Source: a virus (lineage: Duplodnaviria > Caudoviricetes). From it: a stretch of 54,801 nt of DNA. Both the position numbers and the translations under genes were made by a program. The stretch's first letter is position 1. The number at the start of each line of letters is the position of its first letter. The notes below the pieces were generated by a model that searched no databases, was not told the DNA's origin, and saw nothing but the letters and a program-made list of their open reading frames with translations. The stretch spans positions 1 through 54,801 of the IMG/VR virus record IMGVR_UViG_3300030101_000387; one strand, written 5' to 3'. This document shows positions 1-54,801 of this stretch, one piece after another.

Positions 1-99
1 CTGCAGAGCAGATCAACAAAGTTGAAAACTACCGTGATCCAGACTCATTTGCAGACATTGTACGTGGTATGCACCTATATGGTCGCAAAATCTTGCGCC
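1..99. repeat. 99-bp terminal overlap, identical to 54703-54801 (circular contig)
   Basis: CTGCAGAGCAGATC...AATCTTGCGCC occurs at both ends and lies inside the capsid ORF, typical of an assembler k-mer overlap. Confidence 0.97.
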
Positions 100-137
100 C
101 TCAAGCATTGGTGTCAGCCGTTTACAACGCTGCATAA
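1..137 (+). CDS. major capsid protein, C-terminal part (continues from 53775 across the junction)
   Basis: Frame from position 3 reads AEQINKVENYRDPDSFADIVRGMHLYGRKILRPQALVSAVYNAA* (TAA 135-137), in frame with the ORF starting at 53775. Confidence 0.92.
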   Translation, partial: AEQINKVENYRDPDSFADIVRGMHLYGRKILRPQALVSAVYNAA

Positions 138-153
138 TATTAAATATACTGTT

Positions 154-180
154 GGGCTGGCTTTGTTTATGGCTGGCCCT
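154..180 (+). terminator. possible hairpin/terminator after the capsid gene
   Basis: GGGCTGGCT-ttgtttat-GGCTGGCCC can pair using G-U pairs; only a weak U tract follows. Confidence 0.4.
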
Positions 181-208
181 TCAGCATATCTAACAGTAGG
201 ATAACTCT

Positions 209-934
209 ATGGCTACTTATGTTACATTAGTAAATGAATTACTAAGACGTTTAAACGAAGTTACGCTTGATACTGCAGGTGATGGCTTTGACTCTGTAAG
301 AAACGTACAAGCCTTAGCTAAAGACGCAGTTAATAGTAGCATTAGACTTATTCTACAGGACGGTCAGGAGTGGCCGTTTCTTAAAACAACCTTTACACAG
401 ACGCTTAGTGTAGGCACGAGACAGTACGACTTTCCTGCAGATTATTCTAGCACAGATTGGGATACATTCTATCTTAAAAAACTAGCTTCCGAAAACAACA
501 GTCCTATGCCATTAAGCACTATATCTTATGAGCAGTACATACAAAATGTGCGTCCATCAGATGACACAGGTGATCAAGTAAATGGAGATGGCCCTCCTGC
601 TATAGTGTATCAAACATTAGGTAATGCTTTTGGTGTCAGTCCTATACCTGATGCAGCTTATGAGATAGAGTACGTGTATTGGAAATTCCCTACGGACTTA
701 ACTGCTTTTAACGATGTAGCAATTATACCAGATCGTTTTAAACATGTAGTTATAGATGGTGCTATGATGTTTATGATGCGTTTCCGTAGCAATGAACAGA
801 GTGCTGCCATGCATCAGAATAATTTTGAAGACGGCATCAAGACAATGCGTAGAGTTACCTTTGATGATACTTTATTTGTACGTTCTACTGTTGTAGGTGA
901 TGCAAGAACAAGTTCCTTTACTAGCGGTATATAA
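209..934 (+). CDS. tail tubular protein A / head-tail adaptor
   Basis: 241 aa directly after the capsid gene; TYVTLVNELLRRLNE, EWPF and P..IP...F.HVVIDGA patterns typical of podovirus adaptors. Confidence 0.75.
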   Translation: MATYVTLVNELLRRLNEVTLDTAGDGFDSVRNVQALAKDAVNSSIRLILQDGQEWPFLKTTFTQTLSVGTRQYDFPADYSSTDWDTFYLKKLASENNSPMPLSTISYEQYIQNVRPSDDTGDQVNGDGPPAIVYQTLGNAFGVSPIPDAAYEIEYVYWKFPTDLTAFNDVAIIPDRFKHVVIDGAMMFMMRFRSNEQSAAMHQNNFEDGIKTMRRVTFDDTLFVRSTVVGDARTSSFTSGI

Positions 935-2472
935 TGGCTGATAATCTAGCTTCCTTTAAAGTCTTTTGTCAGGGAGGGCTTAACACTAGTAGGGATGTGC
1001 TTTCTCAAGGTGAGACACAGCCTGGATCAGCTATATCATTGCTTAACTATGAACCTGCTGTTACTGGTGGTTACAGAAAGATAAGTGGCTTTGCTAACAA
1101 CTACGGCACAGTTACAGGCACAGGAAGTGTGCTAGGTGTTTGTGTAGCTGATGGTATTAACGATGGCATACTAGCTTGTAGAAAACCATCATCAGGTAAT
1201 AACTACTTACATAAATGGAATAACTCTAGTTCAGCTTGGGATGCTGTAACTACTTCAGGTTCACCTACAATGGTAGGGGTAACTAAAGTTAGATTTTCTA
1301 GGTTTAACTTTGCTACACCAAAGGTTGTTCTAACTGATGGTATAAATCCTGCAGCCACATATGATGGTACAACCTATACGCAGATTACTCACTCTGATGC
1401 ACCAACAGACCCAAAGTTTTCTGCTATATTCCAAAATCATTTATTTTTAGCAGGTGATCCTGCACATCCGACTAAGATATTTTTTAGTGCTCCTCTCGCA
1501 GAAACAGACTTTGCTGCAAGTAATGGAGCAGGTGTAATAAATGTAGGTTTCCCTGTAGTTGCAATTAAATCATTTAGAAACGAACTGTTTATATTTGGCT
1601 CGACTAATATTAAGAAACTATCAGGTACTGCACTAGCTAATTTTGTATTACAAACTGTTACTGACGATCTTGGATGCCTCGCCACAGACAGTGTTATAGA
1701 AATTGGTGGTGACTTACTATTCTTATCTCAAGATGGCCTACGCCCTATATCAGGTACAGATAAGATTGGTGACGTTAATCTTGAAACAGTATCAAAAGAC
1801 ATCCAGTCTATCTTTACAGACATTGTATTTGATATTGACCTTGATGGCCTTAATGCTGTAGTAATTAGACAAAAGACACAATTTAGATACTTCTTTGCAG
1901 CAGCAGACTCTCAAGGTATTATTGGGGGTTTTAGACAAACGCCTAATGGACTACAGTTTGAATATAGCCAAATGCTAGGTATTACAGCCACTTGTGCAGC
2001 TAGTGGTTACATAGGACAAAACGAAATTGTTATACATGGTACTTCAACAGGTAAAGTACAGCAACAAGAAGTAGGTAACAATTTTGATGGAGATCCAATA
2101 CTAAGTGTGTTTCAAACACCTTTTTATCATATGCAAGACCCAGAGCAACGCAAGATATTTTATACTGTAGCGACTTATCTGAGATCAGAAGGTGACAACT
2201 CTATCGTTATGTCGGCTTTGTATGACTACGCAGATGTAGAAACACTAAATCCAACTAACTTTAATTTATCTACTGCAGGTGCTGCAGCTTTCTATAACGA
2301 AGCTACATATAATAGTACAGCAATTTACGATGGTAATCCATCACCAGTGCAACGCACTAATATATCAGGATCAGGTAAATCCGCATCTTTAAAATATGTA
2401 ACTAATGACACAAATGCATCACACAGTATTCAAGGTTTAGTGATTACGTTTGGAGTAGGAGACAGGTTGTAA
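934..2472 (+). CDS. tail tubular protein B / nozzle (P22 gp10-like)
   Basis: 512 aa beta-rich protein with GGLN N-terminus and GC...SV.EIGGDL.FLS.DG motif; follows the adaptor. Confidence 0.75.
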   Translation: MADNLASFKVFCQGGLNTSRDVLSQGETQPGSAISLLNYEPAVTGGYRKISGFANNYGTVTGTGSVLGVCVADGINDGILACRKPSSGNNYLHKWNNSSSAWDAVTTSGSPTMVGVTKVRFSRFNFATPKVVLTDGINPAATYDGTTYTQITHSDAPTDPKFSAIFQNHLFLAGDPAHPTKIFFSAPLAETDFAASNGAGVINVGFPVVAIKSFRNELFIFGSTNIKKLSGTALANFVLQTVTDDLGCLATDSVIEIGGDLLFLSQDGLRPISGTDKIGDVNLETVSKDIQSIFTDIVFDIDLDGLNAVVIRQKTQFRYFFAAADSQGIIGGFRQTPNGLQFEYSQMLGITATCAASGYIGQNEIVIHGTSTGKVQQQEVGNNFDGDPILSVFQTPFYHMQDPEQRKIFYTVATYLRSEGDNSIVMSALYDYADVETLNPTNFNLSTAGAAAFYNEATYNSTAIYDGNPSPVQRTNISGSGKSASLKYVTNDTNASHSIQGLVITFGVGDRL

Positions 2473-2473
2473 C

Positions 2474-4477
2474 ATGGCAGGTTATTCAAGACAATCAGCA
2501 GCAGATATTATCGCTAATGCGGTTATTAAAGCTGCACCAGTAAACGCAGAATATAATGCGATACGAGATGCATTTGCTTTAGCTACTGGACATAAACATG
2601 ATGGTAGTTCCACTGAAGGTGGATACGTACCTTTGATAGCTGACAGTGATGCCTTAAACAAAGTTGTAATAGACACAAGCAATAATCGAATAGGTTTCTT
2701 TAGTGAAGTAAGCGGTTCTGCAGTAGAGCAAGTACGTATACAAGATGGTGCTATTGTTCCTGTAACTGATGATGATATAGACATCGGTAGCTCTTCACTT
2801 AAATTTAAAGATCTTTATGTAGATGGTGTAGGTAATATAGACTCTGTAGTTGTAACAGGTGCTGCTACATTTTCTAACATAGACATTAATGGTGGTGCTA
2901 TAGACGGTGCAACAATAGGTGCAGCATCTGCAGGAGCAGCTACGTTTACTGATCTTACTGCTACAGGAACTACTACAGTAACTACAGCAGATGTAAACGG
3001 TGGTAACATTGATGGCACTATAATAGGTGCTTCTACAGCAGCAGCAGGTACATTCACTGCACTAACCGCTACAGGCACAACAACTGTAACAACTGCAGAT
3101 ATAAATGGCGGTAACATAGATGGTACAACTATTGGTGCTTCTAGTGCTGCAGCAGGTAGCTTTACAACTGTATCGACATCTGGACAAGCTACATTGGCAA
3201 GCGTTGATGTTAACGGTGGTAATATTGACGGCACTATTATCGGTGCGTCAAGTCCTGCTGCTATAACAGGTACAACTATTACAGCAAACTCTGGATTTGT
3301 AGGTAACTTACAGGGTAACATTACAGGTAATATAACTGGTAACATTACAGGTAACATTAGTGGTGATGTGACAGGTAACGTAACTGCAGGTTCTGGTACA
3401 TCTACATTTAACAATGTGACAGTCAATGGAACATTGGACGTTACAGGTACAACAATTGCTAACGTTACAGATCCTAGCAATGCACAAGATGCTGCCACAA
3501 AAAATTATGTTGATTCTGAAATATCTAGTTTAGTAGACTCAGCACCTGGAACTCTAAACACTCTAAACGAACTTGCTGCAGCATTAGGTGACGATGCAAG
3601 TTTTAGTACAACAGTTACAAATAGTATAGCTACTAAGCTACCACTTGCAGGTGGTACGATGTCTGGTGCTATCGCTATGGGTACAAACAAGATTACAGGT
3701 CTAGGTGATCCTACAGCTAACCAAGATGCAGCAACCAAGAAGTATACAACTGATACATTCTTACCGTTAGCAGGTGGTACACTCACAGGTGCAGTAGCAG
3801 CAGGTAGTAACAAGATTACTGCTAGTTATACTCCAAGTGCAGGTGCTGACCTTACAACAAAAACATATGTTGACGGTATTCTAAGTTCTGGTACTGCAGC
3901 AGCAACCTCTGCAACTGCAGCCGCTTCAAGTGCTACTGCTGCCGCAACAAGTGCAACTAATGCAGCAAGTAGTGCAACAGCAGCAGCTTCTAGCGCAACC
4001 TCTGCAGCAGCTAGTTTTGATTCGTTTGATGACAGATACCTTGGTGCTAAATCATCTGCGCCTTCTACAGACAACGATGGTGATGCTCTAGTTATCGGTG
4101 CTCTCTATTTTAATACTACTACAAACTCTATGCAGGTTTTTGGTAGCTCTGGTTTTACTGCAGCAGGTTCATCTGTAAACGGAACTTCATCAAGACAAAC
4201 TTATACAGCCACAAGTGGACAGACTACATTTAACATAACCTATGACGCAGGTTTTGTAGATGTTTATCTTAACGGTGTAAAATTATTAGCAGGTACAGAC
4301 TTTACTGCTACGTCAGGTACAGCAGTTGTACTTGCATCGGGTGCTACAGCAGGGGATATTTTAGACCTAGTAGCTTATGGTACATTTACGCTATCAACCC
4401 ATTATACAAAAACTGAAAGTGATGCTCGTTTTGCCCCAATAGACGATCCCATTGCTTTTGCTATTGCGTTAGGATAA
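2474..4477 (+). CDS. tail fibre protein
   Basis: 667 aa; GHKHDG N-terminal motif, DINGGNIDGT repeats, DAATKNYVD and LNTLNELAAALGDD fibre motifs, Ala/Ser/Thr tract, C-terminal AIALG. Confidence 0.85.
   Translation: MAGYSRQSAADIIANAVIKAAPVNAEYNAIRDAFALATGHKHDGSSTEGGYVPLIADSDALNKVVIDTSNNRIGFFSEVSGSAVEQVRIQDGAIVPVTDDDIDIGSSSLKFKDLYVDGVGNIDSVVVTGAATFSNIDINGGAIDGATIGAASAGAATFTDLTATGTTTVTTADVNGGNIDGTIIGASTAAAGTFTALTATGTTTVTTADINGGNIDGTTIGASSAAAGSFTTVSTSGQATLASVDVNGGNIDGTIIGASSPAAITGTTITANSGFVGNLQGNITGNITGNITGNISGDVTGNVTAGSGTSTFNNVTVNGTLDVTGTTIANVTDPSNAQDAATKNYVDSEISSLVDSAPGTLNTLNELAAALGDDASFSTTVTNSIATKLPLAGGTMSGAIAMGTNKITGLGDPTANQDAATKKYTTDTFLPLAGGTLTGAVAAGSNKITASYTPSAGADLTTKTYVDGILSSGTAAATSATAAASSATAAATSATNAASSATAAASSATSAAASFDSFDDRYLGAKSSAPSTDNDGDALVIGALYFNTTTNSMQVFGSSGFTAAGSSVNGTSSRQTYTATSGQTTFNITYDAGFVDVYLNGVKLLAGTDFTATSGTAVVLASGATAGDILDLVAYGTFTLSTHYTKTESDARFAPIDDPIAFAIALG
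2882..3385 (+). repeat. intragenic fibre repeats: four D(I/V)NGG(A/N)IDGxxIGA units, then 12-bp GN(I/V)T tandem repeats
   Basis: Visible in the translation; DNA ggtaacattaca/ggtaatataact/ggtaacattagt at about 3314-3385. Confidence 0.85.
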
Positions 4478-4487
4478 GGATTCAAAA

Positions 4488-4820
4488 ATGGCTAACACTT
4501 TTAAGAACGCAGTTAGTTCAGCAATAGGCACATCCCAGACAAGTGTTTATACTGTACCTTCTGCAACAACAACAACAGTTATAGGTATGACTGTTGCAAA
4601 CATACACTCATCTGCTATTACAGTGGATGTAGTAGTAACAGATAGCTCTGCTTCTGCTAGTGTATTTATAGTAAAGGCAGCTACTATTCCAGTAGGAGGA
4701 GCATTAGTTCCGATAGGCGGTGATCAAAAGGTAGTGCTAGAAACTACTGACATATTAAAGGTTACAAGTAATACAGCTTCAAGTGCAGACGTTATAGTCT
4801 CTGTACTAGAGCAGACGTAA
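4488..4820 (+). CDS. small virion structural protein (fibre connector)
   Basis: 110 aa MANTFKN...KVVLETTD.LKV...SADV.VS.LEQT, a pattern common in marine phage tail modules. Confidence 0.65.
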   Translation: MANTFKNAVSSAIGTSQTSVYTVPSATTTTVIGMTVANIHSSAITVDVVVTDSSASASVFIVKAATIPVGGALVPIGGDQKVVLETTDILKVTSNTASSADVIVSVLEQT

Positions 4821-4832
4821 GGGAGAGAATAG

Positions 4833-5957
4833 ATGCCATATATAGGAAATCAACCTACACCAGTAAATGTTGGTAGCGATAGTATCACAGATGGTTCTAT
4901 AGTTAATGCTGATATTAATTCAAGTGCAGCTATTGCTATAAGTAAACTTGACGGTGTTACATCAACTAACACAGAGTTAAACTTACTTGACGGTGTAACA
5001 GCTACAACTGCTGAATTAAATTTTGTTGATGGTGTTACTAGCAATGTACAAACTCAGATAGATGCTAAACAACCTTACGCAACAATTGCAGTTACTGTAG
5101 TTAACTCTGGTGGAAATAAGTATGCTCTTGACGGAACAATACAACAACTAGCTTTACTCACACCCTCAGTAACATACAGGTTTGATCAGTCAGATAGCAG
5201 CAACTCAGGACATCCACTACGACTAAGTACAACCTCAAACGGTACTCACGGTGGTGGTAGTGCATTTACTACAGGTGTAACAGCAGTAGGTACTCCAGGT
5301 TCTGCAGGAGCTTACACAGAAGTTAAATTAGAACAAGATGCTCCAGATACATTATATTACTATTGTACAAACCATAGCGGTATGGGTGGAGAGATTGACG
5401 TAAGAGCTACTGTTTCAAGTCTAAGTGATCTTAGCATAACTGCTACAGCATCTGAGTTAAATATTATGGATGGTGTTACGTCTACAGCAGCAGAGCTTAA
5501 TATACTAGACGGTGTAACTGCAACAACTGCTGAGTTAAACTACCTAGACATTGCAACACTAGGATTAACAGCAGCATCTAAAGCTGTAACTGCAGATGCT
5601 AATGGTGTTGTAAGTTTTGATAATGGTACAATAGAAGAGTCAACAACTATAACGTCAAGTTCAAATGCAGCTACAATTAATTTAAGAGATGGTAATGTAT
5701 TTGAGCATGACCTAACTGAAAACGTTACCTATACATTTAGTAACCCTGCAGCGTCAGGACGAGCTTCAGCATTTGTACTAAAAGTTATACAAGACTCTTC
5801 AGCCAGAACAATAACATGGCCTGGAAGTGTAGACTGGGCAGCAGCAACTGCACCTACTTTAACAGCAACAAACAATGGTGTAGACGTTTTTGGTTTTCTT
5901 ACAATTGATGGTGGAACTACATACTATGGGTTTACGTTAGGCCAAGCATTAGGATAA
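4833..5957 (+). CDS. tail fibre/adaptor protein 1 with cupredoxin-like insert
   Basis: TAAELN(I/L)LDGV repeats flank a domain with GHP...YYYCTNHSGMGG; C-terminal WPGSVDW...DGGTTYYG domain shared with 8486-9694. Confidence 0.75.
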   Translation: MPYIGNQPTPVNVGSDSITDGSIVNADINSSAAIAISKLDGVTSTNTELNLLDGVTATTAELNFVDGVTSNVQTQIDAKQPYATIAVTVVNSGGNKYALDGTIQQLALLTPSVTYRFDQSDSSNSGHPLRLSTTSNGTHGGGSAFTTGVTAVGTPGSAGAYTEVKLEQDAPDTLYYYCTNHSGMGGEIDVRATVSSLSDLSITATASELNIMDGVTSTAAELNILDGVTATTAELNYLDIATLGLTAASKAVTADANGVVSFDNGTIEESTTITSSSNAATINLRDGNVFEHDLTENVTYTFSNPAASGRASAFVLKVIQDSSARTITWPGSVDWAAATAPTLTATNNGVDVFGFLTIDGGTTYYGFTLGQALG

Positions 5958-5961
5958 TAAT

Positions 5962-7941
5962 ATGACAGCTTCTAAATTAGTTTTAAATGCAGCCTCTGGC
6001 GTAGGTGGCGGTGGTCTTGATGTAGATGATGTCTTTTCTGTAGATGTAAGATCAGGAACTGGGCATGGCAATGCTTGGTCTGTAAATAATGGTATTGATT
6101 TATCGGGTGAGGGGGGTCTAGTTTTTTACAAATCAAGAACACAAGCCCAAAATTGGATTGCTTTTGATACTGAGCGTGGAAAACCTTCTGGATATGATGG
6201 ACTAGCTCTTCTTTATCCAAACGCTACTAATTCTAACCAGAATTGGAGTTGGATTACTCAGTTTAATAATAATGGTTTTTCTGGTGACGGACAAGGTAGT
6301 AAAAATGACTCCAATAATGACTACGCCTCTTGGACATTTCGCAAAGCTAAAAAGTTTTTTGATGTTGTGACATATACGGGGGATGGATCTAATTATAGAA
6401 ACATAAGTCATAATTTAGGATCTGTTCCAGGACACGTTATGGTAAAGAAAACAAGCGGTGGTTCGGTAGCAGGTTGGATAAATTGGCATAGAACTTTTAG
6501 CGATTATCAATCTGTATTTTTAAATACAACTGAGGCAACTTACAGTGGTGGTAGTAATGGTGGGGTTTTTGGTCAAGCATCTGGTTTTACAAGCACACAG
6601 TTCCAGTTAGGTGGTCCAAATAACATAACTTATCATAATGAAAATGGCTCAACCTACGTGGCCTACTTATTTGCACACAACAATAATGACGGAGAATTTG
6701 GTCCAGATGGTGACCAAGATATTATTAAGTGTGGAAGTTATACTGGTGATGGAACAACTGATGGCTCTAATCAAGTTACTCTTGGGTTTGAACCTCAGTG
6801 GATTTTTTTAAAAAGATCTGACGGTAGTGGTTATTATTCTCAAGTAATTGACAGTATGAGAGGTATGGTATCGGGTGGCAATGATAAGATTTTATGGCCT
6901 AATGTTGATGCCGTAGAAAACGGCACTCTAAACAGTGTTGATGCAACCGCTACAGGTTTTAGCGTTAATGACTCAGGTAATTCAAATTTAAACGGCAGCA
7001 CTTGGATCTACATGGCAATACGCAGAGGCCCATTAGCTGTACCAGAAGATGCGACTAAGGTATTTAGTATAGATACTCAAGGCAGTAGTGCTCCTTATTT
7101 TGATAGCAATCATATTGTTGATACGGCTCTTGTAAGACCAGTGGGTTCTGGTGGTAGTGGGGGTGGTGGTGCTTTTATCTATGCACGACTGATGGGTGAA
7201 AAATATTTAAAAACAAGTGGTACAAACGCTGAAGCTAATGCAAGCGAAGCTGGCTTTGATTTTATGAATGGTCACATAGATCAAAATTGGGGTGGTACTA
7301 ATACTTACAGTTGGATGTGGAAGCGTGCACCCTCGTATTTCGACTGTGTTTGTTACAGCGGCACAGGAAGCGCAAGAACCCAGAGCCATAACTTAAACGC
7401 AGTTCCAGAAATGATGTGGGTACGTCCTCGTAATCTTGCCGAAAACTGGGCTGTCTATCATAAAGATGTTGGTGCTACTAAGTATCTTCAACTAAATACT
7501 ACTGCTGCTGAAGCAACAAGCTCTACTAGATGGAATGACACAACTCCTACCTCTAGTGTATTTTCACTTGGAGCAGATAATGAGGTAAATGCTAGTGGTG
7601 GCTACACCTACATAGCCTACCTTTTCGCTAGCGTAGCAGGTGTAAGTAAGGTGGGAAGCTATACTGGTGACGGAAATACAGGTAAACAAATAGACTGCGG
7701 TTTTTCTAGTGGTGCTAGGTTTATACTTATAAAAGCTTCAAGTGGCAGTGGTGGTTGGTTTGTTTGGGATAGTGTTCGTGGTATTGTTTCAGGCAATGAT
7801 CCATATTTACAATTAAATAATACAGATGCTGAAGTAACAGGTGGAGATAATGTAGATCCATATTCGGCAGGGTTTATAGTAAATGGCCCTGGTAACAATG
7901 CTTCAGGAGTTACATACATCTTCTACGCAATCGCAACATAA
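5962..7941 (+). CDS. putative receptor-binding/tail protein, paralogue 1
   Basis: 659 aa Gly/Ser/Trp-rich with internal FDVVTYTG, GSYTGDG and YIAYLFA repeats; paralogous to 9701-11620. Confidence 0.7.
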   Translation: MTASKLVLNAASGVGGGGLDVDDVFSVDVRSGTGHGNAWSVNNGIDLSGEGGLVFYKSRTQAQNWIAFDTERGKPSGYDGLALLYPNATNSNQNWSWITQFNNNGFSGDGQGSKNDSNNDYASWTFRKAKKFFDVVTYTGDGSNYRNISHNLGSVPGHVMVKKTSGGSVAGWINWHRTFSDYQSVFLNTTEATYSGGSNGGVFGQASGFTSTQFQLGGPNNITYHNENGSTYVAYLFAHNNNDGEFGPDGDQDIIKCGSYTGDGTTDGSNQVTLGFEPQWIFLKRSDGSGYYSQVIDSMRGMVSGGNDKILWPNVDAVENGTLNSVDATATGFSVNDSGNSNLNGSTWIYMAIRRGPLAVPEDATKVFSIDTQGSSAPYFDSNHIVDTALVRPVGSGGSGGGGAFIYARLMGEKYLKTSGTNAEANASEAGFDFMNGHIDQNWGGTNTYSWMWKRAPSYFDCVCYSGTGSARTQSHNLNAVPEMMWVRPRNLAENWAVYHKDVGATKYLQLNTTAAEATSSTRWNDTTPTSSVFSLGADNEVNASGGYTYIAYLFASVAGVSKVGSYTGDGNTGKQIDCGFSSGARFILIKASSGSGGWFVWDSVRGIVSGNDPYLQLNNTDAEVTGGDNVDPYSAGFIVNGPGNNASGVTYIFYAIAT

Positions 7942-7968
7942 TCAAACTCATTAGAAAGGATCAATCAG

Positions 7969-8466
7969 ATGGGTGAATATAGAAACAGAGAAACAGGCGA
8001 AGTTAAAACGCAAGGCGAATGGAGAGCAGTCTTTAAAAATATGTCTCTTCCGAAAGTGTGGAACAGTAATGTCTGTGACGCAATGAATATTGACCCAGTA
8101 CTAGCATCTCCTGCTGCTACAACCAGTGCATATCAAACAAGTGTGCGTGATGGTGTCGAGCAAGACAGCAAAGGCAACTGGGTTGAAAAGTACGTAGCTA
8201 AAGACATGTTTGCTGATACAACTGTAGATGGTAAAACAACTACAAAAGCAGAACATGAAAAAGCATACCAAGCAACACTGGATGCTAACGTTGCATCAGG
8301 TCATCGTAGTACACGTAACAGCAAACTAGCTGAGACAGACTGGACTGCTATGTCGGATGTTACTATGGCAGATGACATGAAGACCTACAGACAGGCTCTA
8401 CGTGATTTACCAACGCATAAGAATTGGCCTAACTTGGAAGATGCTGACTGGCCTACAAAGCCATAA
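7969..8466 (+). CDS. tail fibre assembly chaperone-like protein
   Basis: C-terminal RNSKLAETDW...YRQALRDLP...WPTKP motif of phage tail assembly chaperones. Confidence 0.8.
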   Translation: MGEYRNRETGEVKTQGEWRAVFKNMSLPKVWNSNVCDAMNIDPVLASPAATTSAYQTSVRDGVEQDSKGNWVEKYVAKDMFADTTVDGKTTTKAEHEKAYQATLDANVASGHRSTRNSKLAETDWTAMSDVTMADDMKTYRQALRDLPTHKNWPNLEDADWPTKP

Positions 8467-8485
8467 TAAATAGAGGATAGACAAC

Positions 8486-9694
8486 ATGGGTAAACCTAGA
8501 GATTTAGCAAACGTAGTTGCTACTGGAAATATACTTGCTGACGGTGCAGTAGCTCCTGCTGAATTGACAGGTGTTACGTCTACAGCAGCAGAGATAAACA
8601 TACTAGATGGAGTGACTGCAACTGCAGCAGAGTTGAACTTACTTGATGGTGTGACTGCTACCACTGCAGAGCTTAACCATGTAGACGGTGTTACATCTAA
8701 TGTGCAGACACAGATGGACACCAAAGCTCCTGTAGCTGATCCAACGTTTACTGGTACTGTTACTGGTCCTACTATTAACGCTTCTACAGCCTTACAGATA
8801 GGTGGTGTTGCTGTAACAGCTACGGCTGCAGAGTTAAACAAGATGGACGGTGTAACAGTCAGTGCATCTGATATAAACTCTGTAACAGCAAAAGCTCCTG
8901 CTGCATCTCCTACATTTACTGGCGATGTCACACTACCAGAAAGTATTATTCATACAGGAGATACTGATACCAAATTACAATTTAATGATAATGACTCGTT
9001 TAGGATCATTACAGGAGATGAAGAAAGATTTAAAGCCAACAATGGTGAAGTAATTATTAATGACAATAGTGTTGATATGGACTTTCGTGTTGAAAGCAAT
9101 GGCAATGCTAACATGCTATTCGTTGATGGTGGAAATGATCGTGTTGGCATTGGGACGTCAAATCCTGTTGCTCAATTTGCTGTAGGCGGTGCAGGTAGAC
9201 GAATTGAAATTGCAGGTACAGATGGTGTTATTAGGGGTTTTGACAGAAGCGCAAGTTGGGCAAATATAGGCTTCGAAGCAGCAGGTTATACTTTTGGTGT
9301 GAGTGGCTCAGAACGTATGAGTATAGACGCAAATGGTGATGCAAGTTTTGCAGAAGAACTTATAGCCAAATCATATAACGAAACATATGTAAGTTTATCT
9401 GCTGCTGCTACTGTTGATATTAACAACGAGACGGGTAACGTATTTGCTTTAACTACTAATCAAAATACAACGTTTACATTTAGTAACCCACCTGCTTCAG
9501 GTACAGCTTATGGCTTTACACTTAAACTTACATCAGGTGGATCACACACTATAACATATCCAAACTCTGTAGACTTTGCAGGTGGTACAGCCCCAGATGC
9601 TCCTGCATCAGGTGAGACTGACGTACTTGTATTTATTACAGTAGACGGTGGCACTAACTGGTACGGTGCTCTAGCAATTGACGCAGCAGGATAA
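8486..9694 (+). CDS. tail fibre/adaptor protein 2
   Basis: Same TAAELNxLDGV repeats and C-terminal domain as 4833-5957; central DFRVESNGNANMLFVDGGNDRVGIGT fibre module. Confidence 0.75.
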   Translation: MGKPRDLANVVATGNILADGAVAPAELTGVTSTAAEINILDGVTATAAELNLLDGVTATTAELNHVDGVTSNVQTQMDTKAPVADPTFTGTVTGPTINASTALQIGGVAVTATAAELNKMDGVTVSASDINSVTAKAPAASPTFTGDVTLPESIIHTGDTDTKLQFNDNDSFRIITGDEERFKANNGEVIINDNSVDMDFRVESNGNANMLFVDGGNDRVGIGTSNPVAQFAVGGAGRRIEIAGTDGVIRGFDRSASWANIGFEAAGYTFGVSGSERMSIDANGDASFAEELIAKSYNETYVSLSAAATVDINNETGNVFALTTNQNTTFTFSNPPASGTAYGFTLKLTSGGSHTITYPNSVDFAGGTAPDAPASGETDVLVFITVDGGTNWYGALAIDAAG

Positions 9695-9700
9695 TAACGA

Positions 9701-11620
9701 ATGAGCAACATTGCAAGAATGATGCAAAGAGCTACTGCAGGTGCAGGTGGTGCAAGTCTCGATGTAGACGAGGTGTTCAGCACTTATTTAGTGACAGGCA
9801 CAGGCTCTGCTTACAGTGTTAATAATGGTATTGATCTTTCTGGCGAAGGTGGATTGGTTTGGATAAAAGGTAGAAGTTCAAATGGATACAATCACACTTT
9901 GTATGATACCGAAAGGTCAGGAACTTTATTTAGTGATGCAACAAATGCTGCAAGTGATTACGCTTCAGAAATTGCATCTTATAATAATAATGGATTTACA
10001 ACTGTAAGTAGTGGAGCAGCATATAATAATGTAAGTGGAACAGACTACGTCAGTTGGACATTTCGCAAAGCCCCTAAATTTTTTGATGTTGTGACGTATA
10101 CAGGGAATGGAAGCAGCCCTAGAACTATAAATCACAATTTAAATGCAACAGTTGGTATGTTAGTAGTTAAATGTACCTCAAATACACAGTACTGGCACGT
10201 ATTACATAGAAGTCAAAATGCTTCAAAAGTATTATACTTAAATACGTCTGATGCTGAATACAATGATGTAAATGCTTGGGGTTCTACACATGCAACGTCA
10301 ACACAATTTACCGTAGGTTCAGCCTTAAATATTAGTGGTAGAGAATATGTAGTCTACCTATTCGCACACAATGATGGTGACGGTGGGTTCGGCCCTGACA
10401 GTGACCAAGATATTATTAAGTGTGGGAGTATTTCTGGCGCTAATGGACGTGCTGAATTGGGGTTTGAACCTCAATGGGTTTTATTAAAGTCATCAAATTA
10501 TAATGGTACTAACTGGATTATTTTAGATGTCATGCGAGGATTTGTTTCTAAATATGGTGACAATGCTGACACACATTTATGGGCTAATTTAACTAATGCA
10601 GAAGCAAACTATGAAGGCCCACATTTTGATGCTACTGGTTTTAATTTTGGTCAATCAGGTGATAACTACATCTACATGGCAATACGCAGAGGCCCACTAG
10701 CAGAGCCTACTAGTGCTAGTAATGTTTTCGCTGTTGATTTAAGCACAAGTAGCGGTAGTGGTGTGAACACACATGATCTTGGTTTTGTTCCAGATATGAA
10801 TATTAACGGAAGAACTACTGGTTCAACAAAGTACATAATGACAAGACTTATGGGTAGTCCAGACACTTCAGCAAAGTACCTTAGAACAGATGAAAATTTT
10901 GCAGAAGCAAATATAAATGGTGTAGAGTGGTTTGATGGGCCAACTGGAACTATAGACTTAGATACTGCGTGGTGGGTAAGCACTGCTAATAATATTAGTT
11001 GGACTTGGAAACGTGCTCCTGGTTTTTTTGATGTGGTTACATGGGACTCAGAATCAGTCACTACGTTAAACACAGTAAAACATAATCTTGGAATAAAGCC
11101 AGATTTAGTTATTCTTAAGTATCGTAAACTAGTCGATAATTGGTACGTTTATAACAGTCAAACAACAGGCTATTTAAATCTAGATACTAACGGTGCTACT
11201 GTAGGTAGTACTGATTATATGGCAAGTACAACAGCCACTGACTTGAATGTTACAGGTCTTGTGTCAAATCCTACAAATGATCCAATGGCACTATTGTTTG
11301 GCTCCGTATCAGGTGTAAGTAAAGTTGGAAGCTACACAGGTGATGGAACGACAGGACGTGTTATTGATTGCGGCTTTAGTAATGGCGCTAGTTTTGTTCT
11401 TATTAAAGGCACTTCTGCTAGTGGGTATAATTGGTGTGTGTGGGACTCTACTCGTGGGATTGTTTCTGGAAATGATCCGAAACTAACTTTAGATACTACA
11501 GATGCACAGCAAACAGGCTATGATTTTATTGACCCTCACAGTTCTGGCTTCAGCGTAACAAATCAACCTGACGTCAATAACAATGGTGTTACCTACATCT
11601 TCTACGCAATCGCAGCTTAA
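9701..11620 (+). CDS. putative receptor-binding/tail protein, paralogue 2
   Basis: 639 aa, colinear with 5962-7941 (NNGIDLSGEGGLV, FRKAPKFFDVVTYTG, YMAIRRGPLA, YIFYAIA). Confidence 0.7.
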   Translation: MSNIARMMQRATAGAGGASLDVDEVFSTYLVTGTGSAYSVNNGIDLSGEGGLVWIKGRSSNGYNHTLYDTERSGTLFSDATNAASDYASEIASYNNNGFTTVSSGAAYNNVSGTDYVSWTFRKAPKFFDVVTYTGNGSSPRTINHNLNATVGMLVVKCTSNTQYWHVLHRSQNASKVLYLNTSDAEYNDVNAWGSTHATSTQFTVGSALNISGREYVVYLFAHNDGDGGFGPDSDQDIIKCGSISGANGRAELGFEPQWVLLKSSNYNGTNWIILDVMRGFVSKYGDNADTHLWANLTNAEANYEGPHFDATGFNFGQSGDNYIYMAIRRGPLAEPTSASNVFAVDLSTSSGSGVNTHDLGFVPDMNINGRTTGSTKYIMTRLMGSPDTSAKYLRTDENFAEANINGVEWFDGPTGTIDLDTAWWVSTANNISWTWKRAPGFFDVVTWDSESVTTLNTVKHNLGIKPDLVILKYRKLVDNWYVYNSQTTGYLNLDTNGATVGSTDYMASTTATDLNVTGLVSNPTNDPMALLFGSVSGVSKVGSYTGDGTTGRVIDCGFSNGASFVLIKGTSASGYNWCVWDSTRGIVSGNDPKLTLDTTDAQQTGYDFIDPHSSGFSVTNQPDVNNNGVTYIFYAIAA

Positions 11621-11621
11621 C

Positions 11622-11876
11622 ATGAACAACATTACACTCACAATAGAACAGATAGAAGAGATGCTAGACAAAGCAGCTAGACGTGGTGCTAAAGAAGCAC
11701 TACGTTCTATTGGGTTACTTGATGATGATGCACAAAAAGATATACTAGAGATGCGTAACTTAATAGAGGCGTGGAGAGATACACGTAGGTCTATATGGTC
11801 TACAGTAGTTAAACTGGCTACCGTTGGAGTCCTGACATTTATTGCAGGTGCGGTATGGATGACAATGGGTAAGTAA
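11622..11876 (+). CDS. small membrane protein (DUF6127-like, possible holin)
   Basis: ATG 2 nt after the previous stop; AARRGAKEAL..IGL...D..EMR.L..AWR motif and one C-terminal TM helix. Confidence 0.6.
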   Translation: MNNITLTIEQIEEMLDKAARRGAKEALRSIGLLDDDAQKDILEMRNLIEAWRDTRRSIWSTVVKLATVGVLTFIAGAVWMTMGK

Positions 11877-11886
11877 GGAATAAGAT

Positions 11887-14800
11887 ATGGCACTAGAAGC
11901 GTATTTACAAACAGACGGACGGTTTTATCAAGCTGATGTAATAGATTCATTTACCGCACCAGATGGAACAGTGTATGAAGCTAGAGCAGGACATGCAGCT
12001 AATGGCATTGTTAAAATAACTACTAATGAAGATGGCTCTAAAAACGAAGAGGCTTTGACTTATAAGAAAACTGTAGGCGTTAGATATAAAGATAAAACTG
12101 CAGAATCAACTGCTAGAAAAAATACTCAACAAGTAACAGCAGACTTTAATGCATTTAAAAGTGCTGCAGAAGCTGCTGCAAATACTACAGAAGCTATAGG
12201 GTATACTGATGCTGATGTAACATCTGGTGGAGGAGGACTTTTTCAAAGAGATAAGGCTTCTTTCGTAACATTGACTGATGCTGCAGGTAATTCTATAGGT
12301 ACGGTAGGAACAAAAATAGGTTCGACAGGCGATGAAGTATCTGCATCAAAAAAATTAGCTAATGAAATTGTAGGTATAAACCAAGCGGCTATCTCTTTGT
12401 TGCCTGTAGATGACGAAGAAGAGATAGTAGATGGTGAAGAAGAGGTAGTAGATGAGGTAGTAAAGGAGCCAATTGTTGTTGATCCTGAACCACCTGTAGG
12501 TCCTCTACAGCCTGTAAACCCTGCTGTAGCAGGTGGTGCTTTTGAATCTGTAACACCTCCAACAACTGTACAACAAGTACCTGCAGGTGGTGTGCCTGTC
12601 GTTGATCCTGATGAATCTCAAACTGTAGTACAACAAGTGGCTCCTATAACTTATCAAGATGTTCCTGTAAGTATTACGCCAACTGGTACTACACCAGAAC
12701 AAATGACAACATCTCTAACATCACCTACAACAGCATACACTTCTGGTTTTGCACCTCCACAAACCGCTGTAACTGGAACTTTCTCACAGCCTCTGCAAAC
12801 TGCAGGACTTTCTGCTGTACCTCAACAAGTATCATACAAGACACACTATGCAGGCACACAAGGTGCAGTACCACAAACACTTGTAACTACTCAGCCAGGA
12901 ACAGGTGCTGCGTATCCTGCAGTATTTCAGGGATACCAAACTGTACCTTATGGTAATGATTTAGGACAAAGAATAATGATTACTGAATTTAATGGTGTAC
13001 CTACAACATATGTACCTCCAGGTTTTTTTAAAATAACTAAAGAAACAGAGACTACAGGCGCTGCAGATGGTGGCTTGATGGAGAATATGACACTAGAAGG
13101 TAAAGACCGTATATTCCGAAAGATGGGTTACAATGGTCCTAAGACACGAGAAGGTCACGCTAAGTTTGAGGAAGCTAACCCTGCTGCTAAAGCTAAAGGA
13201 CTTGCTATTGGTGGATACATACAGAAGTTTAACAAGGGTGGTACAGTACAAAGGTATGAGACAGGCGGTCTTACTACAGATCAATTAGCTCAAATGCAAG
13301 CCTCTGCTGTTAGGCAAACCATGCAGCCAATGCAACCTACCACAGCTATGATACAACCTACTGCTGCTGACTTCATTCCAGTAGATGCAGGTATGACTAC
13401 TCCTATAGCTCCCTTTGCTGAAGCTGCTACAGTAGGCACTGTACAACAAGCAGGTATGCCTGTTTTACCAACCGTAGCTACCGCCACTGCAGACCAAGTA
13501 ACTGATAAAGTAAAACTACAAACTGCAGGATTAAAAGCGGCTACAGGCACACCTACAAAAGATGTTGTCGCACAGCAGCAATCTGACACTTCCATAAGAG
13601 GCATGGAAGCAGCACTAGGAGATGCTATAAAAGTAGATGCACCTGATCCTAGAGAAATAAAAGAGGGTGAAATAATATCGGGTGAAGCAGATGCTACCAA
13701 AGCTGCTACATTTACTGAAGCAGTACAACACGCAGAAGCTACACCAAGTAAACAGGCAACAGTTGCAGGTCAGCTAGAAACATTGATGGCTGACTTTGAG
13801 GGTGGTGAGACACCTGCTTGGGCTGCAGGATCTATGCGTACCGCAATGGCTACACTCTCTGCTCGTGGTCTTGGTGCGTCTAGTCTTGCAGGTCAAGCTG
13901 TGGTGCAAGCTGCAATGGAGGCAGCATTACCTATCGCTCAGATGGATGCGGCTACTATAGCACAGTTTGAAGCACAGAACTTGTCTAACAGACAGCAAAG
14001 ACAGATACTTGCCGCACAGCAACGTGCTACATTTATGGGTATGGAGTTTGACCAAGCCTTTCAAGCTCGTGTAGCTAACTCTGCTCGTATCGGTGACATT
14101 GCTAACATGAACTTCACGGCTGAACAACAGATAGCCTTGGAGAACTCTCGTGCAGCAAACACTATGGAGTTATCCGACTTGTCTAACAGACAAGCTATGG
14201 TAATGGCTGAGGCTGCTGCATTGTCACAACTTGATATGGCAAACCTCAACAACAGACAACAAGCTGCTGTACAACAAGCCGCTAACTTCTTACAGATGGA
14301 TATGGCTAACTTGTCTAACGAACAACAGACTTCTATGTTCAAGACACAGCAAAACATACAGGCTCTGTTCACAGATCAAGCTGCAGAGAATGCTAATGAA
14401 CAGTTTAACGCATCTAGTGAAAACCAAGTAAATCAGTTCTTTGCTAATCTAGCTAACCAGACTTCACAGTTCAATGCTACACAACAGAATGCTATGGATC
14501 AGTTCAACGTCAACAGTGTGAATGCATTGCGTGAGTTTAACTCTCAGATTCAGCAACAGCGTGACTTGTTTAATGCACAGAATGGTTTGGTCATAGCACA
14601 GTCTAATGCTGCGTGGAGACAGAGTATAGCTACAATCAATACAGCTACACAGAACCAAAGCAACATGGACTTTGCTAAAGTGATCAACGGATTGACTGCA
14701 GCTAACATGGATCAGATATGGCAACGTGAGCGTGACCTTATGAGTTTTGCATTCCAGTTAGAGAATAACAATGCTGATCGTGCCACAACTATTGCCGTAC

Positions 14801-14910
14801 AAGAACTAGCCAATGAAGCAGCAGCAAGTACTGCAGCAGCAAGTAAGAGTGGATCATTTGCAAGAGCTATAGGCTCTGTCGTAGGTGCGGTAATAACAGG
14901 TCCAAAATAA
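11887..14910 (+). CDS. internal virion (ejection) protein
   Basis: 1007 aa with Pro/Thr-rich linker, Gln/Asn/Ala-rich NLSNRQQ repeats and hydrophobic Gly-rich C-terminus; lies after the tail genes. Confidence 0.65.
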   Translation: MALEAYLQTDGRFYQADVIDSFTAPDGTVYEARAGHAANGIVKITTNEDGSKNEEALTYKKTVGVRYKDKTAESTARKNTQQVTADFNAFKSAAEAAANTTEAIGYTDADVTSGGGGLFQRDKASFVTLTDAAGNSIGTVGTKIGSTGDEVSASKKLANEIVGINQAAISLLPVDDEEEIVDGEEEVVDEVVKEPIVVDPEPPVGPLQPVNPAVAGGAFESVTPPTTVQQVPAGGVPVVDPDESQTVVQQVAPITYQDVPVSITPTGTTPEQMTTSLTSPTTAYTSGFAPPQTAVTGTFSQPLQTAGLSAVPQQVSYKTHYAGTQGAVPQTLVTTQPGTGAAYPAVFQGYQTVPYGNDLGQRIMITEFNGVPTTYVPPGFFKITKETETTGAADGGLMENMTLEGKDRIFRKMGYNGPKTREGHAKFEEANPAAKAKGLAIGGYIQKFNKGGTVQRYETGGLTTDQLAQMQASAVRQTMQPMQPTTAMIQPTAADFIPVDAGMTTPIAPFAEAATVGTVQQAGMPVLPTVATATADQVTDKVKLQTAGLKAATGTPTKDVVAQQQSDTSIRGMEAALGDAIKVDAPDPREIKEGEIISGEADATKAATFTEAVQHAEATPSKQATVAGQLETLMADFEGGETPAWAAGSMRTAMATLSARGLGASSLAGQAVVQAAMEAALPIAQMDAATIAQFEAQNLSNRQQRQILAAQQRATFMGMEFDQAFQARVANSARIGDIANMNFTAEQQIALENSRAANTMELSDLSNRQAMVMAEAAALSQLDMANLNNRQQAAVQQAANFLQMDMANLSNEQQTSMFKTQQNIQALFTDQAAENANEQFNASSENQVNQFFANLANQTSQFNATQQNAMDQFNVNSVNALREFNSQIQQQRDLFNAQNGLVIAQSNAAWRQSIATINTATQNQSNMDFAKVINGLTAANMDQIWQRERDLMSFAFQLENNNADRATTIAVQELANEAAASTAAASKSGSFARAIGSVVGAVITGPK

Positions 14911-16568
14911 TGGCAGAATATAAAACATTAGGCGGTTTAGACTTAGACATTGGTGGCTTCACTGAGTCTATTACTAGTAGGAGTAAGAAAACTCTAGAAG
15001 AAGTGTCTAGGAAGAATCGTGGCATAGGGGCAAAGCCTGTAGAAGAAACAGAAGAGATAGAATTAGACGATAACTTCTTAAAAGGTATAGCACAACTATT
15101 CAGAGACAATGGCTACGAACCTACACAACCTAGCGAAGATGTTACAACTACACCAAAAGACGAAGTGCTAGATGAATACTCTGAGCTAATGAAGAGTGAG
15201 ATTATTCAAGATGTAATGAAAGAAGTATCTACACTAGGTGAATCTCCAAATAAACTAGAAGATATATACACTAGTATGGACACAGACTTTGTGACGCTAG
15301 AGAATCAGCCCACAGTTGACAGTGAGGGTGAACTACTTGAGATAGAACAGACAGAACCATTAGGACTTATGAGTAAACCGTCTGGTGAAACATTAGTAGA
15401 CAGAACTGAGTCACCCTCAATGCCAGATGAAGCTGCGCCAACAGAAGAAGTAAGTGTAGATAAAAAAATATTAAGCCCTGCATTTCTTAACGCTATTGGT
15501 ATTACAGGAAGCTTGACTGAAAAGGGTGTGCAGAGTGAGGTTAAAAAGATACTAAAAGAACAAGGAATGTCGGATGAAGAGATTGCTAATCTTGTTAATA
15601 AGTCTCTTGCTGCTGAGGTGCAGCCTACAGATATACCCGAATTTAGCGAAGAAGAGTTAAGGCTTAGTTTTACTGAATACCCTTCAACTGAAGAGAAAGC
15701 AATAGCATACGCTAGTGATATATACCCTAATAATAAAGTAGCTGCTGCAGCTTTGGCTGCAACAATTCAATTTGAAGGTATGGAAAGTCCTGTTGAATTA
15801 ATAGGAACAAATGAAAAATATAGTCTTAAAAAAGTTTTGCATCCTAACACAAAAAAGGCTCCTTTAAAAAGAAACGATCAGAAAATATATGAGATACTAG
15901 GTTTTCCAAAACAGACAGATGATGATGGTAATATTGTTTATCTAGAAAGACCAAAAACTATTTTAAATAAAGAAGTTCAAGAAGCCTTAAATAAAAAAGG
16001 AATTGATGTAGGTAATGTAGACGGTATAATAGGTAAAAATACAATTTCTGGGATTAAAAGATTTCAAAAAATAAAAGGCTTAAATGTAACAGGGAAGCTA
16101 GACCCTGAAACCTATAAAAAATTAAATATAGAATATAGAGAGTTAGATCATGTAGGACAGCCAATAGCTATGCATGTTGTTAAAAACCCTCCTGAACATA
16201 TACCTCCAGATAAAGCAGAAGAAATATTTGATATTAGATATAATGATCATTACAAAAGCATAAAAATGGGTAATGTAGGAGATAAAAAGTTTGCTACCTA
16301 TAGAGGTAGAGGCCCTATTCAAATTACAGGTATGGATACATATAGAAAAGTAGGAGATGCTATAGGTGTTGATCTTATTAAGAATCCTGATCTCTTAGCA
16401 ACAAATAATGCCGTATCAAAAGCTGCAGTAAAAGCTTACTTAAAAATGAAAGGCTTTTCAAATTACAGTACACCAGAAGAAATGCTAAAAAGTATAAATC
16501 CTGGTGAAAAAAATATTGTTGAGAAAAGATTTCCAACTTATGAAAAATATTTGAAAGAAATAAATTAA
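14910..16568 (+). CDS. virion-associated peptidoglycan hydrolase (GH19-like with peptidoglycan-binding domain)
   Basis: YRGRGPIQITG..TY..VG..IGVDL..NPDLLA (GH19) and VQEALN.KG...G.VDGIIG..T...I..FQ...GL..TG..D..T (PG-binding); acidic N-terminus. Confidence 0.8.
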   Translation: MAEYKTLGGLDLDIGGFTESITSRSKKTLEEVSRKNRGIGAKPVEETEEIELDDNFLKGIAQLFRDNGYEPTQPSEDVTTTPKDEVLDEYSELMKSEIIQDVMKEVSTLGESPNKLEDIYTSMDTDFVTLENQPTVDSEGELLEIEQTEPLGLMSKPSGETLVDRTESPSMPDEAAPTEEVSVDKKILSPAFLNAIGITGSLTEKGVQSEVKKILKEQGMSDEEIANLVNKSLAAEVQPTDIPEFSEEELRLSFTEYPSTEEKAIAYASDIYPNNKVAAAALAATIQFEGMESPVELIGTNEKYSLKKVLHPNTKKAPLKRNDQKIYEILGFPKQTDDDGNIVYLERPKTILNKEVQEALNKKGIDVGNVDGIIGKNTISGIKRFQKIKGLNVTGKLDPETYKKLNIEYRELDHVGQPIAMHVVKNPPEHIPPDKAEEIFDIRYNDHYKSIKMGNVGDKKFATYRGRGPIQITGMDTYRKVGDAIGVDLIKNPDLLATNNAVSKAAVKAYLKMKGFSNYSTPEEMLKSINPGEKNIVEKRFPTYEKYLKEIN

Positions 16569-17011
16569 TGTTTGGATTACCGCTAGAACTAATCACAATG
16601 CTCTTCTCCACTATACTAGGTGGAGTCATGTCTATCTGGGGTCAGTCAATGAAGAACCGCCAGATGCAACAAGAGATGTTGATGCAACGTGCAGAGTTCA
16701 ATCGTAGTGCTGTAGCTGATGCAAGAGATGCAGGTAAGAATGACAAGCACTTTGCATGGACACGTAGGCTTATAGCTTTATCTGCTGTATTTTCTATAAT
16801 CGTATTGCCTAAATTAGTAGCTGTGTGGTATCCTGAAGTTAGTGTTTATGTAGGATACACTGAGGCTACTGGCGGTTTCTTTAGCTGGATGTTTGGACCA
16901 GACGAAGCTATTAAATGGAAAATGGCTCAGGGATTTGTAATCACACCACTAGATACACACATCGTATCAGCCATAGTAGGACTATACTTTGGCGCAGGGT
17001 TTACTAAATAG
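16568..17011 (+). CDS. membrane protein, possible holin
   Basis: 147 aa with about 3 hydrophobic segments, WTRR.IAL and I.GLYFG motifs; coupled to the hydrolase gene. Confidence 0.55.
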   Translation: MFGLPLELITMLFSTILGGVMSIWGQSMKNRQMQQEMLMQRAEFNRSAVADARDAGKNDKHFAWTRRLIALSAVFSIIVLPKLVAVWYPEVSVYVGYTEATGGFFSWMFGPDEAIKWKMAQGFVITPLDTHIVSAIVGLYFGAGFTK

Positions 17012-17022
17012 GATATAATAAC

Positions 17023-17586
17023 ATGGCATCATTTCTTGAAGCACCAATAGCAGGACAGTCTCTGACAGATGAACCTAAGAACTGGCCTTGGGAAAATCCA
17101 CCTGAGATGGTTGATCCTGATGAAGTAACTAAATATTACATCAATAGATTAGCTAATGAAGAGGTTATGGATGATCTGTCCGTACTCTTTGGTGGTGACA
17201 TGCCTGTAGCTCCGTTTGTTAAAACGCTAATGACTACAGGTGTTATGAACGGACTGCACAGTGTGGATGTAAGCTTGATTGTAGCTCCTGTCATACACGA
17301 GTTTATTAAAGCATCGATGACTACATATGGCATAGAAGTAAGAGATGACATAGAAGACCCTGAAGAGGCACTCAAAGATCGTGAGAAAAAACGTTTGTCA
17401 CTAGCTATAGAACTAGCAGTAGCTGACGCTAAAGGTAAAGAAGGTGATGTAGGTCTGGACTTGTTGAAGACATTACAAGGTACTCTGGAAGAAGAAACAG
17501 ACGATGTGCCACAGGAAGAAATGGAAGATGAAATGGAAGTAAGCGAAATGGCTGAACCCCAAGGCTTGATGGCAAGAGGAGCTTAG
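17023..17586 (+). CDS. conserved acidic virion protein
   Basis: 187 aa, PIAGQSLT.EP..WPWENPP motif. Confidence 0.6.
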   Translation: MASFLEAPIAGQSLTDEPKNWPWENPPEMVDPDEVTKYYINRLANEEVMDDLSVLFGGDMPVAPFVKTLMTTGVMNGLHSVDVSLIVAPVIHEFIKASMTTYGIEVRDDIEDPEEALKDREKKRLSLAIELAVADAKGKEGDVGLDLLKTLQGTLEEETDDVPQEEMEDEMEVSEMAEPQGLMARGA

Positions 17587-17589
17587 AAT

Positions 17590-19506
17590 ATGGGATTTGA
17601 TTGGAGAGCATTCGCTGAAGGGTTTGCTGAAACAGCAGCAGAGAACATAAAAGAAAAAGGTAAAGAAGCTCGTAAATACAGATTAGAACAAGAGCAGTTA
17701 GCTAAAGATAACATTATGAAGATCTCTAGGCGTAACTCTGTAGTCAACGAGGTGCTAGGTCTTACTAACTACTTAGAGGATCAAGGTGTAAGTACTGCAC
17801 AAATGCAAGCTGCAATAGCAAGTGGACCTCAAGCTATACAAGATTTGTCTACTAAAGTTAGAACAGCAGTTGAGGCTAATGGCGGTAGGAAGCTGAGTGA
17901 TACTGAAGTAGACATGATCATAAAACTACCAGAGGGTTTTCAAGCCCTTGATATGGACATGGATCAGTACGTAAGAAAAACGTATGGCCTTGGTTTAGAA
18001 ACAAAAGGTGCTACTGCAGAAAAACCAGACATAGGTTTCTTTGATAGACTTACTGGTGAAGCAGCTATGATGAGTTCTAAGTACAAGCTTGGTAGTGATA
18101 TTATCTATGATGGATATACTGCTGAAGATATAAATATGTTAGCACGACAGCAAGAGTATGAAGCAATACAGCCATCTACTTACGCAGTGATAGCAGACAT
18201 GAAACGCTACGACTTAAAAGCTAAGAAGTTTGTAAGTGATAGTATAGATAACTTTATTGCAGATAAAATAAGAATTGATAAAGTTTATGAAAAGGCTGTA
18301 GATGACTTAGCAAAACTTGCTGCAAGAGGCAGGTTAACTGTAAACAAAGAAACAGGATTAACTATACTTGAACAAGAGGCTAAAGACAATCCTGATGATA
18401 AGATTCTTCAAAATGAATTAACAAACTATATAGCATCAAAGACTAAAGTAAGATCTGTTGAAATGCCTATTTATAAAGATGTATATGATGAAACTATTGA
18501 TACATATGGTATATCAGCATTTGAAGACTTAGAAGATAGTATGAAAGCCAACGTAGGTGAAGAGTATGTAGAGCAAATGCGTGAATTGCTTGGCTTGCAA
18601 AAAAGTGATGCAGATACAGATAGTTCTGTTGATGCGGCAACTATAGAGGCATTAGGAGAAGTGCCTACAACTAAGAAAATATTTGAGGACATTGAGTTTA
18701 CTGTAACAAAGTCTGATTCAGAAGGTAATCCTCTTGAAGTTATAACTGATGGTGGCAATACTTACACACCAGAGAGTGAAGGGTGGGATGTACTAGTACA
18801 GCATCTAAACAAGAAAGAAACACCTGTAGGTCCAGTAGAAAAGCAAGTCCTCAAAACATTAAACCTAGAAGAGATAGACATTACAGAGAATGTAGCAATC
18901 AGTGAACTTAAAACAGAAGATCCTGTAGAAAAAATGTTGGAGCTAGAGCCTCCTAAGACTGATGTTAAAATAGAAGCCCCAACTGAAACTGCAGAAGAAA
19001 TGGGTATCCGTAAAGCTGCGCTGTACATGGATAGAGATAGAGTTACCTTTGAAGAGTGGGAAGAGATGGGTCCAAACGCTAGGAAGCTACTTGGTCTACC
19101 CACATCTAAGGTTGGTGCACAGAACGCTACAGAGAATGGCTTCATAGAATTACCTAAAGGTAGAGTAAAGCGTGAGACTATTGCTGCACGTATGGCAGAG
19201 CTAGAGCCAGGATCTAAAAAGGTATTAAGCTTAAGAGATAAACTAAAGAGACTCTTCCCCAGAACTACCGATGAAGAAATAGAAAAAGGTATGGATACAG
19301 GTGCTATTACAGAGTTAGATATATCTGTGATGGCTGACTTTGGTGAAGACATATTTAAGTATATGCAAGAGCAAGGTCTGGATGAAGACTCAGAAGCCTT
19401 TGACATTATGAGAGCACTTAGTGAGTGGGCAGATGCAAACAATAAGAGACTGCCATACAACATGGGATTCCTAACGTTACAATTTCAAAAAGCATTTAGA
19501 GGGTAG
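17590..19506 (+). CDS. internal virion protein
   Basis: 638 aa helical and acidic; N-terminal FDW.AFA.GF amphipathic motif; within the ejection-protein cluster. Confidence 0.55.
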   Translation: MGFDWRAFAEGFAETAAENIKEKGKEARKYRLEQEQLAKDNIMKISRRNSVVNEVLGLTNYLEDQGVSTAQMQAAIASGPQAIQDLSTKVRTAVEANGGRKLSDTEVDMIIKLPEGFQALDMDMDQYVRKTYGLGLETKGATAEKPDIGFFDRLTGEAAMMSSKYKLGSDIIYDGYTAEDINMLARQQEYEAIQPSTYAVIADMKRYDLKAKKFVSDSIDNFIADKIRIDKVYEKAVDDLAKLAARGRLTVNKETGLTILEQEAKDNPDDKILQNELTNYIASKTKVRSVEMPIYKDVYDETIDTYGISAFEDLEDSMKANVGEEYVEQMRELLGLQKSDADTDSSVDAATIEALGEVPTTKKIFEDIEFTVTKSDSEGNPLEVITDGGNTYTPESEGWDVLVQHLNKKETPVGPVEKQVLKTLNLEEIDITENVAISELKTEDPVEKMLELEPPKTDVKIEAPTETAEEMGIRKAALYMDRDRVTFEEWEEMGPNARKLLGLPTSKVGAQNATENGFIELPKGRVKRETIAARMAELEPGSKKVLSLRDKLKRLFPRTTDEEIEKGMDTGAITELDISVMADFGEDIFKYMQEQGLDEDSEAFDIMRALSEWADANNKRLPYNMGFLTLQFQKAFRG

Positions 19507-19515
19507 ATTATTAAT

Positions 19516-22500
19516 ATGAGTGATTCCTTCTTAGACTTGATGGATCAGTATGGTGTAACAAAAGATGATATTCTTGCGCCTAATGTTATTGATCCTCCAA
19601 GCATAGAACAAATAGATCCTGTACCTGTAAACAGTGAGAGTGAACTTGTTGATACAGGAGCTAAATTAAAAAAGAAAGACTTGTATGAGGCTTCTAACTT
19701 AAGAACCATACGTAGGTACATGGTGTCTCGCAGAGGCATACAGTATAATGATAAAAGTGACGAAGATGTTGTAGAAGATTTTATGGATCATATGCGTAGC
19801 TTCAACACCAACATCATAAACACAGGTGGTGAAGTAAGGCACATTACAAACGCTAGTCAACAAGATAAAGCCTTAGCAGGAGATGCTTACAAGTTATACG
19901 ACAGGCTAGGCAATGTGTTTGTAAATGATGGTTTCTTCGGTGCGGTAGACGGTGTGTTTGACTATATTCAAGCTGCAGCTACAGATCCTTCCAACTATAT
20001 TGGTCTACTTACTGGTGGTTTAGGTAAGGCTGCATCTCTAGGTATAACACAAGGTGGTAAACAGTTAGTCAGACAAGCCGCTATAGAAGCAGGACAAAGA
20101 GCAGCCAAGTCTGGTGCAACAACACAAGGCGCTAAGAAAGCAGCAGATGAAGCAGCAGAACGTGTAGCCCAACGCATAGTAGAATCAGGTATAAAAGGTC
20201 CAGCAGCTAAGAAGTTACAAGAACGTGTAGCTCTACAAGAACAGCGTAATTTTATATATAACGCAAAGAAGAAAGCACAAAAAGAGTTCTTAGATGAAAG
20301 AGCTAAGAAAGCTGTGCGTGGTTCTTTGTTAGCTACCACAGGTATTGATGGATCACTAGCTATGTTGCACGACAACATGATACAGAATGTCATGTTAGAT
20401 GTAGGCGCACAAGAAGAGTACAGCATGCTACAGACAGGATTTAGTTCTGCTCTAGGTCTTGTAGGTGGAGGCGCTCAACTTGTAGGCGGTAAACTAAAAG
20501 GCGTAAGTGGACTCAAAGACACCAAAGGTAAACTTATTGCAGGTAAACGTAAGGCAGAGCTGGAAGCCGACATCGAAGGTAAGCTTTTAGTTCCACTATC
20601 TGATAAGTCTATGAAGAAGTTTACGACTGATGTAAATAAAGCATTGGACTCTTGGGAACAAAAGTGGAAGCGTGGTGATAATATGTTTCAGGCAGGTGTC
20701 ATGCCTGCAGAGTTCTTGGATACTATTATGCGTGGCGAGAATGGCAAGGGTGGCATAGCTAAGATATACTTAGATGAAGTAGGCAAACCTCTGCCTAAGA
20801 ATGTGCGTGTCACAGACGTAATGACCAACACACTAAGACAAATGCCTCAAGACGAACTGCAAGCTATATCTAAGCGTATGCAACCTTTAGTTGGTTACAC
20901 CCTTGGTGACACGACAGAAATAGCACAAGAGATAGGTGATTACATTGCCTCTAATGTTCGTAGAGGTATGACTTATGGTGCAGTGATGTCAGCTACACGT
21001 AGGACAGTAGATGCAGGTCTTATAGCTGGTCACAATGCTATGATTAATTTAGTTCGTAATCCACAGCTAAAAGAAAAAATGGAAGAGGAAATATTAAAGG
21101 CTACAGGGCAAACTAAACGTCCTAAGATAGGAGCTTACACACAGAGTGTGTGGCGTAGGTTGCTTATTTCCTCACCTGCCACAACAGGCTTAAACATTGC
21201 AGGTTTTTCACAGTTCTATATTGGTTCTACACTTGCTGATGTAGCGACAGGCAATATGTATATACTTGGTGGTTTAGCCACAGGTGGTAAGTTTACTAAG
21301 ACAGGTTCAGAATTACTACGTAAAGGTAAAGTGTTTCATCAGATACAAGCACAAAAGATGCGTAACTTAATGGACCCATACACTACTCATGATTCTTACA
21401 TGGACTTCTTATCTCAGAATAGAGACATAGAGAAAGTTTTGTTTGAGAGTGTTACTGGTGGTATTGAAAGATCAGGTAAACGTTTTGATATTAATCCTGA
21501 TGCTAAGTGGTTCAAAGGCGTAGAGGCTGTAGCTAACGGTGCTAACCGTCTAACAGGTGTGCGAGTACAAGATACGTTTACTAAGTCTCAGATGTTTATG
21601 ACTGAGTTAGATAAAAGAATTAGACTGAAGCATAAAGATAGAACCTTAAAAGATGTACTTAACTCAGGAGATATTGATCTAATAGATGACAGCGTAGTTG
21701 GCGGTGCTATCGACACTACGCTAAAATCTGTGTTCTCAAAAGATTACACGACAGATGATCAGCTTCTAAGAGGTGCAGCTGTAATAGCGGAAAGAATATC
21801 TAACATACCGTTGTTTGGTACAATACTTCCTTTCGGTAGATTCTTTAACAATGTAGTTGCTACCTCTTATCAATGGTCTGTAGGCGGTGGTGTGCAGCTT
21901 ATGTCTGCTATAGCTAAGTCGGAAAAACGTAATGTTGAAACTTTAGAAGCTGCATCACGTAGTCTTGTAGGTATAACCGCTATAAGTTTGGCAATGAATT
22001 ATGACAGAGAGAGAAGCGAGAAAGGCTTAGACGTATTTGAAATTGAAGGAACTGGCGGTGCGATCATAGATGCTCGTAACACGTTTCCTTTTTCACTGTG
22101 GTTAGCGGCTGGACGCATTGGTAGATTAATGGAAGATGGAGAGACTGTACCAAAAGAACTTATGATTAAGTTTGGTGAACAGGTAGCCGTAGGGCAACTT
22201 GCTACGGACTTACAGTTTGGTAACGATGTTACTCGAATCATTGATACTTTGGTAAATCAAGATGTAGATTTACGCCAGGCTTCATTTAAAGAAATCGGAA
22301 AGTTTGCAGGTAACTATGCTGCAGGTTTTACCAGACCTCTTGATGCAGTAAACAAACTTACTGGGTTTGTCACCGACACAGACGCAGCAAGAGATATACG
22401 CCAAGCTGAAACAGGCGGTCAGATGTTTACACAGGGTGCAACAAGATACTTTGATAACGTTATAGAAGCTATCACAGACAGAGCAGAAACAGTTTCTGGA

Positions 22501-23025
22501 GAAGAATTAAGGGTTGCAAGTAGACAAGGTAAGATACAGGATGCTAATCCTATGGCTCGAATCTTTGGTATCACTGTTAAACCTGCACGTACATCTACAG
22601 AACAAGCATATTCAATGGCTAACATGCAAGATTGGACAGCCAGTGAACGAACAAGTATGGCTGCTTACGATACCATCTTTAATGAAGCTATAGCTCCTGA
22701 ATTAGAACGTGCCACAGATAATTTATTAAGAGACAAGAAGTTCCTTAATGCTGATCTTGTAGGTAAACGTGCTATGTTGAAGTCTATTGTATCAGAAATT
22801 AAGAAAGATCTACGTGTTGTTCTTAAGAAGTACGGAACTGATGAAACTAAACTAGGCGCAATGAGAGCTAAAGCAACAGAGCATGGTAACAAAGAGCTAC
22901 GCAGCAAAGCTATGAAAACAATGAAAGAGAGATATGGATTTGAAGGTGGTGTGCGTGACATGACTATCACAGAGTTACACTATTTCATGGACTACATAGA
23001 TTACTTGAAAGAGTATTACAAATAA
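19516..23025 (+). CDS. large internal virion (ejection) protein
   Basis: 1169 aa, last gene of the structural arm, Gly/Ala-rich hydrophobic segments, PFGRFFNN motif. Confidence 0.65.
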   Translation: MSDSFLDLMDQYGVTKDDILAPNVIDPPSIEQIDPVPVNSESELVDTGAKLKKKDLYEASNLRTIRRYMVSRRGIQYNDKSDEDVVEDFMDHMRSFNTNIINTGGEVRHITNASQQDKALAGDAYKLYDRLGNVFVNDGFFGAVDGVFDYIQAAATDPSNYIGLLTGGLGKAASLGITQGGKQLVRQAAIEAGQRAAKSGATTQGAKKAADEAAERVAQRIVESGIKGPAAKKLQERVALQEQRNFIYNAKKKAQKEFLDERAKKAVRGSLLATTGIDGSLAMLHDNMIQNVMLDVGAQEEYSMLQTGFSSALGLVGGGAQLVGGKLKGVSGLKDTKGKLIAGKRKAELEADIEGKLLVPLSDKSMKKFTTDVNKALDSWEQKWKRGDNMFQAGVMPAEFLDTIMRGENGKGGIAKIYLDEVGKPLPKNVRVTDVMTNTLRQMPQDELQAISKRMQPLVGYTLGDTTEIAQEIGDYIASNVRRGMTYGAVMSATRRTVDAGLIAGHNAMINLVRNPQLKEKMEEEILKATGQTKRPKIGAYTQSVWRRLLISSPATTGLNIAGFSQFYIGSTLADVATGNMYILGGLATGGKFTKTGSELLRKGKVFHQIQAQKMRNLMDPYTTHDSYMDFLSQNRDIEKVLFESVTGGIERSGKRFDINPDAKWFKGVEAVANGANRLTGVRVQDTFTKSQMFMTELDKRIRLKHKDRTLKDVLNSGDIDLIDDSVVGGAIDTTLKSVFSKDYTTDDQLLRGAAVIAERISNIPLFGTILPFGRFFNNVVATSYQWSVGGGVQLMSAIAKSEKRNVETLEAASRSLVGITAISLAMNYDRERSEKGLDVFEIEGTGGAIIDARNTFPFSLWLAAGRIGRLMEDGETVPKELMIKFGEQVAVGQLATDLQFGNDVTRIIDTLVNQDVDLRQASFKEIGKFAGNYAAGFTRPLDAVNKLTGFVTDTDAARDIRQAETGGQMFTQGATRYFDNVIEAITDRAETVSGEELRVASRQGKIQDANPMARIFGITVKPARTSTEQAYSMANMQDWTASERTSMAAYDTIFNEAIAPELERATDNLLRDKKFLNADLVGKRAMLKSIVSEIKKDLRVVLKKYGTDETKLGAMRAKATEHGNKELRSKAMKTMKERYGFEGGVRDMTITELHYFMDYIDYLKEYYK

Positions 23026-23027
23026 AT

Positions 23028-23056
23028 AGGGGCGCATTTAGCGCCCTTACTTTTTT
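23028..23056. terminator. intrinsic terminator at the convergence of the two arms, probably bidirectional
   Basis: GGGCGC-attta-GCGCCC hairpin followed by TTACTTTTTT and preceded by an A-rich tract. Confidence 0.85.
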
Positions 23057-23253
23057 ATACCATTGAGTTTTGAACTACGTTCTGCCCACATCTGCACAGC
23101 AATTAAATGTTTTCTGGCCTCTGTGGTTTCTGTAGTGTGGTACAAATTATCTGTTATAAAATTATCCAACGATTCTACACGTTGCTTAACTCCCTCTTTA
23201 AAATTATCTTGTCTCCTAGATACAAAGTCTTTCGCTTCCTTTTCTAGGCTCAT
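23047..23253 (-). CDS. hypothetical protein
   Basis: MSLEKEAKDF... with GGAGG-like SD upstream. Confidence 0.6.
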   Translation of the reverse strand: MSLEKEAKDFVSRRQDNFKEGVKQRVESLDNFITDNLYHTTETTEARKHLIAVQMWAERSSKLNGIKK

Positions 23254-23258
23254 TATTT

Positions 23259-23450
23259 TTATACCTCCATAGGTATCTCTGTACAATAAGCTTGTGCATT
23301 AGATTCAAAAGTCGGTCTAGTTAACATAAGATTTTCTCTTATAATAGAAGCAGTTTCTTTACACTCTTTCATACTAGAAAAAATATAGTCCATAGCTTTT
23401 ACCTCAGAATATCCATTCCCTGTTGAGAGTATGAATATAAGCACATACAT
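23259..23450 (-). CDS. small two-cysteine protein with hydrophobic N-terminus
   Basis: 63 aa, FSSMKEC...AYC; start overlaps the upstream stop. Confidence 0.6.
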   Translation of the reverse strand: MYVLIFILSTGNGYSEVKAMDYIFSSMKECKETASIIRENLMLTRPTFESNAQAYCTEIPMEV

Positions 23451-23632
23451 TACTCTGTTGACTCTTCGATAGGATCGTCTGTGGTAACGTCTTTAATAAT
23501 TTCTACACTTTTATCATAAACAATTACACTTGTTTCCCAAGTAGCTTTAGCTACAGGTTTAGCTATATTTTCATAGCTTCCATAAATAGTTAAAGCATAC
23601 ACTACGGGTACTAATAAATTAAATAACAACAT
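23450..23632 (-). CDS. small membrane protein
   Basis: 60 aa, N-terminal TM segment, AGGAG SD. Confidence 0.55.
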   Translation of the reverse strand: MLLFNLLVPVVYALTIYGSYENIAKPVAKATWETSVIVYDKSVEIIKDVTTDDPIEESTE

Positions 23633-23677
23633 AACTGACTCCTTCTATTGTTGTTTTTTAAGATCTTAACACAGTAA

Positions 23678-24133
23678 CTAAACTATGTCTACTAGTTCAG
23701 CTTCTTGATAAGGGATGTGATAAAAGGTTTCGCCTTTTGGTATTCTATATATTGGACCCGATGCTTCCTTAATATTATTATCTACCATTTGCGAACCTTT
23801 TATTTTCCAGGCTTGAGTATAGTCTTTGTTAAAAATAAAAAAGTATAGATTGTGTATTACATTTTTATACTTCTCAACAAGCCTTCTTTTTCTACCCGGG
23901 ATTCTTATCTCTTCCCAATGTGTAGGCCAATCACCATTCCACTGTGCTTTTCTTTCAGCTTCATGGAAGTAAGTTACACCATCCTTTTCTGATACAACGT
24001 CTGCGTAGTAGTTTTCTTTTGTTCTAGTAATTGTATGACCCTCTGACTCTAAATACTTAATCAAAGCTTTTTTGGAAGGGGCATCTACTTCGTCATAAAC
24101 GTCTTTTCGGAATCGTCTAGTGTATACTTCCAT
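23678..24133 (-). CDS. hypothetical protein, possibly PD-(D/E)XK fold
   Basis: 151 aa; AD-x12-EAExK arrangement. Confidence 0.55.
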   Translation of the reverse strand: MEVYTRRFRKDVYDEVDAPSKKALIKYLESEGHTITRTKENYYADVVSEKDGVTYFHEAERKAQWNGDWPTHWEEIRIPGRKRRLVEKYKNVIHNLYFFIFNKDYTQAWKIKGSQMVDNNIKEASGPIYRIPKGETFYHIPYQEAELVDIV

Positions 24134-24144
24134 GAAGTGTTTCC

Positions 24145-26043
24145 TTAAACTATATCGACTACCTCACACACTTCCCCTGAACAGGCCATTGTCTGCATAG
24201 CAATCGTATTATCCTCTTGCTCATACTCACTGAGCCTAGACCAATTAATACTATCTGGCATAATCTTGAGAAGTTTATTGTAATCGTCTTTTGTACAATC
24301 TTGATAAGGAGCTTGTTGATAAGAGTGATCTGAGTGTGGTAAAAAAGACACACCTGACATTTCATCAAAGTGTTTATAAACAAATGCGCCTACTTCCATC
24401 CATTCATCTGCACGAACTGTTATCGTTACAGAGGGCTTATGTTCACACCAGTGTCTCTGATAAACTAGCCATGTCTCCAATTGTTCAATGGCTGTCATAT
24501 CGTTTCGAGTTACAGCTTTTTGTGGTGACTTCATTGGGAAACTAAATACTGTAGTGCTGTCAGGTTTCATAACACAAGGTGCGTTTGGTACACCTTGATC
24601 CTTCATCATCTGTGTTAAGGGGTCATTGTTATCTCCTCTCACAGTTCTGATGTAGTAACGTGAATGACGTGCATGTATACCTGATGCTGAGTCAACTAAT
24701 TGTGATACTGTTCCGCTTGGCTTGACGCAGGTAATTGCTGCACTTGGTGCAATGCCAAGGCGGTTAGCACAGTCACTATTAGTACGAACAGCAGTTTCTC
24801 GTAAATGTTCAAGGGTCTTCTCCAATCCTTTGTTAGCTGATGTCATAAGAGGGTTATCCATAATACCTGTCAAACTTACCCCTAAGAGTCTTTCTTCTTC
24901 TGTGTTTTTTGTCCAGACTTTTCTGAGGTATGGGAATTTTGTGAACGTGCTTTGGATCGTCCCAAGTATTGTGGCGTATCTGACTTTTTTATCCAGGTCT
25001 TCAATCGTGTCCGTGGCTCGTACCACAACTTCTGTAAGATTGCAGAACTGGTAAGGACGCAGTATAATTTCACTGCAAGGATTAGTTCCGAACTCATGGT
25101 TAGGATCACGTCTTTCAAATTTAGCAGCTTGTTTTTTAGATGCTTCACGATTAAAGATACCCCTCTCGCCTGACTTACTTTCTACTAATGCCAACCACTC
25201 ACGCATAAACGTTTCTGAATCTGGCTTTTCTGTATACGATACACTGTTATTAGCTAATGCCCTGTGTCCAGCTTCGTTCCACCACTGTCCTGACTTAGCG
25301 TGGCGCATTCTATCATCACTAAGGTTAGACAAACTAATCATGGCACTACGTCTAACGCCACCTACAACAACTATCTGACCAATGAAGCACATTAGATCGT
25401 GACATTCTAAACTAGAAAGCTTTCTTCCTTGAGCATCTCTGAATGTCTTAACTGTAAAGTTAAACAACTCAACCAAAGGCGCAGGTCCACTAGCTCTACC
25501 GCCAAATGTTTTTAGTCTTGCACCTGCAGGACGAACTCTAGTAACATCCCATTGTGGAATTTCACCTGCCCACAAGAGTGCCAACAATTGTCTGAACGCC
25601 TTAGCCCAGCCCTCCTTGCTGTCCTTTACCACAATGGTAGTATCACTCTCGAAGAGTTCAGGCACTTCGGGGAGCTTGCTAATAAACTGTCTCTCGACAC
25701 TGAATCCGACACCAGTTCCACAAAGGAGAATATGCATAGCTTCATCAAAGGACTTTGGGTCATCTACAGGTAAGTAACTACAGTTATACATGGCAGTGTT
25801 GTCACGTTCTGCAGCAGGTCCAGCAGTCATCATGGCTCTCATGCTAGGCATAATGTCTAACGATATAATTGCTTGTTCTATTTCATTATACGTTTGTTTA
25901 TCAATCTTATCACCAACTACATTTTCCATATATCTGTAGACTGTTTTAGGCCAAGACTCTCTGCCTTTACCATCAATGTATTTAGAGTATCGTGATTTGT
26001 GTATAAAACTTTGATAATCTGTTGGTAAGTAATTACTATTCAT
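24145..26043 (-). CDS. nrdJ: class II (adenosylcobalamin-dependent) ribonucleotide reductase
   Basis: PSMRAM, YNCSY, VGGVRRSA, GTNPCSEI, FCNLTEV, CVKPSGT and C-terminal CSGEVC redox pair; no beta-subunit gene nearby. Confidence 0.93.
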   Translation of the reverse strand: MNSNYLPTDYQSFIHKSRYSKYIDGKGRESWPKTVYRYMENVVGDKIDKQTYNEIEQAIISLDIMPSMRAMMTAGPAAERDNTAMYNCSYLPVDDPKSFDEAMHILLCGTGVGFSVERQFISKLPEVPELFESDTTIVVKDSKEGWAKAFRQLLALLWAGEIPQWDVTRVRPAGARLKTFGGRASGPAPLVELFNFTVKTFRDAQGRKLSSLECHDLMCFIGQIVVVGGVRRSAMISLSNLSDDRMRHAKSGQWWNEAGHRALANNSVSYTEKPDSETFMREWLALVESKSGERGIFNREASKKQAAKFERRDPNHEFGTNPCSEIILRPYQFCNLTEVVVRATDTIEDLDKKVRYATILGTIQSTFTKFPYLRKVWTKNTEEERLLGVSLTGIMDNPLMTSANKGLEKTLEHLRETAVRTNSDCANRLGIAPSAAITCVKPSGTVSQLVDSASGIHARHSRYYIRTVRGDNNDPLTQMMKDQGVPNAPCVMKPDSTTVFSFPMKSPQKAVTRNDMTAIEQLETWLVYQRHWCEHKPSVTITVRADEWMEVGAFVYKHFDEMSGVSFLPHSDHSYQQAPYQDCTKDDYNKLLKIMPDSINWSRLSEYEQEDNTIAMQTMACSGEVCEVVDIV

Positions 26044-26201
26044 ATTTTTTTCACCTCTATTTTTTTAATCACTGCGCTGTCTATGTCGTAGATTATGTCG
26101 TGAAATAATTCAGCAACAGCCTCCTCGTGCATTTCTTCAACAATAGGAAGTATGTATTCTTTTTCATCTATCTCTATTGTCATTATTATTTTGAACTTCA
26201 T
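26040..26201 (-). CDS. small acidic hypothetical protein (53 aa, below ORF-track cutoff)
   Basis: MKFKIIMTIEIDEKEYILP...; ATGA overlaps with both neighbours. Confidence 0.7.
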   Translation of the reverse strand: MKFKIIMTIEIDEKEYILPIVEEMHEEAVAELFHDIIYDIDSAVIKKIEVKKI

Positions 26202-26554
26202 CTTTTATCGCCACTGCCCTTAATGGTTCCTCTCTCCATACGGCTGTGAAGTTTATCTAAATTACATCTAGCTATATATCCCATATCAAAGTTCAGATCA
26301 CGGCATAAAGCTGAGATGTACCAGAGGCAGTCACCCACCTCTGCAGCTACATCTTCCCTGTCAAACTTCCCATCCCTTAACATCTTCTTTACTTTGTTGG
26401 CTACTTCACCTGCTTCACCTGCGAGTCCTAACGCAGGGTAAACTATTTTGTGTTCATCAGGATATATGGCAGTCTTACGTGCCTCTATCTGATAATCACC
26501 GAATGTCATTTCATACATATCTTTCCAAGCATTTATATCATCTGCTGTTATCAT
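26198..26554 (-). CDS. mazG: MazG-like nucleoside triphosphate pyrophosphohydrolase
   Basis: YPALGLAGEAGEVANKVKK...EVGDCLWY...N..KL..R..RG...GSGD.R. Confidence 0.92.
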   Translation of the reverse strand: MITADDINAWKDMYEMTFGDYQIEARKTAIYPDEHKIVYPALGLAGEAGEVANKVKKMLRDGKFDREDVAAEVGDCLWYISALCRDLNFDMGYIARCNLDKLHSRMERGTIKGSGDKR

Positions 26555-26817
26555 TTATGCATCTCCTTGTAACGCTCTTCTAGCCTATCAAGATACCACT
26601 TTGCTTTTCTTATATCTTCTAAGCCATTCTTATACTCATGCCGCCAAAGATACTTTAACACATTAGCAGCGTGTGGCGCTGTAGCTCCTGACATATTTTC
26701 TGTCATTGCTTCTATAGCTTCGATGCACTCTATACCACTGTGATTGTAATGCACTGGATTGTTTACTTGATCGTGATCTAAAGTTGTATCACTAGTTAAT
26801 GTTATTGTGTCTATCAT
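26551..26817 (-). CDS. DUF3310 (SaV-like) protein
   Basis: VNNPVHY...IECIEAI...NVLKYLWR..YKNG.ED..KAKWYL. Confidence 0.85.
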   Translation of the reverse strand: MIDTITLTSDTTLDHDQVNNPVHYNHSGIECIEAIEAMTENMSGATAPHAANVLKYLWRHEYKNGLEDIRKAKWYLDRLEERYKEMHK

Positions 26818-27152
26818 GCGCTCCCCTTTGTCTTTGTCCATATATCTAATGTATAAACGTTACCGTCTTTACTTACAACAGGTTTGTCTTCTTCCTCACT
26901 ATGTAAACCCAGTAAATAATTTCTGTGATCCTCAACTAAATCGTATATTTCTGGATTATCTGTAGCCACATCTAAAAATGCTGACATCATTGTAGCTATA
27001 CTTATAATTCTAGTCATAACTTTTTGAGGTATTTCATTGTCAGGAGAGATTACTAGCCCTACGTTTATGTCTCCACCCCACTCGTCAGGATCTTCATAAT
27101 CCATAGGACTTATAACTATCGCTATTTCATCGTCTCTTAAATCATGGCCCAT
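26814..27152 (-). CDS. hypothetical protein
   Basis: 112 aa, coupled to neighbours; C-terminal GNVY.L..WTKT.GSA. Confidence 0.7.
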   Translation of the reverse strand: MGHDLRDDEIAIVISPMDYEDPDEWGGDINVGLVISPDNEIPQKVMTRIISIATMMSAFLDVATDNPEIYDLVEDHRNYLLGLHSEEEDKPVVSKDGNVYTLDIWTKTKGSA

Positions 27153-27571
27153 TAGCTTTTCCCTTTTGCTTTTAGCTTTATGCGTTTAATTTTAATTTCT
27201 TTACCTGTTTCTTTCAGCCACGCTTCAGGTATAACACGATGCGCCCACTTAAAGCTATGTTTATCACACCAATCATAATATCTAGATTTAGAACCCTTAT
27301 ACAGCTTTGAATTACAATTACTAAATACAAAACGTATGTCTAGCTCTGGGTGCTGCCTCTGTATTTCACGATGCTTGTACCTATCGGCAACACTAAAGAT
27401 ACCCTTTGCTTCAATTATAATACCATTGTCTAAGATAAAATCAGGAGTGTAAGTACGATAACGTAGATCCTCCCATTCTATCTTGAGTACTTCATATCTA
27501 ACTTTTGCTTGTTTCTTTTTTAGATACGAAGCGATATTTTTTTCTAGACCACTACGGTATCTTACAGCCAT
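27152..27571 (-). CDS. endonuclease I (T7 gp3-like Holliday junction resolvase)
   Basis: YRSGLE, YTPDF.L.NG.IIEAKG.F, HPELDIRFVF. Confidence 0.92.
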   Translation of the reverse strand: MAVRYRSGLEKNIASYLKKKQAKVRYEVLKIEWEDLRYRTYTPDFILDNGIIIEAKGIFSVADRYKHREIQRQHPELDIRFVFSNCNSKLYKGSKSRYYDWCDKHSFKWAHRVIPEAWLKETGKEIKIKRIKLKAKGKS

Positions 27572-28332
27572 TTAGGTAAATCAATAACGCTGTAGTTACC
27601 CCACCCTGTTCCATAGTCTAAAGAAAGATCAGCAAAAGCTATTTGATCTAGTGTATCATGCATACGATTTTTAGCGTTATTCAAGAGGTCTGAACTGACT
27701 ACATGCATGTGTGAAACATAAGGACTGGATTTTTCACAAGCTATAAAAGAAAACTCTTTGACTTCAATACCTGCTAATTCTATTACGTATTTGTAAAACG
27801 CTGCCTGAATATCGTATGCATATTTAAAACACTCTTTAGAAAAACCTGCAGGAGAAGCGTCTATAGTTGTCTTAACGTCATAGACTGCACCCTCTTTGGT
27901 TATCATGAGGTCAGGTCTTGTCTTTAACTCTAGTCCTGATCTAGGACATCTTTCAAAAATACTAACTTCGTTAACTCTATCTTTGTGTCTGAGTGCTTTA
28001 CCACATTTGTTATTTTCTAAAGCAGACTTAGCCATCTTGTGTGCCATGTAGTATTCTACTTCAGTAAGAAGAATCTGATCTTCCTGTAGTTCTTTTTCTA
28101 GCTCTTTAAAGGATTTAGATGTTTTAGTTTTTGGACCCTTTACAACTAAGTCCTTATCTTCTTCTAAGAGTAATGCATGAACTGCACTACCTAAATTAAA
28201 AGCTGAGGATTGTTTTTGCTTTTGTCCTCTCCAATGTGCTAGTGATTTTTTATATACTGTCTTGACTGCCGAAGAGGAGATACCACTCATTGAATGATAC
28301 CTCGTATTCGATAAGTCTTTGATTATGCCCAT
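27562..28332 (-). CDS. exonuclease VIII/RecE-like PD-(D/E)XK nuclease
   Basis: YH...GISSS, GSAVHALLLE, K.RPD...DVKTT, Y..QAAFY. Confidence 0.85.
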   Translation of the reverse strand: MGIIKDLSNTRYHSMSGISSSAVKTVYKKSLAHWRGQKQKQSSAFNLGSAVHALLLEEDKDLVVKGPKTKTSKSFKELEKELQEDQILLTEVEYYMAHKMAKSALENNKCGKALRHKDRVNEVSIFERCPRSGLELKTRPDLMITKEGAVYDVKTTIDASPAGFSKECFKYAYDIQAAFYKYVIELAGIEVKEFSFIACEKSSPYVSHMHVVSSDLLNNAKNRMHDTLDQIAFADLSLDYGTGWGNYSVIDLPKWL

Positions 28333-29189
28333 TAATCTTCTTCTTCGACATTTACAAATTCAGCAACTAGTGCAGCTTCCTCTTCAGTTACTGAGTCTTT
28401 ATTTTTTTCTTCCCACTGATCTAAAATCTGTGCGTTTTCATTCGTAATGTACTCTAAGAAGTTACTTAGTATTTCCTGATCAGTATGATCAAGCTCAACC
28501 CTTTCTTTAGCATCAAACGTCATAACGTAATAAGTTTCTCCACCTGGCTCTGCCCCAAAGGTAAGAGTGTGTTGTATGGGCAGGATGTTTTTTCTTGATA
28601 AAGCGTTTACCGCAAGATCAAGACGTTTAATACTTGAAGGTGCAATCTCCATAAAGAAAGCGACAGGATCTTTGATGGCGTCTATTTTATTTCCTTGCTC
28701 ATCAACAACCTCTGAGGCGGTCAATATACCAAAGATAATTTTCTTTCTTTTAATGTTTCTAATTATTTCTTTAGTTTTTTCAGGAACAGAATCCCAATCT
28801 TTAATGTAGCCTGATGGTCTACCTAAATTAAATGTACCCATGTTATCTTTAAGGTCACCCTTGAGGTCTGTAGCCATGACGCTCTTCATCATGAAGTCTT
28901 CATCACTATTCCATTTTTTGTATTGCTGTCGAATAGCAAAGATCCTTACTGTAGGATTTGATAAAAATATTTCTTCGTCATTTTGCGTAAGGACATAAGA
29001 ACCTGCAGAAACCACTTCCGTTTTCATAGCCTTACCGTCAACTTCGATCTCACCCATGATACCTTTGTGCATCAAGTTAAGTCTAGCTAAGTTCGATGTT
29101 CGTCTTTCTACTCCGTCAGAATTTGTTACGCCTACCGCTTCTGCGAGAGACATGCCCAGATCTTTTTGCATTGCTAATTCTGTACTCAT
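28332..29189 (-). CDS. putative single-stranded DNA-binding/annealing protein
   Basis: Lies between polymerase and exonuclease; acidic C-terminal tail; own promoter upstream. Confidence 0.55.
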   Translation of the reverse strand: MSTELAMQKDLGMSLAEAVGVTNSDGVERRTSNLARLNLMHKGIMGEIEVDGKAMKTEVVSAGSYVLTQNDEEIFLSNPTVRIFAIRQQYKKWNSDEDFMMKSVMATDLKGDLKDNMGTFNLGRPSGYIKDWDSVPEKTKEIIRNIKRKKIIFGILTASEVVDEQGNKIDAIKDPVAFFMEIAPSSIKRLDLAVNALSRKNILPIQHTLTFGAEPGGETYYVMTFDAKERVELDHTDQEILSNFLEYITNENAQILDQWEEKNKDSVTEEEAALVAEFVNVEEED

Positions 29190-29220
29190 TTTTTTCACTT
29201 CCTTCAAAGTTAAAGATGGT

Positions 29221-29250
29221 TAGTTATACTCTAAACGTCTATTGTGTCAA
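29221..29250 (-). promoter_or_regulatory. promoter TTGACA-N16-TATAACT
   Basis: Minus strand TTGACA caatagacgtttagag TATAACTA, overlapping the polymerase stop. Confidence 0.65.
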
Positions 29251-31279
29251 GCCAATTATCTCCTATCTTGGCTTCAAGTAAGAGAGGCACATTCATTTCT
29301 ATATCGTATGCGTCTTTTATGACACAGTTTAGATTCTTGTTTATAATCTCAACGATAGTCAAGACTTTACGTACTTCGTCAGGGTGCACATCTATTACCA
29401 TAGAGTCATGCACTGTATTGACTAAGCATGATTGTAGAGGTTCAAGCAATCGCTCAAACTCTAGTAGTACTACAGGAACAATATCACCTGTAGCAAATCC
29501 TTGTACTGGGTAATTCTTTATCATAGTAAAGTGTGACACACTACCATTACTCCTTCGAGTCACTTCAGGGAATGCGTATTGTCTACCACTCACATTAGTA
29601 ATTTTTAGAAACCTCACGGCTTCATCACCTAGATTCTTATGCCACTTGGCTACACCTTTATACTTATCAGTAAAGTGTTGGTAGTAAGCAGCTACAGCTT
29701 TAGTTCTACCGTAACCTGTAGCGCCAAAGAGAGGGGCAAAGGTATGCTCCTTTGCTGCCTGACGCTCTGTAGGCTGTCCTGCATTGCTTATTACCTGTGC
29801 CGTGTAGGAATGCACATCAAATCCTGTTTCTATCTCCTGCATGGCTGTGCTGTCTTGTGAAAGAAATGCAGCAACTCTGAACTCCAACTGGGCAAAGTCA
29901 CATTCCATGATCTGACCACCTTCCCAACGTGATATAAACACACGCTTTACTGGAAATGTTCCTCCTCTAGGCATGTTTTGCATGTTGGGATTTCTTCCAG
30001 AAAATCTACCTGTACTGGTGATGTGCTGGGTAAGGCTGACGTGTAAGATTCCGTTAGGTTTGGTGTGTATTTCGATACCATCCACGAAACTGCTAAGGTA
30101 ACTGCTGATAGCAGACAAACGCTTAAGATCAGTAAGAAAGCTAAGAGCAAGCTGCATATTGTTATTCGTAGCGGTAGTAATAAGACTTTCCAAATTACCT
30201 TTACTAGTACTGAATCCATTTGCGCTTATCCAATTTTTGTTTGGTGCAGAAAAACACAACCCTGCTACTTGTTTTGTTTCTTTTAATTGATAGCCTCGGG
30301 TTTCACAGTCTTTACATTTGTTTGCTTTTTTGTAAGGCGTACCGTCTTTTCTTTTCTTGTGCACATACCCACGTCCACCGCATGTTGCACAGGTAAAAGC
30401 TCTAGTCTTTTTAATGATAGAACTATTTGCTTCAACTGCTTCTTTGAACTCTTGTTTTGTATTCGTGTATTCAAACAGATCAGCCCATTCTTTTTTGTTG
30501 TGCACACGTCTACTAAATATAACTTGAGATGCTTGTTCTGGACTGTTGAGATTGATAGGTGTGTCACCCATAAGATCACGAGTCTTGCGCTGCAGCCTGT
30601 CTTCTATCTCAGCTTTCTCTTTCTCAAACTCTATTCGGACTTGCTGAAGGGCGGTTCTGTCCACACGGATTCCTGACATATACATTCTGGTGAGGGCTTT
30701 ACAGGTGCGGAAGGTAATGTCTTTAACTCTATGTAAGGACTCTGATTCTGGCTTTGCGTAGTCTTGTTCCAAGGCAAGGAACAACTCACGAGTAATGTCG
30801 AGGTCACTCCTAAGATAAAAAAGAAGCTCTTGTAAAGGTATCTCATTGGTGTTGTATCCTTTCTTGTAATACTCTTTGAGAGTGTCTTGCTTCTGGTAGT
30901 TTAGATTCCTACGTTCAGCACAAGCCTCAAGACTTATAGGTTCTTTCTTGCCACGTTGTAATAGATACTCAGCTAACATCGTATCATAGATGTCACCGTC
31001 ATACTTGAAACCCGACTCCCACAACCACATCAAGTCATGCTGTGCGTTATGCATAATTAATAAGGTTGTTTTATCTAGTATATCTTGAATGCTTTTTGTT
31101 TTAGAACCTCCAACATCTTGTGACTCTTTATGATTAAGCGTAAACAAATATGTCTCGTTTACTCTGTCTACATTTTGTACACCCACCTGTACAAGTTCAA
31201 GACCAGGTTCAAACGGATCAAGAATGTTTTTCTTTTCTCTTTTAGTTATCGTATTTTCTACGTCAAGTACAAGTCTCAT
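29231..31279 (-). CDS. polA: family A DNA polymerase with DnaJ-like zinc-finger insertion
   Basis: Exonuclease motifs LDVE, HNAQHD, YDTM; CATCGGRG...CKDCETRG; TGRFSG..PN.QN.PR, DFAQLEFR, RQAAKEHTF, NYPVQG, TVHDS. Confidence 0.96.
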   Translation of the reverse strand: MRLVLDVENTITKREKKNILDPFEPGLELVQVGVQNVDRVNETYLFTLNHKESQDVGGSKTKSIQDILDKTTLLIMHNAQHDLMWLWESGFKYDGDIYDTMLAEYLLQRGKKEPISLEACAERRNLNYQKQDTLKEYYKKGYNTNEIPLQELLFYLRSDLDITRELFLALEQDYAKPESESLHRVKDITFRTCKALTRMYMSGIRVDRTALQQVRIEFEKEKAEIEDRLQRKTRDLMGDTPINLNSPEQASQVIFSRRVHNKKEWADLFEYTNTKQEFKEAVEANSSIIKKTRAFTCATCGGRGYVHKKRKDGTPYKKANKCKDCETRGYQLKETKQVAGLCFSAPNKNWISANGFSTSKGNLESLITTATNNNMQLALSFLTDLKRLSAISSYLSSFVDGIEIHTKPNGILHVSLTQHITSTGRFSGRNPNMQNMPRGGTFPVKRVFISRWEGGQIMECDFAQLEFRVAAFLSQDSTAMQEIETGFDVHSYTAQVISNAGQPTERQAAKEHTFAPLFGATGYGRTKAVAAYYQHFTDKYKGVAKWHKNLGDEAVRFLKITNVSGRQYAFPEVTRRSNGSVSHFTMIKNYPVQGFATGDIVPVVLLEFERLLEPLQSCLVNTVHDSMVIDVHPDEVRKVLTIVEIINKNLNCVIKDAYDIEMNVPLLLEAKIGDNWLDTIDV

Positions 31280-32505
31280 GCTAGGAACGTGCTTCTTTCT
31301 ATGTCTAGCTCACAATGTATAGTGCCATGCCAGCCACCCCTAAGTTTATTCTTTGCAATGTTTAAGTGGCGTTGACGTGTTTCTTCTTCACTCATACCTT
31401 CTACTACTTTGTTCTGCGATAAAAGTATCATCAAGTCAGCCTCTGCTGCTTTACCAGTACGGCTACCCTCTAGCATAGATTGATCTGGATGCACTAAACC
31501 TTCTGCTACTGCACTCAATTGAGACATCCATATAACAGCACACTTATACTGCTTTGCTATGTTACGTGCGTGTATTGCAGCCTCTTTTAAATATAAATCG
31601 GATCGTTCACCTTTACCTGATGAAAACTTGTCACCCATATCTAGCACAAGAATGTCTGGTTTAGATTGTTTTACAACAGCCTCAACCCAATCCATATTTT
31701 TACCTGAGCTTTCTTTAATAAAAATATTCTCGTCCACAGGTTTATATCTCAGTGTAGCTAAAGCCCTATTTGCATACACCTCTTCTACGCTCATGTTTGT
31801 AGCTGCACATATATACCTTAAACATACACGTTCATATCCTTCTTCGTTCAGTAAGATAATACATTTAGCCCCTTGCTCCACAAAACCTTTTTCGGATGCA
31901 ATTATACTAGCATGAAAACTTGTTTTACCTGTGTTAGGTCTTGCACCCACAACGATAAAGTGACCAGGGCTAATGCCTTTAACTCTTCGTGCTAATGACG
32001 GTATGTTAAATTTCCATTTAGACTGTTGGTCATTAAGTTTTAATACTGTTTCTAAAGATGTATCATCCCAATCAATAGAAATCTTAGGCAGAAAATTATC
32101 TTCATAATCATTTAGTATACTTCGTAAAGGCTCTAATCCAGTCCTTGAACCGTTGACATAATCAAACCCTACATTGGCAATCTCTTCGCCTATCGTTTGT
32201 TGAAATAGTTTTGACAGAACATCTGTCGCTATCTCTTTATTCAAAGGTTTTTCTTTGGCTATTTTGCTGAATAGATCACGATATAGTTCTCTGTTTGCTG
32301 TAGTCATACTCCTGTTGTTAGACTCAAACAATGCCTGTAGTTCCACAGGAGTAAGGTTCTTGTCGTACGTATCCATAGCGTAGTCTAGTGTTTGCTTGAT
32401 CTTACGTACTTCTTTTGTAAATATTTTATCGGGGCAGCGTATACCTTTGTGATTATTGTAGAACTCTTTGTCCAGCATAGTGTGGATCAATGCTAGTTCC
32501 ATCAT
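31276..32505 (-). CDS. DnaB-like replicative helicase
   Basis: Walker A GARPNTGKT, LNEE, VLDM.DK, SQLS, AKNK. Confidence 0.9.
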   Translation of the reverse strand: MMELALIHTMLDKEFYNNHKGIRCPDKIFTKEVRKIKQTLDYAMDTYDKNLTPVELQALFESNNRSMTTANRELYRDLFSKIAKEKPLNKEIATDVLSKLFQQTIGEEIANVGFDYVNGSRTGLEPLRSILNDYEDNFLPKISIDWDDTSLETVLKLNDQQSKWKFNIPSLARRVKGISPGHFIVVGARPNTGKTSFHASIIASEKGFVEQGAKCIILLNEEGYERVCLRYICAATNMSVEEVYANRALATLRYKPVDENIFIKESSGKNMDWVEAVVKQSKPDILVLDMGDKFSSGKGERSDLYLKEAAIHARNIAKQYKCAVIWMSQLSAVAEGLVHPDQSMLEGSRTGKAAEADLMILLSQNKVVEGMSEEETRQRHLNIAKNKLRGGWHGTIHCELDIERSTFLA

Positions 32506-32526
32506 ACTTGTCTCCTCTTAAGCAGT

Positions 32527-32694
32527 CTAGGAATATGTTGCTGCTATTTTCTTTTGTTGCGCTCTGTCTTGAAGCTCCTTCTGCACGTATGCGTAGTCTT
32601 CTTCTATCTTCTTTTTAGGAAGACCATTTGTAATACGCATGAAGAACTCTAACCTGTTAAGCTCCTCTTCTAGTTTGTCTGTCCTCTTACCCAT
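32527..32694 (-). CDS. hypothetical protein
   Basis: MGKRTDKLEEE..., AGGAG SD. Confidence 0.55.
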   Translation of the reverse strand: MGKRTDKLEEELNRLEFFMRITNGLPKKKIEEDYAYVQKELQDRAQQKKIAATYS

Positions 32695-32857
32695 AACTAG
32701 AGTCTCCTTTTTTATTATTGTAAACCTCATTTAATTGTTTATCGAACTCTTTATCTGCTTTGTATCTATTGCAAGCTTCCAATACTTCATCAACAGTCAG
32801 ATCAACATACACCTTACCTAAAGGTACACGCTCGTCTATTATTGCTGTCTTTATCAT
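32687..32857 (-). CDS. hypothetical protein (56 aa)
   Basis: MIKTAIIDERVPLGKVYVDLTVDEVLEAC...; AAGGAGG SD. Confidence 0.6.
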   Translation of the reverse strand: MIKTAIIDERVPLGKVYVDLTVDEVLEACNRYKADKEFDKQLNEVYNNKKGDSSYG

Positions 32858-32870
32858 CGATCCCTCCTTA

Positions 32871-33020
32871 TCAAAACATCGGATTCATTAGGTCAAATCT
32901 TTCGTACCAACTGCTACCCTCTAAGGCTAACCACATCAGCACAGGCACACCTAGTATAAAAATTATACAAACCAGGAATGCCCAACCTAAACCTTTTGTT
33001 GTACAATACTGTTCAGGCAT
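32871..33020 (-). CDS. small single-pass membrane protein (49 aa)
   Basis: MPEQYCTTKGLGWAFLVCIIFILGVPVLMWLALEGSSWYERFDLMNPMF; overlaps the upstream stop. Confidence 0.6.
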   Translation of the reverse strand: MPEQYCTTKGLGWAFLVCIIFILGVPVLMWLALEGSSWYERFDLMNPMF

Positions 33021-33228
33021 GCTTTACTTTGTACTTCTTGGGGAAGTTTTCCATGTTCATTCCCCTGCTGACTTGCTCTGCAGCCCACGAGTAATCCACA
33101 TTAAAATGTCTAGCTGCGTCAGCTATACTCTTGAAGTCCTTACCGTGTAAACGACAAGCCTTACCTCTTTGCTTGACTGTTGGCTCTACTTTAATACGGA
33201 TATGTACTGGTACGTTCTTTGGTTGCAT
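33013..33228 (-). CDS. small HTH DNA-binding protein (NUMOD1-like)
   Basis: GKDFKSIADAARHFNVDYSWAAEQVSRG. Confidence 0.65.
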   Translation of the reverse strand: MQPKNVPVHIRIKVEPTVKQRGKACRLHGKDFKSIADAARHFNVDYSWAAEQVSRGMNMENFPKKYKVKHA

Positions 33229-33431
33229 TACTTCTCTCCTATGTTTCTGGGTGCATAAACTTCACCGTTGTATTGGCTACCTGTTTCAGTATCTGTTCCG
33301 AAGTTAAAATAAGCTAGTATAACTAGCAGTGCCATTATCCAGTAGAAGGTAACCTTAACCCACTTGATGAATGCCTCGTATGTTTGCTTTGCTTCTAGCT
33401 CTGCTGCGTACTTTGGTTCTACACCCTTCAT
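33228..33431 (-). CDS. small membrane protein resembling aa3-type cytochrome c oxidase subunit IV
   Basis: AKQTYEAFIKWVKVTFYWIMALLVILAYFN matches the T-[FY]-x-[GA]-F-I-K...L-[VI]-[FI]-L-A pattern of Rhodobacteraceae subunit IV. Confidence 0.5.
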   Translation of the reverse strand: MKGVEPKYAAELEAKQTYEAFIKWVKVTFYWIMALLVILAYFNFGTDTETGSQYNGEVYAPRNIGEK

Positions 33432-34219
33432 TAAACTATCTCCTCTAGTTTCTTAATATCAGAACTTACTTTGTACTTGATGTCATCGTCAAGTCTTAAA
33501 GCTATTGTTTCTAATCCAGTGAAAGCTTCTATCTCCTTTTTATATTGCAGTGTCTTTTGTGCAGCGTCTGGATCTAAGGCCACTATAACTTTGTGAAAGC
33601 TATCTAAGTGTTGCATATCTGCCACACCAAAAGATGTACCAAGTATTGCTAAACCTGTTACGCCTGGAAACTCTTGGGCTGCAACCGTAGCACTAATAAC
33701 ATCTTCAACTATTATCACCACACCATTAGGTTTACCGATAGCACGAGTAAACACTGTAGGTGTTCTGTCATATCGTAACCACTTAACTTGTCCTGCGTAG
33801 GAAGTACATCTACCTGTAGCTCCTACCAGTCTACCTCTTTCATGGATAGGAAATACTACACGTTCATCCCTTACATCGTACATCAAGTCCTCCCCTTCTA
33901 GACCCCACCTACTTACAAAGCGTGTGAAATTCTTGTGCTCTGCTGTGGGCTTGACTACATACTCAGGCCAAGTGAATAACTCGTGTTCCGACTCAGGCTC
34001 TTCATACTGATTAAGTCTACGTTGTATTTCTTGTGCTGTCATACCTGAAGACACTACACCTTTAACTCTGCAATCAAGCTTGTAACAATTGTAAAGCATA
34101 GCACTGCCATCTCGTGTAGCAGTGAATGTGTTCTTACCTCTACACACAGGGCAGTCACCCCTATGTCTATAATCTTCTTTTAAATCAAGGGTTTCTAGAT
34201 AGCTTCTAATGTTGTTCAT
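33431..34219 (-). CDS. DNA primase (zinc ribbon + TOPRIM)
   Basis: CPVC...CYKLDC, VVFPI...GR, IIVEDVISA, ALDPDA. Confidence 0.88.
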   Translation of the reverse strand: MNNIRSYLETLDLKEDYRHRGDCPVCRGKNTFTATRDGSAMLYNCYKLDCRVKGVVSSGMTAQEIQRRLNQYEEPESEHELFTWPEYVVKPTAEHKNFTRFVSRWGLEGEDLMYDVRDERVVFPIHERGRLVGATGRCTSYAGQVKWLRYDRTPTVFTRAIGKPNGVVIIVEDVISATVAAQEFPGVTGLAILGTSFGVADMQHLDSFHKVIVALDPDAAQKTLQYKKEIEAFTGLETIALRLDDDIKYKVSSDIKKLEEIV

Positions 34220-35123
34220 TTTTGCTCCTGCGCTTATTAAGTGCATTACTTGCCCCACTAAATGTGTTGACTAGGTATGGCTTAACTGAATCAGGATTCA
34301 CATGACCTGTCACTTGCATCAACTCAAGAGTCTCAACACCTGCCTCTACCATCTCAGTGATTGCAGTCCTGCGTAGATCCATAGCTGTCAATTTCTTTGG
34401 TAGTCGTGCAGCTTCTTTGACTTCGTTGATAGCATCATCGATGTGGTCAACTGCGTAAGGTACGTATGCTCCTGCTACTGGTGTAGTCTTTGGTGCTACG
34501 TAGTCTTGGAATCCAAAGTCTTGGCTTTGTTTCTTAAGCATAGAAAGCAGGTCATCAGGTATAGGTAGATGTACATCAGCACCACGTTTACTTTGTGTTA
34601 AATCAACACGTTGTTCGTTGAAGTTAATGTTATCCCAAGTCAAGGTACGCATGTCTCCAACACGCTGCGCCCACTCGTAAGCCATGTGCACGATCAACCC
34701 AATGCTGCGCCACTTAAAGTTACCGTATGCTGTGTCAAGAAAAGACACTACTTGGTCACGAGTCCATTTGACTTTTCGTGGCTTAGTGTTCTTCGTCTTG
34801 ATCAAACGCACTGGATCATTATCCATTACATCTAACCTCATGCTGCACTTCCATGCCTTAGATAGAACAGCCTTACGATAATTAGCTGTACGCACACCTG
34901 ACACAAGCCATTGCTCGTAAGCCTGGTTAGTGTGTCTAGATTTAATACTACGCACTGTGTAGTTACGTAGCAGCTTACCTTCTACTTTAGTATTGAGTAC
35001 AACATCCAAATGTTTAGCGTAGTCTTTCTGAGACTTTGCACTTAGATTAAGGAAGTCATTACTGTGTAAATAAAAATCTACAATGACTTCTAGCTTAGAT
35101 GTATTCTTTGGTATCTCTCTCAT
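34206..35123 (-). CDS. tyrosine recombinase/integrase
   Basis: AQRVGD (R), QSKR (K), MDLRRT, TGH and Y catalytic positions. Confidence 0.9.
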   Translation of the reverse strand: MREIPKNTSKLEVIVDFYLHSNDFLNLSAKSQKDYAKHLDVVLNTKVEGKLLRNYTVRSIKSRHTNQAYEQWLVSGVRTANYRKAVLSKAWKCSMRLDVMDNDPVRLIKTKNTKPRKVKWTRDQVVSFLDTAYGNFKWRSIGLIVHMAYEWAQRVGDMRTLTWDNINFNEQRVDLTQSKRGADVHLPIPDDLLSMLKKQSQDFGFQDYVAPKTTPVAGAYVPYAVDHIDDAINEVKEAARLPKKLTAMDLRRTAITEMVEAGVETLELMQVTGHVNPDSVKPYLVNTFSGASNALNKRRSKNEQH

Positions 35124-35389
35124 TTTCTCCTCATTTTTATTTTAATCCAACACAACCAAGATTCAAGACAATGGCCTTCTCCCATAATCGAATCTATAAT
35201 GTGTACGATGTTACTCTTTCCCTCCCTTTTCCACTGGTGGTTTCTTGCGCTCAACGTTTGATTGTTTTGACCTCCTAGAATTACGTTTAACAATATGCTC
35301 ACTGCTATCATTATCCGCTTTAGGTAGATGCCCAAGTCTGTCAGTAATGTCATCATGTGGATCATCTTTCGGGTCAACTTCATCATCAT
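35120..35389 (-). CDS. hypothetical membrane-associated protein
   Basis: LNVILGG..NQTLSAR...W...ID.....GHC..SW; stop overlaps the integrase ATG; start uncertain. Confidence 0.6.
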   Translation of the reverse strand: MMMKLTRKMIHMMTLLTDLGIYLKRIMIAVSILLNVILGGQNNQTLSARNHQWKREGKSNIVHIIDSIMGEGHCLESWLCWIKIKMRRK

Positions 35390-35392
35390 GTG

Positions 35393-35500
35393 TCATCTTC
35401 TTTTATTTCTTCCATCGTTGTTACCTTTGTATGTGTCATACACGAACCACACAAATGCGAGTAGATAAACTACGATTATAAGTATCGGTATTTTATACAT
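35393..35500 (-). CDS. 35-aa membrane peptide
   Basis: MYKIPILIIVVYLLAFVWFVYDTYKGNNDGRNKRR. Confidence 0.5.
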   Translation of the reverse strand: MYKIPILIIVVYLLAFVWFVYDTYKGNNDGRNKRR

Positions 35501-35513
35501 TAAAACACTGCTT

Positions 35514-35825
35514 TTACACGTTAATATAAGGGTGAGTATTCATAGTGTACTCTATACCCATCTCGTAGTCAGGACTTGCAGAATATAGCTCTGCTAGTGC
35601 ATCCACTGTAACCCTTACATTATTGTGGAACATACCTGACTTATCCTGATAGTCATCAAAGTCATTGTTTACAGGTATGACTGTAAGTATTTCTTTCCAG
35701 TGTTTCCATCTGTGATCCTCTGGCTTATCATCAGGGTTTAAACACTTACGATGTCTTTCGTATACGTAGATAACTGCATCATGATAGTCACCTACTTTTA
35801 CTTTGTATGTTTTGTCTTCTAACAT
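35514..35825 (-). CDS. hypothetical protein
   Basis: 103 aa, TAATG coupling, AGAGG SD. Confidence 0.65.
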   Translation of the reverse strand: MLEDKTYKVKVGDYHDAVIYVYERHRKCLNPDDKPEDHRWKHWKEILTVIPVNNDFDDYQDKSGMFHNNVRVTVDALAELYSASPDYEMGIEYTMNTHPYINV

Positions 35826-35965
35826 TATTTGCTTCCTCTCTTCTTAGCAAAGTCCTCTACTATTCTTTTGTTTCTGCATATAACTAAGACGTATCCATCC
35901 TTATCATACGCAACCCATTTCTTTTTGCGTTTCATAACGATTAATTTATTCTTAGCTCTAGGCAT
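35825..35965 (-). CDS. small basic hypothetical protein (46 aa)
   Basis: MPRAKNKLIVMKRKKKWVAYDKDGYVLVICRNKRIVE... Confidence 0.5.
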   Translation of the reverse strand: MPRAKNKLIVMKRKKKWVAYDKDGYVLVICRNKRIVEDFAKKRGSK

Positions 35966-36114
35966 GCTAGTGTCTCACTGTTGTTTGATACCAACACAGC
36001 AGCCTCACTCATTGCTGCAGTACACTCTTCTTCACTAGTGTATGTTTCAACGTGGTAGTATTTTACGGACTGCGAATTAACCAGTAGCTGCATCCATACT
36101 AAAGCCCATACCAT
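35941..36114 (-). CDS. small two-cysteine protein with hydrophobic N-terminus (57 aa)
   Basis: MVWALVWMQL...TYTSEEEC...LACLEL; GGAGG SD. Confidence 0.65.
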   Translation of the reverse strand: MVWALVWMQLLVNSQSVKYYHVETYTSEEECTAAMSEAAVLVSNNSETLACLELRIN

Positions 36115-36118
36115 TACA

Positions 36119-36289
36119 TTACCCCTCCTTTTTCTTTACAATGTCTTCGCATATGTTCATCAAGGTTTCAGTTGATTCAGGTGGTATGACTAGTGTCTCA
36201 CCTGTGGCATCGTGAGTGACTCTAAGAGTACCGTTGTCGAGTAACTCTGCCTCCCAACCATGACCTAAACTATGTTTTACGTTAGCCAT
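36119..36289 (-). CDS. hypothetical protein (56 aa)
   Basis: MANVKHSLGHGWEAELLDNG...; TAATG coupling. Confidence 0.6.
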   Translation of the reverse strand: MANVKHSLGHGWEAELLDNGTLRVTHDATGETLVIPPESTETLMNICEDIVKKKEG

Positions 36290-36504
36290 TACCATTCCTT
36301 CCTGTCTGTTTCACTGTAATAAGCATCACTGTATTCTTTTATTTGCTCTTTTGTCATTTGAGCTTTCTCAACTCTACACCCTGTGTACGCACCTTCAGGC
36401 CACCAATGAGGGTCATAGACTCTTCCATAATATCTATCTGAACTACCCCTGTCTTCTGGAGAGCCGTGATCAGGTAGTCCTGTAACATCTCCGTATATAT
36501 TCAT
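36289..36504 (-). CDS. hypothetical protein
   Basis: HGSP.DRG..D.YYGR...PHWWP.G motif. Confidence 0.7.
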   Translation of the reverse strand: MNIYGDVTGLPDHGSPEDRGSSDRYYGRVYDPHWWPEGAYTGCRVEKAQMTKEQIKEYSDAYYSETDRKEW

Positions 36505-36836
36505 TGCTGTGTCTCCTTTTGTTTTTCTGCAATGTCATGTACCCTATCCATGAATACAGCTAATGCTATATTAAAATCTGTTATGCTACAGTTTTCTGCA
36601 ACATCCCTAATATTATCCCAGAAATCATACTTATGTGGTTTTCTTGCCACGGTTCCAGGATTTGGCTTATTGTCTATAACTTCCTTAGCTGCATCATCTA
36701 TTGCACCAGTGAATGTGTTAAGCCACTTGAGTAGGTTGGGCTTGTCCGTTGGTACTTCTACCATGTCAGCTTTAATCTTCTTAGCCTCAGCCTGTGTGCC
36801 TACCCATTCGCCTTGCTTATTCATGTACAATCTCAT
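36501..36836 (-). CDS. hypothetical protein
   Basis: 111 aa, G.W.GTQAEA...VPTDK..LL.WLN; ATGA coupling. Confidence 0.7.
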   Translation of the reverse strand: MRLYMNKQGEWVGTQAEAKKIKADMVEVPTDKPNLLKWLNTFTGAIDDAAKEVIDNKPNPGTVARKPHKYDFWDNIRDVAENCSITDFNIALAVFMDRVHDIAEKQKETQQ

Positions 36837-37045
36837 TTGCCTAGCACCCTCTGTAAATCTTCATCCGTTGTTTCTTTGACGTATACCCAATCGTATATGT
36901 CTTCACCTGCACCTAGTCGTGGCCTGAAGTATCCGACATCTCCTACCTCACCCATGACAACCTTAGCTGCGTTGAATGCATCGATGTCACTGTAGCCTAG
37001 AAACTGCACAGCTTTACCGTTCTTATGATATGTTTTAACTTTCAT
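36833..37045 (-). CDS. hypothetical protein
   Basis: 70 aa in a tightly coupled early array. Confidence 0.6.
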   Translation of the reverse strand: MKVKTYHKNGKAVQFLGYSDIDAFNAAKVVMGEVGDVGYFRPRLGAGEDIYDWVYVKETTDEDLQRVLGK

Positions 37046-37229
37046 TACTTGTACTTACCCTTACATCTAATCGCCAACTGAAACCTACCAAAGTTTTAGA
37101 TGTTGCTAAACCTATATCTATTATATGTTCGTGTATTACATCAGCAATTGTGTCTATTGTGTGACAGTCTAAGTCTTCTGCTGCTATAACGATGTCTTTA
37201 AACTGTCGTTTTTGATAAGGCGTATTCAT
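37035..37229 (-). CDS. hypothetical protein
   Basis: 64 aa, GAGGAG SD. Confidence 0.6.
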   Translation of the reverse strand: MNTPYQKRQFKDIVIAAEDLDCHTIDTIADVIHEHIIDIGLATSKTLVGFSWRLDVRVSTSNES

Positions 37230-37405
37230 GCCAGTATCTCCTCTAGTTGATTGATAATAGCATTGCCCTTGCAGATTTTGTCTACTGCTAGGTGTCTTTC
37301 CTCTTCAGTGTTAAACGGAGACACAGCATCTACTTCCAGTTGTTTGAAGCTAAGTGCCACGTTAACTATCTTCTGTCTGTTAAAAAATAAATCTTGTAGT
37401 TGCAT
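37226..37405 (-). CDS. hypothetical protein
   Basis: MQLQDLFFNRQ..., AGGAGG SD. Confidence 0.55.
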   Translation of the reverse strand: MQLQDLFFNRQKIVNVALSFKQLEVDAVSPFNTEEERHLAVDKICKGNAIINQLEEILA

Positions 37406-37406
37406 T

Positions 37407-37733
37407 TTATTCATCCTCCTTCTTGTGAAACCATGCTCTATCATCGTCAGGTAAAACGTATGGACGCCAATGATTAGGATCACCCTCACTATCTGTTGGT
37501 GGTCTGAAGTTAAACATGTCCTTCAATGTTATAGACATATCCTCTAGTTTACTCACCTTGGTCAAATTAGTATCAAACATCTCCCTGAAGTCCGTGCATA
37601 TTGAATCCATAATCCGATATACTTCTAGTAGTTCTTTTACCTCTTCACGAGTTAGATCTGTCTTTAGTTTTACTTTTTTCTTAGCCATAGTTTTAGCTCC
37701 TTCTATTGCTTCCATTATTTCATCACTGTCCAT
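37407..37733 (-). CDS. hypothetical protein
   Basis: 108 aa (alternative start 37688). Confidence 0.65.
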   Translation of the reverse strand: MDSDEIMEAIEGAKTMAKKKVKLKTDLTREEVKELLEVYRIMDSICTDFREMFDTNLTKVSKLEDMSITLKDMFNFRPPTDSEGDPNHWRPYVLPDDDRAWFHKKEDE

Positions 37734-37734
37734 A

Positions 37735-37836
37735 TCAATAGTCCTCCTCTAATCCTGACCATACGTATGCTAGGTATCGCCAAAAGGTTTTACCAAATGC
37801 TTCATTCATTATGTCTTCTAGTTCTTGTTCAGTCAT
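37735..37836 (-). CDS. 33-aa hypothetical peptide
   Basis: MTEQELEDIMNEAFGKTFWRYL..., GAGG SD. Confidence 0.5.
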   Translation of the reverse strand: MTEQELEDIMNEAFGKTFWRYLAYVWSGLEEDY

Positions 37837-38047
37837 TGTCTTGTACCTCTTCCCAAGTATAGGGATCAAAACTAAAATCATAGTCTGCCCATTTAAAATC
37901 TGATCCATTTTTAGAAAGCCAGTTGTGGATAGCATTCTTTAGATATGTCTTTGATAGTTTGTCCTTACTGTATTCTAGTATATGTTCTGGCACATCTACA
38001 AAACATTCTTTGTAGACTGTCTCCTCTGCTAATACTCTTATCTTCAT
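37829..38047 (-). CDS. hypothetical protein
   Basis: 72 aa, ATGA-coupled to the methyltransferase. Confidence 0.6.
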   Translation of the reverse strand: MKIRVLAEETVYKECFVDVPEHILEYSKDKLSKTYLKNAIHNWLSKNGSDFKWADYDFSFDPYTWEEVQDND

Positions 38048-39063
38048 TGTGTTTCCTCCTTTAATCCTTCAAAGATATGCTTGATAACATCTACTGTCCA
38101 TCCGTTGCCTAGCATCTTGTAGCGTTGTGTGTTCGATACGCCACAGGTATACCCATCAGGTACAGTTTGTAGTCTCTCACATTCTGTTACAGTTAGCTTA
38201 CGCCAATGCATATTATCTATGCTGTCCCATTCATGTCTGTCGTAAGACAAACGCCCTCCTGTCCTGACACATTTAGACTTATCTCGTATCTCTACTTTGG
38301 GTTGAGTATGCCCTCCTGTAGATGCTGTAAGTGTAGGAGATTTACCTTCGGCTGCGTAAACCCTGTTGATTGCTACATACTTATCACTTAGCTTTGCATC
38401 ACCTATATGTATTAACCCATCTTTACTTTTTGGCTCAGGTACATATCCAATAGCGTAGCCATGCGTACCTGCACACACTGTGCCTGACTTACCCTGCTTA
38501 TTTTGCAAGTATTCGCCTGCACGATAGAACTCTGCTGTCTCTTCTTCTAGTATATCTTTGAGCATAATACCTTTGTCTTCTGGCAATCCATCAAAGGGAA
38601 TGTTTGTCCAGTAAAGTCTTTTGCGGTTTTGTGCAGACACTAGCCTACTGTTTATCTCAACAGGTTCTACACCTAGATAGTCAGTAATGACTTGCTCACT
38701 CTCCTTCTTCATCTTGACATTCTCAAGTAGGAAATACTTTGGCTTGAGTTCTTTTAACAGCCTGTCAAACTCAAAGAATAATTTACTGCGTGGATCATCA
38801 AAGTTTAAACCCTTACCGCCAAACGAAAATCCCTGACACGGACTACCGCCAATCAGCAAATCAATCTTGGGTAGAAGTTTGGATGTCACCCATTTAACAT
38901 CACCAACGTGCACCATGTCAGGGTAATTTTTCCTGGCAATCTGGATTGCATACTTGTCAATCTCCGCTGCATAATATTTGTTAACTGGTATGCCTAGCTG
39001 ATCTAATGCGATCTGCCCACAAGACATACCATCAAATAGACTTAGTACGTTTATTTTCTTCAT
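38044..39063 (-). CDS. DNA (cytosine-5) methyltransferase
   Basis: VLSLFDG (motif I), GGSPCQGFS (IV), LLENV (VI), Q.R.R (VIII), ECERLQ..P and RYKMLGNGW (IX/X). Confidence 0.93.
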   Translation of the reverse strand: MKKINVLSLFDGMSCGQIALDQLGIPVNKYYAAEIDKYAIQIARKNYPDMVHVGDVKWVTSKLLPKIDLLIGGSPCQGFSFGGKGLNFDDPRSKLFFEFDRLLKELKPKYFLLENVKMKKESEQVITDYLGVEPVEINSRLVSAQNRKRLYWTNIPFDGLPEDKGIMLKDILEEETAEFYRAGEYLQNKQGKSGTVCAGTHGYAIGYVPEPKSKDGLIHIGDAKLSDKYVAINRVYAAEGKSPTLTASTGGHTQPKVEIRDKSKCVRTGGRLSYDRHEWDSIDNMHWRKLTVTECERLQTVPDGYTCGVSNTQRYKMLGNGWTVDVIKHIFEGLKEETQ

Positions 39064-39177
39064 TTAATTTATTCCTCCAATAAGTAGACATTTCTAGTCG
39101 TATGTATTCTAGCTCAGGATAGTCAACAAATCGTAGCTGTGTTACGCTCAGGTTCACCTTTGTATTTTACAATTACC

Positions 39178-39384
39178 TCAACGAACATCTGCTCTATCCG
39201 TATATGTACAGTACCCCTCGTCAATTAGTCGTTTAGCTGTACGTCCAAACCACCCTTGCAATTGCCACGCTACACCTGTGTCGATCAGGTATTGCCATGC
39301 TGCTGTCTCCTCTTCGATGTCAGACATTACTGACTGTTCACAAATCTCAACAGCGTTTGCTACTGTAAAATTATACTCTTTCAT
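39178..39384 (-). CDS. hypothetical protein
   Basis: AWQYLIDTG.AW.LQGWFGRTA..LI..G.C motif common in phage early regions. Confidence 0.75.
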   Translation of the reverse strand: MKEYNFTVANAVEICEQSVMSDIEEETAAWQYLIDTGVAWQLQGWFGRTAKRLIDEGYCTYTDRADVR

Positions 39385-39388
39385 TTGT

Positions 39389-39739
39389 CTAATCCATTCT
39401 CGTTATAAAATGCTTACCATTTGGTAGTGGTAGAGCCACGATAGCGTAGTCGTAGAAGTATGCATAGCCATGCTTAGTAATCATTCTACCCATGTATGGT
39501 AAATCTGCATCTTCTTCGTGTTCAGATACGTAGTCACCTTCCTCGTTTATCGTGCCTTTAAACTCATACAATCTGCCACAGCCATATCTATCAGTCATGA
39601 ACTTAACTATGTCTGCATCATTATCGTTACCTACATATTCAGCAACCCACATTGGCAGTACCCCTAAAGTTTCTGCAATTTGACTATCGCTGTATTCAGG
39701 GTGTGCTTTGTTGTTAGTGGCTAGCGTTAGTTGTATCAT
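39389..39739 (-). CDS. hypothetical protein
   Basis: 116 aa, G.LP.W...YG.G...Y.YAIVA...RMD. Confidence 0.7.
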   Translation of the reverse strand: MIQLTLATNNKAHPEYSDSQIAETLGVLPMWVAEYVGNDNDADIVKFMTDRYGCGRLYEFKGTINEEGDYVSEHEEDADLPYMGRMITKHGYAYFYDYAIVALPLPNGKHFITRMD

Positions 39740-39923
39740 TTGTTAACCCCTCTTTGATTAAGCTGCGTAGTGCGTGATGCAAAGGTAGATCACCTATGAT
39801 CACATACTTTTTCTTGCTTTCCGAATACCTTTTACTTTGTGCAATCTTTAAGATGTCACTAGGTATCCTACGAGTAGAGAGAACATTTTCCATCTCTATT
39901 ATTTGATTAAGTGTTACTGTCAA
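39714..39923 (-). CDS. hypothetical protein
   Basis: 69 aa, TTG start with AGGAG SD. Confidence 0.55.
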   Translation of the reverse strand: MTVTLNQIIEMENVLSTRRIPSDILKIAQSKRYSESKKKYVIIGDLPLHHALRSLIKEGLTNDTTNASH

Positions 39924-39924
39924 T

Positions 39925-40152
39925 TTACTTCTCCTCTTTTACATCTTCTATGAAAGCAAAGCCTCCACCATTACCCTCCTCATCTTGCGATAGGACAAGA
40001 CTGAAAGTATCGCTTGCTAGTTTCATCTTGAACGTAGGCCAATACTGGTGTGGATCGAACTCGCATTGCTGCATTTTGAAATCCAATATTTTTGCTCCTA
40101 CTAATTGTTTGAACTGCTTATTGTATGCTGGTATTGCGTCTTCAGTAATCAT
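39925..40152 (-). CDS. hypothetical protein
   Basis: Ends LSQDEEGNGGGFAFIE; ATGA coupling. Confidence 0.7.
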   Translation of the reverse strand: MITEDAIPAYNKQFKQLVGAKILDFKMQQCEFDPHQYWPTFKMKLASDTFSLVLSQDEEGNGGGFAFIEDVKEEK

Positions 40153-40565
40153 GATACTATCTCCTCTGTTTTCATGAACCATTGTCTAGCTTGCTGGTTA
40201 GTTAGCTTGTACTCGTTGCCTGATAGAAGATCTTGTGCGATCCACGGCATTTTTCTTGCTTTTGTTTTGTAACCTACTAAACTCATTCTGTATTGGACTG
40301 ACTTATGGTCAACATAGTTTTTAATCTTAGTCGTATCTAAGTTAAACATTGAGGCCATCTGTGTCAGGTCTTTCTGTTCTTTTGTCTCTGCTCCATCAAG
40401 TAATACTCTTACTTTGTAGGTGGCTTCACCGCCATTGTAGTTGCAACTATCAATACTGATCTTATCAATCGGTATATCAATTGTCTCCTCAAATGGATGC
40501 GCTAATAGTAAACTCTGCATTTCAGCACGTAGATTTTTTAGTTGTGTTTTTGTAAAGTTAGTCAC
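40149..40565 (-). CDS. hypothetical protein
   Basis: 138 aa, LVGYK.KARK.PW; GTGA coupling. Confidence 0.7.
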   Translation of the reverse strand: MTNFTKTQLKNLRAEMQSLLLAHPFEETIDIPIDKISIDSCNYNGGEATYKVRVLLDGAETKEQKDLTQMASMFNLDTTKIKNYVDHKSVQYRMSLVGYKTKARKMPWIAQDLLSGNEYKLTNQQARQWFMKTEEIVS

Positions 40566-40741
40566 GTTGTAGTCTCCTCTGTATAATTATTAATTAGTTC
40601 TTCTAATTCATCTTTAGATACACTTTTTCCTAGATAATATTCTGCCCTGTCCTCAATAACAAAGTCCATTAACTCTTCTAAAGTCCACGCAGCAATCATA
40701 GCTTCAACTGCTTCTATTATTTTATCATCTTTGTATGCCAT
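40562..40741 (-). CDS. acidic hypothetical protein (59 aa)
   Basis: MAYKDDKIIEAVEAMIAAWTLEELMDF..., AGGAGG SD. Confidence 0.65.
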   Translation of the reverse strand: MAYKDDKIIEAVEAMIAAWTLEELMDFVIEDRAEYYLGKSVSKDELEELINNYTEETTT

Positions 40742-40752
40742 TGTGTTTCCTC

Positions 40753-41469
40753 CTATGCGTCCACAACGAATCCTGTTGTGTCTTTCTTGGCTTTACCCTT
40801 TGCGTACAATGCAACAATAGAATTGCTAGGGTCAAGAAAGCGTAAGTCATCTTTGTCACCGTCTGTCACATTTATCCCACGCCACTGTGATAGCTTGTAC
40901 TCCTTACGAAACACCACTGCTGCATTCATACCGTTGTTGAGTGCGTCTTGTAGCTTGTCAGCATACTTATCATTTGCACCTGAGTAAGACCACGTTAAGT
41001 GATAGTTGAATATGTCCTTAGTCTTCCTGTTAGAAATCTTGGTGTAGTCGTAGAATTGCACAGATGGGAATAGCTCAAAGATATTTTGACCATCTACCTT
41101 GATTGTCTCCCAACGTATGTCAGTTGTACCGTTCAGTCTTACGCATGGCTGAATGCCACGCTTCTCACAATAGTTTGTAAATTTGTGTATATCTATAACA
41201 AGCTGATCCATGAAACCCTTACGATCTTTGTAAAACCATTCAGTCTTACGCATTCGTGCAGCTTGCACATTATTGAACGCACCACGCCCTGCTGTGTACA
41301 AACAAGCGTCAATACAGTTTGCTTGTTCAGCCATAGGGCAAGAGTTGAAAGCCTTACCATCCACCATAACTTTCCACGGTGTCATATATAGGATAGCTGT
41401 TAGGTATTCGCTACCATCACCTTTGATAGTTTTGGCATTAGTGCCAACTCCTAATAGTTTGTATGTCAT
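40753..41469 (-). CDS. Gp88-like protein with Cys triad
   Basis: NAKT.K, CPMAEQANCIDACL, RLNGTTDI.W, FYDYTK, GD..DLRFLD, L.AKG.A..D..GFV. Confidence 0.75.
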   Translation of the reverse strand: MTYKLLGVGTNAKTIKGDGSEYLTAILYMTPWKVMVDGKAFNSCPMAEQANCIDACLYTAGRGAFNNVQAARMRKTEWFYKDRKGFMDQLVIDIHKFTNYCEKRGIQPCVRLNGTTDIRWETIKVDGQNIFELFPSVQFYDYTKISNRKTKDIFNYHLTWSYSGANDKYADKLQDALNNGMNAAVVFRKEYKLSQWRGINVTDGDKDDLRFLDPSNSIVALYAKGKAKKDTTGFVVDA

Positions 41470-41487
41470 TGTCTGTCCTCCGTTTGT

Positions 41488-41546
41488 GTTACTTCATGAG
41501 GGTGCACCTACTTGGGAGGTTTTTAGATACACCCACAAAAAGTAAC
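41488..41546 (-). promoter_or_regulatory. long imperfect hairpin before the first early RBS (RNase III-like processing site)
   Basis: GUUACUU..UG.GGGUGUAUCUA-loop-UAGGUGCACCC.CA..AAGUAAC, about 20 bp, ends just upstream of GGAGG. Confidence 0.55.
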
Positions 41547-42005
41547 TTGATTAGTATAGCTACACCCCGAACCCATGCGTCAATAGCGCAAGGATAGGTT
41601 GGCCCATCTTAGCTCAGGGTGTAACCGAATAGTCACAATCTGTTAGCTCTGGTGGCGTTACAGCTCACCAATACGTGCGCTAGTCTTCCTTGGTCTAGCG
41701 TAGTATCCACCCTTTAAGAGCACCCTATAGACAAGCAGCTTCCAGGCCTGTCCTTGCAGGTTAGCCCATGCAATTAAGCAAAATCGGCAACATACGTTCA
41801 TCACGAGTATACTATCAGGCATACTAGCTGTAATAAGTTATTCTATAATCGTTAGTCTGTTTGTTTTTCTTTCTAGTTAGTTTGTAGTCGTTTAGTCTGT
41901 TAGTCATTTGATAGGGCGTTTCACCGTATCCGTCTAAGGACTCTGTTAGTATGAGGATCAAGAGTTTTTAAACTTACTCTCAAGCTAACTTGTCGCTTTC
42001 GATGT
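41488..42005 (-). ncRNA. candidate large structured non-coding RNA / early leader
   Basis: No ORF; many helices with G-U pairs favouring the minus strand; sigma70-like promoter just upstream. Confidence 0.6.
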
Positions 42006-42009
42006 ATCT

Positions 42010-42039
42010 ACAATAACCCGAACATTTATTGAATTGCAA
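42010..42039 (-). promoter_or_regulatory. early promoter TTGCAA-N18-TATTGT
   Basis: Read on the minus strand with an A-tract upstream; points into the structured leader. Confidence 0.5.
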
Positions 42040-42408
42040 TAGGTTTTTTGCAGATTGTGTGCAGATTGTTGTTAAGCTATTGATATTGAACAAAAAGAAT
42101 ATGTGCATCGTATGGGGTATATTCGACACAATCTTGCTAGGGGTATGGTTTTTTTCATCTATATTGCACCTGCTGAAACTGTATCAGTAGCGCATAATAG
42201 TAAAAACAATAGCTTAACAGGTGTTTTACTATGCAGAACTAACTTAGAATGATTCTAAAAGTGTAAACCACATCGAAAAACCCATAAAAACAAGGCATCC
42301 AACATTTTATTTATCGGGTAGGGCAGGGGCCACGGTGGGGGTCTACGTTATACGTATATGTACAAATACACACACGAGGTTTTTCACAGGGTTACGCAAC
42401 GTAATGTA

Positions 42409-42440
42409 TTGACAGGTGCTTGACATTCTTTATAACTATG
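42409..42440 (+). promoter_or_regulatory. promoter TTGACA-N16-TATAACT
   Basis: TTGACA ggtgcttgacattctt TATAACTATG. Confidence 0.6.
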
Positions 42441-42754
42441 GGGGTAAGGGGGCATGTTTAACATTTATGTTATTACATACAAAAGTTAAATAAAAAAAAA
42501 ATAGTAAAAACATTAATGTTTAACATAGGAGAGAGTTAATCCCTATACTAGTAACGATAAGAAAAGCTGTTGACAGTATTTTATTGTAAATGTTAAACTT
42601 ATTTCAGTTGCATGTAACGATAACAATAAAACTTTGTAACTATGTGTGTAGATTATCTGTGTAAGTTATAACCGCAGTAGTAGTCTCCTCCTCTCTCTCT
42701 ATGTAGTTTGTACTTAGACGTGGTAGTCTACACACGTTTTTGTATAAATTTTTC

Positions 42755-42783
42755 TTGACAATGAAAAACAAAACGGTAAAACT
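42755..42783 (+). promoter_or_regulatory. promoter TTGACA-N16-TAAAACT
   Basis: TTGACA atgaaaaacaaaacgg TAAAACT. Confidence 0.5.
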
Positions 42784-43018
42784 GTATGCATCCGAAGATG
42801 TATTGAGTGATTTCTATAACGCATTGGCTAATAATGATGCTAGTGCGATACGTAAAGTTCACATTCCAAAGTCGGATGTATTTTACGTAAGAGAAGCTCT
42901 GTACAATCGCACTGGTGAGTGGTATACACTGGACCATGTAGAACGTGCCATGTATCTTGAAGGTATGCTTACTAGATATGAGGTGCTAGATCCAGATAGG
43001 GAACGTGAGTATGGATAA
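42761..43018 (+). CDS. hypothetical protein
   Basis: HIP.SDVFYVREA...TG..Y.LDHVERAMYLEG; start uncertain. Confidence 0.65.
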   Translation: MKNKTVKLYASEDVLSDFYNALANNDASAIRKVHIPKSDVFYVREALYNRTGEWYTLDHVERAMYLEGMLTRYEVLDPDREREYG

Positions 43019-43367
43019 TATGAAACTACCTATAGCACTCGTAGTAGCGATGGGTGCACAATTAGCAGGTGGTGTGTGGTGGGTATCACAACAAGCTGCT
43101 ACTATATCAAGCCTCGAAGAAACCGTATCACAGTTTGCTAGCAAGATGGCTGTAGAAGATAACGTTAATCTTAAACGTGACGTGCTAGACAACATGGATT
43201 ACATCGATGGTGCATTCGCTGAGATAGAAGAACTCTGGGAAGAAACAGAAAGCCTAACTAAAACGATAGGGGCTATTACTGCTTTACAACAACGCATGGC
43301 TTTAATGGAAAACAGTTTGAAGTTTATGAACCGTGACCACATGGAAATGCTAGACCCAAGGAAATAG
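43011..43367 (+). CDS. membrane-anchored coiled-coil protein
   Basis: N-terminal TM (LPIALVVAM..QLAGGVWW) followed by a heptad-rich region. Confidence 0.65.
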   Translation: MDNMKLPIALVVAMGAQLAGGVWWVSQQAATISSLEETVSQFASKMAVEDNVNLKRDVLDNMDYIDGAFAEIEELWEETESLTKTIGAITALQQRMALMENSLKFMNRDHMEMLDPRK

Positions 43368-43368
43368 T

Positions 43369-43653
43369 ATGGCAACGACTAAAGATGTAGAGCGACTCCC
43401 CAGTGGTAAGTTAAAGTACCGAGGTGAAATATACCCAGGGTACAACAAACCTAAAAGTTTGAAGGGTGAAGCAAAGTCTTCAGCCGTGTTAGCTAAGAAG
43501 GGTAGCGAAGTAAAGGTTGTACGCTTCGGTGATCCTAAGATGCCTATCCGTAAAGATAACCCTGCTGCACGTAAGAGCTTCAGGGCTAGACACAATTGTG
43601 ATACAGCAACTGACAAGTTCACTGCAAGATATTGGAGTTGTAGAGCATGGTAA
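43369..43653 (+). CDS. small basic protein (DUF6321-like)
   Basis: VRFGDP.M......P.ARKSFRARH.C...YWSC..W. Confidence 0.75.
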   Translation: MATTKDVERLPSGKLKYRGEIYPGYNKPKSLKGEAKSSAVLAKKGSEVKVVRFGDPKMPIRKDNPAARKSFRARHNCDTATDKFTARYWSCRAW

Positions 43654-43832
43654 AGAAAGCAAAGAGCAAAGTTAATGCTGCTGGTAACTACACCAAACCG
43701 ACTATGCGTAAGAACTTATTTAACAGCATCAAAGCAGGTGGTAAGGGTGGAAGCCCTGGGCAATGGTCAGCACGTAAAGCGCAGATGCTTGCCAAGCAGT
43801 ATAAAGCCAAAGGGGGAGGATACAAAACATGA
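43647..43832 (+). CDS. small basic protein (DUF5872-like, N-terminal part)
   Basis: NYTKP.MRK...IKAG.KGG.PGQWSARKAQMLA..YK..GGGY. Confidence 0.75.
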   Translation: MVKKAKSKVNAAGNYTKPTMRKNLFNSIKAGGKGGSPGQWSARKAQMLAKQYKAKGGGYKT

Positions 43833-43903
43833 GAAGGTACATAAAAAGATTGTGGTGTGCAATTATCAATCGTAAATGCCATCCAGAGTGTGATTGCTGT
43901 TAG
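43829..43903 (+). CDS. 24-aa Cys-rich peptide
   Basis: MRRYIKRLWCAIINRKCHPECDCC; ATGA overlap, GGAGG SD, stop abuts the next ATG. Confidence 0.55.
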   Translation: MRRYIKRLWCAIINRKCHPECDCC

Positions 43904-44035
43904 ATGGCATTAAGTAAATCAAATAAAACAAAAGTAAAAAAAGTTGCTAAGGGTTTGAACAAAGCCTCTAAGCTTCATGCTGCTCAGGCAAAGACCTTAA
44001 AAGGCATTCTTAAAAAAAGTAAGAATAAAAAATGA
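43904..44035 (+). CDS. 43-aa Lys-rich peptide
   Basis: MALSKSNKTKVKKVAKGLNKASKLHAAQAKTLKGILKK...; ATGA-coupled to the next gene. Confidence 0.65.
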   Translation: MALSKSNKTKVKKVAKGLNKASKLHAAQAKTLKGILKKSKNKK

Positions 44036-44367
44036 GAGCGCCTCAAAAGTCATTAAAGAAGTGGGGTGACCAGAAGTGGAGGACCAAAAGTGGTAAACCC
44101 TCTACGCAAGGCCCTAATGCTACTGGTGAACGTTACCTCCCTTCTAAGGCTATTAAGTCTCTTAGCAGCAGTGAGTATGCCGCTACAACCAGAGCTAAAC
44201 GAAAAGGCAAGGCGTCAGGTAAGCAGCATGTATCTCAACCTAAAGAAGTCGCAAAGAAAACTAGGAGATTTAGAGCCAACAAAGGTGGTGTTGCTAAAAG
44301 CCCTAGACAACAAGCTGCAATAGCTGTTAGTATGAAGAAGAGAGGTAAAAGGCCGAAAGGAAAATAA
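44032..44367 (+). CDS. small basic protein (DUF5872-like, C-terminal part)
   Basis: QKSLKKW..QKWRTKSGK.S...GERYLP..AI..L...EYAAT.RAKR...GKQ.V.QP. Confidence 0.75.
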   Translation: MRAPQKSLKKWGDQKWRTKSGKPSTQGPNATGERYLPSKAIKSLSSSEYAATTRAKRKGKASGKQHVSQPKEVAKKTRRFRANKGGVAKSPRQQAAIAVSMKKRGKRPKGK

Positions 44368-45047
44368 TGCCGTTTCTTACTAGCAGTATACCGTACTTCA
44401 AAGCATGGGTACGTAGAGAATACACGAAGAACTTAGAAGAATACCACGGAGAGTTTTTACATTGTATGGTCATAGGTGTGACCACTATGCCAAATAGAAC
44501 ATTAAGCTTTCAAGTTATGTTCACTGGATTCGAGTCAGACATAGATGATTCAGAGAATATACATGGCGGTGCAATGTGGGCAAGGATGCCTCTTACAGCA
44601 CTTGTAGCTGACACACCTTACGAAGAATGGCCTGAAGAATTACCTCCTTATCTAGCCCAGCCTTGGGATTGTATGTCTCATACGCATTCGGTATATAAAT
44701 TAGAGAGAGCAAGTCCTGCTCCTTGGATAGCTAAAGTTGATGGTGAGTTCTACCCAGCTAAATATTATTTTACGGTAGACTACACTAGTAACGAAGTAGC
44801 AGATGATCCTGCCCAGCATAAACAGTCTCACGTATTAGAGTTGTTAGATGCAGGAGAATACACAGGTAACATGGTTGCGTTACCCAATAATAGAGTGAGA
44901 GTAACTCACCCAGCTTGGTTTGAGACAGGACAAGGTGCTCCAGATTTTAGACCAAACCAACACATCTATAACTCAAAAGAAAACGTAGACTATGTATGGG
45001 ATACGCAACGAGTGTTTAACAATTTATATAGCGAGGAAGAACAATGA
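44367..45047 (+). CDS. conserved hypothetical protein
   Basis: 226 aa, HGGAMWARMP..AL, QPWDC.S, Y.FTVD, QHKQSHV, PNNRVR motifs. Confidence 0.75.
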   Translation: MPFLTSSIPYFKAWVRREYTKNLEEYHGEFLHCMVIGVTTMPNRTLSFQVMFTGFESDIDDSENIHGGAMWARMPLTALVADTPYEEWPEELPPYLAQPWDCMSHTHSVYKLERASPAPWIAKVDGEFYPAKYYFTVDYTSNEVADDPAQHKQSHVLELLDAGEYTGNMVALPNNRVRVTHPAWFETGQGAPDFRPNQHIYNSKENVDYVWDTQRVFNNLYSEEEQ

Positions 45048-45442
45048 AAAAGAAAAAGGGAATGGCCGTAGGTGGCATGAAGAAAAAGAAGAAAGGCATG
45101 GCCGTAGGCGGTGCTAAAATGAAGAAGAAGGGTATGGCTGTCGGTGGTATGAAGAAAAAAGGCATGGCCGTAGGCGGTATGAAGAAAAAAGGTATGGCTG
45201 TTGGGGGCATGAAAAAGAAGGGTATGTCCGTAGGCGGTTTGAAGAAAGCACCAAACAAAGGCGCAGCATCCTTACCTAAAAAGGTTCGTAACCAAATGGG
45301 CTTCATGTACGGTGGCGGTATGACATCGAAGAAAAAAGGCATGGCAGTAGGTGGGTTGGAAACTAGATCCAAAGGCAAAGCTAAAGGTGGAGCCAGAGGT
45401 GGTAGAGGCTTTCCTCATTTAATAAAAAGTAAACGTGGTTAG
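45044..45442 (+). CDS. Lys-rich tandem-repeat protein (KKKGMAVGG)n
   Basis: Six GMAVGG plus one GMSVGG with synonymous variation between copies; GAGG SD. Confidence 0.8.
   Translation: MKKKKGMAVGGMKKKKKGMAVGGAKMKKKGMAVGGMKKKGMAVGGMKKKGMAVGGMKKKGMSVGGLKKAPNKGAASLPKKVRNQMGFMYGGGMTSKKKGMAVGGLETRSKGKAKGGARGGRGFPHLIKSKRG
45050..45245 (+). repeat. ~30-bp coding tandem repeat
   Basis: aaaggcatggccgtaggcggtatgaagaaa-type units, six copies. Confidence 0.9.
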
Positions 45443-45444
45443 TA

Positions 45445-45801
45445 ATGGCAAAATTTTATGAACAGTACAGGGATGTACTAGAAGCTAACGGATACACTGT
45501 AGAAGAAAGTGGGTGTGTTCGTGACGCTATGGGAAACCAAGCAGCAGCAGAAGATGCCTATGGCAATGTGCAATGCAAAGACCCTAACGTAACAGAGTTG
45601 TGCAGACAGGCAGAAGCTAAACCTGTAGCTAAGAAGAAAGCCAAAACAAAGAAAGCTGCATCTGTAGTGGATGAAGAGATGGAAGAAGTAGCGGTACGTG
45701 CTCGTAACGAAAAAGGCCACTATATAAAAGACGATCCGAATACTCCAGAGAATGAAGCTTGGACAACCAAGTTAGTTAAGAAAGTTAAAGGAAAAGCATA
45801 G
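45445..45801 (+). CDS. hypothetical protein
   Basis: 118 aa with RARNEKGHYIKDDPNTPENEAW motif. Confidence 0.7.
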   Translation: MAKFYEQYRDVLEANGYTVEESGCVRDAMGNQAAAEDAYGNVQCKDPNVTELCRQAEAKPVAKKKAKTKKAASVVDEEMEEVAVRARNEKGHYIKDDPNTPENEAWTTKLVKKVKGKA

Positions 45802-45947
45802 CGGCTATTCCATAATTCTACTACTAACTTAACTTCATTTATGTACAACTATGTAGGCTCAAAACAAAGAGCATACATAGGGGTGCAAAAAAATTAACAA
45901 ACAAATAATGATTTTAATGATGGTAGGAGTACTTTTGGAGGAGGCTC

Positions 45948-46406
45948 GTGGACCCAGTAACAATTATCGGTGGTGCTACCGTAGCTTTCAATGCGTTGAA
46001 GAAAGGCTTTCAGGTAGGTAAAGACCTACAAGATATGTCAGGACAGTTGACCCAATGGGCAGGTGCTATGAGTGATCTGTCCTACGCTGAACAGAAAAAT
46101 AAAAACCCTCCTTGGTGGAAAGCTTTAAACGGACAGTCTGTTGAAGCAGAAGCTCTAGCTATATTTACGGCTAAACGAAAAGCCGAAGCCATGAGAAAAG
46201 AGTTAAAAGATTGGATCAGTTTTAGTATGGGGCCATCCGCATGGGATGAACTGGTGGCTACTGAAGGGCGTATACGTAAACAAAAGAAAGAACAAGAATA
46301 CCGTAAAGCCGAAATGCAAGAAGCTATTGTAACTTGGGGTGTAACAGGTTTGCTTTTAACTGCAGGGTTTGGTATATTCGGATTTGTAATTTACATGGTG
46401 GCATAA
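45948..46406 (+). CDS. conserved membrane-anchored protein
   Basis: MDPVTII.GAT.AF..LKKG...GKDL..M...L..W; C-terminal TM; GGAGGAGG SD before GTG. Confidence 0.75.
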   Translation: MDPVTIIGGATVAFNALKKGFQVGKDLQDMSGQLTQWAGAMSDLSYAEQKNKNPPWWKALNGQSVEAEALAIFTAKRKAEAMRKELKDWISFSMGPSAWDELVATEGRIRKQKKEQEYRKAEMQEAIVTWGVTGLLLTAGFGIFGFVIYMVA

Positions 46407-46778
46407 ATGACTAGAAACCTAACAGAGAAACAACAGAAATTTCTTGATGTCTTATTTGACGATGCAGGAGGAGATGTTGTAAAAGCAAAGAAACTAGCAG
46501 GGTACGGTGAACACTCTAGTACCACAGCTATTGTCGAATCCTTAAAAGATGAAATAGGGGATCGAACAAGAAGTTATTTTGCACGTACCGCACCAAAAGC
46601 TGCAATGGCTATGGTAGGTGCTCTGCATGATCCGACAGAGTTAGGCATACGAGATAAGATGTCTGCAGCAAAGGATTTGCTTGATAGGGCAGGTCTTGGT
46701 AAAGTTGACAGAGTAGATCTAACGTCCTCTAGTGGTGGCGTATTTATACTACCGTCAAAAGAAGGAAAGAACGAATAG
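46407..46778 (+). CDS. terminase small subunit (putative)
   Basis: LTEKQQKFL..L.....G....A...AGY and AAKDLLDRAG, TerS-like; upstream of TerL. Confidence 0.7.
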   Translation: MTRNLTEKQQKFLDVLFDDAGGDVVKAKKLAGYGEHSSTTAIVESLKDEIGDRTRSYFARTAPKAAMAMVGALHDPTELGIRDKMSAAKDLLDRAGLGKVDRVDLTSSSGGVFILPSKEGKNE

Positions 46779-47200
46779 CTAAATACCGTGAATCACTAGG
46801 ATACTGGGAACTACCAAAGCCACACAAGGGTGCAGAAAAAGAATGGCATGTAATAGCTAGAGTAACTAGAACAATACCCTTCGGTTATTCTGTGCATCCT
46901 GACAATGATAAGATACTTCAGCCCAATACCACAGAGCTAGAAGCATTGGAACTTGCAAAGAAACATCTAATGCAGTACTCATACAAAGAAGTAGCACTGT
47001 GGTTAACTAAACAAACAGGTAGATACATATCTGATGCAGGGCTAAAGAAGAGAGTAGACATTGAGCGAAAACGTAAGAAAGCAGCTACAATTAAACGCAA
47101 GCTTGCCAAAAGGCTCGAAGAGACGTTACAAGAGATCCAAAAGCTCGAAGAAGAATGTATCGGAGCTTATACAATCAAGCACAACGGAACAACAGCCTGA
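46775..47200 (+). CDS. HTH-like DNA-binding protein, probable non-canonical ATA start
   Basis: Frame open upstream of GTG 46892 (WELPKP, IPFGY); ATA at 46775 with AAGGA 8 nt upstream; YSY.EVA.WL...TGRYIS..GL.KR. Confidence 0.6.
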   Translation: MAKYRESLGYWELPKPHKGAEKEWHVIARVTRTIPFGYSVHPDNDKILQPNTTELEALELAKKHLMQYSYKEVALWLTKQTGRYISDAGLKKRVDIERKRKKAATIKRKLAKRLEETLQEIQKLEEECIGAYTIKHNGTTA

Positions 47201-48650
47201 TCAACAAGTTGTAGCAGCACAAGTCAAAGCGCCTGAGTTTGACGTTGAAGTTGCACAAGACATTGTGTTCCAACCAAACCCAGGTCCACAGACAGACTTC
47301 CTATCCGCATCTGAAAGGGAAGTTTTGTACGGTGGGGCGGCTGGCGGTGGCAAGAGTTTCGCAATGCTGGCTGACCCACTACACGGACTAAACGATCCAA
47401 ACTTTAGTGGTCTATTAGTTCGTCATACTACAGAAGAACTTAGGGAGCTTATACAAAAAAGTCAAGAGCTTTACCCTAAAGCAGTTCCTGGTATTAAGTG
47501 GAGCGAACGTAAGTCACAGTGGATTGCACCTAGAGGTGGCAGACTGTGGATGTCTTACTTAGACAAAGACATGGACGTAACACGATACCAAGGTCAAGCC
47601 TTTAACTGGATTGGCTTTGACGAGTTGACTCAGTGGCCTACACCCTACGCTTGGGATTACATGAGGTCACGACTTCGTTCTGCATATAGCTCTCAGCTAG
47701 GTTTGTACATGAGAGCTACAACAAACCCGGGTGGGAACGGACATCAGTGGGTCAAGAAAATGTTCATTGACCCTGCTCCTCCAAATGATTCTTTCTGGGC
47801 AACAAACATTGAAACAGGAGACATGATAAAGTTTCCTAAAGGGCATAGTCGAGAAGGACAGCCCTTGTTTAGGCGTAGGTTCATACCTGCAAGTCTGTTT
47901 GATAATCCGTACTTGGCAGACAGTGGTGATTATGAAGCAATGCTGTTGTCATTGCCTGAGCATCAAAGAAAACAACTGCTTGAGGGTAACTGGGATGTTA
48001 ACGAAGGAGCAGCGTTTCCTGAGTTCAATAGAAGCATACACGTTGTAGAACCTTCTGAAATACCTAGTGGTTGGGCTAAGTTTAGAGCCTGTGACTACGG
48101 CTACGGATCATACACAGGTGTGCTTTGGTTTGCTGTAACTCCCAGCGAACAATTAATTGTATACAGAGAGCTTTACTGTTCTAAAATTACAGCTACTGAC
48201 CTAGCAGATATGGTACTAGAAGCAGAGGCTGATGACGGCACTATGAGATACGGTGTACTAGATTCATCCCTCTGGCATAAAAGGGGTGACACTGGCCCAT
48301 CACTTGCAGAGCAAATGAACATGAAGGGTTGCCGTTGGCGTCCATCAGATCGCTCTCGTGGCTCAAGGGTTGCAGGTAAGAACGAGATACACCGTAGGTT
48401 GCAGGTGGACGAGTTCACCGAAGAGCCAAGGCTTGTGTTCTTTTCCACCTGCACGAATACCATAGCGCAAATCCCTGCGATTCCGCTAGACAAAAAGAAC
48501 CCTGAAGACGTTGATACAAATTCTGAAGATCACTTGTATGACGCACTACGGTACGGTATAATGACCAGACCTCGTAGTTCAATCTGGGATTTTAACCCAG
48601 CAAAACAAAACTCTGGCTTTCAGATGTCAGACTCGACATTTGGATACTAG
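47061..48650 (+). CDS. terL: terminase large subunit
   Basis: Walker A YGGAAGGGKS, Walker B IGFDELTQ, ATTNPGG, nuclease ACDYGY and EDH.YDALRY; TTG start uncertain. Confidence 0.95.
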   Translation: MSENVRKQLQLNASLPKGSKRRYKRSKSSKKNVSELIQSSTTEQQPDQQVVAAQVKAPEFDVEVAQDIVFQPNPGPQTDFLSASEREVLYGGAAGGGKSFAMLADPLHGLNDPNFSGLLVRHTTEELRELIQKSQELYPKAVPGIKWSERKSQWIAPRGGRLWMSYLDKDMDVTRYQGQAFNWIGFDELTQWPTPYAWDYMRSRLRSAYSSQLGLYMRATTNPGGNGHQWVKKMFIDPAPPNDSFWATNIETGDMIKFPKGHSREGQPLFRRRFIPASLFDNPYLADSGDYEAMLLSLPEHQRKQLLEGNWDVNEGAAFPEFNRSIHVVEPSEIPSGWAKFRACDYGYGSYTGVLWFAVTPSEQLIVYRELYCSKITATDLADMVLEAEADDGTMRYGVLDSSLWHKRGDTGPSLAEQMNMKGCRWRPSDRSRGSRVAGKNEIHRRLQVDEFTEEPRLVFFSTCTNTIAQIPAIPLDKKNPEDVDTNSEDHLYDALRYGIMTRPRSSIWDFNPAKQNSGFQMSDSTFGY

Positions 48651-48652
48651 AT

Positions 48653-48853
48653 ATGAAAACGTTTGTTGTTGTAATAAGTATGTGGGGTAATACAGGCACA
48701 GAATGGGTTTACACTGGTAACCAGTATGTTATGCAGGAACTGTTTACCAAAGAACAGTGTCAACAAATTGTTCAAAGTTCTAACTGGAAAAAGTACGAAG
48801 ATAATAAATACTACGGTTTGCAGTTTGATTGTTTTAATAAGGATGACCGCTAA
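48653..48853 (+). CDS. small two-cysteine protein with hydrophobic N-terminus
   Basis: MKTFVVVISMWG...FTKEQC...FDCF; coupled to the portal gene. Confidence 0.65.
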   Translation: MKTFVVVISMWGNTGTEWVYTGNQYVMQELFTKEQCQQIVQSSNWKKYEDNKYYGLQFDCFNKDDR

Positions 48854-50964
48854 TGGCAGAAATAGACGATCTATCATTTGAGACAGATGAAGTAATTGCT
48901 GCAGAGAATCAAGAGGATACTCTTTTTTCTAGTGTAAGTAACGTTGTTACATTTGTTAATGACCGATACAAACGTGCAGAGGATGCTCGTAATGCTGACG
49001 AAGAACGTTGGCTTAGGGCTTACAGAAACTATCGTGGTATATATGGACCTGACGTTCAATTTACTTCTAGTGAAAAATCAAAAGTTTTTGTTAAGGTAAC
49101 CAAGACTAAAACACTTGCTGCCTACGGACAAATTGTAGATGTGCTGTTTGGCAACAATAAGTTTCCTCTTTCTATTGACCCATCAGTATTACCAGATGGA
49201 GTAGCAGATGCTGTCCACATTAATATTGATCCGAATGCTGAAAAAGCTACGGATGTACTTCGTGACTCGTTCACAAAAGAAACGACAAAACCGTACCTCA
49301 TAGGTCCAGACACAGAGTTAAAGCCTGGTGAAACTATGGCTGATCTTAGACGTAGGCTAGGACCAGTAGAGGATAAAGTAGCACCTGTTTCAGAAAAAAT
49401 AATAGAAGGTGACGGTAGCACACCTACAAGCGTAACTTTCCATCCTGCTATGATAGCAGCTAAAAAGATGGAAAAGAAAATACATGATCAGCTACAAGAA
49501 AGCGGAGCTTCCAAACACTTACGTAGTATGGCCTTTGAGATGGCGTTGCTAGGTACAGGTGTAATGAAAGGACCGTTTGCCGTAGACAAAGAGTATCCTA
49601 ACTGGGATGACGAAGGAGACTACGATCCGTTAGTAAAAACTGTGCCATCCACCAATCATGTATCAGTGTGGAACTTTTATCCTGACCCTGTTGCTTCCTC
49701 TATGGATGATGCAGAGTACGTAATTGAAAGACATAAGATGTCACGCAATCAGTTACGTGCTTTAAAAGGCAGACCATACTTTATTGATGACGCTATTGAA
49801 AGTGCGATAGACGCAGGACCAGACTACGTGCGTAAGCATTGGGAAATGAAGATGGAGGATGACGATACTGCTCCTTCAGACACAGAGCGTTGGCAAGTCC
49901 TAGAGTTCTGGGGGTACGTTGACACAGATATACTAGAAGAAAATGGTATCAACATTCCTGCTGATCTAAAAGATTTAGACGAGCTAAGTGCAAACATATG
50001 GATAGTTAATGGCAAAGTGATTCGCTGTTTGTTAAATCCATTTAAGCCTGCACGTATTCCTTACTACGCAGTTCCATACGAGCATAACCCTTACTCATTC
50101 TTTGGTGTAGGTATCGCAGAAAACATGGACGATACACAAACTCTGATGAATGGTTTCATGCGTATGGCCGTTGACAACGCAGTTCTTTCTGGTAACTTGC
50201 TTATTGAGATAGACGAAACTAACTTAGTACCGGGTCAAGACATGAGTGTGTATCCTGGCAAGGTCTTTCGCAGACAGGGAGGTGCTCCTGGTCAAGCCAT
50301 CTTTGGCACTAAGTTTCCAAACGTTGCAGGTGAAAACATGCAGCTATTCGACAAAGCAAGAGTATTAGCAGATGAATCAACTGGTTTCCCATCTTTCGCT
50401 CATGGTCAGACAGGCATTAGTGGAGTTGGCCGTACTGCTTCTGGCATTTCTATGCTTATGTCTGCTGCCAACGGTAGCATTAGGACTGTTGTAAAGAATG
50501 TAGACGATTATCTAATAGCACCTATAGGTAGAGCATTCTTTGCGTTCAATATGCAGTTTGACTTTGATGAAAGTATTCGTGGAGATCTAGAGGTTAAAGC
50601 TAACGGTACTGAAAGCCTCATGGCTAACGAAGTACGTAGTCAACGCTTGATGCAGTTCTTACAAGTAACATCAAATCCAATGTTAGCACCTTTTGCAAAG
50701 ATGGATTATATTGTACGAGAGATTGCTAAGAGCATGGATCTAGACCCCGACAAAGTTACAAACTCTATGGCTGATGCTGCAATACAAGCTGAAATCATGA
50801 AAGGTTTCCAACAACCTATGCCTGAGCAACCACAGGCCCAACCTCAAGAAGAGACACCTGCAGGAGCAGACGTGCAAGATCCTACAGGAGCAGGCGGTGG
50901 TAACATAGGTACAGGCGTAGCACCAGCCCCAGATGAACAAGGTTTTAGCGGTAATGTCGCTTAA
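48853..50964 (+). CDS. portal protein
   Basis: 703 aa after TerL; LGTGVMKGP, WNFYPDP, EFWG, FFGVG, RTASG.SML motifs of podovirus portals. Confidence 0.9.
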   Translation: MAEIDDLSFETDEVIAAENQEDTLFSSVSNVVTFVNDRYKRAEDARNADEERWLRAYRNYRGIYGPDVQFTSSEKSKVFVKVTKTKTLAAYGQIVDVLFGNNKFPLSIDPSVLPDGVADAVHINIDPNAEKATDVLRDSFTKETTKPYLIGPDTELKPGETMADLRRRLGPVEDKVAPVSEKIIEGDGSTPTSVTFHPAMIAAKKMEKKIHDQLQESGASKHLRSMAFEMALLGTGVMKGPFAVDKEYPNWDDEGDYDPLVKTVPSTNHVSVWNFYPDPVASSMDDAEYVIERHKMSRNQLRALKGRPYFIDDAIESAIDAGPDYVRKHWEMKMEDDDTAPSDTERWQVLEFWGYVDTDILEENGINIPADLKDLDELSANIWIVNGKVIRCLLNPFKPARIPYYAVPYEHNPYSFFGVGIAENMDDTQTLMNGFMRMAVDNAVLSGNLLIEIDETNLVPGQDMSVYPGKVFRRQGGAPGQAIFGTKFPNVAGENMQLFDKARVLADESTGFPSFAHGQTGISGVGRTASGISMLMSAANGSIRTVVKNVDDYLIAPIGRAFFAFNMQFDFDESIRGDLEVKANGTESLMANEVRSQRLMQFLQVTSNPMLAPFAKMDYIVREIAKSMDLDPDKVTNSMADAAIQAEIMKGFQQPMPEQPQAQPQEETPAGADVQDPTGAGGGNIGTGVAPAPDEQGFSGNVA

Positions 50965-51148
50965 GTCTTTTGTAAACAACAAAGCACAGTGGGATTCATT
51001 CTGTGAAGAACTTGACTTAGAGATTGCAGACCTGCATAAACGTCTAGAGCAATCAGAGAGTATAGTAGAAATCCATCAAACTCAGGGTGGTATTCGTGCG
51101 TTACGTAGGCTAAAATATTTGAGGGAAAAATTTAATGGCACTAAATGA
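50954..51148 (+). CDS. small conserved protein downstream of portal
   Basis: QG.I.ALRRLKYLRE motif. Confidence 0.7.
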   Translation: MSLKSFVNNKAQWDSFCEELDLEIADLHKRLEQSESIVEIHQTQGGIRALRRLKYLREKFNGTK

Positions 51149-52526
51149 AGACAACCAAATGGTATTAGCTTTTATGACAGAGGCTGAAGAGGTAGACCCT
51201 GTATCAGGTAATGAAGTACCTCCAGGCTCACTACCTGAAGAAGTACGTGATGACATTCCTGCACGTTTATCTGAGGGTGAGTATGTAGTACCTGCTGATG
51301 TTCTTCGTTTTTACGGTGTTAAGTTTTTTGAAGACCTACGAGAAAATGCTAAGATGGAACTAGCTCGTATGGATAGGGAGGGGCGTATTGGTGGTGAACC
51401 CATACCAGAGGAAAGACTTTCTGATGAAGAGAAAGCAGAGCTAGACGCTATTGGTGCAGCAGTTGGTGGCTTCATTACAGAACAACCTTCACAGTCTACA
51501 ATGCCTGATCCTTATCAACAACAACAGATGATGTACAGACAAGGTGCACCTGTTGCTATGGGTAACGCAGGTTACGATGATGGTGGTGTAGTTAGAGAGA
51601 ATGATCCTACACAAGCTGACTTTGATTTTAGCAAGTATATGGCAGGGTTTTCTTTTGCTACTCCTAATGCATTTGTTCCTGTCTTGATGTACAAAGAAGG
51701 TGAAAATCCTAAATATGCTACTACCCAAGAGATGTATGATCAACTGTTAAGTGATGGGTGGACTACTAAACTTATACAAACCACAACAGAAACCACAGTA
51801 GGTGAAGAGCCAGAAGTAAGTGACAGTGACTCTAGTGATCCAATCTCTACGAGTGTATCCTCTACTGCTGAGTCAATGGACGATAAAGACTTAGAAAAAA
51901 CAACTAAAGGCCTAGGCTTACTAGCTGATCTATCTACTGCACTAGCAGGTTCATTAGGAATACCTGTAACTGCTCTTATAAACGCTAAAGCTGTAGCAGC
52001 TTACAATGATAAACTGACAGATCAAAGTAAACGTAAAGGAAGTATCTTCGGTGGTGAAGGTAGCATCTACGAAGGTTTAGCTGATACGGATGGTATAGAA
52101 GGTAAGTCTTTTGGCGATACATGGTTAGGTGACTTACTTGGTTTTGACGATAAAGGTTTTGGTGTACAGGGAGCTAAACTAAGAGATTCATTCATGGGTG
52201 CACGTAGAGGTGTGGATACAACCCAACTTAAAGGAAGTACTGCAGGAAGTGGTACAAATGTAAGTAACAAACCTAGTTCAGGACCAACACCGACAGTTAT
52301 TCCAACAGGAGCAACCTTGAAACAAGGAACTGTACTAAACAAAGATGATGATCCTGTTATTTTTAGTAAAGATAGTAGCGGCAATACAATAGGACAAAAT
52401 CAATCTACTATTGGACCAAGTGGATCTTTCGATGATTCTCAATTAGGTAAATCTTCCTCTCAGCGTGAAAAGAATGAAGCAGATGCAAGCGTTACATTTG
52501 ATAAAGAAAAAAATATAGGCATATAA
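51135..52526 (+). CDS. virion protein with DDIPARLSEGEYVVPA motif
   Basis: 463 aa; DPVSGNEVP.GS..EEVRDDIPARLSEGEYVVPADV; low-complexity C-terminus. Confidence 0.7.
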   Translation: MALNEDNQMVLAFMTEAEEVDPVSGNEVPPGSLPEEVRDDIPARLSEGEYVVPADVLRFYGVKFFEDLRENAKMELARMDREGRIGGEPIPEERLSDEEKAELDAIGAAVGGFITEQPSQSTMPDPYQQQQMMYRQGAPVAMGNAGYDDGGVVRENDPTQADFDFSKYMAGFSFATPNAFVPVLMYKEGENPKYATTQEMYDQLLSDGWTTKLIQTTTETTVGEEPEVSDSDSSDPISTSVSSTAESMDDKDLEKTTKGLGLLADLSTALAGSLGIPVTALINAKAVAAYNDKLTDQSKRKGSIFGGEGSIYEGLADTDGIEGKSFGDTWLGDLLGFDDKGFGVQGAKLRDSFMGARRGVDTTQLKGSTAGSGTNVSNKPSSGPTPTVIPTGATLKQGTVLNKDDDPVIFSKDSSGNTIGQNQSTIGPSGSFDDSQLGKSSSQREKNEADASVTFDKEKNIGI

Positions 52527-52549
52527 AACTAAATTCCATATAACTATAA

Positions 52550-52585
52550 GGCTACCCAGCTACGGCTGGCCCCAACATAAGGAGA
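52550..52585 (+). promoter_or_regulatory. structured leader of the scaffold gene
   Basis: GGCTAC-CCAGC-TACG-GCTGG-CCCC (UNCG tetraloop) just before AAGGAG. Confidence 0.55.
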
Positions 52586-52592
52586 AAACAAA

Positions 52593-53552
52593 ATGGCTGA
52601 AGTAGAACAAGTAGAGGTGCATTCCGCATCTCATATGCGTAACCAAGCAAGAATCAATAAGGATGAAGCAGAGTTACGTGAACTGTTAAAAGAAGCAGGA
52701 TACACACAGGAAGATGAAACTCAAGAAGAACCTGTTGAAGCTGAAGCTGAACCCGATAGCAAAGAGCCTGAAGCTGAACCAGTACAGGCAGAGGGTGATA
52801 CCAAACAAGAAGAAGAACCTAAAGCAGAAGCACAAAAAGCAGATGACGGTGATGATGACCTGAGTGCTGAAGAAAAGACTTTCAAGCAACGCTACGGTGA
52901 CATCAGGCGGCACATGAAAGATAAGGAAGAAGAGTGGAAACGCAAGTTCGACAAACTAGAAGAACAGTTACAGTCTGCAGCTAAGAATGAACTTGTACTA
53001 CCTAAGTCCGAAAAAGAGATAGAAGCTTGGTCTAAGAAGTATCCTGATGTAGCAGGTATAGTAGAAGCGATAGCAGATAAGAAAGCACAGGAACGTTCTT
53101 CAGATATAGATAAACGTTTGAAAGAAGTAGAAGAGCTAAGAGTTACAGCTAAACGTGAAAAAGCTGAAGCTGAACTAGCTGTGATGCATCCTGACTTCAA
53201 CACCATTCGTGAGGATGATTTATTCCATGAGTGGGCAAAAGAGCAACCCAAGTGGGTGCAAGATGCTTTGTATGAGAATGTAGATGATGCTAAATCGGTA
53301 TCTCGTGTAATCGATCTTTACAAGTCGGACAAGGGCATTACTAATAAAACAAAGAAACCCTCAGAAGATAAAAATGCAGCAGCTTCTGTGACAACAAAAC
53401 GTACTACGACACCTAACGCTAGTGAAGAGACAAACTATCTAAGAGAGTCTCAGGTAGCTAAGATGTCGATTAAAGAATACGAGAAGCGTCAAGAAGAAAT
53501 AATGGACGCCCAACGTAACGGAAAGTTTATTTACGATGTGTCAAGAAAATAG
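52593..53552 (+). CDS. capsid scaffolding protein
   Basis: 319 aa acidic coiled coil; FKQRYGD.RRH, HPDF..I.....F..W..EQP, MS..EYE.....I..A...G; directly before the capsid gene. Confidence 0.85.
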   Translation: MAEVEQVEVHSASHMRNQARINKDEAELRELLKEAGYTQEDETQEEPVEAEAEPDSKEPEAEPVQAEGDTKQEEEPKAEAQKADDGDDDLSAEEKTFKQRYGDIRRHMKDKEEEWKRKFDKLEEQLQSAAKNELVLPKSEKEIEAWSKKYPDVAGIVEAIADKKAQERSSDIDKRLKEVEELRVTAKREKAEAELAVMHPDFNTIREDDLFHEWAKEQPKWVQDALYENVDDAKSVSRVIDLYKSDKGITNKTKKPSEDKNAAASVTTKRTTTPNASEETNYLRESQVAKMSIKEYEKRQEEIMDAQRNGKFIYDVSRK

Positions 53553-53584
53553 TTGACAAATTAAATTACGTAAGTAAAACTATG
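53553..53584 (+). promoter_or_regulatory. capsid promoter TTGACA-N16-TAAAACT
   Basis: TTGACA aattaaattacgtaag TAAAACTATG. Confidence 0.65.
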
Positions 53585-53616
53585 GCATATACACCCTAAT
53601 TGGTGTGTATGCTTTT
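53585..53616 (+). terminator. hairpin with short U tract (terminator or 5' stabilising stem)
   Basis: GCATATACACC-ctaatt-GGTGTGTATGC-TTTT. Confidence 0.55.
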
Positions 53617-53774
53617 ACAAGCACTAGCCACAAAAAGACTTACCTCAAAGTATAGGCCCAGTGCAGACAGGTAGGCCAACCTTTCTGTAAACTGACTACC
53701 CTGATACCAAGAGCCTCTTTATAGTGGATATGTAGTGTCAATTATCACGCCATATCTATAAAGGAGATTTAATT

Positions 53775-54801
53775 ATGGCTATAGCAGTTGCCTCTGGCAA
53801 AACAGGATTTGACGGCAATTTCAGTCCGATAATCTATTCCAAACAAGCACAGATTGCTCTGAGAAAAGCATCTGTTGCAAACGCAATCACTAACAACTCC
53901 TACTTTGGAGAGATTGCAAACCAAGGTGATGTAGTTCGCATCCAGAAAGAGCCTGATGTAACAGTCAACGCTCTTGAGCGTAAAACTGCAATCAGCGTAG
54001 AAGACTTAGACGATTCTGAGTTTTCACTCACCATTGACAAAGCTAACTACTTTGCTTTCAAAATGGATGACATCGAAGATCAGTTCGCATCTGTTGACTT
54101 CGTAAGCCTAGCTGCAGATAGAGCAGCATACAAAATGGCTGACGCAATGGACGCAGACTTGCTTCAGTATATGTCAGGTCACGCTGCAAACGGTGCTATC
54201 ACTACTACCTCTTCAGGTACAGCACAGCACCCAACATCAGGTGAGCTTAACGGTGAATTTCTAAAAGTAAACCGTTTAGATATGTCCGACATTGGACACA
54301 TCACAACATCAGCTTCATCAGGTACAACTGGTGACTCCATTCCTCTAGCTGCACGTCTTCCAGGTGCAACAGCGTTGTCTACATCTGTGACATCTCCGTT
54401 GACTGTGATCGCACGTATGGCTCGTCAGATGGATACAGCAAATGTTGACTCACGAGGCAGATGGCTCGTTGTTGACCCAGTGTTCATGGAAATCTTGAAA
54501 GACGAAGATTCACGTCTATTAAACTCTGATTTCGGTGGCTCAGGTCTACAAAACGGATTAGCTGTTAACAACTTACACGGCTTCCGACTTTATGTATCTA
54601 ACAACCTACCTGCTAAAGGTACAGGTGCAGGTACATCAGGTTCATCAGCACAAGATGATCATTACGGTGTTATCTTGGCAGGTCAGGAAGATGCGGTTGC
54701 TTCTGCAGAGCAGATCAACAAAGTTGAAAACTACCGTGATCCAGACTCATTTGCAGACATTGTACGTGGTATGCACCTATATGGTCGCAAAATCTTGCGC
54801 C
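53775..54801 (+). CDS. major capsid protein (354 aa including 100-137 across the junction)
   Basis: AAGGAG SD; NFSP.IYSK, YFGEI...GD.V.I.KEP, IDKA.YFAFK.DDIE, GRWLVVDP, ADIVRG..LYG.K.LRP; missed by the ORF track because it has no stop in-window. Confidence 0.93.
   Translation, partial: MAIAVASGKTGFDGNFSPIIYSKQAQIALRKASVANAITNNSYFGEIANQGDVVRIQKEPDVTVNALERKTAISVEDLDDSEFSLTIDKANYFAFKMDDIEDQFASVDFVSLAADRAAYKMADAMDADLLQYMSGHAANGAITTTSSGTAQHPTSGELNGEFLKVNRLDMSDIGHITTSASSGTTGDSIPLAARLPGATALSTSVTSPLTVIARMARQMDTANVDSRGRWLVVDPVFMEILKDEDSRLLNSDFGGSGLQNGLAVNNLHGFRLYVSNNLPAKGTGAGTSGSSAQDDHYGVILAGQEDAVASAEQINKVENYRDPDSFADIVRGMHLYGRKILR
54703..54801. repeat. 99-bp terminal overlap, identical to 1-99
   Basis: Exact match to the window start. 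Confidence 0.97.

Follow-up and report, generated by a model that had tools for sequence, protein, structure and literature searches.

The early/replication operon of an HMO-2011-type podophage is headed on the minus strand by a stretch of approximately 540 nt that contains several folded modules, and these modules, as judged from sequence comparison, are kept across many related uncultured phages. For three of them, a module at the 5′ end, a three-way junction, and a 21-bp hairpin, alignments with relatives show compensatory changes by which the predicted minus-strand RNA structures are kept. None of the modules appears to match a described RNA family. We see about an even chance that the stretch is an untranslated leader acting in cis on the early operon, where it would affect 5′-end stability or termination together with translation or processing of the first gene.

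The window, i.e., the whole 54,801-nt stretch of DNA analyzed here, represents a complete virus genome with terminal repeats. The phage encodes a large terminase and an SU10-type portal. The early operon has a length of approximately 18 kb and includes genes for an integrase, DnaB, PolA with a DnaJ-type insert, a PDDEXK nuclease, endonuclease I, and a class II RNR; a scan of the 20 larger proteins gave no RNA polymerase. The leader is located in a divergent gap of 1.27 kb at the switch of the strand skews, and the sequence and coordinates of the stretch carrying it agree with the earlier description. A sequence-only reading had placed the element at the head of the early operon, and this location was confirmed, downstream of a conserved promoter-like box. 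No intrinsic-terminator-like site was detected on the minus strand of 40500–43200. The features of the region are as follows.

42034–42039, minus strand: putative -35-like box TTGCAA of the early promoter, read from the sequence
42010–42015, minus strand: putative -10-like box TATTGT, located 18 nt downstream of the -35 box, read from the sequence
41903–42008, minus strand: 5′ module of approximately 100 nt with helices P1–P4 (covariance model R2, 97.2 bits)
Within the 5′ module, minus strand: helix P1, which includes the first transcript nucleotides, UCGAAAG.GAC with GUC.CUU..GA (pair counts)
Inside P1 of the 5′ module, minus strand: long helix P2 and small hairpin P3 with conserved CUUGAUCC (pair counts)
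41910–41930, minus strand: hairpin P4 of the 5′ module, after P1–P3 (pair counts)
41832–41902, minus strand: unstructured, A-rich and G-poor linker with (G)ACUAA repeats (minimum free energy of 41832–41905, 0 kcal/mol)
41651–41831, minus strand: middle part confined to a subgroup, with several hairpins, one of which, at about 41731–41757, is variable (sequence comparison and folding)
41544–41650, minus strand: three-way-junction module (covariance model R1, 99.8 bits)
41611–41626 with 41558–41573, minus strand: junction helix P1, 16 bp (pair counts)
41593–41608, minus strand: junction hairpin 1, loop CCAA (pair counts)
41576–41590, minus strand: junction hairpin 2, loop CUAUUGA (pair counts)
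Within the junction, minus strand: junction strands AA, CU, and UG (pair counts)
41488–41546, minus strand: 21-bp imperfect hairpin, its invariant loop containing CCUCCC at 41514–41519 (z = -6.16)
41477–41481, minus strand: Shine-Dalgarno sequence GGAGG, 7 nt before the ATG at 41469, read from the sequence
40753–41469, minus strand: first early gene, Pfam GP88 (PF17338; E = 7.4e-46)

The minus strand of 41470–42010 folded better than its shuffled versions (z = -2.97, 1/100 folding as well), whereas the plus strand did not (z = -1.06, 10/100). Together with the preservation of G-U pairs, this bears out the proposal that the feature is a minus-strand RNA. The region had been described as free of open reading frames. 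Mechanical ORFs of 54, 45, and 25 aa are in fact present, but a coding function was rejected. In relatives, the frame of the 54-aa ORF is broken by indels (a deletion of 23 nt and an insertion of 4 nt) and, in relative L256, by a stop codon, and 5/5 substitutions in its conserved part change the residue. The idea of a single dense multi-junction fold of about 530 nt had to be given up. The leader is instead a chain of separable modules, in which the linker is unstructured and the middle part is shuffle-like; the expected covariation among homologs was found for the 5′ module, the three-way junction, and the 3′ hairpin only and not elsewhere.

As had been anticipated, known RNA families gave no match, either at the gathering score in the whole window or at E<=10 in 41300–42700 (Rfam 15, 4227 models), and ARAGORN found 0 tRNA or tmRNA genes in the window. 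RNA-library contigs from three studies map inside the leader (41601–41994), with strand and ends unreadable and DNA carry-over possible. The library runs were chosen with the leader itself as the query; therefore, the lack of RNA contigs over the flanking genes is uninformative. RNA library X3 gave only 31–35-nt pieces on the A-rich 42481–42521 and one piece at 43209–43243, which are likewise uninformative.

A TTGC-type box is located at a fixed distance upstream of ACATCG, both in the consensus of 46 distinct upstream regions and in the relatives' alignment A2. The -10 position is occupied in relatives by varied A/T-rich hexamers, and the TATTGT box was absent from the output of a simple promoter scan. 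Transcription is predicted to start near 42003–42008 on the minus strand. The 5′ module was aligned by placing the structure by hand, followed by model-based realignment; RNAalifold on a plain MAFFT alignment missed the variable helices. The same architecture was present in the centroid fold. In 14 sequences, 86.2% of the cells were paired vs. 35–46% with slid partners, and both sides had changed at 14/29 pairs. For 27 distinct copies, the corresponding values were 88.6%, 36–46%, and 20/29. Folded alone, the module was not better than shuffles (z = -1.60, 12/200). The previously suggested AGAGU/ACUCU stem is lost in relatives, where an inner register (AGUU/AACU vs. GGC/GCC) is kept instead.

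The linkers of 47 distinct relatives consist of 49% A, 19% C, 13% G, and 19% T and contain ACTAA 137 times. The middle part is present only in the window and in three relatives (L003, L256, and L260), and its segment 41651–41800 folded no better than shuffles (z = +0.35, 117/200 folding as well). One of its hairpins changes among relatives from UGC/GCA to CUC/GAG, and another from GACAGGC/GCUUGUC to GCCAGG/CCUGGC. Two further proposals for this part did not hold. In place of the segment with CGCUAG/CUAGCG and UGGUG/CACCA, three relatives have a different single hairpin. The proposed long-range closing helices, UAGUAU/AUACUA among them, are unsupported: UAGUAU pairs locally, in a hairpin seen both in the lone regional fold and in the RNAalifold consensus of four sequences, and AUACUA is the family's conserved 3′ internal loop.

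The 16-bp helix enclosing two hairpins, originally paired by eye, was recovered in the minimum-energy fold and shows compensatory changes in relatives. Compared with shuffles, the junction alone had z = -2.86 on the minus strand and -0.46 on the plus strand. Among 10 sequences found by similarity, 99.2% of the cells were paired (34–48% with slid partners), with both-side changes at 15/26 pairs; among 58 distinct copies, 97.7% were paired (34–47% with slid partners), with both-side changes at 22/26. The remark that many pairs are G-U on the minus strand also proved correct, e.g., one U-G pair occurs in 58/58 distinct copies. The loops GCCAAC and CUUGA are invariant and the stalk is variable; the loops were also invariant in 8 copies selected without the junction pattern. 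This combination would also be compatible with an aptamer for a ligand or factor or with an RNA acting in trans. By their sequence, the CCAA and UUGA loops could pair via CAA/UUG. Most copies have an outer stem between the junction flanks (mean -6.9 vs. -4.1 kcal/mol for shuffled flanks); the window's own outer stem is weak (z ~0). The TTGAC in the loop of hairpin 2 was considered as part of a promoter and rejected, with no usable -10 box at the proper spacing.

The hairpin at 41488–41546 is exceptional, as 0/200 shuffles folded as well. It is confined to the phage of the window and four relatives; L260 and L256 have compensatory changes in both stem halves, and the loop is identical in 5/5 copies. 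The CCUCCC loop could pair with the GGAGG of the window; both are invariant, and hence no covariation signal is possible. The 5′ strand of this hairpin and the 3′ strand of junction P1 are near-identical direct repeats (family D18), which suggested a strand-exchange switch between the two helices. This idea was dropped because the changes in L260 are compensated inside the hairpin and not in P1. With its 21 pairs, the hairpin is a near-continuous helix of the length (about 20 bp or more) and position, upstream of a gene start, of an RNase III processing stalk of the T7/lambda type; in relatives, the 16-bp P1 with the outer stem adjoins the Shine-Dalgarno sequence and has the same structural character, either helix being a candidate for cleavage.

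The R1 model matched 68/84 pattern-selected viral contigs (66/80 and 2/4) and gave a full-length match in 0/52 prokaryotic pattern matches, a number of matches close to that expected by chance according to our own estimate from the 17 fixed bases of the pattern. Comparison of two leader types with 50,697 GenBank phages by blastn gave no match and revealed no cultured phage carrying the leader. The structured modules were thus found in viral contigs only, always at the head of the operon and co-oriented with it, and every model match has the orientation of the downstream ORF. A start codon preceded by a Shine-Dalgarno sequence is located no more than 25 nt from the end of the R1 model in 54/68 distinct full-length junctions, the usual gap being 8–25 nt. 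The argument from a position beside the ribosome-binding site rests on the relatives, since 75 nt separate the junction from the start codon in the window, where the outer stem is also weak. The Shine-Dalgarno sequence, read directly, is not consistently paired in relatives, so that no simple on/off mechanism is visible. The 66 first ORFs after the junction form 29 unrelated blastp clusters. Where at least 500 nt of upstream sequence was available, 33/62 junctions had the 5′ module upstream; including three junctions with less upstream sequence, the two modules form 36 pairs on the same strand, with start-to-start distances of 148–446 nt. They also occur separately, 29/62 junctions being without a detectable 5′ module and 13/49 5′ modules without a junction.

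In the cis-acting reading, the 5′ module would shield the 5′ end of the transcript and/or protect transcription of the long untranslated linker against premature termination. The stalked junction next to the ribosome-binding site would be a docking or processing platform with a protein, the ribosome, or RNase III as its candidate partner. The platform would set translation of the first ORF and, through coupling and polarity, expression of the whole early operon, including the integrase and replication genes. In relatives, the junction adjoins the ribosome-binding site of whichever gene comes first, which favors a role in cis over that of a decoy.

It is unlikely, in our estimate, that the leader is cut at the junction stalk or at the 41488–41546 hairpin, e.g., by RNase III, and then acts in trans as a decoy or sponge, a stable RNA binding host factors through its ACUAA repeats and invariant loops. 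The tight spacing between the junction and the start codon in 54/68 copies would not be needed by a trans-acting RNA, and the shuffling of the modules and their single occurrence also speak against it, although both leader ends lie in helices, stalks of at least 20 bp precede the ribosome-binding site, the 137 ACTAA words are spread over 47 linkers, and the loops are invariant across divergent phages. The RNA-library contigs lie on leader parts only, which would suit a released RNA but is a weak argument biased by the leader query.

The HK022 put RNA has two stem-loops and approximately 70 nt. Processive antitermination, by which the 5′ module would modify the elongation complex like put or a nut site and host polymerase would then read through the Rho-prone untranslated linker and the ~18-kb operon, seems rather improbable to us. 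As with put, a structured RNA directly follows the early promoter of a phage relying on host polymerase: the 5′ module starts within a few nt of the predicted transcription start at 46 distinct loci, no RNA polymerase was seen among the scanned proteins, the module is followed by a long unstructured, G-poor, untranslated linker, and it is joined to differing downstream modules. However, it has four helices and approximately 100 nt; the window contains one R2 match, so that the late operon of the same phage lacks a copy, and the linker is A-rich rather than C-rich.

We regard with similar doubt, taken as a whole, a two-part sensor whose 5′ domain would engage the host polymerase or a host factor and whose junction aptamer would read a conserved host molecule, which may be a protein, a tRNA or rRNA segment, or a metabolite, and gate translation of the early operon.

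Very unlikely is a riboswitch, in which the junction, as an aptamer for a small molecule indicative of the state of the host, would adjust how strongly the first early gene is translated. Kissing loops are a feature of some junction aptamers, and the possible CAA/UUG pairing between the CCAA and UUGA loops resembles these. The junction is an aptamer-like fold with covarying stems, sequence conservation is concentrated in its junction strands and loops, and it adjoins the ribosome-binding site. Nevertheless, the downstream genes are unrelated and do not belong to one pathway, the junction strands have only 2 nt each, and the stalk is too stable for easy displacement, since it comprises 16 bp and an outer stem. 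An expression platform would have to act on a Shine-Dalgarno sequence that is near in most copies but inconsistently sequestered, with no minus-strand terminator, and no Rfam riboswitch model matched even at E<=10.

A DNA-level element (a replication origin, an operator array, or a promoter cluster, with the RNA folds as by-products) is highly improbable and tenable for the linker at most, in spite of the divergent gap at the skew switch, the repeated GACTAA-type words, and an internal-promoter-like TTGACT-N17-AAGACT at fixed spacing in relatives, given that compensatory changes keep G-U pairs whose opposite-strand counterparts would be A-C, folding of the plus strand does not exceed that of shuffled versions, and all model matches are oriented as the downstream ORF.

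In the lambda N leader, nutL is followed by an RNase III-sensitive hairpin beside the N ribosome-binding site. The present leader is similar in being a long untranslated early leader, transcribed by host polymerase, with a 5′ element and then a large helix before the ribosome-binding site. It differs in lacking any identified boxA/boxB-like sequence and any known N-like protein, and the helix beside the ribosome-binding site bears a conserved three-way junction. The T7 early leader has an RNase III site before gene 0.3; in T7, such sites are simple hairpins and lack conserved junction loops. Both phages have a podophage early region with an internal-loop stalk just upstream of the first gene, and relatives of the present phage may have tandem promoters; yet the phages are unrelated, the scanned proteins of the present phage include no RNA polymerase, and the junction loops are conserved.

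C4 antisense RNA of P1/P7 and CI RNA of P4 are leader-derived regulatory RNAs of temperate phages. Like them, the junction is encoded in the leader of the operon that would be controlled and has a closing stem with two hairpins whose loops may be functional, and the phage has an integrase; unlike them, it has no Rfam match, and its loops are invariant across phages rather than immunity-specifying. C4-like cis targets near the downstream ribosome-binding site were rejected, as the six-letter complement of loop 1 was found upstream in 5/68 and downstream in 2/68 cases, and that of loop 2 in 5/68 and 3/68, near the shuffle expectation. A downstream excess of GTTGG is explicable, at least before the GP88 gene, by the conserved GP88 coding sequence. 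Phi29 pRNA is similar in its three-way junction on a long 5′/3′ helix, mutually complementary loops, and location at the start of an early transcript, but the present motif has no Rfam match, lies beside a ribosome-binding site, and belongs to a phage with a large terminase and an SU10-type portal instead of phi29-type packaging.

The hosts of HMO-2011-type phages are abundant marine bacteria. The published literature on the group, as far as its accessible text goes, deals with the proteins (PMC6918029), and in the same accessible literature we found nothing in print on early gene control in these phages and no report of a structured RNA of HMO-2011. Fremin, Bhatt, and Kyrpides (2023) obtained 8,495 unnamed candidate structured RNAs of 29–151 nt from IMG/VR (PMC10690425). 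According to the available part of that text, the catalog shares the data source and the use of intergenic covariation with our analysis and contains many motifs no more than 25 nt upstream of genes; that part mentions neither GP88 nor a three-way junction (PMC10690425). If the two-part sensor were true, the earliest transcript of one of the most abundant types of ocean phage would be an RNA-based switch for host state or lysis-lysogeny that has hitherto not been described. Few structured RNAs are known from marine phages, and the modules add two well-supported families to this set. Two strongly covarying modules, found in viral contigs alone and always heading the early operon, provide a testable handle on early gene control in phages relying on host polymerase, and the loops, invariant on a stalk that varies, could readily serve as bait for a host or phage partner.

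The leader of the early operon is made up of two widespread modules supported by covariation, a 5′ module and a three-way junction, and of one subgroup-specific hairpin at its 3′ end, connected by a linker without structure and a middle part that has little support. It lies in a 1,270-nt gap between two divergent gene blocks, and the strand skews switch there. The window, 54,801 nt with terminal repeats, is the record of a complete virus and has the following blocks:

23678-41469, minus strand: early block, a single run of genes with C5 methylase, tyrosine integrase, DnaB-type helicase, family A DNA polymerase with a DnaJ-type CXXCXGXG insert, PDDEXK nuclease, endonuclease I and class II ribonucleotide reductase
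From 42740, wrapping round to 23025, plus strand: second block with large terminase, SU10-type portal and adaptor

The first early gene is a Pfam GP88 member. Among GenBank phages, DNA similarity near the leader was found with Puniceispirillum phage HMO-2011 alone, confined to this gene, and two leader types had no blastn match. The polymerase insert and integrase agree with what the accessible text of PMC6918029 gives for HMO-2011-type phages; the leader is not dealt with in that text, and a literature search for HMO-2011 together with structured RNA found nothing. No RNA polymerase was detected among the 20 larger window proteins scanned, nor any terminator-like site on the minus strand of 40500-43200. 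Facing the structural operon are promoter-like sites at 42570-42599 and 42409-42440 (both plus strand), with a TTGACA-18-TAAACT site carrying a TG extension and a doubled TTGACA upstream. The gap also holds a G-rich block of about 50–60 nt (42322-42384), 94–98% identical in three related viral loci (L005, L006, L007) and recognisable in five more (L012, L018, L019, L047, L049), though the gap around it is unalignable there. This block had no Rfam match in a search to E≤10 over 41300-42700; it could be a site fixed by host or packaging, e.g., an attachment or end sequence.

The sequence-only reading had described about 530 nt of densely structured, ORF-free RNA. The sequence agreed with its description, and the minus strand of 41470-42010 reached a folding energy of -150.5 kcal/mol (z = -2.97, matched by 1 of 100 shuffles) compared to z = -1.06 for the plus strand (10 of 100). 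Dense structure over the whole length was overstated, as the folding signal is uneven:

41488-41546, minus strand: 3′ hairpin; z = -6.16, 0 of 200 shuffles fold as well
41544-41650, minus strand: junction module; z = -2.86 (plus strand -0.46), 3 of 200
41651-41800, minus strand: middle part; z = +0.35, 117 of 200
41832-41905, minus strand: linker; unfolded, 0 kcal/mol, 200 of 200 as good
41903-42008, minus strand: 5′ module, 106 nt; z = -1.60, 12 of 200

As for the lack of ORFs, the leader contains mechanical frames of 54, 45, and 25 aa, but the 54-aa frame is not coding: in relatives it is interrupted by indels (23 nt deleted, 4 nt inserted) and, in locus L256, by a stop codon. Read directly from the relatives' alignment, all five substitutions in its otherwise invariant part change the residue. 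No Rfam family matched at the gathering score (whole window) or at E≤10 (41300-42700), in line with the proposed novelty, and ARAGORN found no tRNA or tmRNA in the window. The accessible text of PMC10690425 reports 8,495 unnamed candidate structured RNAs of 29–151 nt predicted from IMG/VR and mentions neither GP88 nor a three-way junction; the 5′ module or the junction may be among these candidates.

The junction was traced through 80 viral loci collected via the GP88 protein. Blastn of the gap found it only in L003 and L001 (the latter cut), whose alignment already showed compensatory changes, and iterated nhmmer yielded ten copies that aligned without trouble. In this ten-copy alignment, the structure drawn from the sequence alone, a 16-bp helix (P1) enclosing 6-bp and 4-bp hairpins, was borne out: 99.2% of cells pair, against 34–48% when partners are slid, and both sides change in 15 of 26 pairs. 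A DNA pattern built from the conserved junction loops (17 fixed bases) matched 84 IMG/VR stretches, and R1, the covariance model of the junction, recognised 66 of the 80 listed pattern loci (58–110 bits) and two of four further ones. The resulting 58 distinct rows pair in 97.7% of cells (34–47% slid), with both-side changes in 22 of 26 pairs; this alignment was fitted to R1 and favours its structure, a bias from which the independent ten-copy alignment is free. In prokaryotic genomes (596 Gb) the same pattern had 52 matches, close to the chance number by our own estimate from the 17 fixed bases; none of them gave a full-length R1 match, and two gave weak partial matches (21 and 18 bits). Among 47 loci gathered via the 5′ module and not via the junction loops, eight R1 copies had the same loops, GCCAAC and CUUGA. 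Both modules are minus-strand RNA structures under selection and were found only in viral contigs.

AA, CU, and UG form the strands of the junction, and the pairs flanking them (A-U, G-U, C-G, U-G) are nearly fixed; the remainder of P1 varies freely. In most copies the P1 flanks form an outer stem of about 8–10 pairs (mean duplex energy -6.9 vs. -4.1 kcal/mol for shuffled flanks; z below -2 in 25 of 68); the window, L003, L001, and L256 lack this stem. A near-copy of hairpin 1 (AUGGGCCAACCU, 41596-41607) occurs in the middle part as AUGGGCUAACCU (41758-41769).

Conservation of the ~100 nt that follow the proposed promoter reaches loci more distant than those with the junction. An iterated nhmmer search recovered 14 copies from 83 sequences and later 40 (32 distinct) from 167. 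Single-sequence folds agree on one architecture: the extreme 5′ nucleotides form helix P1 (UCGAAAG.GAC with GUC.CUUUUGA), inside which lie P2, a long helix, and P3, a small hairpin; hairpin P4 comes after it. With the structure placed by hand on the 14-sequence alignment, 86.2% of cells pair (35–46% slid) and both sides change in 14 of 29 pairs. R2, the covariance model of this module, gave 28 matches in 100 sources, 29 in 47 (27 full-length), 9 in 63, and 1 in 4; the 27 distinct rows of the first set pair in 88.6% of cells (36–46% slid), with both-side changes in 20 of 29 pairs. P2/P3 exists in two versions, one with a conserved CUUGAUCC and the other without it. L256 (567-700, corresponding to window 41903-42008) has the version other than that of the window in an otherwise window-like leader, so modules are shuffled among phages; this points to recombination between leaders at module borders. 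In the consensus of the regions upstream of 46 distinct copies, ACATCG is closely preceded by an A/T-rich hexamer; a TTGCAA-type box stands at a fixed distance, and there is also a stretch rich in A. In the window, the boxes are:

42034-42039, minus strand: TTGCAA box
42010-42015, minus strand: TATTGT box

A simple promoter scan did not list this pair; the upstream conservation suggests a transcription start near 42003-42008.

The linker that follows P4 is rich in A across 47 distinct relatives (A 49%, C 19%, G 13%, T 19%), with ACTAA occurring 137 times. TTGAC is present in 34 of 45 distinct linkers, mostly as CTTGACTA, and in about 21 of the 45 CTTGACTA is followed after a constant 17 nt by AAGACT(GAATAC), e.g., in L013 at about 2275-2320. 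This looks like a second, internal sigma-70-type promoter, so the early region of many relatives may have tandem promoters; the arrangement is absent from the window linker (41832-41902). The middle part (41651-41831) occurs only in the window, L003, L256, and L260 and is nearly invariant there, with one hairpin changed on both sides in L256 (UGC/GCA to CUC/GAG) and one variable hairpin (GACAGGC/GCUUGUC vs. GCCAGG/CCUGGC). A segment with two hairpins in the window is replaced in the other three by one hairpin of a different kind. The long-range UAGUAU/AUACUA closure suggested earlier found no support: UAGUAU pairs locally both in the fold of the region alone and in the four-sequence RNAalifold consensus, and in the family alignment AUACUA falls in the conserved 3′ internal loop, UUACUGAA.

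The 3′ hairpin is present in all five window-like leaders, with an invariant loop (AAAACCUCCCAA) and, in L260, both-side changes in both stem halves. CCUCC of the loop is complementary to GGAGG of the ribosome-binding site (41477-41481); both are invariant, which places this pairing beyond the reach of covariation. If all 21 bp of the stem are formed, a tail of 6 nt would seem too short to get to the loop, and the pairing would therefore need an opened hairpin. This hairpin's 5′ strand repeats the 3′ strand of junction P1 almost exactly and in the same direction (10 of 11 bases; 41524-41534 and 41557-41567), which may be a trace of duplication. Strand exchange between the repeats was not supported by the relatives' alignment.

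Position was compared for 68 distinct full-length junctions, leaving out the weak match L061. A start codon preceded by a Shine-Dalgarno-like word lies within 25 nt of the R1 3′ end in 54 of them, at 48–107 nt in 12 (75 nt in the window), and at 195 nt in one; the remaining one is truncated where its contig stops. Blastp groups the 66 first ORFs into 29 clusters, and GP88 is one cluster with five members. In the closest relatives (L003, L001, L256, L260), a small ORF of 51–123 aa (several clusters) follows the same Shine-Dalgarno and GP88 is second; the first gene slot is thus variable even among near-identical leaders. Where 500 nt or more of upstream sequence was available (62 distinct junctions), R2 matched on the same strand in 33 cases and not in the other 29 (start-to-start 148–446 nt in 36 pairs, 3 with less than 500 nt upstream). 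Conversely, a junction accompanies 36 of the 49 distinct 5′ modules that have a partner or sufficient sequence downstream; the other 13 lack one. By these counts, the modules are frequent partners but separable. Leaders with only the 5′ module (L006/L007, L009/L028) have a different conserved block of ~64 nt just upstream of the first gene, which may be an alternative module adjoining the ribosome-binding site. The modules head an operon whatever its first gene, one at the predicted transcript 5′ end and the other usually touching the ribosome-binding site.

Ten RNA-library runs contained small shares of the leader's words, and contigs from three studies lie inside it (compared over 40300-43300):

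41663-41905: contig of 248 nt
41601-41839: contig of 352 nt
41796-41885 and 41899-41994: two contigs of 151 nt each

Their differences cluster in the variable hairpin. They are weak evidence of transcription, as they show neither strand nor ends, may stem from DNA, and come from runs picked with the leader as query.

Bacterial mRNA is known to be protected against 5′-end-dependent decay by a helix that takes in its first nucleotides, and the 5′ module could guard the mRNA end in this way. Its position would also suit an element acting on the elongating polymerase, as put and nut do; this would help ahead of a long stretch of unstructured, untranslated linker and an 18-kb operon that the host polymerase reads. 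The junction, with its invariant loops and a stalk too stable to be displaced easily, looks more like a fixed platform for docking or processing next to the ribosome-binding site than like a switching aptamer. Because the operon genes overlap or abut, control of the first ORF could spread via coupling and polarity. We give a cis-acting, regulatory leader about an even chance. The closest analogues, by arrangement and not by membership, are presumably the lambda N leader, the T7 early leader with its RNase III site, and HK022 put, and further the leader-derived C4 and CI RNAs and phi29 pRNA; unlike phi29, the window phage has terminase-based packaging. A C4-like mechanism was examined and not supported. 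That the leader is released as a trans-acting RNA is unlikely. Slightly less probable still is antitermination as the main role of the 5′ module. A riboswitch is improbable. A DNA-level element is very improbable; many G-U pairs and the orientation of every hit, which is that of the downstream ORF, fix the strand of the junction RNA as the minus strand proposed from the sequence alone.

The core of the RNA first proposed is real and better supported than sequence alone had shown, in a shape that differs from the proposal. It is the structured leader of a phage early operon, whose function would be cis-regulatory.
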